64,000 nucleotides of DNA from Vulcanimicrobiota bacterium (GCA_050250895.1 JBFWNU010000005.1:480001-544000); one strand, 5' to 3'. Shown: positions 1-64,000, numbered from the stretch's first letter. Translations and numbers: made by a program. The notes: generated from the sequence alone by a model not told the origin.

Positions 1-759
1 GCTGTGCGCGTGATTTCAGTACCCGAGCAACTGCCGCCCCAAAGTGGTCGCAAATATATCGAGCGCGAACGCAAGATTCTCGAGCAGGCCTATCAGAAAG
101 GGGCCGAACTGGGGGTGGCCGTGACCTCGGTGGTGCGCATCGGCCACAACGTGGCCCGAGCCATTCTCGAGACCTCGCGGGAGCACCAGTGCCAACTGAT
201 CGTGTTAGGGTGGAAGGGCTACTCGACTACGGCTCAGCGAATCCTGGGAGAGACGATCGATTCGGTAGTGTCCCACGCCCGGGCCGATATCATGCTGGTC
301 AAGCTGAGCGAAAAGCCATTTGGCGGACGTATCTTGCTGCCCACCGCAGGCGGCACTCACGCTCGCAAAGCCGAAAGCTACGCTGCCCAACTGGCCAGCC
401 GGCTGGCCAGCGAACACACTCTCACTCTGTGCTCGGTTACCTCTCCCGAGGCCCCCGACGAGTCGAGAAGAATCGTCTCGGAGCGGGTGGATTCGGCCGT
501 GGCCCGAGTCAAGGCGCAGTATCCCGACCTCGAGGTACAGGGGCATCTGATCTCGCATGCCGACGTAACCCTGGGAATCCTCGAGGAAGCCCGCAACTTC
601 GATGCCCTGGTGGTTGGGGCGGCGGGCCATAGCGTCTATCCCCAGATCTTGTTTGGCAACATCCCCGAGGCATTGGCCAAGCACTTCGACGGGCCCGTCA
701 TCGTGGTCAAGAGCTACGACCGCGTCAAAGCGCTGGTGGGCCGAGTGATGGGGTCTTAG
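1..759 (+). CDS. Universal stress protein (tandem USP domains), 5'-truncated at window edge; probably the C-terminus of a larger transporter-USP fusion
   Basis: Two USP-like units (QLIVLGWKG...ILGETIDSVVSHARADIMLVK; DALVVGAAG...LFGNIPEALAKHFDGPVIVVK); reading frame is open to position 1. Confidence 0.75.
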   Translation, partial: AVRVISVPEQLPPQSGRKYIERERKILEQAYQKGAELGVAVTSVVRIGHNVARAILETSREHQCQLIVLGWKGYSTTAQRILGETIDSVVSHARADIMLVKLSEKPFGGRILLPTAGGTHARKAESYAAQLASRLASEHTLTLCSVTSPEAPDESRRIVSERVDSAVARVKAQYPDLEVQGHLISHADVTLGILEEARNFDALVVGAAGHSVYPQILFGNIPEALAKHFDGPVIVVKSYDRVKALVGRVMGS

Positions 760-3700
760 TTACCAGCGGCGAACCTGATTGAGGATCGAGCGAGAAACCT
801 GGGCCCGCGCCACCAGCGAGGCCGGCAAAGACTGCCAGAGGCGAGCGGTGTTGTTGATCTCGACTTCGAGTTTCTGGGGTGGACTGAAGTCGCCCAGTGT
901 GCGCGCCAGATAGCTAAAAGACGGTCCCAGTCTGGGCAAGAATTCGGGCGGGGTCGAGGTTCGCAGCGTTTTACCGGCCAGCAGCAAGCTGCGCACCAGG
1001 CGCGGTAAAGACGCATACCCGAAGCGCTCGACTTCTTGCTGGCAGAACAGGGCCGCCAGCACCATACACGAGGCGCGGTAGTGAGCGTGGGGGGTGTCGC
1101 TGAGCTTGCTGCCCAGTTTGAGAAACTGGTCGGGATAGTCGACCCATTTGCGGGCCGCGTCGTCGACGATAGCCAGCCCAACCGAGATGGTGGCGGGCAG
1201 AATCTCGTCGAGCCCGGGATGGTCGTGGTCAGCCGCCTCGACCACGCGCTCGAGCAGCTTTCTGGGCAGCATCTCCATCTCGGCCGGTAACCCTCCCGTC
1301 GCGATCAGGCTTTGGGTCAGGGCCAGTGCCCGAGGCAGGTCGATCTCGTCAGGAGCCTGATGCACCAGGCTGCGTAGCCAGTCGGTCCGCAGCCGCGAGT
1401 CGGTCGGATCGAGTTCGGCGAAAACTCGCGCAGCCTTGCCGAAAACCATCTGCGCCTCGTCCACCCGCTCGAGTTCGAGCAGCAGACTGGCCAGAGCCTG
1501 TTCGCATTCGACTGCCTCGAGTAACTTGTTCTGTTTTTGATACAGCTGACCGGCCTGCTCGAAATCTTCCAGCGCCCCTTCGGTGTCGCCAGTGCGCGCT
1601 CGCAGGCGGGCCCGGTTGGCCAGCACCTGGGCCGACAGGAGCGAGCCGCGCGTGTGGTCGTTGACCTCGAACAGATCATAGGCCTCGCCGTACTCTTCCA
1701 GCGCCTTCTCTTCGAAGCCCAGGGTCTCGAGGGTGGCGCCCCGGCTGCTGAAGGTGCGGGCCAACATTTCCGTGTGCTCGGTCAGACCTTTCTCGAGCAC
1801 CAGGGGTCGAAACAACTCGAGGGCTTTATCGAAATCGTCCAGGGCAGCTTCGACCTGCTCGAGGCGTGTTCGGGCAAAGCCTCGGTAGTGATAGCTTTGA
1901 GCCAACTCGGCCTGATATTCCAGGTTCCCCTGCACGGCCAGGGCCGAGAACAGTTCGACCAGCCGGCCGTAAAGGGTGATGGCGGCTTGATAGTCCTGCT
2001 TGCGCAGTTCGCGCAGCGCTCGCAGCTTGAGATTTTTACACAGACGGCTCACGGTAGCCATTTTGGCCTGATCGCCCTTAAGGCGCCCCGAGGCGAAAGC
2101 CTCGACCAGGTCCCGCACGGCCAGGTCGACCGCATCGGTCTCGATGAGGGCCCCGGCTCGGTGCAGTAGGGCCGTCGAGAGACGCTCGTGCCAGATCGGA
2201 TCGTTAGAGTCCTCACTGAGCCGCTTGTACATCTCGAGGGCGCGGGTGAAGTCATCGAGCGATTGGGCCGGCGAACCGACGGCGGCCACCAGGCGTCCGC
2301 GCCGGTCCAGCACGTCGGCGAGACGCGCCGTTTCGGCCAGGTCGCGGTAGTCGACCACCTTCAGGAAGAGATCCGCGGCCCGGCTGAGGTCATCGAGAGC
2401 TGCCTCGGTAGAGCCCAGCTGCTCGTAGCCCTGACTGCGCAACTCGAGGGCCTGGGCCAGACCCGTGGTGGTCAACGGCGACCCTTCTTCTTCGAGTCCC
2501 GAGTAGAGGGCGATCGCGCGGCTGGCCGCTCGGATTCCGGTCTCTTTTTCTTCGAGCTTGAAGCTCAGTTCGGCCTGACTGAGATGGCAGGCGGCCAGGT
2601 CACTGGCCAACTCGATGCGGCCCTCCTCTTCCACCAAGCGGGTGTAGAGGGCCACCGCCACCTGAAACTCTTCGGCGGCCTGCTGGGGCACCTCGCGTTC
2701 GAGATGGGCCTGTCCCAGGTTATTGTGGGCCACGGCTCGCTCGTGAAGGAAGTCGTCCTGGCGCTCTTCGCCAATCTCGTCCTCATAGATCTCGAGGGCT
2801 CGACTACAAGCTCGGATCGCTCCGGGTTCATCGCCCATCTCGAGGCAGCAGGCGCCCAGGCTACTCAAGGCCATGGCTAGCTCGGGCAGGCAGCCGTCGT
2901 CGCCCGAAACCACCGCCAATCGGTAGTCACCAGTGGCCGACTGATAGTCGTCGGCAGCCCGGGCGAGGCGGCCCTGAGAGCGCTGCAACGTGCCGCGGCA
3001 GACGAAGGCGAAGGCCCGGGTGGGATAGAGGTCTTCTTGCAGCTCGACATCGACCAGGCGATTGAGGATCTCGACGGCGCGGTCGAAATTCTCCAGCGCC
3101 TCTTCGAAGCGCTCTTCCTGGTACAGGACGAGGCCGCGGTTGGTATAGGTCGTAGCCAGGTCGGTGCGCACGTCCAGGCGACCTTCAGACACCAGATAGG
3201 TGCGAATGGCCACGGCCGAGGCATAGTCCTTTTCGGCCTCTTCAAAATTGCTGAGGCGGTGCAGGGCGGCCCCGCGGTCATTGTATACAGCCGCCAAATC
3301 GTTGCGCAGACTCTCGTAGTCTTCTTCATTGACCAACTGCTCGAACAAGTCAAGGCCCAGCGTAGCCTCGCGCACGGCCAGCTCGGCGTCACCCATCTCG
3401 AGCATCAGGCACGAGCGGGAGTGATGCGCCTGGGCCAGTTCTCGGCGCAGCCGGCGGGCGCGATCGATCTCGACGAGCCGGGCATAGTAGTCCACCGCCC
3501 GATCGAAGTCTTCCAGAGCGTCAGGCAACTCGCGGCGGGCGCGGTGAACCAGGCCCCGGTTGTGGATGGCCAGGGCTAGCAAAGCCTTGAGCTCTTCGCG
3601 ATTCTGCTCCTCGACCACGATCGTGTAGTGGTGAACCGCCTGCTCGGCGTCGGTCAGGGCTGGACCCACCTGACCCAGCTCGCGGCAGGCTTCGCTGCGC

Positions 3701-6648
3701 CGGTTGTAAGCCGCGGCCAGACCGTTGCGCAGCTTGGTTTGCCCCTCTTCCTCGACCAGGATCAAGAAGTGATGGACGGCGTGTTCGATGTCGCCCAGGG
3801 CCCGCTCGGAGTGCCCCAGGTGTAGGTAGGCGAGGCCTCGGCTGCTGTGGGCCCAGGCCAGCTCTTCGCGAAAACCGGGGCGATGGTAGCGCTCGACCAG
3901 GGCCGCCAGGCTCTGGCGAAAACCATCGAGGATGGTCGTCTTGCGGTGGAATAACCCCCGATCTTCGAGTTCGGCGAAGACCGCGTTACGGACTCGCCGC
4001 AGCTCTTCGCGCTCGCACACCTGGCTGAGCAAGTCGGAATTCTGGGAGTCAAGCACCCAGGAATAGAGTCGGCGCAGGGTTAGGCTCAGTCGGTCCAGGC
4101 GCATGCGCGCTTCGCCCAGAGGGTCGGCGATAGAGCTGATCTCGGTCAGCGCAAAGCGGGCCAGGCGCTCGCATACGGAAGCATAGAGCGTGTAGTAGCT
4201 TTCTTGGAGATGATACTTGAACGAGCGGTGGGCCAGACTGAGGCCGGGGTCTTCGCGGTCAAAGCAGTGAAAGAGGCTGGGCAGGTTGTGCAACAACTCG
4301 AGCGCGTCGGCGCGCAGGATGCCGAAGGTGGATAGCTCGATGGTGGGCACCGGCTCGTCCGAGGTGGCCAGCAACAAGAAGAGATTCAAGAAGCGCCGGC
4401 CGAAGCGCTGCTCGAGCAGCTCGAGCGCCGCCTCATAAAACGACTCGCCTGCGGGCAGGTCAGCCGGGCTTTCGAGCAACCCGGCCGCCAGAAACTCGGC
4501 CATGTGGCGGGCGGTGGCCAGGCGCCCCTCGGACTTCTCGATGATCAGCTCGGCCATTTCGGGGGCACAACCCGTGAGGTGGCGGCGCACCACCTCGCGA
4601 TACGCCTCGCTCTGTTCGTCGAGTTCGATGAGCAGGTTGGAGCCCGCTCGCAGCAAGTCGACTTTGGCCGTGCCTCGCGCCGATAGCCCGTCGACTCGAT
4701 AGGTGGCCAGTACGAACACGCCCTCGGGTAGTTGCTCGGGCAAGAAATCGTGCAGGGTCGCCTGGCCCCCGGCCCCTTCGAACGCTTCGTCGAGGCCGTC
4801 GAGGCAGAGCACGAAAGAGGTTTCGTTGATCAGAATCAGCTCGCTGAGGTAGGCCGAGAAGCGAGCTGCCCGGGCCTCGGCTCCAAAACGATTGTTCAGA
4901 TGCTTGATGACGTGTTGGTCGAGCGCCTCGAAGGCTCGGCGGCCGAGACTCGGGCTGACCCGGATATGTTCGTTGAGTTGCTCGATAAAGGTCTGGCAGT
5001 CGGTCTGCAGGCGCGCTTTGATGGGGAAGTAGAGGATTGGCAGGCGGTCGCCCTGAGCCGTCTTCACGCTCTGGCCGAGGGCCTGGCAGAGCAACGATTT
5101 GCCGGTGCCCTGGTTGCCCTCGACCAGAATGTAGCCCCGGTCCTGGGCGTTGAGAAAGCGGCGCACGGTCGAGACCATGTCCTGGGGGACCAGTTCAGAA
5201 TCGATAGGCGGATAGGTCTTGCGGAGCAGGTCGTCAAAAGCCTCGACTTCGGCTCGAGTCCAGGGGGCCACGCCTTCCACGCGGGCCTGTTCCTCGAGCA
5301 GGCTCAAGTCTTCCTGGGCCCGCCGCACGCTGGGCAACTCGGGCGAGGGCGGTCGCGTCTCGGGGGGAGGGACCGGAGCCGGGACCAGCTCGACCTCGGC
5401 CGCTTGTTCTGGCTCGGATTTGGGCTCTTCCTCAAGTTCAGCCTCGGGGTCGGAGGCCAGATCCAGCTCGAAGTCGGCTTGTTCTTTATGGCGATAGGCG
5501 GCCAGGAACTCGGGCGGGGGTGGACCTGCGGTCACCGGTTTGGTGCCGATGGTGTCGAAGAAGTCGTTGACCACCTGGGCGGCGGCCGCCTTCTTGAGCC
5601 AGCTGTCCAGACGATTGCGAAAAGCATCGAGGATGCCGGCGGCTTCCAGAAAGGATTCAAAGAGCGGGCGGCCGGCCGGGCCGAGCTTGTCGAGCTTTTC
5701 GAACAGGCTGGCGGCGTCGAAATTGGCATCGCCCGAGAACACGCCAGACCACCTGGCGGCCAGACCTGAATAATCGAGGAATTCGCCGAAGGAGGTGGTC
5801 GAGGGCCTGACCGTGTCGCTGTTGGGCAACTCGAGAGTCAGCTCTTCGACCGGAGCGCTGGGGGGGTCGACCTTCATCTGGCGGGTGGGCAGGTCGAGGG
5901 CCCATTCGGCCCGGGGGCGGGCCGCAGGCGCAGGAGCGGGCTCGCCCAGGTCCAGGCTGAGAGGGGTGCGCTCGAGGGCCGGGCCAAAACGCTGGGGCAG
6001 GGGAGGCAGAAGGGTGATGACTTCTCCGGCCGAGGCCAGGGTTAGTTCCACGGTGTGGGGTTCTTCTCCGCGTTCGTAGTTGTGCTTCCACGTTTCGAAG
6101 AAGGTGGCGGCACCCTCAAGCCAACTGCGCAGAATCTCGAGGTAGCCGCGCAAATCCCCTCGCATCTCTTCGCGATCCTGAGTTGCTTCTAGCCGTTCGA
6201 CTTCGCGCGCCCAATGGGACAACTCTTGCAAATTACCCTCGGATTGACCAGCCAGGCGCAGCCAGCGGGCGTGGGCAAAAGGAAGAGTGGTCTTGCCGTT
6301 GAGGAAGAAGACACGTCGGACCGTTTGTTGGGCCCGCGATTGCTGGTGGACTTCCAGGGCCGACATCGAGAACCGCAACAGCCGCTCGTACTGCAGGATC
6401 GAGTCGACATTAGATGCCAGCGCGGTAATCTCGGGGCGATTCGGCTCGAGACGCTTGAGCAGGCCGGTAGCGGTCCCGGTGAAGTAGCGCAACAGCAGAT
6501 CGAGCGCGTCGAGCAATGACCGGGCTGCCACGAAGGGCCGGTCTTCGGAGAGGGCGCGCTCGAGCTTGGTGAGGAGAGGAGCCAGGCCTTCTGGTGTCTG
6601 GCTGGGTAGTTCGGGGACCCTTAGTTCGCTGAGATTCTCGGTGTTCAT
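760..6648 (-). CDS. Large STAND/NACHT-like P-loop NTPase with C-terminal TPR-like repeat array
   Basis: Walker A GNQGTGKS, Walker B LCLDGLDE, sensor VLATYR, WHD-like LAHRSFKYHL, followed by many ~47-aa TPR-like repeats. Start placed at ATG 6648 (MNTENL); the ORF track extends to 6780. Confidence 0.8.
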   Translation of the reverse strand: MNTENLSELRVPELPSQTPEGLAPLLTKLERALSEDRPFVAARSLLDALDLLLRYFTGTATGLLKRLEPNRPEITALASNVDSILQYERLLRFSMSALEVHQQSRAQQTVRRVFFLNGKTTLPFAHARWLRLAGQSEGNLQELSHWAREVERLEATQDREEMRGDLRGYLEILRSWLEGAATFFETWKHNYERGEEPHTVELTLASAGEVITLLPPLPQRFGPALERTPLSLDLGEPAPAPAARPRAEWALDLPTRQMKVDPPSAPVEELTLELPNSDTVRPSTTSFGEFLDYSGLAARWSGVFSGDANFDAASLFEKLDKLGPAGRPLFESFLEAAGILDAFRNRLDSWLKKAAAAQVVNDFFDTIGTKPVTAGPPPPEFLAAYRHKEQADFELDLASDPEAELEEEPKSEPEQAAEVELVPAPVPPPETRPPSPELPSVRRAQEDLSLLEEQARVEGVAPWTRAEVEAFDDLLRKTYPPIDSELVPQDMVSTVRRFLNAQDRGYILVEGNQGTGKSLLCQALGQSVKTAQGDRLPILYFPIKARLQTDCQTFIEQLNEHIRVSPSLGRRAFEALDQHVIKHLNNRFGAEARAARFSAYLSELILINETSFVLCLDGLDEAFEGAGGQATLHDFLPEQLPEGVFVLATYRVDGLSARGTAKVDLLRAGSNLLIELDEQSEAYREVVRRHLTGCAPEMAELIIEKSEGRLATARHMAEFLAAGLLESPADLPAGESFYEAALELLEQRFGRRFLNLFLLLATSDEPVPTIELSTFGILRADALELLHNLPSLFHCFDREDPGLSLAHRSFKYHLQESYYTLYASVCERLARFALTEISSIADPLGEARMRLDRLSLTLRRLYSWVLDSQNSDLLSQVCEREELRRVRNAVFAELEDRGLFHRKTTILDGFRQSLAALVERYHRPGFREELAWAHSSRGLAYLHLGHSERALGDIEHAVHHFLILVEEEGQTKLRNGLAAAYNRRSEACRELGQVGPALTDAEQAVHHYTIVVEEQNREELKALLALAIHNRGLVHRARRELPDALEDFDRAVDYYARLVEIDRARRLRRELAQAHHSRSCLMLEMGDAELAVREATLGLDLFEQLVNEEDYESLRNDLAAVYNDRGAALHRLSNFEEAEKDYASAVAIRTYLVSEGRLDVRTDLATTYTNRGLVLYQEERFEEALENFDRAVEILNRLVDVELQEDLYPTRAFAFVCRGTLQRSQGRLARAADDYQSATGDYRLAVVSGDDGCLPELAMALSSLGACCLEMGDEPGAIRACSRALEIYEDEIGEERQDDFLHERAVAHNNLGQAHLEREVPQQAAEEFQVAVALYTRLVEEEGRIELASDLAACHLSQAELSFKLEEKETGIRAASRAIALYSGLEEEGSPLTTTGLAQALELRSQGYEQLGSTEAALDDLSRAADLFLKVVDYRDLAETARLADVLDRRGRLVAAVGSPAQSLDDFTRALEMYKRLSEDSNDPIWHERLSTALLHRAGALIETDAVDLAVRDLVEAFASGRLKGDQAKMATVSRLCKNLKLRALRELRKQDYQAAITLYGRLVELFSALAVQGNLEYQAELAQSYHYRGFARTRLEQVEAALDDFDKALELFRPLVLEKGLTEHTEMLARTFSSRGATLETLGFEEKALEEYGEAYDLFEVNDHTRGSLLSAQVLANRARLRARTGDTEGALEDFEQAGQLYQKQNKLLEAVECEQALASLLLELERVDEAQMVFGKAARVFAELDPTDSRLRTDWLRSLVHQAPDEIDLPRALALTQSLIATGGLPAEMEMLPRKLLERVVEAADHDHPGLDEILPATISVGLAIVDDAARKWVDYPDQFLKLGSKLSDTPHAHYRASCMVLAALFCQQEVERFGYASLPRLVRSLLLAGKTLRTSTPPEFLPRLGPSFSYLARTLGDFSPPQKLEVEINNTARLWQSLPASLVARAQVSRSILNQVRRW

Positions 6649-6842
6649 CGGCTGGAGGGCAAACCATTCTCGCCACGGGGGGTTTAGCCCTCCGTTGGCG
6701 GGGGGGCATCGAGAATTCTTGACCGGGGTCCCGTCCCAAAAGCAGGGGCTGCCTGCCAGTTTCCGGAATAGCCTTGTCAAACACCGAAATTGAAGACCGC
6801 CACAAACCGCACCAGCGGGACGGCGGCGCAGGGGTAATCAAG

Positions 6843-7427
6843 ATGCGAGATTCGGCAAGAAAACCTCTCGGCTGGTCGGCCCGCCGTAGACCCTTCGGGG
6901 ACTCTTTTGCCAGCTGTCTGCTGACGTGTATTGTTCTCATCGGCGGAGTCGTCTGGGCCTATTTTCACTTTTTCCAGAACCGCGAACTGGACAATCCGCT
7001 CGAGGGGCATAACATTGGCGGAACCATGACCTCCGAAGTGGTCAACACTTATCGCACCAAGATGATTCGCGACATCTTCAGCCGGTCCGAGGGCGCTTCC
7101 AAGCGCATCTCGGCTCTCTATAAAGACGTGAAAGACAATAAGATCTCACCTGACGACTTCAAGCAGGAGTCCACCGAGATCGAGCGCGAGTTGCGCGACA
7201 CGATGACCGAGCTCAAGGCCCGCTCCGTGCCCAAGCAATTCGAGAAGCCCCACCTGCAGTTGGCCGAGGGCATCGGCGAGTGGTGGAAGTGTCTCAACGC
7301 CCTGCGCGAGGCCAACATCGCTACCGAGGCCAACATCCGCGACGCCAAGATGGAAGAAGCCAAGAACACCTACGCCAAAGGGCGCAAGCTGTTCGACAAG
7401 GCTCGACCGGTCTACGGCAAGGTCTGA
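6843..7427 (+). CDS. Hypothetical protein with single N-terminal membrane anchor and helical soluble domain
   Basis: ATG 6843; basic N-terminus, hydrophobic CLLTCIVLIGGVVWAYF, then a charged helical region with host-like codon usage. Confidence 0.7.
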   Translation: MRDSARKPLGWSARRRPFGDSFASCLLTCIVLIGGVVWAYFHFFQNRELDNPLEGHNIGGTMTSEVVNTYRTKMIRDIFSRSEGASKRISALYKDVKDNKISPDDFKQESTEIERELRDTMTELKARSVPKQFEKPHLQLAEGIGEWWKCLNALREANIATEANIRDAKMEEAKNTYAKGRKLFDKARPVYGKV

Positions 7428-8587
7428 CCGCTGATGGTCGAGACCACCTTCTCGGCCGCGCCGGCGTAAGGACCGTAGAGGTCCAGCAACCTGGCTCTCA
7501 CCTCGTCGAGGTGAGAGTTTTGTTTTATCAGGTCTTCGATCAACTCGGCCACGGTCTCGACCCGGATGACCTCGACCAGTTCTGGGATCAACGCCTCGCT
7601 AGCCAGTTGATTGGGCTGCGAAAACAGACCGATGGTATCGCGCATATTCAGCAAAATGCGCGATTTCACGGCCCGGGCTCCGGGCACCCAGTCCAACAGG
7701 CCCAACAGGCCAATGTAAGGTAGGTCTTGGGGACGGTTAAGCGGCAGCAGGCACAGGCTAGGGACCCCGAGGCTACCGGCTTCCGCCGTCTTGGTACCGG
7801 GAATGGCCACGGCCAGCCGGGCCCGGGCCAGATGTTCCAGGGAGTCCTGGCGTCGTACCGGCGCCCGCAGCTGCTCGGTCACCAGGTAGCCCCCCTCGAG
7901 CCGAGCGGCCACCCCGCCCAGAGCCGGGTCGACCGGGAATTGGGAGCCCTCGGGCCGGTCGAGATAAGGCGACAGGTGGAATTGAAACTCGAGCTGTGGG
8001 TGGCTCGCTTTCAGGCGGGCGGCCACCCCCAGAAAGAACGGAATGAGGCTGGTGGCCTCTTGCTCACGGCTGCCGGGCAGAAAGCTGATGAGGTTGTGGT
8101 CGGGCCGTTGGGGCGAGACGGTCTGGTAGACCCCGTCCACCACCAGGTCGCCGACCACGCGGATTTTCTCCGGCGCGACTTTGCGCTTGAGTAGCCAGTC
8201 GACACCCCACTGGTTCTTGGTAAAGTAGCCCACGAAAGCCGAATCCCACCACGGTCGAGCCCACAGGTAAGACCAGCAGCGGAGGCCCCAGCGCCAGCTC
8301 AACACGGCCGTGTACATCAGGTCGCCCCCCAGGTGGAGCAAAGAGCAACCGGCGAAACGGCGCCCCTCGTAGGCCAGCAAAGCCGGAATCCGCGAGGCCG
8401 GGATGACCTCGGAGACTCCTTCGAGCTGGCCCGCCACCCTGGCCTCGTTGCCCGAGGCAAAGGTGCAGGGCAGTAACAGGACCACCACCCTGGCCTCAGG
8501 AAAGGCTTGTCGATAGCGCCGCAATACCGGTTGCATCCAGCCCGAGATCTCGCCGGGACTGTTGGCCGTGATCAACAGCGGCTTCAT
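7412..8587 (-). CDS. Lipid-A-disaccharide synthase-like glycosyltransferase (LpxB-related, GT-B fold)
   Basis: ANSPGE N-terminus, SFLPGSREQE, IPGTKTAEAGSLGVP and FSQPN...LIPEL motifs typical of the LpxB family; LPS gene context. Confidence 0.7.
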   Translation of the reverse strand: MKPLLITANSPGEISGWMQPVLRRYRQAFPEARVVVLLLPCTFASGNEARVAGQLEGVSEVIPASRIPALLAYEGRRFAGCSLLHLGGDLMYTAVLSWRWGLRCWSYLWARPWWDSAFVGYFTKNQWGVDWLLKRKVAPEKIRVVGDLVVDGVYQTVSPQRPDHNLISFLPGSREQEATSLIPFFLGVAARLKASHPQLEFQFHLSPYLDRPEGSQFPVDPALGGVAARLEGGYLVTEQLRAPVRRQDSLEHLARARLAVAIPGTKTAEAGSLGVPSLCLLPLNRPQDLPYIGLLGLLDWVPGARAVKSRILLNMRDTIGLFSQPNQLASEALIPELVEVIRVETVAELIEDLIKQNSHLDEVRARLLDLYGPYAGAAEKVVSTISGQTLP

Positions 8588-9069
8588 GGGTCCAGGCCGC
8601 GCAACATGCTTTCGAGTCGACTGGTAGAGTGCCCGGGCACCAGCGGAGTGATCAAGATCCGGCCGCCGTGGGACTCGACCACCTCGCGCTCGGGCAAATC
8701 CTCGACCTTGTAGTCGCCGCCTTTGATGTGGACATCGGGTCGAACCTCGTCGAGGATCTCCACCGGAGTGTCCTCTTCGAAGACCACCACCAGGTCGACA
8801 CAGGCGAACCCGGCCAGCAACTCGGCCCGGTCGCGAGCAGCGACCAGAGGACGGCGCGCACCCTTGAGCCGGCGCACGCTCTCATCCGAATTGACCCCGA
8901 CCACCAGAAAATCGGCCTGCTGCCGGGCCGTCTGCAGGGTGTGCAGATGGCCCACGTGGATCAGGTCAAAACAGCCGTTGGTAAAGGCGATTCGCAAGCC
9001 CTGCGAGCGCACCTGGGCGAGCCGGTCGGGCAGTTCCGAGCGCTCGACCAGTTTGTGGCGGGTTACCAT
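8584..9069 (-). CDS. rfaE2: D-glycero-beta-D-manno-heptose 1-phosphate adenylyltransferase (HldC/RfaE domain II)
   Basis: FTNGCFDLIHVGH, GVNSDESVRRLKG, KGGDY, GHSTS motifs; ATG 9069 overlaps the upstream kinase gene. Confidence 0.92.
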   Translation of the reverse strand: MVTRHKLVERSELPDRLAQVRSQGLRIAFTNGCFDLIHVGHLHTLQTARQQADFLVVGVNSDESVRRLKGARRPLVAARDRAELLAGFACVDLVVVFEEDTPVEILDEVRPDVHIKGGDYKVEDLPEREVVESHGGRILITPLVPGHSTSRLESMLRGLDP

Positions 9070-10040
9070 GTTTTCGAGATCGAGCGCAAGATTTCTTCGG
9101 GGGTGGCCGTGGCCGTGCCCACTTTGCGCACCACCACCGCGGCCGCGTGGCTGGCGATGGCCACCGCTTCTTCGGGCTCGGCCGCCACGGCCGCACACAG
9201 GCCGACCAGCGTCAGCACGGTGTCACCCGCCCCACTGACATCAAAGACTTGCGAGGCCAGGGCCGGAAAGGTGAAGGACGGCTGTTGCTGGCGAAACAGG
9301 GTCATGCCGTGTTCCCCGCGGGTGACCAGTACGGCCTGGGCCCCAGAGCGCTCCAGCAACAGCCGGCCGGCTTGTTCCACCAGTTCGTCGCTCGAGGTTT
9401 CGACACCACTGGCCGCGGAGGCCTCGAGGGCATTGAGGGTGATGGTCCCAAGTCCCCGAAAAACCTCGAAGTTGGAGGGCTTCGGTCCGGCGATGGTAGG
9501 CCGCTGGGCGGCTGTGGTCAGGAGCTTCTGGCTGCCCGGGCTGCGGAACAGCCCTTTGTCGTAATCAGAAAAGAAGACTCCGTCAAAGCTCGTGATCCGC
9601 TCGCTGAGCCACTGATGGGATTGCTCGAGCAGGGCCTCGGGCAGAGGGGTTCGGCGCTCGAAGTCGGCCCGCACGACCTGTTGCGAGTGGGCGATGATGC
9701 GGGTCTTGAGAGTGGTGGGCCGGTCGGGGTCGACCAGCACGCCGTCAACGGCCACCCCCTGTTCATCGAGGATGGTGCGCAACCGTTGGCCTGATTCGTC
9801 TTCGCCCACGGCTCCGACCAGGGACACCCGGGCTCCCAGGGCGCGCAGGTTGCTCACCACATTGGCCGCTCCCCCGGGGGTATAGGTGTAGCGGTCCACG
9901 TCCACCACCGGCACGGGAGCCTCGGGGCTGATGCGGGTGACCGAACCCCAGACCCAGTGGTCCAACATCAAGTCTCCCACCACCAGCACGTGAAGGTTAG
10001 AAAATCTAGCCACAATCTCTTCGGCCCGGCGCGGTTCCAT
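9063..10040 (-). CDS. rfaE1: D-glycero-beta-D-manno-heptose 7-phosphate kinase (HldA/RfaE domain I, PfkB family)
   Basis: VVGDLMLD, RISPEAPVPVV, GGAANV, SDYDKG, DVSGAGDTV motifs; start ATG 10040 (MEPRRAEE). Confidence 0.92.
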   Translation of the reverse strand: MEPRRAEEIVARFSNLHVLVVGDLMLDHWVWGSVTRISPEAPVPVVDVDRYTYTPGGAANVVSNLRALGARVSLVGAVGEDESGQRLRTILDEQGVAVDGVLVDPDRPTTLKTRIIAHSQQVVRADFERRTPLPEALLEQSHQWLSERITSFDGVFFSDYDKGLFRSPGSQKLLTTAAQRPTIAGPKPSNFEVFRGLGTITLNALEASAASGVETSSDELVEQAGRLLLERSGAQAVLVTRGEHGMTLFRQQQPSFTFPALASQVFDVSGAGDTVLTLVGLCAAVAAEPEEAVAIASHAAAVVVRKVGTATATPEEILRSISKTW

Positions 10041-10996
10041 CAGGACTCTCCCAACCGCTCGATGACGCCGGCCGCCAGCAAAGGAATCATCAATTCGTGG
10101 TGGCCGGTGAGCGAGTGGCCTTCCCCTCCCAGTTCGCGGGCCCGCGAGACGGGATTGTTGTTGGAGCGATAGTGTTGAATAAAGTCCAGGTTGACTCCCA
10201 TGAAGCCCTCCACCTGGTGACCATGGTTTCGAGCCACCGAGAAAGCTTTCTCGATCGTGACCGGCAGCTGCACTGCCGAGCCGATGTTGAGAGCCAGCGA
10301 GCCGGGCGAGAGCCCGGCCACCACCGCGCACAGCATGCGGAAGTCGTTGAAGGTAGCCAGGCCCATGTCGCTGCCGTCGGCCTGGGGGTGGGTGTGATGG
10401 ATGTCGGCCCCGACCGCAATGTGAACGGTGACGGGGATGCCTAACCGGCGAGCCTGCCACAGTAAAGAGATTGTCTTGAGCGGAAGGTCGGCTTCTTCGA
10501 TCAGATCACCGAGCGCCTGGCCCAACCCGATGTTGGCCTGGGCGGCCCGCCGGGCTCCCCGGTGAAGAAACTCCCCTGTCTCTTCCACCATCCCGAATCG
10601 TCCGGTTTTGATGCCAGCGGCGACGTCTTCGCTGGTTTCGCCACCCATGGCCAGCTCCACATCGTGGACGCTGCCGGCGCCGTTGAAGGCCAGGGCCGAG
10701 ATGGCTCGGCGCTTCATCAGGTCGATCAATACCGGCGACAGACCGACCTTGATGACATGGGCGCCCATGGTGATCAACACCGTCTTCTGCTGCTGCACCG
10801 CCCGGGCCCACCAGTCGATGATACGGCCCAGCTGGTGGCCGGCTAGAATCTGGGGCAACCCCTGCAAGAACGAAGCAAAGCTCGAGCCCGCCTGGTACGG
10901 CTTGGCGAAGTCGTCGCGCGAGACTTTGTTGGGGCGTTCCTTGAGTGAGTAGGTGCTGGTCTGGGCGAAATCGAGAGGCTTAAACCGATACTCCAT
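10040..10996 (-). CDS. Deoxyhypusine-synthase-fold conserved protein (GSU2086-like), function unknown
   Basis: MGAHVIKVGL, NGAGSVHDVELA, TSEDV, IPVTVHIAVGADIHH, IGSAVQLP, GHHELMIPLL motifs; coupled to the heptose kinase gene. Confidence 0.65.
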   Translation of the reverse strand: MEYRFKPLDFAQTSTYSLKERPNKVSRDDFAKPYQAGSSFASFLQGLPQILAGHQLGRIIDWWARAVQQQKTVLITMGAHVIKVGLSPVLIDLMKRRAISALAFNGAGSVHDVELAMGGETSEDVAAGIKTGRFGMVEETGEFLHRGARRAAQANIGLGQALGDLIEEADLPLKTISLLWQARRLGIPVTVHIAVGADIHHTHPQADGSDMGLATFNDFRMLCAVVAGLSPGSLALNIGSAVQLPVTIEKAFSVARNHGHQVEGFMGVNLDFIQHYRSNNNPVSRARELGGEGHSLTGHHELMIPLLAAGVIERLGES

Positions 10997-12071
10997 GGCT
11001 TGCCATGCCTTCCAGGATCTCTTGCAACTGGCGGGCCGTGTCAGACCAGCGAAACTGGGCAGCCCGGGCCGGACCCTGGTCGCCGTTGGGGTTCGCGAGG
11101 GCTTCCATCACGGCCCGAGCGATGTCGACCGGGTCGGATGGGTCGAACCAGTAAGGAATGTCCCCCCCGACTTCGGGCAGCGAGGCGGCCCGGGCGGCGG
11201 CTACCGTGGCCCCACAGCCGAGAGCCTCTAACACCGGCAGGCCGAAACCCTCATAAAAGCTCGGCATCACGAACACCGCGCAGCGGCGATAGAGTTCGGC
11301 CAGGGTCTGGTCCTCGATGCCTTCGAGCCAGACGAGGCGGTCATTGAGGCGGTTGATGTGCTCGAGTAGCGAAGAACTCTTGCCGCGCAGCCGATCGACT
11401 AGCGTGGGTCCGGCCGGGCGATTGCACACCAGCACCAGGTTGCACTCGACCTGGCTCTCGAGCAGAACGAAGGCTTCGAGCAGGCCTTCCAGGTTCTTGC
11501 GCGGTTCGGGATTGCCCACGAACAGGATGTAAGGCTTGTCCCCCACATGTTCGACGAAAAAGGCGTCCTGGAAGCCGTCGCGATGGGGGTGAAAGACCGG
11601 GTCGACCCCCAGTTGGATGACGTCGATGCTGGCCAGATCGTAGCCCAGGTGCCGGTGCAGTTCGACCCTGGAAAAGTTCGAGGTGGTGACGATTCGATCG
11701 GCCGCCTCGGCGGCCTGGCGAAGACGCTCCTGATCCGATTCGAGATGCCTGTTCTGGGGGTGGTAGTCGGTAAATGGGGCCACATCATAGATAGTGACCG
11801 CGGCCGGGCAATCCACCTCCCAGTCGACGCGGTTCCAGGCGAACCAACAGACATCCAGAGGCGGGCTTTGCGAGGCCAGATGGCACTCCCAGCCGGCGGC
11901 CGCGTAGTCTTCGAGTTCGCTCAGGTGGCGCTTGTCGCGCGTGAGCAAGACGATCTTATGGTCGCACTGGACCTTCCACTGTTTGAGAATGCTGCGAATG
12001 CAGCGTCCCATTCCGCGTTTGTCCCGCACGAGAAAGGTCGCGTCGACTCCTATGGTGAGCGGTTCGCTCAT
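10980..12071 (-). CDS. Glycosyltransferase family 4
   Basis: FVGNPEPRKNL and PSFYEGFGLPVLEALGCG (EX7E) motifs. Confidence 0.9.
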   Translation of the reverse strand: MSEPLTIGVDATFLVRDKRGMGRCIRSILKQWKVQCDHKIVLLTRDKRHLSELEDYAAAGWECHLASQSPPLDVCWFAWNRVDWEVDCPAAVTIYDVAPFTDYHPQNRHLESDQERLRQAAEAADRIVTTSNFSRVELHRHLGYDLASIDVIQLGVDPVFHPHRDGFQDAFFVEHVGDKPYILFVGNPEPRKNLEGLLEAFVLLESQVECNLVLVCNRPAGPTLVDRLRGKSSSLLEHINRLNDRLVWLEGIEDQTLAELYRRCAVFVMPSFYEGFGLPVLEALGCGATVAAARAASLPEVGGDIPYWFDPSDPVDIARAVMEALANPNGDQGPARAAQFRWSDTARQLQEILEGMASHGVSV

Positions 12072-12130
12072 GGGAGCCTGCGTTTCCCTAGATGGTGGGA
12101 GATTCCTCTATGCGTCGATGGGGACGGCCC

Positions 12131-13951
12131 TCAAGGGCCGTTGACGGTGTAGCCGTTGGCCCACTGCTCTTCGATCGCTTTCCAGGGGTCGGCGTCGACC
12201 AGTTTGCCGGCCGCGTCGGACAGACCCAGCCTGGCCGAGTTTTTCAGCGCCCAGGGCCCCTTGACCGAGAGCGCCCGATTGGGGCTCTGGAAGGCAGAGG
12301 GATGATAGAGCTTCATCTGGGCCAGGCTGAGGGTGTCGGTCAGAAACGCCCCGTGGACGGCTCCACCGGTCAGGGTGGTATCGACATGCTTGCCGGCCAC
12401 GGCCCCGGCCAGATAGGTGTCGCTAAGCTGCATCTGGCTGTCCTGAACGGCTCGCGAGTTGGTCGGGTCGACCAGTTCCCCCTGGAAATAGAGTTCAAGG
12501 GCTTGAGGGTTGCCGGTCTGGGCATCGAGGTCCCACTGATTCCAGTAGGCCGACGGCGAGTAGGCCGAGCCGGCGTGCTTGAAGCGATTGATCTCGGACC
12601 CGACCGCCTGCAGTTGCTCCTTGACCATCACCCGGGTGGGGGAACCGGTGGTTCCGTCGACCAGTAAACTGGCGTGGTCGAGTTCGAGCCGATCGATGAC
12701 ATAGTCCCCTGGCTGCAACCGAACAGCCGCGCCCGGCTCGAAGGTCAGAGTTCCGTAGCGCCCCGGGGGCAACACCACCTCGCTGGCGGCCTGCTGAGCG
12801 TCAAAGGTCGCAGGGTCGATGGAACTCATGGTAATCATGGTGGGCTGGCCGGGATTGGCCACCGGTTGGCTGGGCGGGGCCACCACCGGGGCGGCCTGGA
12901 AGGTGCGGTTCTCAGGAAATCCGTTGGGACCGGGAACCCGGGCGGGGAACGGGACCTTGTTGGGATAGACTTCGACCTGGCCGCGGAAGTCTACGCTGGA
13001 AGGTAAAGTCGTGCGACCCTGGTTGACGGTGAGACTATTGCCGGAAGCGCTGTTGTTGGTGGACAGCGAGGTGCTGTTGCCGGTCGTCACCGAGGACGAC
13101 GCGGTGGCAAAGGCAGTGCCGGTAACCCCCTGCGACTGCGTCTGGCTGGTGGTCTGGGCCTGACTAAACGGGCTCAGTCCGGGGTCCTTCAAGCCGCTGG
13201 CGCTATTGGCGCCGATGACGCTCACCTGGCCGGACTTGGCCGTTACCGGCGACCCCTCTCCATAGACCACGTTGCCGTGAATGGAACTGGCACCCTCGGC
13301 CCAGAGGCTGTCCATGGCGGAGCTGTTGGTGCCCAGCAACGCTTTGGTGAACTTGGCCGTAGCCCGCATCGTGGGAGGGCGGCCACCGTTGGCGTTGGCG
13401 GCCGCGGCGGCGGCCACGCTAGCGGCGCCCAGAAGTTGACCGGGAGGGATGAACTCGGGCGGCGGCCGTTGCCCGTCCCAGTGCTTGGCCGCTGTGTCAT
13501 TGAGGCTCACCGACTCGTTGCCGAACGCAGCCGTGGTCAACGAGATCGGAGGTTGCCAGGCCAGGGCCGCGTAGCCGACCGTCTGGCCGGACGGGGAAGT
13601 GGGTTTGCCCCGAGACACCAGATAGACATGGCCCGGCGGCACGGGGGTCCCGTCGGCAGCTTTGTAACTGGCGCCCAGCGACCCGTTGTTGTTGTTGATG
13701 AACTCGACCTCGTAGGGGTGGCCGTTGGCCAGGGTGCCGGTGAGCGTCTGGGTGCGATCGGGCTGATCGCTGAGGATTACGAGAGCGTGCTGCAGACCTG
13801 CCCTGGCGGCCATCTCGACGCGCAGATGTTCTTCACTATTGCTAGCTGTGCGCAGATGAAAAACGGTGGAGGCACCCACACTGGCCAATAGACCGGCCAG
13901 GATGGTCATCACCACCAACACGACCAGCAGAGCGGAGCCCCTTTCCCTCAT
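12131..13951 (-). CDS. PilX/GspK-like large minor pilin with C-terminal beta-rich domain
   Basis: MRERG|SALLVVLVVMTILAGL prepilin-like N-terminus lacking Glu+5, AARAGLQHAL PilX_N motif, Ser/Thr-rich middle; start ATG 13951. Confidence 0.7.
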   Translation of the reverse strand: MRERGSALLVVLVVMTILAGLLASVGASTVFHLRTASNSEEHLRVEMAARAGLQHALVILSDQPDRTQTLTGTLANGHPYEVEFINNNNGSLGASYKAADGTPVPPGHVYLVSRGKPTSPSGQTVGYAALAWQPPISLTTAAFGNESVSLNDTAAKHWDGQRPPPEFIPPGQLLGAASVAAAAAANANGGRPPTMRATAKFTKALLGTNSSAMDSLWAEGASSIHGNVVYGEGSPVTAKSGQVSVIGANSASGLKDPGLSPFSQAQTTSQTQSQGVTGTAFATASSSVTTGNSTSLSTNNSASGNSLTVNQGRTTLPSSVDFRGQVEVYPNKVPFPARVPGPNGFPENRTFQAAPVVAPPSQPVANPGQPTMITMSSIDPATFDAQQAASEVVLPPGRYGTLTFEPGAAVRLQPGDYVIDRLELDHASLLVDGTTGSPTRVMVKEQLQAVGSEINRFKHAGSAYSPSAYWNQWDLDAQTGNPQALELYFQGELVDPTNSRAVQDSQMQLSDTYLAGAVAGKHVDTTLTGGAVHGAFLTDTLSLAQMKLYHPSAFQSPNRALSVKGPWALKNSARLGLSDAAGKLVDADPWKAIEEQWANGYTVNGP

Positions 13952-14004
13952 GTTGGCTATTGTAACAAAAATGTAACCACGTGGCAATGCAGCCTCGATT
14001 TCGG

Positions 14005-14610
14005 TTAATTGGTGATGGCTACCGCGCTCTGCAGGCGAACTCGGTTGATGCGGCCGCGACTATCGGTCTGGGCGGCCGTTACCCGAATGGTTGCCTGACC
14101 TTCGAAGACCTCGACCATGAACTGCTCGACGCCTCGCGCCATGACTCTTTCGGGCAGTGGCTGGGCAGCCAGGTCGGCGGTGGAGAAGCCGGCATCCAGA
14201 GCGGGCGGGAAGCCGGATTGGCGAACATAGGGGTCCAGCATCCACTCTTTGCGGACCAGGTTGCCATCCTCTCGGATATAGTAGGCAATCACCTTTTCCC
14301 ACGACAGCTTGCCGCCGCCAGCCATGGCCAGCGAGCCCTCCGCGTTGCGCGGAGAAGCGAAGACCACGCCGGCCGGGACGGGATCGTAGCGAACACTGGT
14401 CGGGTTGCTCTCGGCCAGTTCCATCCCCAGCAGGCCCACCGCTCCCAGCAGGTTCTTCTGTAGGGCCAGGCGGGCTTCCGAGTCGCGGGCAAAACGAACT
14501 CCGTTGAAGAAGAGGCTATAGGTGCCGCCGGCCAGCAAGAGCATCAAGGCCGATGCCACCATGACCTCGACCAGCGAGAGGGCTCTATTGGGCCGCGAGC
14601 AGGGTCTCAA
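14005..14610 (-). CDS. PilW/PulJ-like minor pilin
   Basis: RA|LSLVEVMVASALMLLL type IV pilin N-terminus with Glu+5. Confidence 0.75.
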   Translation of the reverse strand: MRPCSRPNRALSLVEVMVASALMLLLAGGTYSLFFNGVRFARDSEARLALQKNLLGAVGLLGMELAESNPTSVRYDPVPAGVVFASPRNAEGSLAMAGGGKLSWEKVIAYYIREDGNLVRKEWMLDPYVRQSGFPPALDAGFSTADLAAQPLPERVMARGVEQFMVEVFEGQATIRVTAAQTDSRGRINRVRLQSAVAITN

Positions 14611-14977
14611 AGGACAACTCCGTGGTTTTCTCTTGATAGCTGTAAGATACCGCCACCGTGACGGTCTTTAGCCCCGGCATGGTCTCGTTGACGGTGACCG
14701 TGTAGCGGTATGGGATCTGGGTCACCTGACCGTCAAGTTCGACCTCCATGTTCAGGGTGTAGGGACCTCCGCCTACAGCCGAGTCGTAGCCCTGATTCAC
14801 GGTCGCCTCCATCACGGTGCGGCCGAGGTGGGTGGCGACCAGGTGGTCGCGCGACTGGACGGCCGCCCGGGCGTAGGCTGCCCATAAGCCAGAGGCGAAC
14901 AACACCAGCAGGGCAAACACGAAAGCGGCCACCACGACCTCGAGAAGATTGTGCCCGCTTTGGCGGCGATTGCCCAT
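14585..14977 (-). CDS. PilV/GspI-like minor pilin
   Basis: RRQSG|HNLLEVVVAAFVFALL prepilin N-terminus; C-terminal KTVTVAVSY strand. Confidence 0.75.
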   Translation of the reverse strand: MGNRRQSGHNLLEVVVAAFVFALLVLFASGLWAAYARAAVQSRDHLVATHLGRTVMEATVNQGYDSAVGGGPYTLNMEVELDGQVTQIPYRYTVTVNETMPGLKTVTVAVSYSYQEKTTELSFETLLAAQ

Positions 14978-15039
14978 GCCATGAGGTTAGCATCCGTGTC
15001 GAGCCAGGGCAAGTCGCGCCGGGTTGCGAAATTCTAAGA

Positions 15040-16053
15040 ATGGGGGAGTTTCGTCTATCCACGCTGCAAATCGCCACCGCGACGCGTCAACTGGCGACCA
15101 TGGTCTCGGTGGGAGTTCCGTTACAGCGGGGACTCCAGTGCTGCGCGCAAGGGGGCGACGAAAAGGTGGCCGTGATCATGTCGGGCCTGGCCGGCATGTT
15201 GTCGGCGGGCAACTATCTCTCTCGTTGCCTAAACCGCTACCCTCAGGCCTTTCCGCCCTTCTACGTGGGGGTCATCGAGGCCGGCGAGAGTTCGGGGACG
15301 CTGGCTCAGGCCCTGGAGCGTCTGGCCGACCTGCTCGAGCGGCAGGCGACCCTGCGCTCGAAGATCATCGCGGCCCTGACCTACCCGGCCGTGGTGGCCG
15401 CCTTTAGCCTGCTCGGGGCCTCGTGCTTCGTGTTCTTTCTCTTTCCTAGCTTGCAGCCGCTTTATGCTGGCCTGGGCATGACTCTACCCTGGCCCACCCG
15501 CCTGCTGTTGGCCATGCGCTGGCTGGGACCGCTACTGATGGTGTTGGGAGCCGGCGGCGTGTGGTGGTTGCGTCATCGCACTCGCTGGACCCTCGAGGAC
15601 ATGCTCGAGATCACTCCCGCCCTGGGACGGCTGCTGGCGGTCTTTCGCGAAGTTCAGGTGCTGCGTTCGCTGTCGCTGTTGTTGGACGCGGGCCTCACCT
15701 TTAGCGAAGCCATGCTGACGGCCGCCCGTTCCTCGGGCAGCCCTCGAGTGGCGGAGCGGTTGGAGCGCACGGTAGTGCTGGTCTCCCGCGGAGAGTCGTT
15801 AGAGATGGCCCTGGCCGCCAGCTGCTTCTTCTCTTCGGCCACCATCAGTATGTTGCTGGTGGGCCAGGAGACGGTCGGTCTGGCGTTTGGGGCAGGTCGG
15901 GCCTGTGTGCTACTCGAGCAAGAGGTCGAGACGGCCGTCGATACTCTGGCCTCGGTCCTCGAGCCGGTCGCTACGCTGATCGTGGGCGGCGTGGTGGGTC
16001 TGATCGTGACCGGCTCCCTGCTGCCGACCATCAAGATGCTGCAGACACTGTAG
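15040..16053 (+). CDS. Type II secretion system F family / PilC platform protein
   Basis: TRQLATMVSVGVPL, AGESSGTLAQALERLA, ALTYP, LEPVATLIVGGVVG...LLP motifs; start ATG 15040. Confidence 0.88.
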   Translation: MGEFRLSTLQIATATRQLATMVSVGVPLQRGLQCCAQGGDEKVAVIMSGLAGMLSAGNYLSRCLNRYPQAFPPFYVGVIEAGESSGTLAQALERLADLLERQATLRSKIIAALTYPAVVAAFSLLGASCFVFFLFPSLQPLYAGLGMTLPWPTRLLLAMRWLGPLLMVLGAGGVWWLRHRTRWTLEDMLEITPALGRLLAVFREVQVLRSLSLLLDAGLTFSEAMLTAARSSGSPRVAERLERTVVLVSRGESLEMALAASCFFSSATISMLLVGQETVGLAFGAGRACVLLEQEVETAVDTLASVLEPVATLIVGGVVGLIVTGSLLPTIKMLQTL

Positions 16054-16188
16054 TTCTCAAGACGGTAGTTTTCAGATGGTGGATACCGTACCAGACGGTC
16101 GGGGAAGGGGGTGGACGGCTGGAGAGTCCCTACTCGGCGCCTTTCTCGGCGGTTTCCACAACAAGCGCTCCCCTGCAGTCGAGGCGCC

Positions 16189-17709
16189 TCAGTCCTGGGT
16201 GAAGTGGACCCAGAGAGCCAGGGCCACCGGGCCGCCCAGCAGGGGAAAGAGAAAGAGCGCAAGCAGCCCCACCCCGAGCAGGCGCAGGTCGGGGGGGCGG
16301 TGGTAGCTGCCCGAGGGGCCTTCGTAAGCCTCGACCTCGAGCTTGAGGCTGCCCGCTATGGCGAAGCCCGACAGGCCTTCGTCGCGGTCGAAGAACACGT
16401 GCCCGGCATCGGCGGGCACCTGGTCAAACGAGGGGTCGACGGCCAGCCAGCCTCCGTCGAAATAGACCTCGACCCAGGCGTGATGGGCCATCATGGTGCC
16501 GCTGTCATAGCCCAGGCCGCTCAAGGGCCGGGCTGGCAGGCCGGCGGCCCGATAGAGAGTGATCAAGAGCAGCGAATGCTCGGTGCAGTCGCCGGCCCGA
16601 TGGGCCAGCACTTCGGTGGCCGTACCGGCATCGCGGGTATAGGTCTTGGCCAGCATCTGAAAGACCCAGTGGTTGAGTTTCTTGACTTTGGCCGCGTCGT
16701 CGAGTTGGGCCACCCCCAGGCTCTGCAGCAGGGCGGCGATGGCCGGCGCTTCCACCTCATAGACCGGCGAGGCTGCCAGGTATTTCTGCCGTTCCTCGGC
16801 CGTCAACGATTCGGGCTCAGGACGGCTGGGCCGTGTCAACACAAGCCGCTTGCGGCCGGTGAGATAGTCGGATTCGACCTGCTGCCAGCCGGTCTCGAGC
16901 CACTTATAGTTGTCGGCGCCCTGGGTTAGCAGTACCAGTCGCTCCAGGGGGCGCCCGCCGGGCGAGCGGTCGAGTTGAATGCCGGTGAGCCCAAACACGT
17001 CGGCCCCGCTGTCGAGCTGAGTGGCTACCTCGACGGGTTCGCGCTTGACCTGCAAGAAGGTGCCGACGGAAAGCTCCAGCGGCTGACCCATAGCGTCGAC
17101 CGTGCCGCGCATGGTCAGATCGTCAGATTCCATGTCGACGGTGACCACGCCATCTCTGCGGCTGACGATGGTGTAATGCGATGGAATATCGACAGGGTCA
17201 CGCTCCCAGTCAGCCTCGTAGACGGTCAGCTGGTCCCCCGGCTGGCCCCCCTGTAAAAAGCGGTGCAGGCGCTCCATCTCCTCGAGATTTTCCCGCGGCA
17301 GGGGCACGGTCCGGGTGGTTTTTTGGGTGGGGCTCTCGGTGACGATCTCCAACTCGTCGCCCACTTTGCGACCGGTGCGGGTCAACCGGTCGCCGTTGCT
17401 GTCACCCACCCAGCGAAACCCGGTCAGCTCGCCGGTCTCGAGATCATAGTAACTGAGTTCGGTGGATTGGTTTACGGCCTGGTGGTCGCCGAAAGCGACG
17501 CGCATCACGTTGGTTTGTTCCCACTTGAGCGCCTTGCCGTCGGAGCCAAGCTCGGCCTTGCTCGTCAGATAGCCGGCCTTTTGGCCCTGCAGGTAAAAGC
17601 CGAAAGCAAGGTCGTGCTCAAACTGGCGGGCGAACTGGTCGTAGGGAGGAGCGGCCAGGGCCGACCCCCACCACAGGGCTACCAGTAAGATGGCAAAACA
17701 GCGACGCAT
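16189..17709 (-). CDS. Exported transglutaminase-like domain protein with C-terminal membrane anchor
   Basis: Signal peptide MRRCFAILLVALWWGSALA; catalytic triad motifs GDCTEH, HAWVEVY, VDPSF; hydrophobic C-terminus. Confidence 0.85.
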   Translation of the reverse strand: MRRCFAILLVALWWGSALAAPPYDQFARQFEHDLAFGFYLQGQKAGYLTSKAELGSDGKALKWEQTNVMRVAFGDHQAVNQSTELSYYDLETGELTGFRWVGDSNGDRLTRTGRKVGDELEIVTESPTQKTTRTVPLPRENLEEMERLHRFLQGGQPGDQLTVYEADWERDPVDIPSHYTIVSRRDGVVTVDMESDDLTMRGTVDAMGQPLELSVGTFLQVKREPVEVATQLDSGADVFGLTGIQLDRSPGGRPLERLVLLTQGADNYKWLETGWQQVESDYLTGRKRLVLTRPSRPEPESLTAEERQKYLAASPVYEVEAPAIAALLQSLGVAQLDDAAKVKKLNHWVFQMLAKTYTRDAGTATEVLAHRAGDCTEHSLLLITLYRAAGLPARPLSGLGYDSGTMMAHHAWVEVYFDGGWLAVDPSFDQVPADAGHVFFDRDEGLSGFAIAGSLKLEVEAYEGPSGSYHRPPDLRLLGVGLLALFLFPLLGGPVALALWVHFTQD

Positions 17710-18746
17710 CAGGATTCTTCTAGCAGTTCGCGAGCGGCCTTCACGATCTCGTCGGCCTGGACCTGTCGATAGCAGCGAAAGTCGGGGCAGGTGGCCTTCA
17801 GGCAACCAGGACGGCAGTTGCGGTTTTGGGGCCGGATGATGCGGTGGCGAGTTCCGAAGGGAGCCCAGCGCCTGGGAAAGTCCTCGTCGAGCGCGTAGAT
17901 GCCAACTACCGGCGTGCCGACCGCCGCGGCCAGGTGCATCGGTCCCGAGTCGGGACAGACGAACACTCGGCACTGTTCAGCCACGGCTGCCAGGGTGTCG
18001 AGATCGGTCTGGCCGGCCAGATTCAGACACGGCACGCCCAGGCGCTTTTGGACCGCCGCCACCAATTCGACCTCGTCGGGTCCGCCGGTCAAGACCAGCC
18101 GGCCAGGCAGTTCTAACACCAGTTGGCGAGCCCAGGCGGCAAAGGCGTCCACCGGCCAGCGCTGGCTGGTCAGCGGCATGCCTTTGCCGGTGTGAAAGCC
18201 GACCAGCGGACCCTCGCCAGGGCTGTCTTGCAGCAACTGCCGGGCCTTTTCGCGGGCGGCCGGGTCCACTTCGTAGACGACCTTCGGGTCGGTGGGCTCG
18301 AGTCCCAGGGCCCGACCGTAGTCGAGCAGGATCTCGGTCCAATGGGTCTGGTCGTCGCCGTGCTCAGAGCGCACCCGCACTTTATGGGTGTAGAGAAAAC
18401 TATAACCCAGGCGGGAATCTTGCCCTACCCGCCGGGGGATGCGAGCCAGGAACAGGGTCCAGGCGAGACCCGTCACGCTCCATAGAATGAGGGCCGCATC
18501 GTAGTTCCTCTGGCGTAGCTTCGAGGCGAGTTCGAGCATTTCGCCGGGCATCTTCGGAGCCTTCCCGGGCAGTTCCAGAAGTTCATGGATATCGGGATTG
18601 CGGCGCAGTACGGCGGCCGTCGAGCGACGGGCCAGAAAGTCGATTTCCGCCTGGGGGTGAGCCTTGCGCAGCTCTCTTACCAGCGGAGTCGAGAGCAGCA
18701 CGTCGCCAAGACCACCGCCGGTGTGGACCACCAGCAGCCGCTTCAC
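17709..18746 (-). CDS. Glycosyltransferase family 9 (LPS heptosyltransferase-like)
   Basis: GLGDVLLSTP, NLAGQTDL, DSGPMHLAAAVGTPVVGIY, RWAP motifs; GTG 18746 overlaps the upstream stop. Confidence 0.9.
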   Translation of the reverse strand: MKRLLVVHTGGGLGDVLLSTPLVRELRKAHPQAEIDFLARRSTAAVLRRNPDIHELLELPGKAPKMPGEMLELASKLRQRNYDAALILWSVTGLAWTLFLARIPRRVGQDSRLGYSFLYTHKVRVRSEHGDDQTHWTEILLDYGRALGLEPTDPKVVYEVDPAAREKARQLLQDSPGEGPLVGFHTGKGMPLTSQRWPVDAFAAWARQLVLELPGRLVLTGGPDEVELVAAVQKRLGVPCLNLAGQTDLDTLAAVAEQCRVFVCPDSGPMHLAAAVGTPVVGIYALDEDFPRRWAPFGTRHRIIRPQNRNCRPGCLKATCPDFRCYRQVQADEIVKAARELLEES

Positions 18747-19786
18747 ACCACCTCGCAATAGAGTTCTTCGTAGCCGTCAATCATGGAGGTCAGACTGAAC
18801 AGGCCGGCCTGTTGACGGGCGCCGGCCGAGAATTTGGCGGGGTCGGCCAATACCTCGAGCATGGCCTCGAGCAGAGCCTCGGGCTGGCCGGGGGCGTAGA
18901 GTCGGCAGGCTTGACCCACTACTTCGGGGATTCCGCCGGTAGCCGCCGCCACCAGCGGTTTGCCTAAAGCCATGGCCTCGAGGCAGACCAGCGAAAAGGT
19001 CTCGCGGTGGGAAGGAACCACGACCACTTCGAGGGCCGAGATTACCGCCAGTGGATCCTCCACGAAGCCCAGAAAGAGGACCTCGACTCCCAGACTTCGG
19101 GCTTGTTCCTCGAGCTTCTGGCGATCTTCGCCCTGGCCCGCCAATACGAAATTGAGATCGGGAAACCGTCTGGCCAATTCGGGCAGGATGGCCAGGAAGT
19201 CTCCCTGTCCCTTGGCCTCGACCAGCGCGCTGACCACCCCCACCCAGCGTCCACCCGCCAGCTGGGGATGCTTGGGATAGCCGGGCCGGGCCTGGTCCAT
19301 GTCGATACCGTTGGGAATAACCTCCAGTTGCGACGGAGGCAGCTTCAGCTCTGCCTGGATCTGGGCTTTGAGGGCCTCGGAGACGGCGATGACTCGCCGG
19401 CTGCGTCGGTAGGCCCAGTTCAACAGGCGACTGCGACCGGGATTGATGAAGCTGTGCTCGGCCTTGACCAGGGGGGTGCGGCGAGCCACCAGGTTGGCCA
19501 GGCTGAGCAGGGTCAGATCCCGGTCGCCGATGCAGTGGATCAGGTCCCAGGGAACCTGGCGCAGGACTCCGTGCAGGTGGAACATGGCCACCGGGTCGAT
19601 CTCGCTCTTCATCTCGATGGCGGCCGTGGGTAACTTGCTCACGCGCGCCTGCTCTTCGAGCCACGAGCCGGGCGAGGCCACCAGGCGGACGCGATGGCCT
19701 CGGCCGAGCAAGCCGCGAACCAGTTTGAGCGTGTGCACTTCGGCTCCGCCAAACCCTCTGTTTTCGTTGCTGACGAGTATGTTCAT
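18743..19786 (-). CDS. Glycosyltransferase family 4
   Basis: GGAEVH, IPNGID, PSHRETFSLVCLEAMALGKP, GGIPEVV motifs. Confidence 0.9.
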   Translation of the reverse strand: MNILVSNENRGFGGAEVHTLKLVRGLLGRGHRVRLVASPGSWLEEQARVSKLPTAAIEMKSEIDPVAMFHLHGVLRQVPWDLIHCIGDRDLTLLSLANLVARRTPLVKAEHSFINPGRSRLLNWAYRRSRRVIAVSEALKAQIQAELKLPPSQLEVIPNGIDMDQARPGYPKHPQLAGGRWVGVVSALVEAKGQGDFLAILPELARRFPDLNFVLAGQGEDRQKLEEQARSLGVEVLFLGFVEDPLAVISALEVVVVPSHRETFSLVCLEAMALGKPLVAAATGGIPEVVGQACRLYAPGQPEALLEAMLEVLADPAKFSAGARQQAGLFSLTSMIDGYEELYCEVV

Positions 19787-21036
19787 CGGGTCACCTCGGT
19801 CAGAATCCCCGCCAGGCGTTCGGTCTGGCGGCGAGCGTCGTAGTGGGCCTGTTGCTCTGGGTTGGGAGAGGTCGGCCCCTGTTGATAGAGTTCTTCGAGG
19901 CTCTGGGCTATCTGCGCTGGTTGATCAAGGCAAACCCTTGAATTGCCGGTCGCCCGGACCACCTCTGCCAGGGGGCAGTCGAGGGGCCCGGTCATGAGAA
20001 TGGGCCGGCCGGCCCCGATGTATTCGAAGGCTTTGCCGGTGAACAACCAGGCGGCGGTCGGGACCTGTTCCAGCACCAGGAGTTGAACGTGGCTGGTCAT
20101 CATCAACTGCCGAATCTGGGCATGAGGTAGAAAGCCGCGCACATCCAGCACCCCCTCCAGGGCCGGGCGCTCCAGCCAGGTTTGGCAGGCGGCCTCGACG
20201 CGACCGGCCAGAATCAACCTGGCCCGGCGCTCGGGATGGGCCGCCAACCATTGCTCGAAGCCGTCGAGAAACGCTCGCATGTCCCGCTGCGGGTGGATGC
20301 CGCCGGCGTGAAGGATGGTGAAAGGTTGGTCGGCGACCGGCTCGAGGCGAGGTTCGAAATGCGCCGGGTCAAAGCCGTTGGGAATCAGATGGATGGCCTC
20401 CTCAGCCAGGCTGGGGGGACGCCGTTGCCGCAAGCCCTCGACGATGCCCGGCGTGACCGTGATGACGGCCGAACTCGCTTCTAGAACGTTCTGTTCGAGA
20501 GCCTCTTCGCGGGCCTGGCGCTTGGGATGACGGCGGCGAAAATCCGCGTTGGAGGTGGTCCAGTCATCGCGAAAGTCGCACACCAGCGGCAGACCCGTGC
20601 TGGCGTGGACCCGCGCCCCAGCCACCAGCGTCGACCAGGGCTGAGCGGTGGCTATCACCGCCTCGGCCCGGTGCTGACGGGCCAACCGGATGGCCGCCCG
20701 CGAGGCGGGCCTGGCCCACAGGGCCCGGTCGTCGGGAAAGAGCACGAAATCGAAGGTCTTGAACAGGTTGCGAATCACTTTGCGGGGAGGGTCGTCCCAG
20801 GTGTCGGGGTAATTGTCGGGCTCGAGGCAGGGCACTCTCTCGACCACGGCTTGCTCAGGAATCTCCTGGACCAGGGCGGGGTCGCGGGGCTCTTTGGCCC
20901 CACCCGCGACACAGACCACGATGGGCTTCCAGCCAAACTCGGGCAGGTAGCGGGTGAAGCGCATGGCCCGCATCACGGCGACCCCGCCCAGCGGTGGATA
21001 GTGGTAGGCCAGATAGATTACCGGGCGAAGACTCAA
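19783..21036 (-). CDS. Glycosyltransferase family 4-like
   Basis: YHYPPLGG, DFRDDW, IPNGFD, GKAFEYIGAGRPIL motifs. Confidence 0.85.
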   Translation of the reverse strand: MSLRPVIYLAYHYPPLGGVAVMRAMRFTRYLPEFGWKPIVVCVAGGAKEPRDPALVQEIPEQAVVERVPCLEPDNYPDTWDDPPRKVIRNLFKTFDFVLFPDDRALWARPASRAAIRLARQHRAEAVIATAQPWSTLVAGARVHASTGLPLVCDFRDDWTTSNADFRRRHPKRQAREEALEQNVLEASSAVITVTPGIVEGLRQRRPPSLAEEAIHLIPNGFDPAHFEPRLEPVADQPFTILHAGGIHPQRDMRAFLDGFEQWLAAHPERRARLILAGRVEAACQTWLERPALEGVLDVRGFLPHAQIRQLMMTSHVQLLVLEQVPTAAWLFTGKAFEYIGAGRPILMTGPLDCPLAEVVRATGNSRVCLDQPAQIAQSLEELYQQGPTSPNPEQQAHYDARRQTERLAGILTEVTR

Positions 21037-21878
21037 CTGTATTCGGGCAAACTCGGCTTACGCGTGATCCAGAGTTGCTTGAAGACGTCACCTTTGAGAT
21101 GTTGGATGGGCTTGCGCTCGAGCAGCTCGAGCCCGAACTCCTCGAGGCGTTCCTCGACCTCTTCGTTGGAGTAGCAACGCTGGTAGAGCGTCTCGTCAAA
21201 CCGTTCGTAGAGATTGTCCTCGACCTGGATAAAGCCCACGATGTTGGTCTCGAGGGTCCGCTCTTCGGCGATGAGGTGGTAAGCACCCGACTTGTCGTGG
21301 GTTTCGACGAAGACGGTGCGACCGTCGAGATGGCGAATGCCATCCCAGCAGTTCATGTCGAAAATAAACAAGCCGCCGGGCCGCAGCGCTTGCGAGATGC
21401 TCTCGAAGGCCAGATCGAGTTCTTCGTCGTCAAACAGGTGGTCCAGGCTGTCGTGGGTCGAAATGATGCATGGCGTCTTCTCTTGCAGGCGGAACGTTCT
21501 CATGTCGGCCCGCGTGAAGCGAGCCGTAACCCCCGAAGCGAGCGCGCGACGCTGGGCATGGGCCAGCATGTTGTGAGAGAGGTCGAGCCCGACCATGTTG
21601 TAGCCGGCCTTGGCCAACTCGATGGTGATCACGCCGGTGCCGCAGGCGATGTCGACCACCTCGGCTCCCGGAGGCATGCGATAGCGCTCCAGAGCGTCGA
21701 GGATATGCGAGGTCATGGTTAAACAGAAGTCTTCGGAGCCGAAGACATCGTAGATGTCCGCAAAGCGGGCGTACTTATTGACGTTGACAACTTCCGCATC
21801 GTCATCCTGGGGGTCGCTTGCCCAGGGCGCGGGGTCCCGTGAGATCGTTGTCGACTCGCCGAGGGGATTGACGCTCAA
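21033..21878 (-). CDS. Class I SAM-dependent methyltransferase
   Basis: VVDIACGTG, GLDLSHNML, ADMR, LRPGGLFIFD motifs; start uncertain. Confidence 0.88.
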   Translation of the reverse strand: MSVNPLGESTTISRDPAPWASDPQDDDAEVVNVNKYARFADIYDVFGSEDFCLTMTSHILDALERYRMPPGAEVVDIACGTGVITIELAKAGYNMVGLDLSHNMLAHAQRRALASGVTARFTRADMRTFRLQEKTPCIISTHDSLDHLFDDEELDLAFESISQALRPGGLFIFDMNCWDGIRHLDGRTVFVETHDKSGAYHLIAEERTLETNIVGFIQVEDNLYERFDETLYQRCYSNEEVEERLEEFGLELLERKPIQHLKGDVFKQLWITRKPSLPEYS

Positions 21879-22044
21879 GTGGCTTTGGCCTTCATAGTGG
21901 AACAGATGAGGGAAGCGGCCCGCTTCCTTTGAGAGGGAATACGCTTTGGCGGGAGCGAGTTCCTGTCTAGGTATACACGGGCCGGGGCTCCAATCCGCCC
22001 CGCAAACAGGTGTTCGCGAGCAGGAACCCTGTTGCCAGGCGGGC

Positions 22045-22073
22045 TTGTCGGTTGCTGGTAGCCATGTTACAAT
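22045..22073 (+). promoter_or_regulatory. Putative sigma70/sigmaA promoter for the ABC transporter
   Basis: TTGTCG-N17-TACAAT with TG extended -10, ~40 nt upstream of AGGAG/ATG 22113. Confidence 0.5.
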
Positions 22074-22112
22074 AATTTGAACTTTAACCTACACCCTATT
22101 TCCAGGAGCGAG

Positions 22113-23249
22113 ATGGCCTCAGACACACCGGCGACCCGACAGTTGCGAGCCGACGAGGAAAGCAGGACGCAAAGCGAAGAACGGATCCCCGAAGGCGGGC
22201 TAGCGGCCGTCCGCGCCGCCCGTGAAGCCGTCGAAGCCAAAGAGGCCGAACGGGCCAGAGCCATCGCTGAAGAGCGCATCCCCGAAGGGGGGCTTGCCGG
22301 GCTCAAAGCCGCTCAAGAAGACTACCTGGTAGAGGCGGTCAGCCTCACCAAAGCCTACCTGGGGACTGAGGCCCTGCGCGATGTAAATCTCAAGCTGAAA
22401 GCCGGCGAGATTTTTGGTCTGGTGGGTCCCAACGGGGCGGGCAAGACTACCCTGCTGCGCATTCTGGCCACCCTTACCCAGCCCGACAAAGGCAAGGCCA
22501 CCGTCTGCGGCTACGACCTGAGTGAACTAAAGCAGGTGCGCGCGCGTATCGGTTTCATGTCTGACGTGCTGGGTGTCTACGACGACATGCTGGTGGGGGA
22601 ATATCTCGACTTCTTTGCGCGAGCCAGCAATTTGCCCGATGCGACACGCGATTTTTCGGTCAGCGAGACCCTCGAGACGATCGGCCTTTCCCACGTGAAG
22701 GACCGTCCGGTCGATGGGCTCTCCCGCGGAATGAAGCAGAGATTGGCTCTTGGTCGAGCCATCCTGCACAAGCCCAAACTGCTGCTGCTGGACGAACCTG
22801 CCTCGGGTCTTGACCCCTTGGCTCGGCGCGAACTACGCAACACGTTGCGGGGTCTCCAGCGTCAGGGGGCTACCGTCTTGATTAGTTCGCACGTGTTGGA
22901 AGATCTGGCCGAGATGTGCGACCGGATCGGTGTAATGAGCAACGGCGTCCTGGTTTGTGTCGAAGAAACCCAACGTCTGATTCGGGGCCGCGGATCGCGC
23001 TTCATGCGCTTGCGGCCCCTCGAGCGTAGTGAGGAACTTTTTCAATATCTGCGCGGTTACAATGGGATTGACGGTGTCTGCTGGGATGGCGACCATGTCA
23101 TTTTCCAGATGGAAGAGGCGACCGACGCCGATATCGCCAAATTACTAAGAGAGATTGTCGGGCAGGATCTACCCCTGCTCGCCTTTGGAGAAGCAGAACC
23201 CAACCTCGAGTCGGCCTATCTCAACGTGACTCGAGCCGGGGAAAGATAG
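22113..23249 (+). CDS. ABC transporter ATP-binding protein (ABC-2/DrrA type) with N-terminal extension
   Basis: GPNGAGKTT, LSRGMKQR, LLLLDEP, SSH motifs; RBS AGGAG before ATG 22113. Confidence 0.92.
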   Translation: MASDTPATRQLRADEESRTQSEERIPEGGLAAVRAAREAVEAKEAERARAIAEERIPEGGLAGLKAAQEDYLVEAVSLTKAYLGTEALRDVNLKLKAGEIFGLVGPNGAGKTTLLRILATLTQPDKGKATVCGYDLSELKQVRARIGFMSDVLGVYDDMLVGEYLDFFARASNLPDATRDFSVSETLETIGLSHVKDRPVDGLSRGMKQRLALGRAILHKPKLLLLDEPASGLDPLARRELRNTLRGLQRQGATVLISSHVLEDLAEMCDRIGVMSNGVLVCVEETQRLIRGRGSRFMRLRPLERSEELFQYLRGYNGIDGVCWDGDHVIFQMEEATDADIAKLLREIVGQDLPLLAFGEAEPNLESAYLNVTRAGER

Positions 23250-23261
23250 GAGAGCAACAAC

Positions 23262-25370
23262 TTGAAAGGCATCTCGATGGGGAGCCCCCCCCGATGGTTG
23301 TCCGGCTGGGCGCAGGTTGCCAGGCTGGGACTGATTTTTACTTTACTGATACTGGGTCCGATGCTGCTGGGTTGGTGTGGTTGCACCATGTTCGCCGTGG
23401 CTTCGGCAGCCTGGCTGCTGGCCTGCGCGATGTTGGTGGGCACCACCGGCTTCGCCGCCCTGACCAGCGAGCGCGAAAAGAAGACTCTCGATAGTCTTCG
23501 TCTCACGCAGTTGACCTCGAGCCAGATTCTGCTGGCCAAGCTGCGTCCCGAGTTCTCGCTCTTAGGACGACTGGCAGCAGCGATGGCTCCGGCGGTGTTG
23601 GTGGCCGGCGCCCTGGGCGGTTACGGCTGGATGGCCGGCTTGATGGTGGTGCTGCTGGGTCTAACCACCGGCGTTTTCTCGTCGGTACTGGCGATCTGCA
23701 CCTCCAGCCTGTTCGATACGACCTCGCGGGCCGTAGTGGCCGGCTGGGTCGGCAAAGCCCTCTGGCTGCTGCTCACGCCCCTGGCCGATACGATTTTGGC
23801 GGCTGTTTTGGTTCTGCGCACTCCGCCGCCGATCTTCTCCTCCCTCAATCCTCTGGCAGCCCTCAAGGTTCTGCTGTTGCCCGAGGCCGTGTCTCAAGGC
23901 TATGGCGTGCTTCCCTTCATGGGCTTGCTGAGCATGTTGGGCGTGGCCGGGGCCATGTTCGTCTTCGCCGCCCGCCGTTTTGACAACGGGCTGGCTGCCA
24001 GTGGCGGCGTTTACGACCGCCATCAGCACCCGGTCTACCGCCAGGGCTGGGGTCCGGCCTGGGTCCGCAAAGCCCTGGGTAGCAACCCCTCGTTCTTGCG
24101 TGAGATGGCATTCCAGTTGCGCTCGGGTGCTGGCCGTTGGCCCGGTTACGCCGTCTTCCTGGTGCTCTTTCTGGCCCCGTTCCTCTACGCTCAGTCGTGG
24201 TCGGCGGCCGACGCCGTGCGCCGGGCTGAGGCACCGGTGCCGGTGGTCGAGACCATCGAGACCTCTTCGAACCCTGTCGCAATCACCGCTCCCGGTGACC
24301 CGGTAGCCCCCCGTCAGGTTCGCCTGCGCACCCGCTATGGCGAGACTCTGATTCTGCCGGGCCACACCAACAAGTGCTGCATGCGCGTCCACCTCAACCG
24401 GGTGGCCCACGTGCCGCTGCCGGCCAACACCCGTCGCGTCATCACCGAGATGGCCTACAGCTACGACTCTTCCCCCGCTCCCGAGCGGGTCGAGACCACC
24501 GAGCCTTTCCAAACCACCCCTATCGACTACAGCAACGACAACAGCTACGGTTACTACAGCTCTCAGGTCGAGCGCGCCAGCCATGTGCGGGACCGCTCCC
24601 TGTCACTGGGCCTGGCCGGCTCGGTGATGCTGCTGCTACTTTATCTGGCCATTCGTTGTTCGGGCTTCCTGGCCACGGCCGTCACCGGAGAGCGTGACCG
24701 CCGCAGTTGGGAAGATCTGGCCCTGACCGGCATCTCGGTCGACACCGTGCTGTCGGGCAAGGTGGCCGGAGCGCTTGCTCTACCGCTAACCCAAATGACC
24801 CTGTGCTTCCCGGCACTGCTGTTCTTCGTCTACACGGGCAACCTGACGGTGGCCGAGGTGCTGGGACTATTCGTGTTCGCTACCGCCCTGGCCGTCACCG
24901 CCGCCCTCACCGGACTGTTCGCGTCAGCCTCCTCGGCGAGTTCCCACGAGGCCCACGCTCGCTGTCTAGCGATGGTGGTCGGCGGCTTCGCGCTGCTGCC
25001 TGCTCTGATGGGCGCCGGTTCGGCTCTGATCTCCCTGGTGGCTTTCGGCTGCGCCTTCGTGGTGCTCAGCCAGAGAGGTCGCTTCACCGAGGCGGCTGCC
25101 TGGGTCGGCGTGGCTACCAGCCTGTTGGTCAACGCCCAGGCAGCTTCCCCTCTGACTTCCGCCCTGTCGTTCCTGCCGTCGCTCCTGGCTACCCGCGTCT
25201 CGTTCATTCAGTCGCTGGGTGCCGGTGTGACCGGCCTGTCCCTCATCAACTGGATGGCTGCCGTGCTCTTCCTGGTCTCGGTCTCTTACCTGTTGTGGAG
25301 CGCCAGCCTGCGCCGTCTCGGCGTCAACGACAACGAGCCAGGCGCCCTGCGCGCCGAACTGGCTCACTAG
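23262..25370 (+). CDS. ABC-2 type permease with two membrane-domain repeats
   Basis: Two copies of the permease motif (SEREKKTLDSLRLT; GERDRRSWEDLALT), many TM segments, adjacent to the ATPase. Confidence 0.8.
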   Translation: MKGISMGSPPRWLSGWAQVARLGLIFTLLILGPMLLGWCGCTMFAVASAAWLLACAMLVGTTGFAALTSEREKKTLDSLRLTQLTSSQILLAKLRPEFSLLGRLAAAMAPAVLVAGALGGYGWMAGLMVVLLGLTTGVFSSVLAICTSSLFDTTSRAVVAGWVGKALWLLLTPLADTILAAVLVLRTPPPIFSSLNPLAALKVLLLPEAVSQGYGVLPFMGLLSMLGVAGAMFVFAARRFDNGLAASGGVYDRHQHPVYRQGWGPAWVRKALGSNPSFLREMAFQLRSGAGRWPGYAVFLVLFLAPFLYAQSWSAADAVRRAEAPVPVVETIETSSNPVAITAPGDPVAPRQVRLRTRYGETLILPGHTNKCCMRVHLNRVAHVPLPANTRRVITEMAYSYDSSPAPERVETTEPFQTTPIDYSNDNSYGYYSSQVERASHVRDRSLSLGLAGSVMLLLLYLAIRCSGFLATAVTGERDRRSWEDLALTGISVDTVLSGKVAGALALPLTQMTLCFPALLFFVYTGNLTVAEVLGLFVFATALAVTAALTGLFASASSASSHEAHARCLAMVVGGFALLPALMGAGSALISLVAFGCAFVVLSQRGRFTEAAAWVGVATSLLVNAQAASPLTSALSFLPSLLATRVSFIQSLGAGVTGLSLINWMAAVLFLVSVSYLLWSASLRRLGVNDNEPGALRAELAH

Positions 25371-25384
25371 CCTCTATCTGTTAG

Positions 25385-25415
25385 AAAGGCCCGCCTTACC
25401 AGGCGGGCCTTTTTT
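25385..25415 (+). terminator. Rho-independent terminator
   Basis: AAAGGCCCGCCT-TACC-AGGCGGGCCTTT stem running into a T-tract after the permease stop. Confidence 0.85.
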
Positions 25416-25437
25416 CTTTGGGAGGTTACCGTGGTGG

Positions 25438-25893
25438 TGAAAACCGCAAAGGCGCAGAGGCGCTAAGGGGAGGGTTGGACCAGGATAGTCGGTGCCTCTT
25501 CGAGGTTGAACACGGAGACCACCCAGGCCACGGAGGAGGTGGCCGTAACTGCCGCTATGGCGCCCGAGCGGGACGGGCAGTTTAGATGCGTGGATCAGCC
25601 ATTCTGCCCAGGAGCCTCCGTTCGAGGAGCTAAAGGCCTAAGCAGCCACAGGGGATGGATCAGCGCCCCGAATGCACGCCTGACAGGCCCTAAACCCATA
25701 AAAACGCCAGGACGCTCACCCCACGCCCCCCACAACCCTCTCCCTGCCCTCCTGGTCTCCGTGGTTCCTTTCTCGAGTTCCCACTGGCAGACGCCAGCAA
25801 CTGAGTTCGACAGTGCGCCGTGCCGCACCAGGTCGAGCGCCCACCCTCGAGCTGCACCGCACCCTTCGCGCCTCGGCGATCTCGGCGGTTTCA
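25438..25893. repeat. Non-coding element bounded by two nested pairs of inverted triplet repeats
   Basis: Outer arms 25438-25469 and 25862-25893 (AAC + 3x CGCnnAGG-like); inner arms 25509-25537 and 25738-25766 (AA + 3x CACGGAGAC-like). Confidence 0.65.
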
Positions 25894-25910
25894 ACGACAG
25901 CGAGCGAACG

Positions 25911-27299
25911 TCAACGGCGAAGGAAGGCCTGGCAACCTTTCACGATGGCAGCGGCGGCTGTCTCGGGGTAGCCGTCTTTGGTGAGCATCTCGCGCTCGAT
26001 GTCGGGGTTGGAGATGTAGTTGAGTTCAAGGAGCACGGCCGGCATGTCGGTCTGGCGGATGACGTGGAACGAGCGCCAGAGGTAGCGGCGGGCGGGCTCG
26101 CCCGTGGCCTCGCCGATGGGAGTGGCCAGGGACTGGGCCAGGCGGCGACTCTGGGGGTGATAGTAGTAGATGTCGGTGCCGTGGGCTCGCCGGGATTCGC
26201 CGATGTCGGGCTTGGCGTTGTGGTGAATACTCAGAAAGAGGTCGGCGTTGTGCTGGCGGGCCAGGCGCACCCGGCTGGCCAACTCTTCCGAGGCCGGCGC
26301 GTCGGGGGGAGCCACGTCGGTGTCGCGGTCGCGGGTCAGCACCACCTGGGCTCCGGCTGCTTCCAGGGCCCGGGCCGTAGCCAGGGCTACCCGCAAGTTA
26401 AGGTCTTTCTCGCGCAGTCCCCCGACCCCCACCGCCCCGTCGTCGATGCCTCCGTGGCCGGCGTCCACCACCACCGTCAGCCCGGTGAGCGAGCGAGGCA
26501 GGGCGGGCTTGACATGAAAGAGCAAAACATCGCCGTTCCATTCGGCATAGTAACCGCTGACCGGTCCGTCTGCCAGCGAGACATCGATCGTCAGGCCCTC
26601 GGCGTCGGGCAGAAGGCTGACCTCCTGGATGCGCGAGCCGGCAGCGGGAAGGGCGACCTCTCCCATGGTCATGCCGGTTCCGGCCAGGCGCAAGCGCAGG
26701 CGGTCGCCGTCTTCGTCGACTTGAAGCGGCGGCCGACCGGTCAGGGTGAGTCTGAGGGTGTTGTCGCGCACCGAGGCCGTCTTGAGGCAGGGTTGCTGAT
26801 AAACGGCTTGCTCGTCGAGGGTGACCGAGCCAACCTCGATCCATCCCCCGGCCGCCATTCGCAGCCATTCGCCGCGGCGGCCCGTGACCTGGGAGCGGAC
26901 TCCGGCCAGTAGAGGGTCGTAGCGATCAAAGGCTGGGTCGGGTCCGCTGCGAAACGTGGCCTCGTCGTGATGGACCTCGGCCACCGGAAAGGCATCGAGC
27001 ACGCGCACCTCGGTCAGATCGGCGCGGGCTCCGCCAGACTCGACTTCGACGCGCATCGGTCCGGCCTGGTCGGGAGCGCGAAAGCGGGCTCGGTGCTTTC
27101 GCTGCTGGGTCTGGTAAGGCACCAGCTGGGTTCCGGCTCTCACCTTCAGAGCTCTGGTCGGAGCCTCGAACTCGACCTCGACCATCTCTCCAGGGGTGGC
27201 CCAGACGGGACCGGGGGTGAGCAGTTTGGGCTCAAGCGGCGGGGACGGGTGGACGCAGCCGATGCCGAGTAGCAGAAGGAGCGGCCCGAGGCGTCTCAC
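25911..27299 (-). CDS. N-acetylmuramoyl-L-alanine amidase (Amidase_3) with SH3-like domain; probable lipoprotein
   Basis: VVVDAGHGG, EKDLNL, LFLSIHHNA, PAVLLELNYISN motifs; lipobox-like LGIGC. Confidence 0.9.
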   Translation of the reverse strand: MRRLGPLLLLLGIGCVHPSPPLEPKLLTPGPVWATPGEMVEVEFEAPTRALKVRAGTQLVPYQTQQRKHRARFRAPDQAGPMRVEVESGGARADLTEVRVLDAFPVAEVHHDEATFRSGPDPAFDRYDPLLAGVRSQVTGRRGEWLRMAAGGWIEVGSVTLDEQAVYQQPCLKTASVRDNTLRLTLTGRPPLQVDEDGDRLRLRLAGTGMTMGEVALPAAGSRIQEVSLLPDAEGLTIDVSLADGPVSGYYAEWNGDVLLFHVKPALPRSLTGLTVVVDAGHGGIDDGAVGVGGLREKDLNLRVALATARALEAAGAQVVLTRDRDTDVAPPDAPASEELASRVRLARQHNADLFLSIHHNAKPDIGESRRAHGTDIYYYHPQSRRLAQSLATPIGEATGEPARRYLWRSFHVIRQTDMPAVLLELNYISNPDIEREMLTKDGYPETAAAAIVKGCQAFLRR

Positions 27300-28345
27300 T
27301 TCTTGTTGCCCTGGAAGGGCGACCGCGTGATCACCCGGTTGCGACCCTCTTGCTTGGCTTGATAGAGGGCTTCGTCGGCTCGGGCAATGGCCCCCGAGGC
27401 CTTTTCACCCGGGCCCAGGACCGTGACTCCCAGACTGGCCGTGACTTCCAGTTCTTGCTCGTTCACCAGAAAAGGTTCGTCACCCAGCATGGAGCGAACG
27501 CGTTCGGCGTGGGCCCGGCCCTGTTCGAGGTCGCAGCCGGGCAGCACCAGTAAGAACTCTTCGCCGCCGTAGCGCCCGAAGCCGTCGTAGTTGCGAATGG
27601 CCCGCCGCACGCGGTCGGCCATCTGTTGCAGGACGATGTCGCCCACCGGGTGCCCATAGTTGTCGTTGACCTTCTTGAAGTGGTCGAGGTCCAGCAGCGA
27701 CACCGCTACCGGAGTTTCGTCACGCCGGGCCCGCGCCGCTTCGCGCTCGAGAATGTCGGTGATGGCCCCACGATTCCAGGCTCGGGTGAGCGGGTCGACC
27801 ATGGACTTGAGCTGGAGCCGGTCCATCTCTTCGAGCAGGTCGCGCTGAACCTGGCTGGCCTTGACCGCCATCAGTTCGTCTTCGGCGATGGCAGCGAAGT
27901 CTTTGAGGGCCATTCGCTGAGGCAAATCCAGGCGCCGGGGGTGGCGGTCCATGATGCACAGCGAGCCCACCGGGGTGCCATCCGGCGTGTGCAGCGGATA
28001 GCCGGCATAGAAGCGGGCGCGGGGCTCTTCAGTTACCAGCGGGTTGTCGGCAAAACGCTCGTCCTGGCGGGTGTCGTGAATCAGCAGCAGGCGTTCTTCC
28101 AGGATGGTATAGCTGCAGAACGAGGTCGACCGGGGCGTCTCGGGCACGTCCAATCCCTGGGACGACTTGAACCATTGACGCTCGCGGTCGATCAAGGTGA
28201 TGAGGGCGATGGGCACTTCGAAGAACTCACGCACCAGGCGAGTGATTCGTTCGAACCGCTCCTCGGCGGGAGTGTCCAGGAGCCTGAGGTCATAGAGGTT
28301 TCTCAGGCGCTGTTCTTCGTTCGGATGCAAGGGTGCTTGTTGCAT
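27296..28345 (-). CDS. GAF-GGDEF diguanylate cyclase
   Basis: GAF (EERFERITRL...RQWFKS...SFC...RFYAGYPL); DLDHFKKVNDNYGH and RYGGEEF; RxxD I-site (RNYD). Confidence 0.93.
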   Translation of the reverse strand: MQQAPLHPNEEQRLRNLYDLRLLDTPAEERFERITRLVREFFEVPIALITLIDRERQWFKSSQGLDVPETPRSTSFCSYTILEERLLLIHDTRQDERFADNPLVTEEPRARFYAGYPLHTPDGTPVGSLCIMDRHPRRLDLPQRMALKDFAAIAEDELMAVKASQVQRDLLEEMDRLQLKSMVDPLTRAWNRGAITDILEREAARARRDETPVAVSLLDLDHFKKVNDNYGHPVGDIVLQQMADRVRRAIRNYDGFGRYGGEEFLLVLPGCDLEQGRAHAERVRSMLGDEPFLVNEQELEVTASLGVTVLGPGEKASGAIARADEALYQAKQEGRNRVITRSPFQGNKK

Positions 28346-28391
28346 GACCTACCCTTCGTAGGATTCGGATTTTCTCCCGTTGACCCAGGGC

Positions 28392-28420
28392 TGGACACCC
28401 TCGCTACCCCATGCTATAAT
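28392..28420 (+). promoter_or_regulatory. Promoter of the tRNA operon
   Basis: TGGACA-N17-TATAAT with extended TG, 12 nt upstream of tRNA-Gly. Confidence 0.75.
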
Positions 28421-28432
28421 GCAGCCCGGCAG

Positions 28433-28504
28433 GCGGAAGTAGCTCAGCGGTAGAGCATCGGCTTCCCAAGCCGAGGGTCGCGAGTTCGAACCTCGTCTTC
28501 CGCT
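28433..28504 (+). tRNA. tRNA-Gly(CCC), CCA not encoded
   Basis: GCGGAAG/CTTCCGC acceptor stem, anticodon arm TCGGC-TTCCCAA-GCCGA, TTCGAA T-loop. Confidence 0.95.
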
Positions 28505-28516
28505 CTTGAAGCATCT

Positions 28517-28590
28517 GGCGATGTGGCCGAGTGGCTAGGCAAAGGTCTGCAAAACCTTCTACAGCAGTTCGATTCTGCTCGTCGCCTCCA
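28517..28590 (+). tRNA. tRNA-Cys(GCA)
   Basis: GGCGATG/CGTCGCC acceptor, AAGGT-CTGCAAA-ACCTT anticodon arm, ends TCCA. Confidence 0.95.
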
Positions 28591-28599
28591 AAAGAGTTC

Positions 28600-28676
28600 G
28601 GGCGCATAGCTCAGTTGGCTAGAGCACTACGTTGACATCGTAGGGGTCAGCGGTTCAAGTCCGTTTGCGCCCACCA
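28600..28676 (+). tRNA. tRNA-Val(GAC)
   Basis: GGGCGCA/TGCGCCC acceptor, CTACG-TTGACAT-CGTAG anticodon arm, ends ACCA. Confidence 0.95.
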
Positions 28677-28678
28677 CC

Positions 28679-28709
28679 GAGGACCCGCACACCTGTGCGG
28701 GTCCTCTTC
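28679..28709 (+). terminator. Hairpin/terminator after the tRNA operon
   Basis: GAGGACCCGCAC-ACCT-GTGCGGGTCCTC 12-bp stem with a weak T-tail. Confidence 0.65.
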
Positions 28710-28815
28710 ATGTATTGAGCTGGGCTCGCTCTCTCGAGCGCTAAAGGAGCAACCGGCTTGAGTTCGAACTTTTCGTCATGGGGAAGCGGGGTCGAGCGCC
28801 TTTTGGCCGCAGGTT

Positions 28816-29046
28816 TTGTTTGCGCATCCGAGTTCTTCCGTTGCTCTCGCTCTGGGCGCGCCGGGTCTGGCTCAGACGGTGATGGTTGGGGAAGTTGAAT
28901 TACCGTATGCCTCCCTCGGGGGCCGGATGCTAGTGCTTCAGAGGGATCTGGCGCCCGCTCTGCCTGACCTGCAGCCCGGTGACGACACCTACGATTTGCT
29001 CGACATCGTGCGCCGCCATCCCGACCTGGTAAAGGTGAAGTTGTGA
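28816..29046 (+). pseudogene. Short ORF resembling the N-terminal part of the next gene; possibly frameshifted in its signal peptide
   Basis: ALALGAPGLAQ signal-like end; segment pattern similar to the 29043 protein; an alternative TTG at 28820 gives MRIRVL out of frame. Confidence 0.3.
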
Positions 29047-29777
29047 GCGCCCGGTTCCTTTTGTTGTTCTTCTTGCTCTCGAGCCTTGGCCTGGCCCAGG
29101 AGTGGACCACTGTCGAGTCTTTTTTGTGGCCTCGGGGAACAACGATTCAGATGCGGGGCCGAAACCTGACGATCCTTTGGCGCGACGGTAGGCCATTCGT
29201 CAGAACCACTGAAGTAGCCGACCCACTCAACCTGGAGAGCGACGAGGAATACGTCGACCTGACTCTGGCCCTGGCCCGGACTGGGCGCAAGATTCGCCTT
29301 TTGAACGGTGTGGTTGAGATTGATTCCGGCCTCACGAGCGCGCCGGCAGCGTCGAACGTCAGCTATCTAGGTCCTGTTCCGCCTCAAGACGACGAAGAAT
29401 TGGCGGGTCTTTTCGAGGTGATGGTCGAGCGTCTCGATGTCGACGACCAGGCGGTTCGAGCGGCGATCGTCATTCATAACGTGAGTGGCGCCACGGTGAG
29501 TGCCAAGGCGGTTACCTGTTACTTTGCCCAGGACGGAGTTGCCTTCTTGAGGCAGCAGATGGTTCTGCCCTCTCTCGCTCAGAACGAGAAGCGCGCCCTG
29601 GTGTTTTATGGTCTTCATCGCGGGCACCTGCCGGCGGGTGCGCAACCGCAGGTGGAGTTGAGATTCTCGAGTTACGCCGAGAAGGGCCCGGCTCCCAGCC
29701 GGGCTGAAAAGATGATGGGCAGCGACCGCGCCAAGAAGACCTATTCAACCAGAGCGAGGAGTTGGAAGAAGTTCTAG
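29043..29777 (+). CDS. Hypothetical secreted protein with C-terminal Ig-like beta domain
   Basis: Signal peptide MSARFLLLFFLLSSLGLA; alternating beta-strand pattern (AAIVIHNVSG...VTCYF). Confidence 0.6.
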   Translation: MSARFLLLFFLLSSLGLAQEWTTVESFLWPRGTTIQMRGRNLTILWRDGRPFVRTTEVADPLNLESDEEYVDLTLALARTGRKIRLLNGVVEIDSGLTSAPAASNVSYLGPVPPQDDEELAGLFEVMVERLDVDDQAVRAAIVIHNVSGATVSAKAVTCYFAQDGVAFLRQQMVLPSLAQNEKRALVFYGLHRGHLPAGAQPQVELRFSSYAEKGPAPSRAEKMMGSDRAKKTYSTRARSWKKF

Positions 29778-29923
29778 CCGGTCCGCGCGGGTGAACCGGC
29801 CACGGCCGCGGTGGCACTTGTCGGTCTGCTGCTGTCAAGGCACCCACCGGGCTCACGTCACGACCAGCCGTCGGCCTCATTGCAGGAACACTCGGGTGAG
29901 GACGCAGAACAGCGCCTTTGCCG

Positions 29924-31024
29924 ATGAATACCTTCGAGATTCTATACCAGGCTTTCCGAGCCAGGTATTCCCTCAACCGGGTCCAGGAGATGCTCGACCA
30001 TGGTTGCACGCTGGCCCTGATCGCCCGCGACGACGAGGGGCTAGAGACTCTGGCCTCGTTTCTGGGCGAGCCTAACAAGGATATCGATGGGACCGACCCG
30101 CTGGACGACGTGGTCAGGTCCACCATCGACCAGTTGCCCCAAGAACCTGATCTGCTCAAGGAATGTGACGCCGCTATCGTCTACTACAGCGACCGGATTC
30201 CTGAGGAAGAAGAGCTGAGGGCTACGGCTGAACTCATTCCCATCCAGGTCCCCTGTCTGTGGCTGGTCGATAGCGAAGAGACCATTCCGATTCCCGAAGC
30301 CCTCTCGGTGCCGGCTTTGCGTTCGATTCCGCCCCGAGCGGGCGGCCCTCGGGTCTGTCGTCTGATCATCGGGACTTTTCCCGAGTTGGCTCTGGTCCTG
30401 GCCCGGCGCTTTTCGCGGGTGCGCAAGATCTACAGCCGTCGTCTGACCAATCAAACGGCAGCCCGCAACGCGGCCATCGCGGCCTGTTCCAGCCTGCCCG
30501 TGTCGACGGTGCCGGTCATCGGCATCGTGTTGAGCCTGCTGGCCACCACCGGCGAGACCCTGGTGCTGACCGCCAGCCAGTTGCGACTCTGCCTGTTGGT
30601 AGCCGTCATCCACGGTCGTCCGCTCGATTTTTTCGACCGGATCGGCGAGTTGTGGCCGGTGGTGGGCGGCGGCTTCGGGTGGCGCACCGCCGCCCGAGAG
30701 CTAGCCGGGCTGGTTCCGGCGGTGGGGTGGCTGGCCAAAGCCAGCATCGCCTACTCGGGTACCTGGGCGGTGGGGGAGGGCAGTCGCCTGTTTTACGAGG
30801 CCGGCAGCCCCGCCGACCATGAAATCCAACGCGAGCTCGCTCGCCGCAGCCGCAATCAGGCCGCCGTCGAGGCCCGCGATTTTCTGGCCAATCTCGGCGA
30901 CCGCCTCGAGAAAGATCTGATTGGACCCGAAGAATTAGAAGAGCTGACCCGGCTTGAGGACGACGAGCCCGAAGATGCCGAGGCTCCCGTTCGTGGTGAT
31001 TCCGAGGAGGATGAAAAGGCCTGA
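29924..31024 (+). CDS. Hypothetical protein with DUF697/EcsC-like C-terminal helical domain
   Basis: GGGFGWRTAARELAGLVPAVGWLAKASIAYSGTWAVG motif typical of DUF697-like proteins. Confidence 0.6.
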   Translation: MNTFEILYQAFRARYSLNRVQEMLDHGCTLALIARDDEGLETLASFLGEPNKDIDGTDPLDDVVRSTIDQLPQEPDLLKECDAAIVYYSDRIPEEEELRATAELIPIQVPCLWLVDSEETIPIPEALSVPALRSIPPRAGGPRVCRLIIGTFPELALVLARRFSRVRKIYSRRLTNQTAARNAAIAACSSLPVSTVPVIGIVLSLLATTGETLVLTASQLRLCLLVAVIHGRPLDFFDRIGELWPVVGGGFGWRTAARELAGLVPAVGWLAKASIAYSGTWAVGEGSRLFYEAGSPADHEIQRELARRSRNQAAVEARDFLANLGDRLEKDLIGPEELEELTRLEDDEPEDAEAPVRGDSEEDEKA

Positions 31025-31059
31025 GCCCGTCACTACGCCGTGCCCTTTGGATCCTGGTA

Positions 31060-32943
31060 GTGCTCGGAGGGCTCGCGGCCCTCGGCCTCTTGGCGCGGCG
31101 CCAGGCTCTTGAGGCCCGCAATCACTCGGTCGAGATGGTGGCCGATCTGGCCGCCGCGGTCGATCTCGCTAGAGCCCGGCATGTCTCGCTGCCCGAAATG
31201 TTGGCCGAGTTCTCACGCCTGGGGATCGGTTCGGTTGCCGTCAACGAGTTGCATCTTGACGATCTGATCGACTCGGGGCAGGTGCTGGCCATGCGCGGTC
31301 TCGATCTCAGGCTGGCCATCGCCAATGGCGCCGTCGAGGCCCCACCGGGGTTTGAGCCCAATCCTACCTATTCTTACGTGGTCTTCTTTGGCCAACCGCA
31401 ACTGGCCCACGCTATCGCGAACTATCTCAAGCCGCTGATCGCAGACGAGGTCAAGCTCTATGGCGACTCGTTGCTGGAGACCGCGCTGGACCTGCGCACT
31501 CTCCGGGGTGAAGGCCTGGGATTTCCCCCCTCGTCGTTGGAGCCGGTCGAGGCCGCCGGGTTGCGGGTCTGGTTGAGGCCCGAGAACCGGGCCGCCATCA
31601 CGGCCCCCCAGGTCGAGGCGCTCTTCGACCACTTCGCCCAGGTCAAAAACGTGGAGGGGGTCATCTTCGGGGGCGGCCTCAACGAGGCCCTGGGCTACCC
31701 CGACGCCCTCGACTCTACCGCCGCTCAGCTCCGTCAGCGAGGCTGGAAGGTGGGCTATATCGAGCTTTCGGCGGCCCAACAACAGAAGGGCATCGAGACC
31801 CTGGTGCGCCAACTGCCGGACCTGACGGTGCGGTTGTTGGCCGTCTCGCCAGCTCATCAGGCCAAGCTCGACCCCTATCGGGTGGCCGCTATGTATAGTC
31901 TGGGAGGCCGCGAGCGCAATATCCGTCTGCTCTATCTGCGGCCCTATCCCGAGCCCGGCGGCGAGGCCGACAACAAAGAGCTGTTTCAACTGTTGGGGCA
32001 AGAGTTTCCGCCCCAGCGGCAAGCCAGCACCTTCGAGGTGCCCGAGCCTCCTCCGTTGATGTTGATTCTCTTGGTGGCCCTGGCAGCGGGCGCGGGCACC
32101 TGGCTGTTGCTGGGCGCCCTGCTCGAGCTGCCCGACTGGGTGGGCTGGGTCTTGCTGGCGGCGGCTCCTCTGGCCACCATGGCCTGTCAGGCCATTCACT
32201 TTGGCCAACTCTGGCGAACCCTGATGGCGCTGGGGATGGGCTGTGTCTTTCCCTTGCTGGGGGTCGTGGCCAATCTCGAATTGCTCGAGGACGTCTCCCG
32301 ACGCCAGGAACTGGGCGGTCGGCTGAAGGGATGCACTGCGCTGCTCTGGCGCACCTCGCTGGTCTCTTTAGCCGGAGCCCTGCTGGCCGCCTCGCTGCTC
32401 TACGAACCAACTTTCTGGCTGGGTCTGGACCGTTTTCGCGGGGTAAAGTTGCTCACGCTCGGAGTGCCCTTGCTGGCGGCTCTGGTGGTGCTGGTGGGCA
32501 AAGGCCGGCGCGCCCGCTTGCGGGCTCTGCTCGATAGCCCGCTCAAGGTCTGGCACCTGCTGGCGATGGGCGGGGGAGCCGTGTTGGGGGTGCTCTACCT
32601 GTTGCGCACCGGCAACGATTCGGCCGGTACCGCCACCGAATCCGAACGAGTCTTGCGCGTGGTGCTCGACCAGTTGTTGGGGGTGCGCCCGCGCTTCAAG
32701 GAGTTCTTGCTGGCACACCCGGCCATGGTCTTGACACCGGCCCTGGGCTGGCTGGGCATGCGCGATTTTCTGGCCCTGGGGGTCATGCTCGGCGCCGTGG
32801 GTCAAGTCGGCATGATCGACACCTTTGCTCATATCCACACGCCCCTGGTGGTATCGTTGGTCCGCAGCCTGCTGGGCCTCGTCCTGGGCTGGTTGCTGGG
32901 TCTGATCGGAGTGGTCGTAATCACTCGCTGGCAGAAGCGTTAG
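31060..32943 (+). CDS. DUF5693 family membrane protein
   Basis: ERNIRLLYLRP, FRGVKL, GVRPRFKEFLLAHP, DTFAHIHTPL motifs; the start may lie ~39 nt upstream (CTG 31021). Confidence 0.8.
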   Translation: MLGGLAALGLLARRQALEARNHSVEMVADLAAAVDLARARHVSLPEMLAEFSRLGIGSVAVNELHLDDLIDSGQVLAMRGLDLRLAIANGAVEAPPGFEPNPTYSYVVFFGQPQLAHAIANYLKPLIADEVKLYGDSLLETALDLRTLRGEGLGFPPSSLEPVEAAGLRVWLRPENRAAITAPQVEALFDHFAQVKNVEGVIFGGGLNEALGYPDALDSTAAQLRQRGWKVGYIELSAAQQQKGIETLVRQLPDLTVRLLAVSPAHQAKLDPYRVAAMYSLGGRERNIRLLYLRPYPEPGGEADNKELFQLLGQEFPPQRQASTFEVPEPPPLMLILLVALAAGAGTWLLLGALLELPDWVGWVLLAAAPLATMACQAIHFGQLWRTLMALGMGCVFPLLGVVANLELLEDVSRRQELGGRLKGCTALLWRTSLVSLAGALLAASLLYEPTFWLGLDRFRGVKLLTLGVPLLAALVVLVGKGRRARLRALLDSPLKVWHLLAMGGGAVLGVLYLLRTGNDSAGTATESERVLRVVLDQLLGVRPRFKEFLLAHPAMVLTPALGWLGMRDFLALGVMLGAVGQVGMIDTFAHIHTPLVVSLVRSLLGLVLGWLLGLIGVVVITRWQKR

Positions 32944-33025
32944 CGAATCGGGGAGGGGTCTCGGCAGGGGAGCGGGAAGTCCCGCCGAGACGGGCTTTGG
33001 TCCGTTTAAGCAGGTCCGAAAATGA

Positions 33026-33054
33026 TTGACACTACAGTGTCTATGTATTATAGT
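33026..33054 (+). promoter_or_regulatory. Near-consensus promoter overlapped by the palindrome GACACT-AC-AGTGTC
   Basis: TTGACA-N17-TATAGT; perfect 6-2-6 palindrome at 33028-33041. Confidence 0.7.
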
Positions 33055-33118
33055 GAAAATTGCTTTCGCTATAGGAAATGGACAGGATCGTTTTCCTGAC
33101 TAAGTGAGGGAGGCCTCA

Positions 33119-33637
33119 ATGGAGGAACTGAAAGACATTCGAGCCGGCGGCAATTTTCTCGAAAAGTTGATGCGCATGGTGCCCGGCTTCGGCGGTTATC
33201 TCGACCGCGAGCGGCGTCGCGACGCCGACAAGTTACAGCGCGAATTCCTGGCTAAATCGACCACCGAGATCAAGCGGCGAATCCAGGACATCGGCGAACA
33301 GATGCTGGCCAACGGAGATATGAGTCAGATGGCCAAGCTCGACGGTCTCACCAATCGCCTCGACCGCGTCACCGAACGTATTCGCCACGCGGCTCAGGGC
33401 TACGCAGGTTTCTTCGAAATCAACCAGGTCAACTCGGAAGAACTTGACCGTATCTACGAACACGACCTTTCCATGCATGTCGAGATCGACAACGTCAATC
33501 AGGCGCTCGACGCTTTCCAGACGGCTGTCGATTGCAACGACAATCCCGGCGCCCGGCTGGGTGACGTGCAAAGGTTGGTGAACGCGCTCGACGCCAAACT
33601 TAACGAGCGCGAAGCCATCGTGAAAGGAGTCTATTAG
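33119..33637 (+). CDS. Conserved hypothetical helical protein coupled to the SPFH gene
   Basis: VPGFGGYLDRERRRDADKLQRE, GYAGFF, ELDRIYEHD; RBS GGAGG; stop overlaps the next start. Confidence 0.75.
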   Translation: MEELKDIRAGGNFLEKLMRMVPGFGGYLDRERRRDADKLQREFLAKSTTEIKRRIQDIGEQMLANGDMSQMAKLDGLTNRLDRVTERIRHAAQGYAGFFEINQVNSEELDRIYEHDLSMHVEIDNVNQALDAFQTAVDCNDNPGARLGDVQRLVNALDAKLNEREAIVKGVY

Positions 33638-34839
33638 TGTTCGGTAAGTTGAAACAAGCAGTCACTGGTGGGACCAAGGGGATCATCGAGGTTATCGAGT
33701 GGATCGACTACCATCCGGACGCCATCGTCAAGAAGGTGCCCGAGCATGGCCCCGGCCAGATCAAGTTCGGCGCCAACCTGATCGTTCGCGAAACCCAGAC
33801 GGCTGTATTCTTCCGCGATGGCAAGGCCCTGGATACGTTTGGTCCGGGTCGTCACATCCTCTCCACCGCCAATCTTCCCGTCCTCCAGAAGGTGGTCGAG
33901 CACGCCACCGGTGGCCACAACCTGTTCACGGCCGAGGTCTACTACGTCAACCAGAGGATCTTCACCGACCTCAAATGGGGCACGCCCAACCCCCTCGATA
34001 TGAAAGACCCCGACCTGGGCTGGGTGCAATTGCGGGCTTTCGGTACCTTCTCGGTGCGCATCGATGACCCGATGCTGTTCGTCAACACCCTGGTGGGGGC
34101 ACAGAGCCTGTACACCACCCAGTCGTTGAACAACTTCCTCAAAGGCAGCATCCGCACCCACCTCAACGACCTGATCGGCACGACTTTCGAGTCGTATGCC
34201 AAGATCCGGTCCAATGTCGAAGAGATGTCGGCGGCCATGAAGATCAAGGTCCGCGACGACTTCGGCAAATACGGTATCGAGCTTCGCGACTTCTTCATTC
34301 AGGACGTTTCCGTCCCGGAAGAAATTCAAGAAGCTTTCCGGATGCGCGCCAAAATGGGAGCCCTCGGTCTTCAAGGTCCGCAGGCCTACACCCAGTTCCA
34401 GGCCGCCAACGCCATGCGCGACATGGCTCAAAACGAAGGAGGCGGCGGTCAGATGATGCAGATGGGCGCCGGCTTCGGAATGGGAATGATGTTCCCTCAA
34501 ATGATGGGTCAGGCCATGGCTCCCGGAATGATGCCCCAGCAGGGCTACGGTTATCCGCCCCAGGGCTATCCGCCGCAGCAGGGCTATCCCCCTCAGGGCT
34601 ACCCGCCGCAGCAGGGATATCCGCCCCAGGGTTATCCGCCGCAGCAGGGCTATCCGCCGCAGGGCCATCCCCAGCAGGGATACCCGCCTCAGGGGGCTCC
34701 CCAGGGCGGTCCACCTCCCCAGGGTGGTGGCGGTATGGATGTCCAGGCCAAAATCGCCAAGCTGCAAGAACTCAAAGAAATGGGAGTTCTCAGCGAGGAA
34801 GAGTTCCAACAGAAGGTTCAACTGCTACAAAGCCTTTAG
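33637..34839 (+). CDS. SPFH (band 7, YdjI-like) domain protein with GYPPQQ repeats and C-terminal SHOCT
   Basis: LIVRETQTAVF..DGK, FGPGRH, KWGTPNP, LRAFGTFS; AKLQELKEMGVLSEEEFQQK SHOCT motif. Confidence 0.88.
   Translation: MFGKLKQAVTGGTKGIIEVIEWIDYHPDAIVKKVPEHGPGQIKFGANLIVRETQTAVFFRDGKALDTFGPGRHILSTANLPVLQKVVEHATGGHNLFTAEVYYVNQRIFTDLKWGTPNPLDMKDPDLGWVQLRAFGTFSVRIDDPMLFVNTLVGAQSLYTTQSLNNFLKGSIRTHLNDLIGTTFESYAKIRSNVEEMSAAMKIKVRDDFGKYGIELRDFFIQDVSVPEEIQEAFRMRAKMGALGLQGPQAYTQFQAANAMRDMAQNEGGGGQMMQMGAGFGMGMMFPQMMGQAMAPGMMPQQGYGYPPQGYPPQQGYPPQGYPPQQGYPPQGYPPQQGYPPQGHPQQGYPPQGAPQGGPPPQGGGGMDVQAKIAKLQELKEMGVLSEEEFQQKVQLLQSL
34539..34692 (+). repeat. Coding tandem repeat of 15-18 nt units, (Q)QGYPP
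   Basis: Repeated CAGGG(C/A/T)TA(T/C)CC units encoding QGYPPQ. Confidence 0.85.
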
Positions 34840-34847
34840 CCGATGCG

Positions 34848-34879
34848 AAAGAGGTGGCGAAAGCCACCTCTTTTCCTTT
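34848..34879 (+). terminator. Rho-independent terminator
   Basis: AAAGAGGTGGC-GAAA-GCCACCTCTTT followed by TCCTTT. Confidence 0.8.
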
Positions 34880-35010
34880 GGGCCCGTCAGCTGCGTCCAC
34901 CATCTTTGACCGCCGGCCGGGACCCTCCGGTCAAAGTTGTTAACTTTCCATCTCTTGGGCTGCCCTGGGCAGTGTGCTATGATGGGGCTATCACACGGCG
35001 AGGTGTTTCT

Positions 35011-35922
35011 TTGCGTCAACTGCTAAGCGTTCTGCTACTACTGAGTCTGGCTTGGCCGGCTGCGGCCGGGGTCACGATGTCGGGTAAAATCGAGAGCTAC
35101 AATGGCGGCACCGGCATTCTGGTGCTCAAACTCAATGACGGCTCTCTCAAGAACTTCAAGCTCGACAAGAACACCAAAGTCGAGTGGATGGGGCGCAACG
35201 GCTCGGTCGCCTCACTGCCCCAGGGCACTCAGGTGGCCGTGCGTCTGTGCGGGGCCATCAACGAGAATCCCGCTCCCATCAATCTGGTTACCGACTGGGG
35301 CAACTCCTCGAAGTATGTAGCCACCGCGGCGAAGTCTCCCTACTACACTCGCCAGGGCCAGTATGCTACGGCTGCCGGCGTGGGTGGCGTCCCCGAAGGT
35401 GCTCCCATCAACAACGACCCGGCCACCACCATCGGCATGCTCGGCAACGGCGGCATCGCACCCACCGGGCCGCCCCCCGGTGTGCTCACCGGACAGGCGA
35501 CCATCAATCCGATGTTGGCCCCCGGCGTGGGTGGTATGCCGATGAACCAGGGCGCCAAGATGTCGATGCCGATGAACATGATGAACAATGGCATGATGAA
35601 CAACGGCATGGGGCAGATGGGCTTCGAGAACGGCGGGGCCGGCTCGCTGATGGGTCTTGACGGCGAAGACGGCGGGATGATGGGCAGCAACAACTACGGG
35701 GCCGGACAGGTTTCGATCCAGGCCCGGGTGCTGCAGGCCGACCCCACCACCCAGACGCTGATGGTTCAATCGTTTTCGTCTCCTCAGCCCCAACAGGTCA
35801 TCGTGACTCCCGGTGCTCAGGTCGACATGCAGGCTTTTCGCCCCGGGGCGATGGTGCAGATCACCGGCACCGCCGTCTCAGGGGCCATCCAAGCCTTTTC
35901 GGTGACGTCCGCCGGGCCGTAG
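35011..35922 (+). CDS. Secreted protein with two OB-fold-like (DUF5666-like) modules and a Met/Gly/Asn-rich linker
   Basis: TTG 35011 after GAGGTG; signal peptide RQLLSVLLLLSLAWPAAA; SLPQGTQVAV and AFRPGAMVQITG module ends. Confidence 0.6.
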   Translation: MRQLLSVLLLLSLAWPAAAGVTMSGKIESYNGGTGILVLKLNDGSLKNFKLDKNTKVEWMGRNGSVASLPQGTQVAVRLCGAINENPAPINLVTDWGNSSKYVATAAKSPYYTRQGQYATAAGVGGVPEGAPINNDPATTIGMLGNGGIAPTGPPPGVLTGQATINPMLAPGVGGMPMNQGAKMSMPMNMMNNGMMNNGMGQMGFENGGAGSLMGLDGEDGGMMGSNNYGAGQVSIQARVLQADPTTQTLMVQSFSSPQPQQVIVTPGAQVDMQAFRPGAMVQITGTAVSGAIQAFSVTSAGP

Positions 35923-35947
35923 CGGTCCAGCATCGCCCCCAACGCTG

Positions 35948-35970
35948 AAGCCCGGTTGGCCGGGCTTTTT
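35948..35970 (+). terminator. Rho-independent terminator
   Basis: AAGCCCGG-TTGG-CCGGGCTT followed by TTT. Confidence 0.75.
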
Positions 35971-36008
35971 GCTTTGTTCCGGACTCCTGCCGCCCGCAAA
36001 CCGTGACG

Positions 36009-36125
36009 CTGACAGGCTCGAACGAGTCCCATTGTCAGAAGAAGGGAACGGTCGTTCTGCCGCGAAGGCGCCAGACCTTCCCGAGGAATCGCGCGAGGTT
36101 GCCGTTTCCTCCAAATAGAGGGAGG
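36009..36125 (+). promoter_or_regulatory. Structured 5' leader (three hairpins, anti-SD) upstream of the 3D-domain gene
   Basis: CTGACA/TGTCAG, GGGAA..GGTC/GACC..TTCCC and GAGGAA/TTCCTC stems; CCTCC is complementary to the SD GGAGG. Confidence 0.45.
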
Positions 36126-36130
36126 TAACG

Positions 36131-36604
36131 ATGAAAAAGTTCCTGATTCTGATGATAGCCCTGACGGGCCTGGCTTCGGCCAATCCCACCTATCTGGTGG
36201 TGCCCGATCAGCGACCCGAGATGACCGGCAAGATCGCCAATGAGTTGATCGATGCCTTTCAAGGCGCCGCCGACACCGCCCTGGCTGAAGCCACTCCCGT
36301 CGAGAAGCCGGCTCCGGCAGTCGCTCAGAAACCGGCCGGTGGTCGGACGCTGACGGTCCACGCTTCGGCCTATTGCCTGCGCGGCCGCACGGCTTCGGGC
36401 AGCTACACCCAGACGGGCACCATCGCTGTCGACCCGCGCGTGATTCCGATGGGCACCAAGCTCTACATCCCCGGCTATGGTTGGGGCCGCGCCGCCGACA
36501 CCGGCGGAATCATCCTGGGCAATCGCATCGACCTCTGGTTCCCCAGTTCTTCCCAGTGCTACAGCTGGGGCGTGCGCGAAGTCACGATTACCGTCTACGA
36601 CTAG
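36131..36604 (+). CDS. Secreted 3D-domain protein (MltA/YocH-like cell-wall lytic enzyme)
   Basis: Signal peptide; ASAY, TASG, IAVDPRVIPMGT, AADTGG.I.GNRIDLW motifs containing the three Asp. Confidence 0.92.
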   Translation: MKKFLILMIALTGLASANPTYLVVPDQRPEMTGKIANELIDAFQGAADTALAEATPVEKPAPAVAQKPAGGRTLTVHASAYCLRGRTASGSYTQTGTIAVDPRVIPMGTKLYIPGYGWGRAADTGGIILGNRIDLWFPSSSQCYSWGVREVTITVYD

Positions 36605-36642
36605 GCCTTTAGCCCTTCCGGCTGTCGGCCGATGAATGGAGT

Positions 36643-37296
36643 ATGCCAGTCCATGGGTGGGGAATCCGACTTGCCGTCAAAGTTCTACGCATAGCCCTGT
36701 TTGGAGGGCTGCCGTCGAGTCAGAGCGAGGCTGAGCACCAGATTCGCGCCCTCGCTCGCGGACTGTGCGCCTCGAGTCTGGTTGGTGCGGCCGTGTTCGA
36801 GGCCTGGGGAGGCACCAGTCTGGCCATGGTGGCCGCCCTGGTGCCTCTGACCACCGCCCTGTTCTACCACATTCGCCCCGCCGCCGGTGCCTGGCTGGTG
36901 CTTGAAGTGGGTGGCCTGGGCGGTCTGGACGATCGCGAGTTTGGTTTTTTGGGCGAGGGGTTCCCCCGCGAGTTGCAGTCGGTCCAACTGGTGCGATTTA
37001 GCCACGCCGGCCTGGCCGGTCAAACGCTATTGGCTCTAGAGGCCAGAACGTTGAGGCTCAATCCAGTCTTGCGCAAAGACCGCAGGCCGCCGATTCGTTT
37101 CAAGGCGGCCCTGGTGTCGGACGAGTACGGGCGACGCCTGGACCCTCGTCAGGCCGCCGACCAACTACTGAGTTCGGGGCCGGTCTTTCCGGTTTTCGGG
37201 CTCGAGGCCGACGCCCTGCTCCCCCTGGGAGAGGCGGCCGAGCGGTTTGCGCTCAGGCTTGTTCCGGCGGCTCTTGAGGGTCGGTCTGGTCGCTAG
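36643..37296 (+). CDS. Hypothetical membrane protein
   Basis: ORF fills the gap and has two hydrophobic segments; no recognisable family, start uncertain. Confidence 0.4.
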   Translation: MPVHGWGIRLAVKVLRIALFGGLPSSQSEAEHQIRALARGLCASSLVGAAVFEAWGGTSLAMVAALVPLTTALFYHIRPAAGAWLVLEVGGLGGLDDREFGFLGEGFPRELQSVQLVRFSHAGLAGQTLLALEARTLRLNPVLRKDRRPPIRFKAALVSDEYGRRLDPRQAADQLLSSGPVFPVFGLEADALLPLGEAAERFALRLVPAALEGRSGR

Positions 37297-37546
37297 TGCG
37301 CCGGATGAGCACCAGGTTGCGCAGATAGATGAAGACTCCCGTGGTCTGACCCACCAGAATGACCGGATCCCCCAGGTGCACGGCATAGATGAAAAGACCC
37401 ATGCCCCCAGCCAGCGAGAAATACCAGAAACTGGTGGGCACGACGCTGCGTTTCTCCCGCTCGGAGGCTATCCACTGCACTACGAAGCGCATGAAGAAAC
37501 AGGCTTGAAAAACAAAACCCCAGACGAGCCAGGCGGTGGCGTTCAT
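37253..37546 (-). CDS. Lipid A biosynthesis N-terminal (LAB_N) domain small membrane protein
   Basis: GFVFQACFFMRFVVQWIASE...SVVPTSFWYFSLAGG...DPVILVGQ...IYLRNL motif. Confidence 0.88.
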   Translation of the reverse strand: MNATAWLVWGFVFQACFFMRFVVQWIASEREKRSVVPTSFWYFSLAGGMGLFIYAVHLGDPVILVGQTTGVFIYLRNLVLIRRTSDQTDPQEPPEQA

Positions 37547-38367
37547 TGGACCTCGCGAGCTGTGAAGTCGGCGTAACGGCTCTTGAGCCAGAGCACGCCG
37601 AAGAGATCTGGCAAGCTCTGTTTGAGCCGGTCAAAGGTGCCGTATTTGGTCACCCCGGCGTGGCGATCACGATGGTTTACCGGCAGTTCGCAGGCGGTGA
37701 ACCCCTCCATCTTGACCAGGGCCGGAATGAAGCGATGCATTCCCCGAAATAAGGTGAGGCGGTCGACGACCTCGCCGCGGAAAGCCTTGAGAGTGCATCC
37801 CGTGTCACTGCTCTGGTCGCCCAGCAGGCGGCCTCGCAGGCGATTGGCCACCCGTGACGAGAAGCGCTTCCAGGCCGTGTCCTTGCGTTTGGCTCGCACG
37901 CCGTAGGCCGCGTCAAAATACTCGAGACGCTCGAGCAGTTTGGGGATGTCGGCCGGGTCATTTTGCAGGTCGGCATCCATGAGCACGACCCGGTCATATC
38001 TGGCGGCCCGCAGGCCCACCTCCATGGCTACCGACTGACCCCGGTTTTCGGCCAGGCAGACGCAACGAATCCGGTCGCCCAGCTCGGGTCGCAGCAGGTT
38101 GACCGACTCGTCCCGACTGGCGTCGTCGACGAAAACCAGTTCATAGTCGAGCCCGAGTGGGTCGAGGGCCGCCCGCAGCTCGGCTAACAAACGAGCCAGG
38201 TTGTCGGCTTCGTTGAACATCGGGATGACGACCGAGAGGCCGGGCTGACGCGGACTTGGGCCTCGAGCCAGCTCAAGGCTGCGCTTCGGGCTGCTTGCTG
38301 CCAGATAGGATAAGATAGTGTCCTTTTTCGACTCGTTCCCAACCGGGGAACCGTTTCGGGTCGTCAT
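37543..38367 (-). CDS. Glycosyltransferase family 2 (polyprenol-phosphate glycosyltransferase, ArnC/DPM1-like)
   Basis: SVVIPMFNE, VDDASRD, NRGQS, MDADLQNDP, DTGC, MHRFIPAL motifs; the true start is probably nearer 38270. Confidence 0.88.
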   Translation of the reverse strand: MTTRNGSPVGNESKKDTILSYLAASSPKRSLELARGPSPRQPGLSVVIPMFNEADNLARLLAELRAALDPLGLDYELVFVDDASRDESVNLLRPELGDRIRCVCLAENRGQSVAMEVGLRAARYDRVVLMDADLQNDPADIPKLLERLEYFDAAYGVRAKRKDTAWKRFSSRVANRLRGRLLGDQSSDTGCTLKAFRGEVVDRLTLFRGMHRFIPALVKMEGFTACELPVNHRDRHAGVTKYGTFDRLKQSLPDLFGVLWLKSRYADFTAREVQ

Positions 38368-39838
38368 CCGACCTCCTCATTACGACGATGACCTGCTCGC
38401 CAGGTGTTAGCTGATTCCAGTATTCCTCATAGTCGCGGAAGTAGAAACCGTCAAGATTTCTTGACGTCTCGAACTGAGTTTCGCGAGGATAGGAAATATG
38501 CACGATGCGGCGGTCGAGGTAGTAGGGGAGAGAATACAGGAAATTGCCATAAAAGGCTACCTCGTCAATAGTCTTGGATTCGACCACGCGGGCCACGGCC
38601 CGGGCCGTATACTGCTCGTCCAGTCGACCGACGCTCACCGCGATCAGAAAGAGCGAGACCACCATCCCGGCCGTAATCGCTGGTAGGCTCACCTCCTCGG
38701 TGGGTTTGAGGCTCACCACCAGGCCACTGAGCGCCCAGGCTGCCACGGCCGGCAGCAACAGGCCCAGCACGCCGACCACATCGGGCGGGGGGGCCAGGGC
38801 CAGGAAGATGGTGGCGGCGATCCCCAGAAAAGCGAGACTCAAGCCAGTGAGTCGCGCCAGGCTGCGGTCCCAGTAGCGGGCCACCAGCAGGGCGCCGGCG
38901 GGGAAGGTGGGCAGGATGTAAGGAGGCAGCTTCGAGCCGATGCAGCTGAACATCAACACCGGCAGGGCAAACCAGGCCAACAAGAAGCGGTCCGCCACCT
39001 CGCCGGTGCGCCAGGCCCGAACCAGGGCCACGGCCAGGGCGGCCGCCCAGGGGAAGAATCCCACCAGGAGGACGGGAAGGTAGAACCATGGGGGGCCCGC
39101 GCGTCCATGGACGGTGGTGGCTACCCGGTCGACTGTCTGGAAGACCAGAAAATAGTTCCAAAGTTCGGGGTTGCGTTGACACACCACGACGAACCAGGGC
39201 ACGGCGACCGCCAGCATGACGGCCAGTCCGGCCACAGGACGCAACCGGCCAAACTTCAGGTCTCGCCGGGTCAGCCCCAGCAGTCCCAAGGCCACCAGCA
39301 GAGGGCCCACCGGTCCTTTGATCAGAATGGCCAGACCGTTGGCCACCCAGAAGCTAAGCCACCATCCCGGATGTTCACGTTCGGCTACCACGACCATGTA
39401 GGCGGCCACCAGCGCCCAGGTGATACAGCCGGTCAGGAACATGTCGGTATACACCAGCCGAGCCACCAACCAGAACTCGAGACTGGTGGCCAGAATCAAA
39501 CCGGGTAACAGCCCCAACTCCAGGGCTTGAGCTAGCCTCAGGGTCAGGCCGACGATAGCCAGGGCGGTCAGAATCTGGGGCAGCCTTGCCGCCGCTTCGC
39601 TCTTGCCCAGCAGTTTGAGCGAGGCCGCGGTCAGCCAATAGGTCAGGGGCGGTTTGTGGAAGTGCTTGATGTGATTGACCCGAGGGGTAACCCAGTCGCC
39701 ACTCTGGGCCATCTCCCAGGAGGCCTCGACATAGCGCGCCTCGCTATCTTCGAACAGGCCCTGGCCAAGCGGCGCCAGGAGATAGAGCAGACAGAGGGCT
39801 CCCAGCAACAAAAGTCGGTCTTTGGGGCGGCCCGCCAT
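38273..39838 (-). CDS. ArnT-like GT-C glycosyltransferase (lipid A modification)
   Basis: EARYVEASWEM..SGDWVTP, KPPLTYW, KGP, PWFYLP, KLPPYILP motifs; start ATG 39838. Confidence 0.88.
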   Translation of the reverse strand: MAGRPKDRLLLLGALCLLYLLAPLGQGLFEDSEARYVEASWEMAQSGDWVTPRVNHIKHFHKPPLTYWLTAASLKLLGKSEAAARLPQILTALAIVGLTLRLAQALELGLLPGLILATSLEFWLVARLVYTDMFLTGCITWALVAAYMVVVAEREHPGWWLSFWVANGLAILIKGPVGPLLVALGLLGLTRRDLKFGRLRPVAGLAVMLAVAVPWFVVVCQRNPELWNYFLVFQTVDRVATTVHGRAGPPWFYLPVLLVGFFPWAAALAVALVRAWRTGEVADRFLLAWFALPVLMFSCIGSKLPPYILPTFPAGALLVARYWDRSLARLTGLSLAFLGIAATIFLALAPPPDVVGVLGLLLPAVAAWALSGLVVSLKPTEEVSLPAITAGMVVSLFLIAVSVGRLDEQYTARAVARVVESKTIDEVAFYGNFLYSLPYYLDRRIVHISYPRETQFETSRNLDGFYFRDYEEYWNQLTPGEQVIVVMRRSDDDPKRFPGWERVEKGHYLILSGSKQPEAQP

Positions 39839-39927
39839 TTCTCGAGCATACCCTGAAAGCGGCCTCGACAAGCCCGAAGAAGTGAAATTTTCTCAGGGCG
39901 CCATCCACCTCGGTCGCGAAGGAGGCG

Positions 39928-42900
39928 ATGGCTTGGGCACGAAACTTGCGGCCGCGAGAGGAGTTGTCTGTGAGTTTTACCCAGGTGCGAACGGGCTTTG
40001 CCGTGGCCCCGATTTTGGAGGAAACGGCCCATCGATATGGATTCTTCGGGGGATGGACCAGTGGAGGGCACTACCGCATCTCCCAGGACGGTTTGGCCGG
40101 GCTGGTTCTTTTCGGTCAGTCTCTGTCCTTCAAGCATTTTACCCAACGGTTCAGTCTGGCCAGCGAGCGCGATGGGGAACTCGAGTTCCCTTCGATGGTG
40201 GCCAGTTTCGACTCTTGGTGCCAGTGGCGCGACGAGTTTCGCGAGTTCTTCCAGATCCTGGCCGAAGAGAATCCCACCCGGTTGGGGCGCGACGCTCTCT
40301 ATCGCTGGGCTCGTCCGCGGACGGTCGACGCCCCCTTTTCCGAGGCCCTTGACCTGTCTCGGAGGTTCCTCGAGCGGACTTATCAAGACGATTTCATCGT
40401 GCGCGAGAAGAAGGAGATGGTGGTCGACTACCGCTCCTGCCAGGGCAACTATCTGGTCTCGGTCGACCGCGACGAGTACGGACCGCTGTGCGCGCTGCTC
40501 GATTGCTCTTCGCAAATCGCCTCGCATATCGCGGGTTTTAACGGATTCATTCTTCAAGGGGTGTTGGCTCACGTGCAGAGCTTCACCAACCCCGATTACC
40601 GCAAACGGCCGGTTCCGGTAGCGCGCTCGTTCAAGAACCTGCTGCGACGGTGGGCTCCCGACGGATTGACCCATATCTGCTTTTGTAACTCGGGCACCGA
40701 AAGCTGGGAGAAGGCCGTTTTGCTGGCGCAACACAAATTCCCCGACAAAGGCCCCAGGGTCGTCTGCTTCGAGGGCAGTTTCCACGGCCGCACGTTGCTG
40801 GCGCTCTTCTCCTCCTGGAATCCCTCCAAGCGGATCCCCTTCCAGCTCGAGGGCTTCGAGACTCCCTTTGTACCCTTCCCCGAAGACAAGGAGCCTCATC
40901 TCGACCGACCCGCCCCCGAAGGTTGGGCCGAGGCCTGGCACGGCGCCGCCGCCGAAGAGTGGCAGCCACCCGTCTACGACGACGAGTTGTTGGCCCGCGA
41001 AGTAGCCAGCCTGGTGGCCGTACGCGACCTGATCAAGACCGGTGACGCCTGCGCGGTCTCGGTAGAGCCGCTGCAGTGCGAAGGCGGAGACCGCTTTGCC
41101 ACCAAGCGATTCTTCCAGGCTCTGCGCCTGCTCACCGAGGCTTTCGGGGTCGGCCTGATCTTTGACGAGGTGCAGACCGGCTTCGGACTGGGCGGCACCC
41201 CGCTCTGGTCCGACATGTTCGAACTTCCCTCGCCCCCGGACTTTATCAATCTGGCCAAGAAGTGCCAGGTTGGCTGCGTGCTCTCGAGCATTCCCGACCC
41301 CGAGCCGACGGCGGCCCATGCCGCCTCGATGGCCCGAGGCTACTACAACGCCCTGGCGGTGGACCCGCCCGAACTCGAAAAGCTTGGCAAGGTGGTGGCC
41401 CAACAGCTTTGCAAGCTGACCGGCGACTACGAGATGGTCACCGCTCCCCGAGGGCGCGCCCTTTGCTTTGCCTTTGACCTGCCTGACGCGGACACGGCCA
41501 ATGCCTTTGTCAATCAGCGCTTCCACCGCGGCCACATGGTCTACATCGCGGGCGAGCGAACGATCCGATTTCGTTTGCAGCTGGCTACCCGACCGAAGGA
41601 CGTCGAGATCGCCTTCTCGGTCATTCGCGAGACCCTCGATTGGATCAAGACCCATGGGACCGAGGCCACCGCTCACGGCGATTACGCCTGGCAAGAACCG
41701 GTCCCGACCAGCCTCAAGCTGCCGGAAGGTCCCGACGATCTCGAGGGAGCCGACTGGGCCGGCATCCTGCGCCATTACGGCCAGCTCGACGGGGTGCAGC
41801 AGAAGGCCTTCGACCACGAGATCGGACCCCACGACCCGGTGGGCTGGTTCGGCACCGCCAACAAAGAAGGACGCATCACCTGGCTGACCTTCCTGCGCTA
41901 TCTGGCCGCGAAGCACGCTCCTGTGCTGGTGGGGCTCACGCCCGAAATGTGGGAGGAGTATCGCGAGCAGATCATGGAACTCGAGCACAGTATCTATGAG
42001 CCCGCCCGACAGGATTCCGAGGAGTTCTTGCGCGGCATTGTCGAGGCCGACCGCCAGCTCTGTTATCTGGCGCTCTCGCCGGAGGGTGAGGTGGCCGGCT
42101 ACTCGTTTTCGGCTCCCATCAAGAACTTCTCGCAGGTGCGGGGACCCCACGAGGATCCCGAGATGGGGCGGGGGACCACCCTCTATTCGGCCGATATCGG
42201 AGTCCACCGCGACTTTCGCGGGATGGGTCTTGGTCTGCGGCTCAAGCGCCGCCAGGTCCGAGAGGCGCGCGAGCAGGGCTTCTCGTTTATCCGCAGCCGG
42301 AACCGTCTCGACTCGACGGCCGCCATGATGCTGATCAATCAGGCCTTCGGCAGCCGTGAGCTGCGTCGCTATGAAAAGGACTACGGAGCCGATCAGGCCA
42401 CGTCGCTCTACTGGTCGCTGCCGCTGTCGATGGAGTATCACCCCACCATCGACTGGAGTGGCGGCGTGGAGGAGCCCGCCGGCGGCTTGCTCGACCCGGC
42501 CGCCTGGCAGGACTGGGATCTGGCCGCGGTCAACAAGAATTCGCTTTGCAACTGGTGGACCCCGAACATGGTCCGCCACATCGAGTGGCTGCGCGAGGTC
42601 AGCCCGCTGCCCCATCTCTATCTGGCCAGTGGCCGCGACGAAGCGGCCGACAAAGCGGTCAAGTGTCTGATTTACGCCCGCAAAGGGGCCAATCGCTGCA
42701 TCAGCTTCACGGGGGCCTATTGGGGGCACACCACCGCGACCGCTCGCAGTCTCTCGGACAGCCGCTATCTCGGCTATTTCCCCTGGGACCACATCGAGTA
42801 TCCGACCTGTCCCGACGATCCTTTCCTGGCTCCTGAGGGCGCCCTCAACGATGAGGAAGAGCGTCGTTTGCACCAGGTGGCCGAGCGACTCGAGAAGCCC

Positions 42901-43452
42901 GAAGAGGTGCTCGGAGTCTTCATCGAGCCCCTGCAAGAGCGCACCGGCGAGCGGGTTAGCGTGCGGTTCTTGCGGGCTCTTCGCAAGCTCTGCGATGAGC
43001 GCGACGTGCCGCTGGTGTTCAACGAGTCGGGCAGCTGGCTCTATCGCGGGTCGTCTGAGCTGTTCTTCTGCCAGGCAGCCGGGGTGATTCCCGATGCCCT
43101 GGTGTTTTTCGCCGGCGGCCAGGTGGGCCACGTGCTGGTCAATAAGAAATACTTCCTCGAGAAGCCGCTGATGCTGATCTCGACCTGGGACGGCGACGAG
43201 CTCTCGTGCTTGCGCCTGCGCGAGCAGGTGCGAATGGTGCAGGCCAGCCTCGACGAGGACTTTCTAGCCCACATCGACCGCCGGCTGGCCGAATACGGAC
43301 CCATCTACCGAGGCAGTGGCTATCTGCTTTTGCCTGACGCGCCCAGGTTGTCGATTGCCCACACCCTCGACATGGAGGACTATCTCATGATGCCCCCCCT
43401 CAACCGGTTGCGAGAGGGTTTTTCACAGCTCGAGGAGGAGTTGGAGCTATGA
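39928..43452 (+). CDS. Fusion: class III aminotransferase (lysine-6-aminotransferase-like) + GNAT acyltransferase + degenerate class III aminotransferase
   Basis: Domain 1: NSGTE, SFHGRT, EPLQCEGG, FDEVQTG, AKKCQVG. GNAT motif A: VHRDFRGMGLG. Domain 3: AYWGHT, EPLQE, FNESGS, FAGGQVG (no Lys), STWDG. Confidence 0.85.
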   Translation: MAWARNLRPREELSVSFTQVRTGFAVAPILEETAHRYGFFGGWTSGGHYRISQDGLAGLVLFGQSLSFKHFTQRFSLASERDGELEFPSMVASFDSWCQWRDEFREFFQILAEENPTRLGRDALYRWARPRTVDAPFSEALDLSRRFLERTYQDDFIVREKKEMVVDYRSCQGNYLVSVDRDEYGPLCALLDCSSQIASHIAGFNGFILQGVLAHVQSFTNPDYRKRPVPVARSFKNLLRRWAPDGLTHICFCNSGTESWEKAVLLAQHKFPDKGPRVVCFEGSFHGRTLLALFSSWNPSKRIPFQLEGFETPFVPFPEDKEPHLDRPAPEGWAEAWHGAAAEEWQPPVYDDELLAREVASLVAVRDLIKTGDACAVSVEPLQCEGGDRFATKRFFQALRLLTEAFGVGLIFDEVQTGFGLGGTPLWSDMFELPSPPDFINLAKKCQVGCVLSSIPDPEPTAAHAASMARGYYNALAVDPPELEKLGKVVAQQLCKLTGDYEMVTAPRGRALCFAFDLPDADTANAFVNQRFHRGHMVYIAGERTIRFRLQLATRPKDVEIAFSVIRETLDWIKTHGTEATAHGDYAWQEPVPTSLKLPEGPDDLEGADWAGILRHYGQLDGVQQKAFDHEIGPHDPVGWFGTANKEGRITWLTFLRYLAAKHAPVLVGLTPEMWEEYREQIMELEHSIYEPARQDSEEFLRGIVEADRQLCYLALSPEGEVAGYSFSAPIKNFSQVRGPHEDPEMGRGTTLYSADIGVHRDFRGMGLGLRLKRRQVREAREQGFSFIRSRNRLDSTAAMMLINQAFGSRELRRYEKDYGADQATSLYWSLPLSMEYHPTIDWSGGVEEPAGGLLDPAAWQDWDLAAVNKNSLCNWWTPNMVRHIEWLREVSPLPHLYLASGRDEAADKAVKCLIYARKGANRCISFTGAYWGHTTATARSLSDSRYLGYFPWDHIEYPTCPDDPFLAPEGALNDEEERRLHQVAERLEKPEEVLGVFIEPLQERTGERVSVRFLRALRKLCDERDVPLVFNESGSWLYRGSSELFFCQAAGVIPDALVFFAGGQVGHVLVNKKYFLEKPLMLISTWDGDELSCLRLREQVRMVQASLDEDFLAHIDRRLAEYGPIYRGSGYLLLPDAPRLSIAHTLDMEDYLMMPPLNRLREGFSQLEEELEL

Positions 43453-44927
43453 ACTATCGCGGACACTTTATCAACGGCGCCTGGAAGATCGTCCCGGGCA
43501 ACGCCTATGCCTCGGTCAATCCGACCACCGGAGCGCGCGTGCTCGAGGTGAGCTATGGCGACGGCAGCGAGGTAGCGGAGGCTGTCGAGGCTGCTCACCA
43601 GGCCTTTCTCGAGTGGCGTATGCTCGACAAGTCGGAGCGGGCCGCCTATCTCGAGCGCTTCGCCGACGCTCTCAAAGACCGCAGCGAGCCGCTGGCCCAG
43701 GCCATTACCGCCGAGATGGGCAAGACCATTCTCGAGGCCCGGGCCGAAGCCGCCGCCTGTGTGGCCAAGATCAGCATCACCCTGAGCGAGGGTCAGGCCT
43801 TAGTCGACCGCTTCGACCCTGAGGGCCTCGATGGCAGCTGCCATTTCATGCCGTTCGGGGTGATGGCGGTCATCGGTCCCTACAACTTTCCGGCTCACCT
43901 GGCTAACGGCCACATCATTCCGGCTCTGATGACCGGCAACACGGTGGTCTTCAAGCCCAGCAGCGTGACCCCGCTGGTGGGTCAGGTCTATGCCGAGGCC
44001 GCCGAAGCGGCCGGCTTCCCGCCCGGGGTCTTCAACCTGCTGCATATTCGCCGGGCCGTGGGCGATAAGCTGTTGACCCATCCGCTGGTGCGCGGAGTGC
44101 TGTTCACCGGCTCCTACGACGTGGGTCTGCACATCAAGCGGGTCACCCTGGAAGACCCCTGGAAGATTCTGGCTCTCGAGATGGGCGGTAAGAACTGTTC
44201 TATCGTGTGTGAGGATGCCCACCTCGAGCAGGCCCTGACCGAACTGGTCACAGGCGCCTATCTCACCACCGGGCAGCGTTGTACCGGCACGGCTCGGGTC
44301 ATCGTGCACAAGAGCCTGGTCTCGAAGCTGGAAGAGGGTCTGGCCCGGGCGGCTGGCCAGCTCAAAAGCGGCGACCCTCTGGACGCCGAAACCTTCATGG
44401 GACCGCTGGCCTCGGCCTCGGCCCTGCAGGGCTTCATGGCCTCGCAGGAGATGGCCAACAACGACCCGACCCTGGCTACTCTGGTGGCGGCCGAGAACCC
44501 GGCCCATTGCCTCACCAGCGCGGCCCTGCATCGGGTCGAACGCTATCGCCCTGACCATCCGTATCTGCGCGAAGAGGTCTTTGGTCCGGCCCTGACCATC
44601 GAGGCGGTGGCCGACACCGACGAGGCCATCGCCCGGGCGCTGGATACCGACTATGGCCTGTCGTTCTCGATCTTCACCCGCGAGCGCTCGACCTACGAAA
44701 AGGCCCTGCGCTCGGTGCCCTGCGGTATCGTCAACTGGAATCGCGCCACCAACGGGGCCAGCGGACGCCTGCCGTTCGGCGGGCTGGGCAAGTCGGGCAA
44801 CCACCGTCCGGCCGCCCTGTGGGCGCCCTACTACTGCACCTATCCCGTGGCCGAGCTGCGCAAGCCCTACGGCCAGGTCGACGAGAACCCGTGTCCCGGG
44901 TTTCCCAAGGAGGTCCTCCACCGATGA
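43449..44927 (+). CDS. Aldehyde dehydrogenase, N-succinylglutamate 5-semialdehyde dehydrogenase (AstD)-like
   Basis: GPYNFPAHLANGHIIPAL, FTGS, ALEMGGKN, GQRCT, EEVFGP and the AstD-type tail PFGGLGKSGNHRP...YCTYP. Confidence 0.85.
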   Translation: MNYRGHFINGAWKIVPGNAYASVNPTTGARVLEVSYGDGSEVAEAVEAAHQAFLEWRMLDKSERAAYLERFADALKDRSEPLAQAITAEMGKTILEARAEAAACVAKISITLSEGQALVDRFDPEGLDGSCHFMPFGVMAVIGPYNFPAHLANGHIIPALMTGNTVVFKPSSVTPLVGQVYAEAAEAAGFPPGVFNLLHIRRAVGDKLLTHPLVRGVLFTGSYDVGLHIKRVTLEDPWKILALEMGGKNCSIVCEDAHLEQALTELVTGAYLTTGQRCTGTARVIVHKSLVSKLEEGLARAAGQLKSGDPLDAETFMGPLASASALQGFMASQEMANNDPTLATLVAAENPAHCLTSAALHRVERYRPDHPYLREEVFGPALTIEAVADTDEAIARALDTDYGLSFSIFTRERSTYEKALRSVPCGIVNWNRATNGASGRLPFGGLGKSGNHRPAALWAPYYCTYPVAELRKPYGQVDENPCPGFPKEVLHR

Positions 44928-46314
44928 GTAAGATTTTCGCCAGCGTCCAAGAGGCAACCCATGACGTCAAGGATGGCTCGGTCATCATGTTCGGAGGCTT
45001 TGGCCTGTGTGGCATTCCCGAGAATCAGATCGACGAACTCTACCGTCGCGAGGTCAAAGGCCTCACCATCATCAGCAACAACTGCGGCAACCAGGGTCGG
45101 GGATTGGCCATCCTGTTGAAGCGCCACCAGATCGCCAAAGCGATCTGCAGCTATGTGGGTGGCAACCCCGACCTCGAGAAGCAGATCCTGGCCAAGGAGA
45201 TCGAGATCGAACTGAACCCTCAGGGTACCCTGGTGGAGCGCATGCGCGCCGCCGGGTCGGGGCTGCCAGCCTTTTTCACTCCCACCGGGGTGGGCACCAA
45301 AGTGGCCGAAGGCAAGCAGGTGCAGCGCTTTGGCGACCGAGACTACATTCTCGAGACCGCCCTGCCCGCCGACTTCGCCATGATTCGCGCCTGGAAGGCC
45401 GATAGCGAAGGCAACCTGGTCTTTCGCGAGTCGGCGCGCAACTTCAGCCCGCTGATGGCCATGGCCGCCCGCACTACCATCGTCGAGGCCGAGCACCTCG
45501 TCGAGGCCGGCGAACTGGGAGCCGACGAGATTCATTGCCCGGGCATCTTCGTGCAGCGGGTGTTCCAGGGCACCAACTACAAGAACCACATCGAGAAGAA
45601 GATGCTGGCCGGAGCCTCGTCTGACGACGGGGGAGAAGAGTCGGGAGTGGGTCTGACCCGGCGCCAGATCGCCTGGCGGGCCGCCCAGGAACTCGAGGCT
45701 GGAGCTTACGTCAACCTGGGGATCGGCGTGCCCACCCTGGTGGCCGACTATCTCGACGACAGCAAGAACATTCGCCTTCACTCCGAGAACGGCGTGCTCG
45801 GGGTCGGCCCTTATCCCACCGAAGAGCAGGTCAACTACTATCTCATTAACGCTGGCAAGGAGACCATCACCTTGCGTCCCGGCGGGTCGGTCTTCGACTC
45901 GTCGATGTCGTTTGCCATGATCCGGGGTGGTCATGTCGACTGGGCCATCCTGGGAGCGCTCGAGGTGTCGGCCAAAGGCGATCTGGCTAACTGGATGATT
46001 CCCGGCAAGAAGGTCAACGGCATGGGGGGCGCCATGGATCTGGCTGCCGGCGCGCGCAAGGTGATGGTCTTGACCACTCACAACGCCAAGAATGGCGACC
46101 CCAAGATCGTGGCCGAATGCAAGTTGCCCCTGACAGCCGCCGGAGTGGTCAACATGATCGTCACCGACCTGGCCGTGCTCGATGTCACCCCGGACGGCCT
46201 GGTCCTGCGAGAACTGGCCGAGGGAGTGACCGTCGACGACTTTCTGGCGCGCACCGGGGCGCCGGTGCTGGTGCCCGACAACGTGCCCCGGATCGCTACG
46301 CCCGAGGTGGTGGC

Positions 46315-46318
<4 letters not shown>
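44924..46318 (+). CDS. Fused class I CoA-transferase (alpha+beta, SCOT-like)
   Basis: GGFGLCGIPEN, PQGTLVERMRA, NLGIGVPT, SENG (catalytic Glu), GMGGAMDL; ATG 44924 overlaps the upstream stop. Confidence 0.92.
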
Positions 46319-47369
<1,051 letters not shown>

Positions 47370-47373
<4 letters not shown>

Positions 47374-48614
47374 AGTCGCCCTTCTTCTACACCTGGAGTG
47401 CCCAGTCGAAGGTCGAGCCCCTCGAGATTCTCTCGGGCCAGGGAGCCCACTTCGTCACCCCCGAGGGCTCCTGGCTCGACCTGGGGAGCCTGATCTATCA
47501 GGCCAACCTGGGCCATGGTCACCCGCGCATGCTCGCGGCCATCAAGCGCCAGGTCGACGAGCTGTGTCTGACTCTGCCCAACGCTGTCTATCCGGCCAAA
47601 CGAGAACTGGCCGAGCGTCTGCTCGAGCTGGCTCCTCCGGGCTTTGACCGAGTCTTCTTCACCCTGGGCGGAGCCGAGGCCAACGAGAACGCCATCAAGA
47701 TGGCCCGGGCCGTGACCGGTCGCCACAAGACGATCTCGCGCTATCGCTCCTATCACGGCGCCACCATGGGAGCCCTGTCGCTGTCGGGTGACTATCGCCG
47801 CCCGCCTTTCGAGCCGGCCATGACCGGGGCCGTCCATTGCCTCGACTGCTACTGCGACCGCTGCCCCTTCGGCCAGACCTATCCGCGGTGTAAGCTCGAG
47901 TGCGCCCAACACATCGGCCAGGTGCTCGAACTCGATGGCCCGGGGACCTTTGCGGCCGTCTTTCTCGAGCCGATCCCCGGGGCTAACGGCGTGCTGGTGC
48001 CTCCGCCCGGATACTGGTCGTCAATTCGCGAGGCTTGCACCGCCCACGGCACCCTGCTGGTGGCCGACGAAGTGCTCACCGGCTTTGGCCGCACCGGCCG
48101 CTGGTTCGGCATCGAGCATGAGGGAGTCATTCCCGACATGATTACCTGCGCCAAGGGTCTCACCGGCGGCTACGCCACCCTGGGCGCCGTGCTGGTCCAC
48201 GAGCGGGTCAGCCGGCATTTCGATGATCAGCCTCTGTTGGCCGGCCTGACCGGCTACTCTCACCCGCTCGCCTGTGCGGCCGCCCTCGAGGCCCTGCATA
48301 TCTATCACGACGAAGGCCTGATCGTGCGGGCCGCCGCCCTGGAAGAGCCGCTGCTGGCTCGCCTGGAGGAACTTCGCTCTCGCCATGCTCGCCTGCGCTT
48401 CGTGCGCGGCCGCGGTTTACTGGCGGCGCTCGAGTTCGAAGCTGATGCGGCCTATATGGAAGAGGTCCGCAGACGCCTGCTGGCCCGCCGGATCTACGTC
48501 CATGTGAAGGTGGCCACCCAGATGCTCGTGATCTCTCCGCCCCTGTGCATCGAGAAGAACGACCTGCTCGCCGGCCTCGAAGTGATCGACCAGGTGCTGA
48601 GCGAACTGAGCTAG
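47370..48614 (+). CDS. Class III (omega) aminotransferase
   Basis: NLGHGHP, GGAEANENA, SYHGAT, ADEVLTGFGRTG, CAKGLTGGY (PLP Lys), TGYSHP motifs. Confidence 0.92.
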
Positions 48615-48647
48615 GTATTTTTCAGGGCCGTCTGGGACAATCCGAGC

Positions 48648-49655
48648 ATGAGGATCCAGGCTGCATCACTGTATCGCGGTCCCGCCGACGGGCTGTCCCA
48701 ACCCGACCTGGCGGCCCAGCGTTGGCTCAAGCCAGCGGCCAGGGTGCTCCACGGCGTGATGGTCCGCCAACAAGTGAGCGGCCTCGACCACCTGCCCGAA
48801 GACGGCGCCCAACTGTTTTGCCCTACCCACCAGAGCGGCATCGATGCCGGTCTGATCATGGGCTTGAGCAATCGCGACATGCGCTTCATGGCCGCCCGCG
48901 AGCAGTTCAACGGCATGCAGGGACCGATCCTCACCAAGATGGGCGCTTTTCCCGTCGACCGGGCTCACCCCGGTCGCACCACCCTCAAGCATAGCGTGGA
49001 TGTGCTCAAAGACGGCAAAGCCCTGGTCATCTTTCCCGAGGGCGGCATTCCCAGCAATGGCGGCGACGGAAAGATCGGAGAGTTCAAGGAAGGCCCGGGC
49101 TGGATCGCCGTCCATGCCGGAGCCGAGTCGGTGGTGCCGATTACGATGCACGTCGGGGCTAACCAGGAGAGTCGCCCTCTGGCTCATCTGACCGGGGTGG
49201 CCGGTGCGGCCGGCCTGGTCGCCCTGGGATTGTGCGGCGCGGCCGGCGGCACGGCCGCCCAGGTCGCCACCGGCGTCATCGGCGGCGCACTGATCGGCGC
49301 TTTCACCGGCAGCCGCTTTGCCAAGCCCGACCCCAAGACCGCCTGGAACCCCTACCCGGGCTTCCAGCAGCGCACCCTCAACGGCCTCAAAGGTGCGGCG
49401 GCCGGGGCTGCTGCCGGAGCCGTCGCGGCCCTCATTCCCGGCGGGGCGGCCGTGGCCGCGGTGGGAGGCGGCCTGTCGAGTTACGGCCTGGCGCGCGACT
49501 TCATCGAACGTCCGGTGGCTAAAATCGAGATCGGTCAACCGCTCAAAGTGAGCGACTACGTGGCCAGCCACGGTAAGAAAGAGGCCGGCAACGCCCTGAT
49601 GGCCGACCTGCACACCCAGATGGCCGCCACCAAGGCCCGCCTCGTCACCCAGTGA
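48648..49655 (+). CDS. PlsC-like lysophospholipid acyltransferase with Gly/Ala-rich insertion
   Basis: THQSGID (HX4D), FMAAREQF, FPVDR, IFPEGG motifs. Confidence 0.85.
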   Translation: MRIQAASLYRGPADGLSQPDLAAQRWLKPAARVLHGVMVRQQVSGLDHLPEDGAQLFCPTHQSGIDAGLIMGLSNRDMRFMAAREQFNGMQGPILTKMGAFPVDRAHPGRTTLKHSVDVLKDGKALVIFPEGGIPSNGGDGKIGEFKEGPGWIAVHAGAESVVPITMHVGANQESRPLAHLTGVAGAAGLVALGLCGAAGGTAAQVATGVIGGALIGAFTGSRFAKPDPKTAWNPYPGFQQRTLNGLKGAAAGAAAGAVAALIPGGAAVAAVGGGLSSYGLARDFIERPVAKIEIGQPLKVSDYVASHGKKEAGNALMADLHTQMAATKARLVTQ

Positions 49656-50104
49656 CCCTGGTTCGCATCCCCAATCATTACCTATTGTTGGTCGTGCTCG
49701 ACCGACGTTCACCAGCCAACGACGCCAATCTTTACCAGCAGGCCGCGCCTCGGGGCCATCGTGGCCTGCTCGACTTCTTTCGTGGCTACGTCGAGGCGGG
49801 CCAACTCCAGTTGCTCGAGTTTCTCTGGGACGGGGTCTATCGCGTCGCGGCCCACCAGCAAGACCCGCCCGACGAACTTGAGCACCAGGGTTGGCTGGAA
49901 TGCCCTTCTGGCGAGTTGCTGATTGGCGATATCTCCTCGCTGGGCCAGGGCCTGACTCGGCTGGTAACGGTAGAGCCTGGTTGCTATCGGACCGGCTGGC
50001 TGGAGGATTGGGCAGAGCTTGAAAAACATTTCTGGCTGGATTCACCAGCCAGTTACCCGGCGGCCGATGGGCCTGATGTCACCGTCTGTTTGAGCCCGCG
50101 TTGA
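49652..50104 (+). CDS. Hypothetical protein
   Basis: GTG overlaps the PlsC stop; globular composition; no family recognised. Confidence 0.5.
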   Translation: MTLVRIPNHYLLLVVLDRRSPANDANLYQQAAPRGHRGLLDFFRGYVEAGQLQLLEFLWDGVYRVAAHQQDPPDELEHQGWLECPSGELLIGDISSLGQGLTRLVTVEPGCYRTGWLEDWAELEKHFWLDSPASYPAADGPDVTVCLSPR

Positions 50105-50161
50105 TCGACCCCGCCAGCCCCGCGGGAGGGACGAGCCCAGGGCTGAAGGAAAAGGGGGCCC

Positions 50162-52135
50162 GTGGGTCCAGATGAAGTCTTTCTGGAAATCGAGCGACAC
50201 AATCTAGAGGTCGCCGCTGTCGCTTTGCTGATGCTGATGGCTCTGTTCGGAGTCCATCATTTCTTCTTCAAGCATCTCAAGCCGCGGCATCCCATGCTCA
50301 AGCTGCTGCAAGAACGGCTGCGCTATCTGACCACCATCTTCGTCTTCTTGGTGCCCCTGCGCTGGGCCGCCGGCCAGATTCAAGAGATGGTGACGATCCT
50401 CGACGAGTTGCATGTCGGCGTGATCTTCGTGCTCGTCCTGCTGGGTCTTGAGAGCCTCTATTCCCTGCTATTTATAGAACCTGACGGTACGCCCCGACTG
50501 ACGCCCACGGTGCATTTCGGCCTGGCCAGCGCTCTTTACGGCATTCCCGGAGTCGTGTTTCTCGCGCTCATCTCGGGCTTTCCGCTGTTCGACCGGGCGA
50601 TGCTCTATGCCCTGGGGTCCATTTTCACGGTCTATCTGTGCATGCACTTGCTGTATGCTTTTGTTTTCAAGTGGGTGACCTGGACTCATCCCCTGGCCCT
50701 GGCCCTCAAGGCTCGCCTGCGCTTCTGGGCTTATGTGACCGTGCTGGGCCTGGTTTGCTACTTTGCGGTGACCCGCTACACATTCATCCCGGTCACCGGT
50801 AACATGGTCGACAACCTGGCTCTGTGCCTATGGATCCTGCTGGTCTGCATGGTCGCCGAGAGCATTCTGGCCGGGGTCTTCGATTTCTATTTCCCGGTGG
50901 CCAAGAAGTCCGAGATTCCGACCCTGTTTCGCGATCTCACCCGGGCGTTGGTTTATATCGGCCTGGCCACCTTCTTTGTCGGTTTCGTGCTCAAACGCGA
51001 CCTCAACTCGCTGCTGGTGGGATCGGCCGTCATCACCGTCTCGATCGGTTTCGCCCTGCAAGAGACGCTGGGCAACTTCTTTGCCGGGTTGGCGCTGCGA
51101 TTGTCACAGCCGTATACGCTCGGTGACTACGTCGAGGTGGCCAACTTCATCGGCCGCGTCGAGAAGATCGACTGGCGCCAGACGGCCATTCTGACCAATA
51201 ACGGCGACTACGTGCTGATGCCCAACTCGATGCTGGCCAAAGAAGCCATCAGCAACCACTCGTCCCCGACCCGGTTGCACGCCCGCTACATCGAGGTGGG
51301 GACCCACTACCGGCATCCCCCGAACGTGATCAAGAAGGCCATGCTCGAAGCCGCCGCCTCGGTTCCCGATGTGCTACCCGATCCCCGGCCCGAACTCTAC
51401 ATTATGGATTTTTCCGATTCGGCGATCACCTACCGCCTGCGCTACTGGCTGGCTGACTTCGGCGAGCGGTTCCGGGTGGATACCCAGGTGAGGGCCGCGA
51501 TTTGGTATCGCTTCAAGCGTGACGGCATCGAGATCCCGTTCCCTATCCGGACGCTCGTCAAAGAGCCTCAGGTGAGCCGAGACGAACTCCTCGAAGAGGT
51601 GAGGGGCTTTCTCGAGACGGTCGACTTTCTCAACGCCCTCGACGAGGAGGCGCTCACCACCCTGTCGCACCGGGCTCGATTTCAACTCTTTGCAGGCGGC
51701 GAGAAGATCTGCGTTCAGGGTCAGATGGGAGACTCTTTCTACATCATCAAAAGCGGCAAAGTGCAGGTCGCCGCGGCCGACGAGGAGACAGGCGAGGTGT
51801 TCCTGTGCGCCGAGATCGCGCCCGGCAACTACTTCGGCGAGATGGCTCTGTTGACGGGCGAGCCGCGCTCGGCCACCGTCACGGCTCTGGTCGACTCTGA
51901 ACTTTTGACCCTGAGCAAGGACGACCTGCGGTCCATCATCGTAGGAAACATCGAGGTGGAGAAGATCATCTCGAACGTGCTGGCCCAGCGCCAACTGCGC
52001 ACGGCCAAAGCCAAGGAAGAAGCCGAGGAGGAGAGAATGGCCCGGGCCAACGCCAGTGGCCGGGGCCAGGGCGCACGGCTCGACCAGCTGTCCGAGCAAT
52101 TCCTGCGCAAAATCCAGGAATTCTTCAGCTATTGA
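50162..52135 (+). CDS. Small-conductance mechanosensitive channel (MscS family) with C-terminal cyclic-nucleotide-binding domain
   Basis: IGFALQETLGNFFAG, IDWRQT, PNS, IEIPFPIR; cNMP domain QGQMGDSFYII...FGEMALLTGEPRSATV. Confidence 0.92.
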   Translation: MGPDEVFLEIERHNLEVAAVALLMLMALFGVHHFFFKHLKPRHPMLKLLQERLRYLTTIFVFLVPLRWAAGQIQEMVTILDELHVGVIFVLVLLGLESLYSLLFIEPDGTPRLTPTVHFGLASALYGIPGVVFLALISGFPLFDRAMLYALGSIFTVYLCMHLLYAFVFKWVTWTHPLALALKARLRFWAYVTVLGLVCYFAVTRYTFIPVTGNMVDNLALCLWILLVCMVAESILAGVFDFYFPVAKKSEIPTLFRDLTRALVYIGLATFFVGFVLKRDLNSLLVGSAVITVSIGFALQETLGNFFAGLALRLSQPYTLGDYVEVANFIGRVEKIDWRQTAILTNNGDYVLMPNSMLAKEAISNHSSPTRLHARYIEVGTHYRHPPNVIKKAMLEAAASVPDVLPDPRPELYIMDFSDSAITYRLRYWLADFGERFRVDTQVRAAIWYRFKRDGIEIPFPIRTLVKEPQVSRDELLEEVRGFLETVDFLNALDEEALTTLSHRARFQLFAGGEKICVQGQMGDSFYIIKSGKVQVAAADEETGEVFLCAEIAPGNYFGEMALLTGEPRSATVTALVDSELLTLSKDDLRSIIVGNIEVEKIISNVLAQRQLRTAKAKEEAEEERMARANASGRGQGARLDQLSEQFLRKIQEFFSY

Positions 52136-52258
52136 GCGAGGAGCCCCGTGAAAAGGCCTCTGGCGGACGGTTTATGGCCGTCGATCGGTCGAACTCGTCC
52201 TCACTCGAAAGCGCTCAGAACGTTGATTTTTCGGGGAAAGAGCTCCCGAAATTGGGGG

Positions 52259-52287
52259 TTGACAGCCCTATGGGCCGGTGCTAGAAT
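52259..52287 (+). promoter_or_regulatory. Promoter of the str operon
   Basis: TTGACA-N17-TAGAAT with extended TG, ~210 nt upstream of rpsL. Confidence 0.75.
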
Positions 52288-52497
52288 GTGGAAGCAATTT
52301 TTCGGGCCGCCTGAGTGGGCCTTTATTCATAAGGGTCCACGAAAAGAGCTGGCGGAATCAATCGGGAAGGGGGTGCTTTCGAGCCTCCAAGCTGGTTTTA
52401 ACCCAGCAAGCCTGGTCAGCTATTTGACATCCAGGTTATAAGTATGCCCGATTCTCCGTTGTTGGCGGCCCGAGCACTGAACAAGGGAGATTTTTTT

Positions 52498-52917
52498 ATG
52501 CCCACCATCAACCAGTTGGTGAGAAAAGGCCGTAAGGCCACCAAGCGCAAGAGCAAAGCACCGGCTCTGCAGGTGCGGTACAACTCTTTGAAACTAAAGA
52601 GTATCCGCAGCCGCAAGGGTTCCCCGCAAAAACGCGGAGTCTGCACGCAAGTGAAGACCGTGACCCCGAAGAAGCCGAACTCTGCTCTGCGTAAGGTCGC
52701 CAGGGTTCGTCTTACCAATGGTATCGAGGTGACGGCATATATCCCGGGCGTAGGTCACAACTTGCAAGAGCACTCGGTCGTCTTGATCCGCGGTGGTCGT
52801 GTCAAGGACCTTCCCGGTGTTCGTTATCACATCGTGCGTGGAACGCTGGATACGGCTGGTGTGGCGAATCGCCGCCAGGGCCGTTCCAAGTATGGCGCCA
52901 AGAGACCGAAGTCGTAG
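52498..52917 (+). CDS. rpsL: 30S ribosomal protein S12
   Basis: [30 protein letters not shown]. Confidence 0.98.
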
Positions 52918-52926
52918 GAGTTTAAG

Positions 52927-53397
52927 ATGTCGAGAAAAGGCCCCGCGCCCAAGCGCGTTGTACTACCCGATCCCAAATACAAGAACGTCAAGCTCTCGAA
53001 GTTCATGAACATGTTGATGAAGGGTGGCAAGAAGAGCCTGGCCGAGCGCATCGTTTATGGCGCGATGGACACGATCTCCCAGAAGACCGGCAAGGATCCC
53101 CTCTCCGTCTTCCAGGAAGCAATGGACAATGCCACCCCGTTGATCGAGGTTCGCCCCCGTCGCGTCGGTGGCGCCACCTATCAGGTTCCCGTAGAAGTTC
53201 GCACCGAGCGCCGCAACAGTCTGGCGATGCGCTGGCTGATCTCGGCTGCTCGGGCTCGCTCCGGCCGCACCATGACCGAGCGGTTGGCCAACGAACTGAT
53301 TGACGCCTCGGCCGGAATCGGCTCAGCCGTCAAGAAGAAAGAAGACACCCACCGCATGGCCGAAGCCAACAAAGCCTTCGCCCACTACCGCTGGTAA
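52927..53397 (+). CDS. rpsG: 30S ribosomal protein S7
   Basis: [26 protein letters not shown]. Confidence 0.98.
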
Positions 53398-53417
53398 CCC
53401 AGTAGACGAGAATCCCC

Positions 53418-55514
53418 GTGAACGTTAAAACTGCCGACATAGCGCTGGAACACTACCGTAATATCGGTATTGCAGCTCATATTGATGCTGGTAAGACGAC
53501 TACCACGGAGCGGATCCTTTTCTACACCGGCAAGGTCCACCGCATCGGGGAGGTTGACGCCGGAGCCGCCACCATGGACTGGATGGTGCAGGAGAAGGAG
53601 CGTGGTATTACCATCACCTCCGCGGTGACCACAGCGGTCTGGAAAGACAATTGCATCAATATCATCGATACGCCCGGTCACGTCGACTTCACCGTCGAGG
53701 TGGAGCGTTCACTGCGCGTCCTCGACGGGATGGTCGCGGTCTTTTGCGCGGTTGGTGGGGTGCAGCCTCAGTCCGAAACGGTCTGGCGCCAAGCCAATAA
53801 CTACAAAGTGCCGCGGATCGCGTACGTCAACAAGATGGACCGCACCGGGGCCAGCTTCTTGACCGTAGTCGAGAAGCTCGATGACCGTCTCGGGGCAAAC
53901 CCGGTGCCGATCCAGTTGCCCATTGGCGCCGAGGGTGACTTCGTCGGAATGGTCGACCTGGTTCGCAATATCGCTCTGGTCTACACCGATGACCTCGGCT
54001 CGATCTACGAAGAGCGCGAAGTGCCGGCCGATATGGTCGACGAAGTGGCGGAATACCGCGAGAAGATGATCGAGGTGGCGGCCGACGGCAACGAAGAGTT
54101 GATGATGGCCTATCTCGAAGAGGGTACCCTCTCGCCCGAAGACATCAAGCGTGGACTGCGGGCCCGCACTCTGCGCAACGAGATTACTCCGGTCCTGTGC
54201 GGCTCTTCGTTCAAGAACAAGGGCGTGCAACCGATGCTCGACGCGGTGGTAGACTATCTGCCATCCCCGGTGGACCTGCCGCCAGTCAGGGGGGTCGACC
54301 CCGCCACCGAAGAGGAACTCTCGCGCGCTTCCAGCGTCGACGAACCCCTTTCGGCCCTGGTGTTCAAGATTATGACCGACCCCTACGTGGGTCGATTGGC
54401 CTTTATTCGGGTCTATTCGGGCGTGCTTTCCAAAGGGCAGAACGTCGAGAACCCGGTATCCCGCAAGCGCGAGCGGATCGGCCGCTTGCTCAAGATGCAC
54501 GCTGATCGCCGCGAAGAGGTGAACGAGCTTCGGGCTGGCGAACTCGGGGCCATCGTGGGTCTGAAGCAGTCGTCCACCGGCGATACGCTGTGCGACGAGA
54601 AGCAGCCCATCGTGCTCGAGAAAATCGAGTTTCCTGAACCGGTCATCTCGGTGGCTATCGAGCCCAAGACGAAAGCCGACCAGGACAAAATGGGCATGGC
54701 GTTAGCCAAGCTTCAAGAAGAGGATCCGACCTTCCGGACCTCGACAAATGATGAGACGGGTCAAACGATGATCTCCGGGATGGGCGAACTCCATCTCGAA
54801 ATCATCGTCGACCGGCTGTTGCGCGAGTTCTCGGTTGGCGCCAACGTTGGACGTCCTCAGGTGGCTTATAAAGAAGCCATCCGCAAGGAAATCAAAGTCG
54901 AGGGACGCTTCGTTCGCCAAACCGGTGGTCGCGGCCAGTTCGGTCACGTCTGGATCGAGGCCAAGCCCCTGCCGCCTGGTTCTGGGTTCAAGTTTGGAAA
55001 TAACATTGTGGGGGGAGTCATCCCCAAGGAGTACATCCCGGCTGTCGAGGCTGGCGTGCGCGAAGGTCTGACGGCTGGAACACTGGCTGGCTACCCGGTT
55101 GTGGACGTCGAGGTGAATCTCTACGATGGCTCCTACCACGCGGTGGACTCGTCCGAGATCGCTTTCAGGATTGCCGGTTCTATGGCCATCAAGGAAGCGT
55201 TGCGAAGGAACGAGTGCTACCTCAAAGAGCCCGTAATGGAAGTCGAAGTGGTCGTGCCCGAGGATTATCTCGGTGACGTCATCGGTGACCTGAACGGCCG
55301 GCGAGGTGATATCAGTGGAATGGAACCGGGGGCCGGCAATACGCAGGTCATCACGGGCTTTGTTCCGCTGGCGGAGATGTTCGGGTACGCAACCGTGCTG
55401 CGGTCGCGCACCCAGGGTCGAGGGAGCTACACTATGGAGTTCGCTCGCTATGATGAGGTCCCACGACCGATTCAAGAGAATATTATTTCCCGCTACTACG
55501 GGAAAGCTGTCTAG
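53418..55514 (+). CDS. fusA: Elongation factor G
   Basis: [36 protein letters not shown]. Confidence 0.98.
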
Positions 55515-55572
55515 GCAGGTAACGTCGGCGGAAAGTCCGGCTGAAAGGAAAGAAAACGGAGGCTTACGCATT

Positions 55573-56772
55573 ATGGGCAAGGAGAAATTCGTCCGAAATA
55601 AACCCCACGTCAACATCGGTACCATCGGTCACGTCGACCATGGCAAAACGACGCTGACGGCAGCCATTATGAAGACCCTGTCTTCGGTTGGCTTCGCCAA
55701 GACGATGAACGTGGACGACATCGACGCGGCCCCTGAAGAAAAAGAGCGTGGCATCACCATCGCCATCGCCCACGTAGAGTATGAGACCGAGAAGCGTCAC
55801 TACGCTCACGTGGACTGCCCGGGTCACGCCGACTATATCAAGAACATGATTACCGGTGCCGCTCAGATGGACGGCGCCATCCTGGTTGTGTCGGCCACCG
55901 ACGGCCCGATGCCCCAGACTCGTGAGCACATCCTGCTTGCTCGTCAGGTGAACGTCCCTTACATCGTCGTCTTCCTGAACAAGGTCGATATGATGGACGA
56001 CCCCGAGCTGGTCGAGCTCGTCGAACTCGAAGTTCGCGAGCTGCTCTCGAGCTACGACTTCCCCGGCGACGACATCCCGGTCATCGCCGGTTCGGCGCTG
56101 CGGGCTCTCGAGTCCAGCGGCTCCCGCGACGACGAGTGGGCCGGCAAGGTTTGGGAACTGATGGATCGCGTTGACGAGTACATCCCCGAGCCTGAGCGTC
56201 CGGTCGACAAGCCGTTCTTGATGCCCCTCGAAGACGTGTTCACCATCACCGGTCGTGGCACCGTGGGTACCGGACGCGTCGAGCGTGGCATCATCAAGAC
56301 GGGCGACGAGATCGAGATCGTCGGTATGCGCGACGAGACTCGCAAGACCGTCTGCACCGGCGTCGAGATGTTCCGCAAGATCCTCGACGAGGGCCAGGCT
56401 GGCGACAACGTCGGTCTGCTGCTCCGCGGTGTCGACCGCAAAGACTTGCTGCGCGGAATGGTGCTGGCTAAACCCGGCTCGATCAAACCGCACACCAAGT
56501 TCAAGAGCGAGGTCTACATCCTGTCCAAGGACGAGGGTGGTCGTCACACTCCGTTCTTCAAAGGGTACCGCCCGCAGTTCTACTTCCGGACCACGGACGT
56601 GACCGGCGAGTGCTTCCTGCCCGAGGGCACCGAGATGGTGATGCCTGGTGACAACATTCACCTCGAGATTCACCTGATCACCAAGATCGCTCTCGAAGTC
56701 GGACTGCGCTTCGCTATCCGCGAAGGCGGACGCACCGTCGGCGCCGGTGTTATCACCGAGATCATCGAATAA
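55573..56772 (+). CDS. tuf: Elongation factor Tu
   Basis: [31 protein letters not shown]; ATG 55573. Confidence 0.98.
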
Positions 56773-56781
56773 ACAAGCTTG

Positions 56782-56807
56782 AGCCCGCCCCCTCGCGGGG
56801 GCGGGCT
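56782..56807 (+). other. Strong GC hairpin between tuf and rpsJ
   Basis: AGCCCGCCCCC-TCGC-GGGGGCGGGCT, with no U-tract, directly before the rpsJ SD. Confidence 0.6.
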
Positions 56808-56819
56808 TCGGAGGATAAA

Positions 56820-57131
56820 ATGGCTAAGCAGAGGATTCGAATCAAGCTCAAGGCTTACGAGCACGCCATCCTGGATGAATCGGCCGAGAAGATCGTGCAG
56901 ATCGCTCGCCAGACCGGGGCGGCTATCTCTGGCCCGGTCCCCCTACCGACCGTGAAGAACCGCTATTGTGTGCTTCGTTCGCCTCACGTCGACAAGAAGT
57001 CGCGCGAGCACTTCGAGATTCGGACCCACAAGCGGCTGATTGATATCTACTTTGATCCCTCCCAGAAGACGATCGAACAACTGATGAAGGTCGATTTGCC
57101 GGCTGGGGTAGATATCGAGATCAAGGGCTAA
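56820..57131 (+). CDS. rpsJ: 30S ribosomal protein S10
   Basis: [29 protein letters not shown]. Confidence 0.98.
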
Positions 57132-57179
57132 TAATCTAAGCTCTCGGGCCAAGACCCGCGAGCCTCTGGAGGAGGAAAG

Positions 57180-57800
57180 ATGAACGCCATCCTTGGCAAG
57201 AAGCTGGGCATGACCCAGGTCTTCGACGAAGAGGGTTTCGCGATTCCGGTCACCGTGATCGAGGTCGGACCCTGCAAAGTGGTGCAACGGCGCACCGTGG
57301 AAAAAGACGGCTACAATGCCGTTCAGCTTGGCTTCGGTGATATCCGCGCCAAGCTGGTCAATAAGCCTCGGGCCGGTCACTTCAAAAAGCACGGCATCGA
57401 CAATCAGCGTTACCTCAAAGAGTTTCGCGTCGACGATCCGGCTGCTGTTCCCGACGAGGTCAAGGTCGACATTTTTGAAGCCGGCCAGAAAGTGGATGTC
57501 TACGGCATCTCCAAAGGTAAAGGCACGGCTGGTGCGATGAAGCGCCACAACTTCGGCGGCGGTCCGGCCAGCCACGGTTGTTCGAAGATCCACCGCAAAC
57601 CGAACTCCACCGGCGCGGTCGACGCCGCTCGCACTTTCAAAGGTGTGAAAAAGCCCGGTCAAATGGGCAACAAGCAGGTCACGGTTCTCGGCTTGAAAGT
57701 CGTCTCCGTGGATACCGAGCGCAATCTCCTCCTGGTGCGGGGATCGGTGCCGGGGGCCACTGGCCGCCTGATCACGATCCGCCACTCGGTGAAGAAGTAG
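57180..57800 (+). CDS. rplC: 50S ribosomal protein L3
   Basis: GKKLGMTQVF, DGYNAVQLG, SKGKG, GSVPG. Confidence 0.98.
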   Translation: MNAILGKKLGMTQVFDEEGFAIPVTVIEVGPCKVVQRRTVEKDGYNAVQLGFGDIRAKLVNKPRAGHFKKHGIDNQRYLKEFRVDDPAAVPDEVKVDIFEAGQKVDVYGISKGKGTAGAMKRHNFGGGPASHGCSKIHRKPNSTGAVDAARTFKGVKKPGQMGNKQVTVLGLKVVSVDTERNLLLVRGSVPGATGRLITIRHSVKK

Positions 57801-57810
57801 GTAAGAAGCG

Positions 57811-58437
57811 ATGCCTAAAGTTTCTCTTTATAACATGTCCGGCAAAGTCGTCGGCGACTTCGAACTCAAGGACGAAGTGTTCAACACTCCCTACAACCAG
57901 GGACTGATTCATCAGATCTACGTGGGTCTGCTGGCCAATCAGCGCCGGGGCACTCACTCCACCAAGACCCGCGGCGAAGTCCGCGGCGGTGGCAAGAAGC
58001 CCTGGCGTCAGAAGGGCACCGGTATGGCCCGTCACGGTAGCCGTCGGTCCCCCATCTGGCGTGGCGGCGGTATCACCTTCGGTCCCAGGCCCCGCGATTA
58101 TCAGCAGGCCCTGCCCAAGAAGATGCGCCACGGCGCCATGCGTTCGGCTCTCTCTCAGCGTCTGCGCGAGTCCAAGCTGACCGCCCTTAAAGAGCTCTCT
58201 CTCGACGAGTTTCGAACCAAAGCGATGATCGAGATGCTCAAGAATCTCGAGGTGAGCGAGACCAAGACCCTGCTGGTGTTGGCCGAGCCCAACACCAAAG
58301 TGCAGAAGTCTGCCTCCAATATTCCCGGTCTCAACGTGGTTCTGGCTGCTAACCTCAACCTCGTCGACCTGGTCCGTCACCATCGGGTGGTGGCCACCCA
58401 GGAGGCTCTCGAAAAAATCCAGGAGGTGCTATCGTGA
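57811..58437 (+). CDS. rplD: 50S ribosomal protein L4
   Basis: [24 protein letters not shown]. Confidence 0.98.
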
Positions 58438-58769
58438 GCAAGACTCCCAGTTCGGTCGCCGACCTGCGTGGTCTGACCCTGCGCGACATTCTGATTCGAC
58501 CCATCATCACCGAGAAGTCGATGACCCAGGCGCAGTTCAATCGTTACACCTTCGAGGTGCACAAGTCTGCCAACAAGACCCAGATTCGTGACGCTATCGA
58601 GAAGATCTTCAGCGTGAAAGTACTGAAGGTCACGACCAACCGCACCGACGGCAAGTTGCGCCGGCGCGGTCGCCACTCGGGCTACACCGCCGAAAAGAAA
58701 AAGGCTACAGTAACCCTCAAGGCTGGCGACCAGATTGAAATCGCCGGCACTCCTCTGTTCGAGGCGTAA
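58434..58769 (+). CDS. rplW: 50S ribosomal protein L23
   Basis: PIITEKS, YTFEV...ANKTQI, KKATVTL. Confidence 0.97.
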
Positions 58770-58935
58770 CCAGATTATTAACAACAGGACAAATTCGATA
58801 TCCATCGCTCCAAACTGTTGGAATTCGGGTGAGTGTCTATTAAGATAGAGCCGCTTTTTACGAGAATGATCGGCTCTTCCGACGCCCGCCCTCAACCACG
58901 GCGGGCGTCAGAATCTCAGGAAAGGGAAAAGATCC

Positions 58936-59760
58936 ATGCCGACCCGGAAATTTAATCCGACCAGTCCCGGTCGCAGGCATATGAGCGTCGAAGATTTCTC
59001 CGACGTGACCACCAGCAAGCCCGAACGGAGCCTGCTCGAGCCGCTGACCAAATCGGGTGGCCGCAACTCCACAGGAAGAGTCACTTCACGTCATCGTGGG
59101 GGCGGGCATAAGCGTCGCTACCGCCTCATCGATTGGAAGCGTGACAAAGACGGCATCCCTGCTCGGGTGGCCTCCATCGAGTATGATCCGAACCGCTCGG
59201 CTCGCATCGCGCTGGTCCACTATGTCGACGGCGAAAAGCGCTACATCCTGGCTCCGCTCGGGCTGAAGGTCGACGACAAGATCGTCTCGGGCGAAGGCGC
59301 CGACATCAAGACCGGCAACTGTCTCCCTCTCCACAAGATCCCGGTTGGAACGCAGCTTCACAACATCGAACTGCAGCCGGGCAAAGGCGCTCAGATGGCT
59401 CGTGCCGCCGGTGCCTCGGCTCAGCTGATGGCCAAAGAAGGCAAGGTCGCCTATCTGCGCCTGCCCTCTGGCGAGGTTCGACTGGTTCCCATCGAATGCC
59501 GCGCCGTGGTCGGCCAGGTCGGCAATATCGAACACGAGAACGTATCCGGTGGTAAGGCCGGGCGCTCCCGCTGGAAAGGCCAGCGTGGGCACATCCGCGG
59601 CGTTGCCACCAACCCCTGCGACCACCCTCACGGTGGTGGCGAAGCTCGCTCGACCCCCGGTCGCCCGAGCAGCACCCCCTGGGGTAAGCCGGCGCTGGGC
59701 CTTCGCACCCGCAAGAAGAAGGCCAGCGACAAGATGATCATTCGCCGGCGGAAGAAGTAG
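58936..59760 (+). CDS. rplB: 50S ribosomal protein L2
   Basis: [29 protein letters not shown]. Confidence 0.98.
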
Positions 59761-59770
59761 GAGGTAGAAC

Positions 59771-60058
59771 GTGTCCAGATCCGTTAGAAAAGGCCCCTTC
59801 GTCGACAAGAATCTCAAGCAGAAAGTCGATGTCCTTAATGCCAACCACGAGAAGAAAGTCATCAAGTCGTGGGCGCGCAACTCCACCATCTTTCCCGAGC
59901 TGGTCGGTCACACCGTGGCCATCCACGACGGGCGTCGTCACGTGCCGATCTTCATCTCTGAAGAGATGGTCGGCCACAAGCTCGGTGAGTTCGCCGTGAC
60001 CCGGCTCTATCGCGGTCACGCCGGCAGCAAGTCCGAGCGCAAGAGCAAGAAGAAGTAA
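59771..60058 (+). CDS. rpsS: 30S ribosomal protein S19
   Basis: [20 protein letters not shown]. Confidence 0.98.
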
Positions 60059-60072
60059 GCGAGGAACTATCA

Positions 60073-60450
60073 ATGGCTAGCACTGATACGCAAACCGCCG
60101 GCGGCCCCGAAGTCCGGGCCGTGGCCAAGTATATCCGCACTTCTCCTCGCAAGCTTCGCCTGGTGGCGGACCTGATTCGCGGCAAGTCGGTCAGCGATGC
60201 CCGCGTGATTCTGCAGTTCACCCCCAAGCGCGCCGCGGCCACGCTTCAGAAAGTGCTCGAGTCGGCTATCGCCAACGCCGAGAACAACGAAGAGCTCGAC
60301 GCCGAGGACCTGAGCATCCACAAGATCTTCGTGGATGAGGGCCCTACCATGAAGCGTTGGGTCCCCCGGGCTCGCGGGCGCGCCAGCGCCATCAAAAAGC
60401 GCACCAGTCACGTCACCGTCGTGGTGAAAGCAAGAGAGGAGGCTCGCTAG
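60073..60450 (+). CDS. rplV: 50S ribosomal protein L22
   Basis: [28 protein letters not shown]. Confidence 0.98.
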
Positions 60451-60451
60451 T

Positions 60452-61114
60452 ATGGGCCAGAAAATTCATCCCATTGGCTTCCGAGTCGGCATCATCCGCG
60501 GTTGGGAGTCCCGCTGGTTCCAAGAGAAGAGCTACGCTGAGTGGCTGGTCGAAGACCACAAGATCCGCCAATTCATCCGCGGCCACCTTCGCCACGCTGG
60601 CATCTCGCGCATCGAGATTGAGCGCGCCAACAAGACGCACATCATCGTCAACACGGCCAAGCCGGGTCTGGTGATCGGTAAGCGTGGCGCCGGGATCGAA
60701 GAACTGCGCCGCCGCATCGAGAAGCTGACCAAGCGCAACATCAAGATTTCGGTGAAAGAAGTCAAGCAACCTGAACTCGACGCTCACCTGGTCGGGCAGA
60801 ACATCTGCGAAGCCCTCGAAAAGCGCGTCGCGTTCCGCCGAGCCATGAAGCAGGCCGTAGGCCGCTCCATCAAGGCCGGCGCGCTGGGCGTCAAGATCCA
60901 GCTTTCGGGTCGCCTGGGTGGCAACGAAATTGCCCGCTCCGAGCGCAACTTCCAGGGTAAGGTGCCTCTGCACACCCTGCGCGCCGACGTTGACTACGCA
61001 ATTACCGAAGCTGCTACCACTGCCGGTCGAATCGGTGTGAAAGTGTGGATCTATCGGGGCGAGATTCTCCCCCAGACCCGCGCCGCCGACGCGCCCGCTG
61101 GCGGGAATGCCTAG
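60452..61114 (+). CDS. rpsC: 30S ribosomal protein S3
   Basis: [26 protein letters not shown]. Confidence 0.98.
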
Positions 61115-61122
61115 GAGGAGAC

Positions 61123-61548
61123 ATGCTAAGTCCTAAGAGAGTCAAATTCCGTAAAACCCATCGCGGCAACATGCGCGGTAAGTCTCACCGAGGCAACAAA
61201 GTGCAGTTCGGCCAGTTCGGCCTGCAGGCGCTTGAGCCCGGCTGGATCACCGCTCGCCAGATCGAGGCCGCTCGTATCGCGATGACCCGCCACATCAAGC
61301 GTGGTGGTAAAGTTTGGATCCGGGTTTTCCCTGACAAGCCGGTGACTAAGAAGCCCGCCGAAACCCGCATGGGTTCGGGTAAGGGTTCGCCGGAGTTCTG
61401 GGTGGCCGTGATCAAGCCGGGCCGCATCATGTTCGAGATCGCTGGCGTGGCTGAAAACGTGGCTCGTGACGCTATGCGTCTGGCCCAGTTCAAGCTTCCC
61501 ATCAAGACTCGTTTCCTGGTGCGTGAAGTCCTTGGGAGCGAAGAGTAA
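61123..61548 (+). CDS. rplP: 50S ribosomal protein L16
   Basis: [25 protein letters not shown]; RBS AGGAGG. Confidence 0.98.
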
Positions 61549-61772
61549 TGAGTAAGCTAAGCACATTTAGAGATAAGTTGCGCGAGCTTTCCCTCGAGGA
61601 ACTGCGCGGCAAACTGATCGAGAACAAGGAGGAGCTGTTCAACCTGCGGTTCCAGCTCGCCACCGGAAGTCTCGACAACAATCAGCGGATCCGTCAGGTC
61701 AAGCGCGACATCGCTCGGATTCACACCGTAATTAGAGAAAAAGAACTTGGTCTGAAGGCCGGTAAGGAGTAA
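61548..61772 (+). CDS. rpmC: 50S ribosomal protein L29
   Basis: [20 protein letters not shown]. Confidence 0.97.
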
Positions 61773-61774
61773 CG

Positions 61775-62038
61775 ATGAGTCAGGAAGTTCGCGCTCGCCG
61801 CAAAGTTCGCATCGGCACCGTGGTTAGCGACAAGATGGACAAGACGGTCGTCGTCGAGGTCACTCGTCAGTTCCCGCACCGCCTTTACAAGAAAATCATC
61901 AAGCGCTCGAAGAAGTTCAAGGCGCACGACGAAGAAAACGCCTGTTCGATCGGCGACGTGGTCCGCATCATGGAGACGCGGCCTTTGTCCCGTGACAAGC
62001 GTTGGCGCGTCGTGACCATTCTCGAGAAGGCTCGCTAG
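61775..62038 (+). CDS. rpsQ: 30S ribosomal protein S17
   Basis: [27 protein letters not shown]. Confidence 0.98.
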
Positions 62039-62049
62039 CGGAGGTAGAC

Positions 62050-62418
62050 ATGGTTCAACAAGAGAGTCGACTGCGGGTCGCCGACAACTCCGGCGCCCGC
62101 GAGATCTTGTGTATACGCGTCCTGGGTGGATCGGTCCGTCGCTATGCGGGCATCGGTGATATCATCGTAGCCAGCGTCAAAGCGGCCCAGCCCGGCGGCG
62201 CCATCAAAAAGGGCGACGTCGTCAAAGCGGTCGTGGTGCGCACCAAGCAGCGCATTCGCCGCCCAGACGGGTCTTACATCCGGTTCGACGATAACGCGGC
62301 GGTCATCATTCGTGAAGACCTCAACCCTCGTGGCACCCGTATCTTCGGCCCCGTCGCCCGCGAGCTGCGCGACCGCGACTTCATGAAGATCGTGTCGCTG
62401 GCCCCGGAGGTGCTGTGA
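62050..62418 (+). CDS. rplN: 50S ribosomal protein L14
   Basis: [26 protein letters not shown]; ATG 62050. Confidence 0.98.
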
Positions 62419-62762
62419 TGTCAAAACGACATGTCAAAAAAGGCGACCAGGTCCTGGTTCTCACCGGCCGTGACAAGGGTCGCAAAGGAACCGTCCTCGA
62501 GGTGAATACCGAGAAGAATCGGGTAGTGGTGGAAGGCGTCAACATCGTCAAACGTCACCAGAAGCCCCAGCCTCCGGCTATTCCTCAGGGTGGTATCGTC
62601 GAGAAAGCTCTCTCGATTCACATCAGTAACGTGATGGTCATTTCGCCGGCCGATGGCAAGCCTACCCGCGTGCGTCGCGAGCGGCGCGAGTCCGACGACG
62701 GCAAGACCCGCGGCGTACGGTTGTCCAAAAAGGGTGACGACCTCTACGTCAAGGGTAAATAG
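62418..62762 (+). CDS. rplX: 50S ribosomal protein L24
   Basis: VKKGDQV.V.TGRDKG, VEGVN, IHISNV. Confidence 0.97.
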
Positions 62763-62773
62763 CGGAGGAAGAG

Positions 62774-63415
62774 ATGGCGAAGAAACAGCCTCAGAAACAA
62801 GCAAAAGCCGGCAAAGGGAAAGACAGCGGAGGCGGCAAGAAGGACAAAGCCGCGGTCGCTCCTGACAAGATTCCCCTTCGCCTTCAGGAGATCTACAATC
62901 AGTCCGTTCGCACGGGCATGATGGAGAAATTCAAATACACCAACGTGATGGAGATCCCCCGACTCGAGAAGGTGATCGTAAACATGGGTGTGGGCGAGGC
63001 GATCGCCAACCCCAAGACCCTCGAGAACGCCGTCCGCGAACTCGAGCAGATCACCGGCCAGAAGCCGGTCGTCACCAAGGCTCGCAAGTCGATCTCGAAC
63101 TTCAAGCTGCGCCAGGGTGTCAAGATCGGAACCAAGGTGACGCTGCGTCGCCAGAAGATGTGGTTCTTCCTTGACAAGCTGTTCAACATCGTCCTGCCGC
63201 GCATTCGCGACTTCCGTGGACTGTCGGCCAAGGCGTTTGACGGCCGTGGCAACTATGCGATGGGTCTCAAAGAGCAGATCATCTTCCCCGAGATCGACTA
63301 CGACAAGGTCGACCGCGTGCGGGGTATGAACATCTGTATCGTGACCACCGCCAACACCGACGAAGAGGGTGCCGAGATGCTGCGCTTGCTGGGCTGCCCG
63401 ATTCAGGTTAAGTAA
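62774..63415 (+). CDS. rplE: 50S ribosomal protein L5 with Lys-rich N-terminal extension
   Basis: [29 protein letters not shown]. Confidence 0.98.
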
Positions 63416-63440
63416 GGTTATTTAGGAAAGGGATAAGAAG

Positions 63441-63842
63441 ATGCCGACCACCGATCCGATTGCGGACATGCTGACCAGAATTCGCAACGCCAATAAGGCG
63501 ATGCATGAACAGTGCGACATCCCCGCCTCCAAGATGAAGGAGCGGATCGCCAAGGTGCTCAAGACCGAAGGGTTCATCAAGGACTATCAGGTCATCAACA
63601 CCGGCGTTCAAGGAGTCATCCGGGTGTCGCTTAAGTATAGCTCGCATGACCGCTCTCGCGTCATTTCCGGCCTCGAGCGCGTCAGCCGTCCCGGCTTGCG
63701 CAAGTATGCCGGTTCGGGCGATATCCCTCGCCTTTATGGCGGTATGGGCACCGTCATCATGTCGACTCCCAAGGGAGTGATGACCGGCAAGAAGGCCCAA
63801 AAACAGAAGGTGGGCGGCGAAGTTCTCGCCTACGTTTGGTAG
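63441..63842 (+). CDS. rpsH: 30S ribosomal protein S8
   Basis: DPIADMLTRIRN, SRPGLR, GGEVLAYVW. Confidence 0.98.
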   Translation: MPTTDPIADMLTRIRNANKAMHEQCDIPASKMKERIAKVLKTEGFIKDYQVINTGVQGVIRVSLKYSSHDRSRVISGLERVSRPGLRKYAGSGDIPRLYGGMGTVIMSTPKGVMTGKKAQKQKVGGEVLAYVW

Positions 63843-63853
63843 AGGAGTAGAGC

Positions 63854-64000
63854 ATGTCTCGAATTGGCAAGAAACCGATCCCCGTTCCCAAAGGGGTGGA
63901 TATCAAAGTCGCAGAGGGCTTGGTCACGGTGAAGGGTCCCAAGGGTCAACTGACCCAGCACGTGGATCCCCTGCTCGACATCCAGGTCAATGACGGCGTT
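63854..64000 (+). CDS. rplF: 50S ribosomal protein L6 (3'-truncated by window)
   Basis: ATG 63854 reads [15 protein letters not shown]...VKGPKGQL. Confidence 0.95.

Follow-up and report, generated by a model that had tools for sequence, protein, structure and literature searches.

How can an enzyme that normally consists of two subunits work as a single chain, if this chain carries one working aminotransferase half and one crippled half? The question is raised by the unusual build of P0001, a gene in the window analysed here, which is a stretch of 64,000 nucleotides from a Vulcanimicrobiota bacterium. The first-pass annotation of this DNA had proposed two aminotransferase domains that have lost reciprocal functions and jointly form one composite PLP site. 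We observe that the reading frame is open for 1174 amino acids and that every motif named in that annotation lies exactly where it had been placed. The domain order is N-terminal domain, AT1, helical linker, GNAT and AT2:

39918..39925, + strand: Shine-Dalgarno-like sequence GAAGGAGG, 2 nt upstream of the ATG at 39928 (read from the sequence)
39928..43452, + strand: whole gene P0001, encoding a 1174-aa protein (ORF list and translation)
39988..40332, + strand: N-terminal alpha/beta domain, residues ~21-135 (pLDDT >90 from residue 21)
40348..41679, + strand: AT1 class III aminotransferase, residues 141-584 (Pfam, NCBIfam, PDB search, VIA)
41680..41916, + strand: linker, residues 585-663, a five-helix segment between AT1 and GNAT (secondary structure of the models)
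41917..42429, + strand: GNAT acyltransferase domain, residues ~664-834 (Pfam PF00583, VIA)
42463..43449, + strand: AT2, a shortened, catalytically degenerate class III domain, residues 846-1174 (Pfam, PDB search, alignment)

P0001 is a real, conserved multidomain enzyme. Full-length homologues show 43-95% identity, and more distant ones occur in other phyla. A Pfam scan of the whole protein reports Aminotran_3 with 169.6 bits (cut-off 30.5), the best stretch being residues 159-454. AlphaFold2 predicts the full-length chain very confidently and as a rigid body (mean pLDDT 94.7, pTM 0.94), with only residues 1-20 predicted to be disordered. The residue pattern of the two aminotransferase domains is the same across 121 aligned homologues from several phyla and thus does not arise by chance; it extends to Myxococcota and to the most distant proteins, those of Bacteriovoracaceae.

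AT1 is the catalytically equipped half. Scanned alone, residues 151-600 match PF00202 with 128.7 bits, above the cut-off of 30.5. The best entries of the PDB sequence search are 2jjf and 2cin, the L-lysine 6-aminotransferase Rv3290c of M. tuberculosis, whose fold AT1 shares. VIA aligns 397 residues of the AT1 model (142-574) to 2cin_A with Z 35.7, rmsd 2.3 and 27% identity, and Foldseek gives a TM of 0.80 to the lysine aminotransferase. LAT_fam is the top model for AT1 in the NCBIfam scan; the L-lysine 6-transaminase equivalog TIGR03251 is the nearest model without conferring membership (159.4 bits, below its cut-off of 520.8), and astC (TIGR03246) stays below its cut-off as well (93.6 against 609.95 bits). 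AT1 keeps the catalytic Lys, Asp and Gln of the lysine aminotransferase, its FHGR, the Glu of GEGG and the C-terminal Arg. In the phmmer alignment with the M. tuberculosis enzyme, which ends at chain residue 302, FDEVQTG (residues 412-418, 41161-41181) faces IFDEVQTG, and the LAKKC of LAKKCQVG (residues 442-449, 41251-41274) faces FGKKT, so that both motifs had been recognised correctly. Three stretches of AT1 are needed for the argument:

41164..41166, + strand: codon of D413, the Asp of DEVQ and partner of the pyridine nitrogen (121/121; opposite 2cin residue 271, counted from the alignment)
41257..41259, + strand: codon of K444, the predicted Schiff-base lysine (K in 120/121; opposite 2cin residue 300, counted from the alignment)
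41284..41343, + strand: AT1 loop 453-472 (SSIPDPEPTAAHAASMARGY), in place of the canonical Thr loop (deletion relative to NSTWGG)

Q416, the Gln contacting O3', faces the Gln of 2cin (residue 274, counted from the alignment) and is kept in 120 of the 121 sequences. D413, E414, E385, H286, G287, R288, R547 and R549 are invariant (121/121), and taken together this catalytic set (PLP Lys, Asp, Gln, Glu and the two Arg) occurs in 120-121 of the 121 homologues. E385 (the Glu 'switch') and R547 are residues which we take to be characteristic of 2-oxoglutarate-dependent omega-aminotransferases; since AT1 keeps both, it should convert a terminal amine to an aldehyde.

The Thr loop is missing from AT1, as the first-pass annotation had claimed: PEPTAAHAAS (residues 458-467, 41299-41328) stands in its place, and the phmmer alignment shows a deletion opposite NSTWGG. 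No TWGG occurs in this loop (PDPEPTAAHAAS) anywhere in the alignment of 121 homologues. H464 is present in 113, S467 in 110 and T461 in 74 of them, the latter being absent from the Bacteriovoracaceae forms. L-lysine 6-aminotransferase supplies its NSTWGG loop in trans as a homodimer, whereas AT1 has no such loop to offer.

AT2 was recognised by a scan of residues 851-1174 alone, which yields Aminotran_3 with 48.9 bits (cut-off 30.5, E 5e-13) over only profile positions 89-308 of 403. The PDB search finds 2e54, the acetylornithine aminotransferase of T. maritima, at 1.1e-11. AlphaFold2 models the domain with a pLDDT of about 93-98 except for one 10-residue block at 74. In FNESGSW (residues 1031-1037, 43018-43038), N1032 stands opposite the Asp of DEVQ in the T. 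maritima enzyme, and across the family this position is taken by Asn (45), Val (35), Ser (22), Ile (9) or Phe (4). FFAGGQVG (residues 1060-1067, 43105-43128) contains no Lys, the template Lys falling in a 3-residue deletion of AT2; G1063 is found in 119 of the 121 homologues. The loss of both catalytic elements had thus been read correctly, and so had the retention of ISTWDG (residues 1084-1089, 43177-43194), which includes:

43180..43194, + strand: STWDG Thr loop, S1085-T1086-W1087-D1088-G1089 (predicted completion of the AT1 PLP phosphate site)

STWDGD faces TTFGGN of 2e54, with T1086 opposite the Thr. S1085, T1086, W1087 and G1089 are each conserved in 119 and D1088 in 117 of the 121 sequences. 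A stand-alone AT2-like gene was not found on a long contig.

A dimer-like interface between both domains, on which the earlier proposal depends, was found in the complex model of AT1, AT2 and PLP. It scores 0.94 in all three runs, a value that two homologous halves may also reach through their resemblance to solved class III homodimers, while the best of three controls gives 0.00; 116 of 157 solved complexes attain the mark for this score, as do 2 of 215 pairs that are mismatched. The runs share at least 98% of their contacts, with a partner pLDDT of 90. The predicted interface is symmetric and formed by equivalent segments of both domains (AT1 253-258 and 443-444, AT2 1076-1087), and it includes K444 and the SGTES loop of AT1. 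Conserved AT2 residues are enriched within it (23/46 of the conserved against 54/284 of the other residues; odds ratio 4.3, p=1.8e-5). The models suggest that AT1 and AT2 pair like the two subunits of a class III aminotransferase, with both partners most likely belonging to the same chain.

The computed evidence, that is, the family-wide conservation, the rigid full-length model (pTM 0.94) and the predicted AT1:AT2 interface, therefore supports the idea of reciprocal loss and a pseudo-heterodimer with one composite site. PLP would be held by AT1 via K444, D413, Q416, the SGTES loop and FHGR, and the phosphate pocket would be closed by the STWDG of the dead AT2; from the interface lists and the alignments we infer that T1086 contacts the PLP phosphate. 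The mirror site, made of the AT2 pocket and the AT1 loop, would lack Lys, Asp and Thr, so that of the symmetric pair of sites just one remains and each chain presumably binds a single PLP. As a whole, the best explanation is an intrachain AT1:AT2 pseudo-dimer with one PLP site that serves the catabolism of an acyl-protected diamino compound, to which we assign a probability of roughly 0.72.

The second pocket may have acquired a different task. Conservation of at least 90% is seen for polar residues that line the vestigial site (AT1 H464, S467 and R470; AT2 E1000, E1033, R1040 and Q1065) and also for the N-terminal AT1 segment REKK..V.D (R150, E160, K161, K162 and D167), and in a canonical dimer these residues would presumably face the second site. 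The site has thus not simply decayed, since a purely dead site leaves this conservation unexplained. Together with the AT1 loop, the AT2 pocket might accommodate a second ligand other than PLP (the acyl or CoA part of the substrate, for example, or an effector), or form a conduit from GNAT to AT1. Such a role fits the pseudo-dimer and would give it an additional function; we put it forward tentatively, as the conserved residues might just stabilise the PLP-free fold and the interface.

Pairing between chains is improbable in our judgement. Here, AT1 of chain A would join AT2 of chain B, and the chains would lie head to tail in a homodimer that has two composite sites, one per chain. The complex model used separate chains, and pairing within a chain and between chains is therefore indistinguishable in it. 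Aldehyde dehydrogenases are oligomeric enzymes, and their fusion in relatives makes higher assemblies likely. Against the swap, the single-chain AlphaFold2 model (pTM 0.94) indicates that the insert of linker and GNAT, roughly 260 residues, can span the distance in one chain. Weakest of all is a conventional homodimer in which two chains join through their AT1 domains and act as an ordinary two-site enzyme without a trans Thr, AT2 being a decayed scaffold or linker: class III enzymes are usually homodimers or tetramers, AT1 has a complete fold on its own (Z 35.7 to 2cin_A) and T461 does exist in 74/121 sequences, but the TWGG loop is missing from AT1 in all sequences examined and T461 from Bacteriovoracaceae, a mere scaffold would neither retain STWDG in 117-119 of 121 sequences nor have its conserved positions clustered where it meets AT1, and AT2 is confidently placed in the full-length model (pTM 0.94) and scores 0.94 with AT1 against 0.00 for the controls, which makes this arrangement very improbable.

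Returning to the intrachain pseudo-dimer, the GNAT that had been noted between its halves is matched by Acetyltransf_1 at residues 680-799 (27.8 bits in the whole-protein scan and 29.9 in the domain scan; cut-off 20.7). Its model has a pLDDT of 88.2, and VIA returns 5isv_A (Z 20.4, rmsd 3.9, 154 residues aligned) and 4kvm_E (Z 20.2, rmsd 1.8, 151 residues aligned); the GNAT fold is complete in the prediction. Q/R-x-x-G-x-G/A is the acyl-CoA pyrophosphate-binding motif of GNATs. Here, it reads RGMGLG at residues 765-770, G769 being invariant and G767 at least 90% conserved. Among six sequences compared across phyla, five show Q/R-x-x-G-x-G, and with the Ala that L014 carries at the first Gly, Q/R-x-x-G/A-x-G covers all six. 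No AstA family shows up for P0001 in Pfam at E values up to 1, and the acyltransferase belongs to the generic GNATs (PF00583). Because of the complete predicted fold, the acyl-CoA motif and the aldehyde dehydrogenase fused in relatives, tethering for substrate channelling, as suggested earlier, is plausible.

What the enzyme may do is indicated by its neighbours. The P0001 gene is the first of a five-gene operon with four successive 4-nt start/stop overlaps, and the remaining members are:

43449..44927, + strand: aldehyde dehydrogenase nearest AstD (PF00171, 377.5 bits; its ATG overlaps the upstream TGA, ATGA)
44924..46318, + strand: fused A+B 3-oxoacid/acetate-type CoA-transferase (PF01144, 386.6 bits; probable start ATG 44924, ATGA overlap)
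46315..47373, + strand: C45-family autoproteolytic acyltransferase/hydrolase (NF040521, 151.4 bits, cut-off 85; PF03417; probable start ATG 46315, ATGA overlap)
47370..48614, + strand: second, conventional full-length class III aminotransferase (PF00202, 264.7 bits, profile 11-403 of 403; TTGA overlap)

The dehydrogenase reaches 415.9 bits with PRK09457 (cut-off 514) and 394.2 bits with TIGR03240 (cut-off 579.3), both below cut-off; against succinate-semialdehyde dehydrogenase it scores 229 bits, compared with the 415.9 for AstD. It is 41-45% identical to the dehydrogenase domain that is fused at the N-terminus of the P0001-type protein in Myxococcota relatives. TIGR02428 and TIGR02429 exceed their cut-offs for the CoA-transferase, and the best NCBIfam model of the second aminotransferase, PRK06062, remains below its own.

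Operon partners are conserved across three phyla, and all 12 of the related loci that were examined contain the CoA-transferase. Not every locus fits the pathway scheme. In the two Bacteriovoracaceae loci (2/2), no dehydrogenase gene was found within about 9 kb, and a Ddl-like ATP-grasp gene is located upstream in its stead; none was found in L095 either, and the genes for C45 and the second aminotransferase are not adjacent in three further Vulcanimicrobiota loci (L090, L091, L094).

The enzyme and its partners probably serve to break down an acyl-protected diamino compound. Most likely, an initial N-acylation by GNAT would block the second amino group of the substrate, so that the amino-aldehyde formed later could not cyclise; the arginine succinyltransferase (AST) pathway follows the same principle. 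AT1 would then turn the terminal amine into an aldehyde, to be oxidised by the translationally coupled AstD-like dehydrogenase. The C45 enzyme might remove or transfer the acyl group, the second aminotransferase could act on the freed amine, and the CoA-transferase might recharge acyl-CoA or activate the oxo-acid product. This reaction order and the logic of acyl protection are proposals, and a C6 lysine-like diamino acid is our first guess for the substrate. It is rather unlikely that the whole forms an assembly line of dehydrogenase, aminotransferase, GNAT and pseudo-aminotransferase, in which the second site would be a non-PLP pocket or conduit passing the N-acylated intermediate from GNAT to the PLP site, and the operon would be a route for a lysine-like diamino acid without assigned genes. 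For such a line, beta-lysine may be one candidate substrate; its breakdown could run via N-acyl-beta-lysine, 3-aminoadipate and 3-oxoadipate, or along the old Pseudomonas route, which comprises the orphan activities N6-acetyl-beta-lysine transaminase and 4-acetamidobutyryl-CoA deacetylase.

Two known pathways resemble the scheme. The AST pathway (AstA, AstC, AstD) links the same chemistries, namely acyl-CoA N-acylation, 2-oxoglutarate-dependent omega-transamination and oxidation of an N-acyl amino semialdehyde. However, the proteins of the P0001 locus all miss the cut-offs of AstD and AstC (and that of LAT), the CoA-transferase, C45 and second aminotransferase of the P0001 operon have no counterpart in it, and enzymes are fused in P0001. 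The gamma-glutamyl putrescine (Puu) pathway of E. coli protects one amine, oxidises the other end to the acid, deprotects, and transaminates the freed omega-amino acid, which is the same logic as proposed here. Its protection consists of ATP-dependent gamma-glutamylation together with an oxidase, unlike in our scheme, and we know of no homologous gene beyond the class III aminotransferase and aldehyde dehydrogenase superfamilies.

With respect to architecture, the class III subgroup of L-lysine 6-aminotransferase, which includes acetylornithine and GABA aminotransferases, forms homodimers of one domain type, whereas AT1 is one part of a 1174-aa polypeptide that also contains a GNAT and the dead second domain. 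The nearest analogue is the glycine decarboxylase P-protein (GLDC/GcvP), which follows a pseudo-heterodimer logic with one PLP site. GcvP is a single polypeptide of >1000 aa or, in some prokaryotes, an alpha-beta heterodimer; both halves have PLP fold type I, and the lysine is present in one half only, with a Gln at this position in the other (PMC7259800). GcvP differs in being a decarboxylase of another subfamily than class III, in having no domain inserted between its halves, and in that its active half is C-terminal, while that of P0001 is N-terminal. No GcvP chain is among the PDB sequence matches listed for AT1 and AT2 or the 50 listed VIA rows, lists so full of class III chains that the absence proves little. 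The likeness, drawn by analogy, is one of architecture only and implies no family membership.

The first-pass annotation had left the N-terminal domain unexplained. It is without a match in Pfam, PDB or Atlas, and only 4 matches were obtained among 1.84 billion representatives: the full-length family members P0039 and P0030 and two short proteins (145 and 113 aa). Being present or absent according to architecture class, the N-terminal domain is an optional module that is specific to the P0001 family.

The open reading frame at 39928-43452 on the forward strand is uninterrupted and encodes 1174 aa, as given by the ORF list and by translation. The first-pass annotation described its product as two class III aminotransferase domains flanking a GNAT, and each of the six motifs it quoted was found at its exact coordinates within this frame; the observation of the sequence is confirmed. 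In Pfam, the whole protein matches the class III aminotransferase profile with 169.6 bits, best over residues 159-454, and the GNAT profile over residues 680-799. A scan restricted to residues 851-1174 brings out another class III match, a partial one of 48.9 bits that covers positions 89-308 of the 403 in the profile. Residues 1-150 are without any Pfam match. The protein misses every NCBIfam equivalog cut-off and is covered by no curated family there, and the source annotations of its homologues in the protein search list are generic names only. The elements referred to in the following are

2 nt before the ATG of the 39928-43452 gene, + strand: GAAGGAGG box (sequence reading)
residues about 141-584, + strand: AT1, class III aminotransferase domain
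residues about 846-1174, + strand: AT2, degenerate class III domain

Class III aminotransferases are symmetric dimers with two shared active sites. It had been proposed that AT1 and AT2 have lost reciprocal functions and pair into one composite site, and this reading of a one-site pseudo-dimer is supported by conservation and modelling. A homologue search over 5.8 billion proteins gave 188 matches, and the best 120 of these 188, all with E below 1e-137, were aligned together with the query to the 121 rows of alignment A1, from which all conservation counts are taken.

By sequence, the nearest PDB relative of AT1 is the M. tuberculosis lysine epsilon-aminotransferase (LAT; 2jjf/2cin, E about 5e-22). 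The top NCBIfam model is LAT_fam, with 159.4 bits far under its cut-off of 520.8, and the predicted structure resembles LAT as well (Foldseek TM 0.80; VIA Z 35.7, rmsd 2.3 over 397 aligned residues). In the alignment to 2cin, K444 stands opposite the Lys of GKKT, D413 and Q416 opposite the Asp and Gln of DEVQ, and E385 opposite the Glu of GEGG (2cin chain residues 300, 271, 274 and 243, respectively, by our own count of the alignment), while the position of the NSTWGG loop is deleted in AT1. Lysine is found at K444 in 120 of the 121 rows and Q416 is likewise kept in 120; D413, E414, E385, H286, G287, R288, R547 and R549 are identical throughout (121/121). AT1 thus retains a Glu and an Arg that, as a pair, are typical of 2-oxoglutarate-dependent omega-aminotransferases. 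The loop after the Lys reads PDPxPTxAHxAS, TWGG is never seen in A1, and T461 within this loop is present in only 74 of the 121 rows.

AT2 shows the reverse pattern. Its nearest relative in a PDB sequence search is the acetylornithine aminotransferase of T. maritima (E 1.1e-11), against which N1032 stands opposite the Asp, the template Lys falls inside a 3-residue deletion, and STWDGD stands opposite TTFGGN. Compared with a normal class III chain, AT2 lacks about 85 residues at its start, and its C-terminal small domain is reduced. The Asp column holds N in 45 rows, V in 35, S in 22, I in 9 and F in 4; the Lys site is G1063 in 119 of 121, and K is not among the five commonest residues in any of the columns 1058-1070. 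S1085, T1086, W1087 and G1089 are retained in 119 rows, the other two being gaps, and D1088 in 117. When shorter proteins were queried with the AT2 region, none of the 20 matches was a convincing stand-alone AT2. Thirteen of these are strong (E of 1e-22 or lower) and AT2-like, and we read them as fragments because most come from contigs of about 1-3 kb (one contig measures 7 kb, and for one match none is recorded); the other seven are ordinary aminotransferases of 389-390 aa with E around 1e-6.

AlphaFold2, run on the full chain with A1, returned a mean pLDDT of 94.7 and a pTM of 0.94 with residues 1-20 alone disordered, so that the relative placement of all domains is confidently predicted. 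A complex model of AT1 (140-585), AT2 (845-1174) and PLP scored 0.94 in three of three runs against 0.00 for the best of three controls, a score which indicates likeness and not binding, since homologous halves may pass by resembling solved homodimers; 116 of 157 solved complexes attain the same mark, as do 2 of 215 mismatched pairs. The runs agree in at least 98% of contacts, with a partner pLDDT of 90. Both domains contribute equivalent segments to the predicted interface, namely the N-terminal arm, the SGxE helix, the FHGR/HTTA loop, the Lys region and the (former) Thr loop, among them AT1 253-258, AT1 443-444 and AT2 1076-1087. In the model, this looks as expected for a pseudo-two-fold class III dimer. 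Both the predicted contact of T1086 with the PLP phosphate of AT1 and the placement of the GNAT with respect to the PLP site are inferred. The full 1174-residue model was also searched against about 48,000 PDB representatives for a two-domain chain, such as GcvP, that spans both halves; single class III chains that match AT1 took up the list, which is uninformative on the AT1/AT2 geometry.

A line of evidence less dependent on resemblance to known dimers than the complex model is conservation at the interface. Of the 46 AT2 residues conserved at 90% or more, 23 fall in the predicted interface, versus 54 of the 284 other residues (odds ratio 4.3, p=1.8e-5). For AT1 the figures are 22 of 94 versus 56 of 352 (p=0.09), its conserved residues being spread across the whole active site. 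At the vestigial site, R150, E160, K161, K162 and D167 of the AT1 arm, H464, S467 and R470 of AT1, and E1000, E1033, R1040 and Q1065 of AT2 are all at least 90% conserved in A1; this site is more than simply decayed. These residues may only stabilise the interface, or may line a pocket with a new role.

The AT1-GNAT-AT2 family comprises at least 120 sequence clusters, found in the window's own phylum (Vulcanimicrobiota or 'Xenobia' in the source names), Myxococcota and Bacteriovoracaceae. The gene has a patchy distribution in the window's own phylum: it occurs in 11 of 201 sampled genomes at E of 1e-50 or lower, the window genome counted. The residue pattern of AT1 and AT2 recurs in translated Myxococcota loci and in the most distant loci, those of Bacteriovoracaceae (28-32% identity), where the AT1 loop has no Thr at all and AT2 retains ISTWDGDE. 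Four architecture classes occur:

Architecture classes of the family and their approximate lengths
N-domain + core: about 1170 aa
aldehyde dehydrogenase + N-domain + core: about 1700-1780 aa
aldehyde dehydrogenase + core: about 1520-1600 aa
core alone: about 1000-1090 aa

The closest genomic homologue (L002, G088:C32:4240-7749; same genus, 67% identity) has one in-frame TAA within the match, which may stem from a sequencing error, mark a pseudogene, or mean that the match runs beyond the true stop.

A full-text literature search found no description of a tandem or pseudo-dimeric class III aminotransferase or of an AT-GNAT-AT fusion. The nearest architectural precedent and best-known parallel is, by analogy, the glycine decarboxylase P-protein. 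Passages of PMC7259800 describe it as a fold type I enzyme, built as one chain of >1000 aa or as an alpha-beta pair, whose N-terminal half is without the active-site lysine. The present protein would work alike, yet it is not a member of that family, and in contrast to the P-protein it has a complete further enzyme, the GNAT, inserted between its halves, and often a third one fused ahead of them. If the reading of AT1 and AT2 as one composite site is true, the dimer is written into a single chain with exactly reciprocal loss of cis and trans elements, which would show how a symmetric PLP enzyme can turn into an asymmetric one-site machine, and how a 'dead' duplicate can remain under strong selection because it contributes a single loop and an interface. 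Transaminases of this single-chain type, with their one defined site, may moreover be of use as scaffolds in biocatalysis.

Residues 585-845, folded alone (pLDDT 88.2), consist of a linker that includes a five-helix segment and, after it, a complete GNAT (about 664-834). The GNAT keeps the Q/R-x-x-G-x-G motif and is thus probably catalytic. Its structural neighbours are the N-alpha-acetyltransferases RimI, Naa10 and Ard1 (VIA Z about 20); assigning an acceptor or substrate from them was rejected, as many GNATs lie within 3 Z units. Sequence and profile searches against the PDB returned generic GNATs only (best 4h89, 7.5e-05). The N-domain (window 39988-40332, residues ~21-135) is an alpha/beta domain that is confidently folded in the model. 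Relatives outside the protein family were not detectable in Pfam (nothing), the PDB (noise only, E of 0.5 or worse), the Atlas (no usable match) or an exhaustive representative search, whose four matches are two full-length family members already in the homologue list and two short proteins of 145 and 113 aa. The domain is optional: some Myxococcota-type proteins carry one between the fused aldehyde dehydrogenase and AT1, others have none. It may serve the dehydrogenase as a docking or adaptor module.

The gene opens a run of five (39928-48614), in which every junction overlaps by 4 nt:

43449, 44924 and 46315, + strand: ATGA start/stop overlaps
47370, + strand: TTGA start/stop overlap

These four successive overlaps imply tight translational coupling; the true starts of the CoA-transferase and C45 genes probably lie downstream of their longest-ORF starts (GTG 44819 and ATG 46117, respectively). 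The downstream genes encode, in order, an aldehyde dehydrogenase nearest to AstD (415.9 bits versus a cut-off of 514; the succinate-semialdehyde dehydrogenase model gives only 229), a fused A+B CoA-transferase of the 3-oxoacid/acetate type, a C45 acyltransferase/hydrolase and a conventional class III aminotransferase. Myxococcota carry the dehydrogenase as an N-terminal fusion to the protein, and the partner order there and in Bacteriovoracaceae is C45, aminotransferase, CoA-transferase A, B. All 12 related loci that were examined contain the CoA-transferase. As to the dehydrogenase, six of seven loci from the window's own phylum have it next to the gene and all three Myxococcota loci have it fused; it was not found nearby in either of the two Bacteriovoracaceae loci. 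In these two, a D-Ala-D-Ala-ligase-family (Ddl-like) ATP-grasp gene lies directly upstream (L015:7884-8930; L017:7979-8980, with a 4-nt overlap in L017); it may be a housekeeping ddl or a sign of another substrate for the module there.

Our best reading of the operon is, by analogy, an acyl-protection pathway like the arginine succinyltransferase (AST) or gamma-glutamyl putrescine (Puu) pathways. The GNAT would acylate one amine, AT1 would convert the other, terminal amine to an aldehyde, and the dehydrogenase would oxidise it. The C45 enzyme would then remove the protection, the second aminotransferase would act on the freed amine, and the CoA-transferase would recharge the acyl donor or activate a 3-oxoacid product. 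From the likeness to LAT and the 3-oxoacid CoA-transferase we guess at a lysine-like C6 diamino acid, beta-lysine included, as substrate. A KamA-family radical SAM gene elsewhere in the genome (contig 11, 178 bits versus a cut-off of 199.2) was rejected as support for beta-lysine, being unlinked and common in bacteria, and a literature search on the old beta-lysine pathway found nothing. Together, the GNAT, the aldehyde dehydrogenase fusions and the coupled operon are proposed to define an uncharacterised pathway of acyl-protected amine oxidation, which may supply genes for orphan enzyme activities.

In one Myxococcota locus, the module is followed by a protein of 694 aa that has M20 peptidase and dimerisation domains (L011:12977-15061). 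The M20 peptidase family includes N-acyl-amino-acid deacylases, and this protein may be an alternative deprotecting enzyme. In the window, the next genes after the operon, across a 33-nt gap, are one for a PlsC-type acyltransferase and a 150-aa ORF that matches no family (48648-50104). The acyltransferase (48648-49655) was considered as a module member, along an ornithine-lipid-like idea, and rejected, as no homologue was found in the five Myxococcota and Bacteriovoracaceae loci.

From 52444 to 64000, GC falls from about 0.66 to about 0.58-0.60 and the AT skew is positive. A foreign island was rejected as explanation: the region is the str/S10/spc ribosomal protein cluster (S12, S7, EF-G, EF-Tu, L3, L4, L2, S3, L5), and the shift thus reflects highly expressed core genes. 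Unrelated to the finding, the window also encodes a DUF5693 protein (31060-32943, 426.6 bits), an SPFH/Band-7 protein with a C-terminal SHOCT domain (33637-34839), and an MscS-type channel fused to a cyclic-nucleotide-binding domain (50162-52135).
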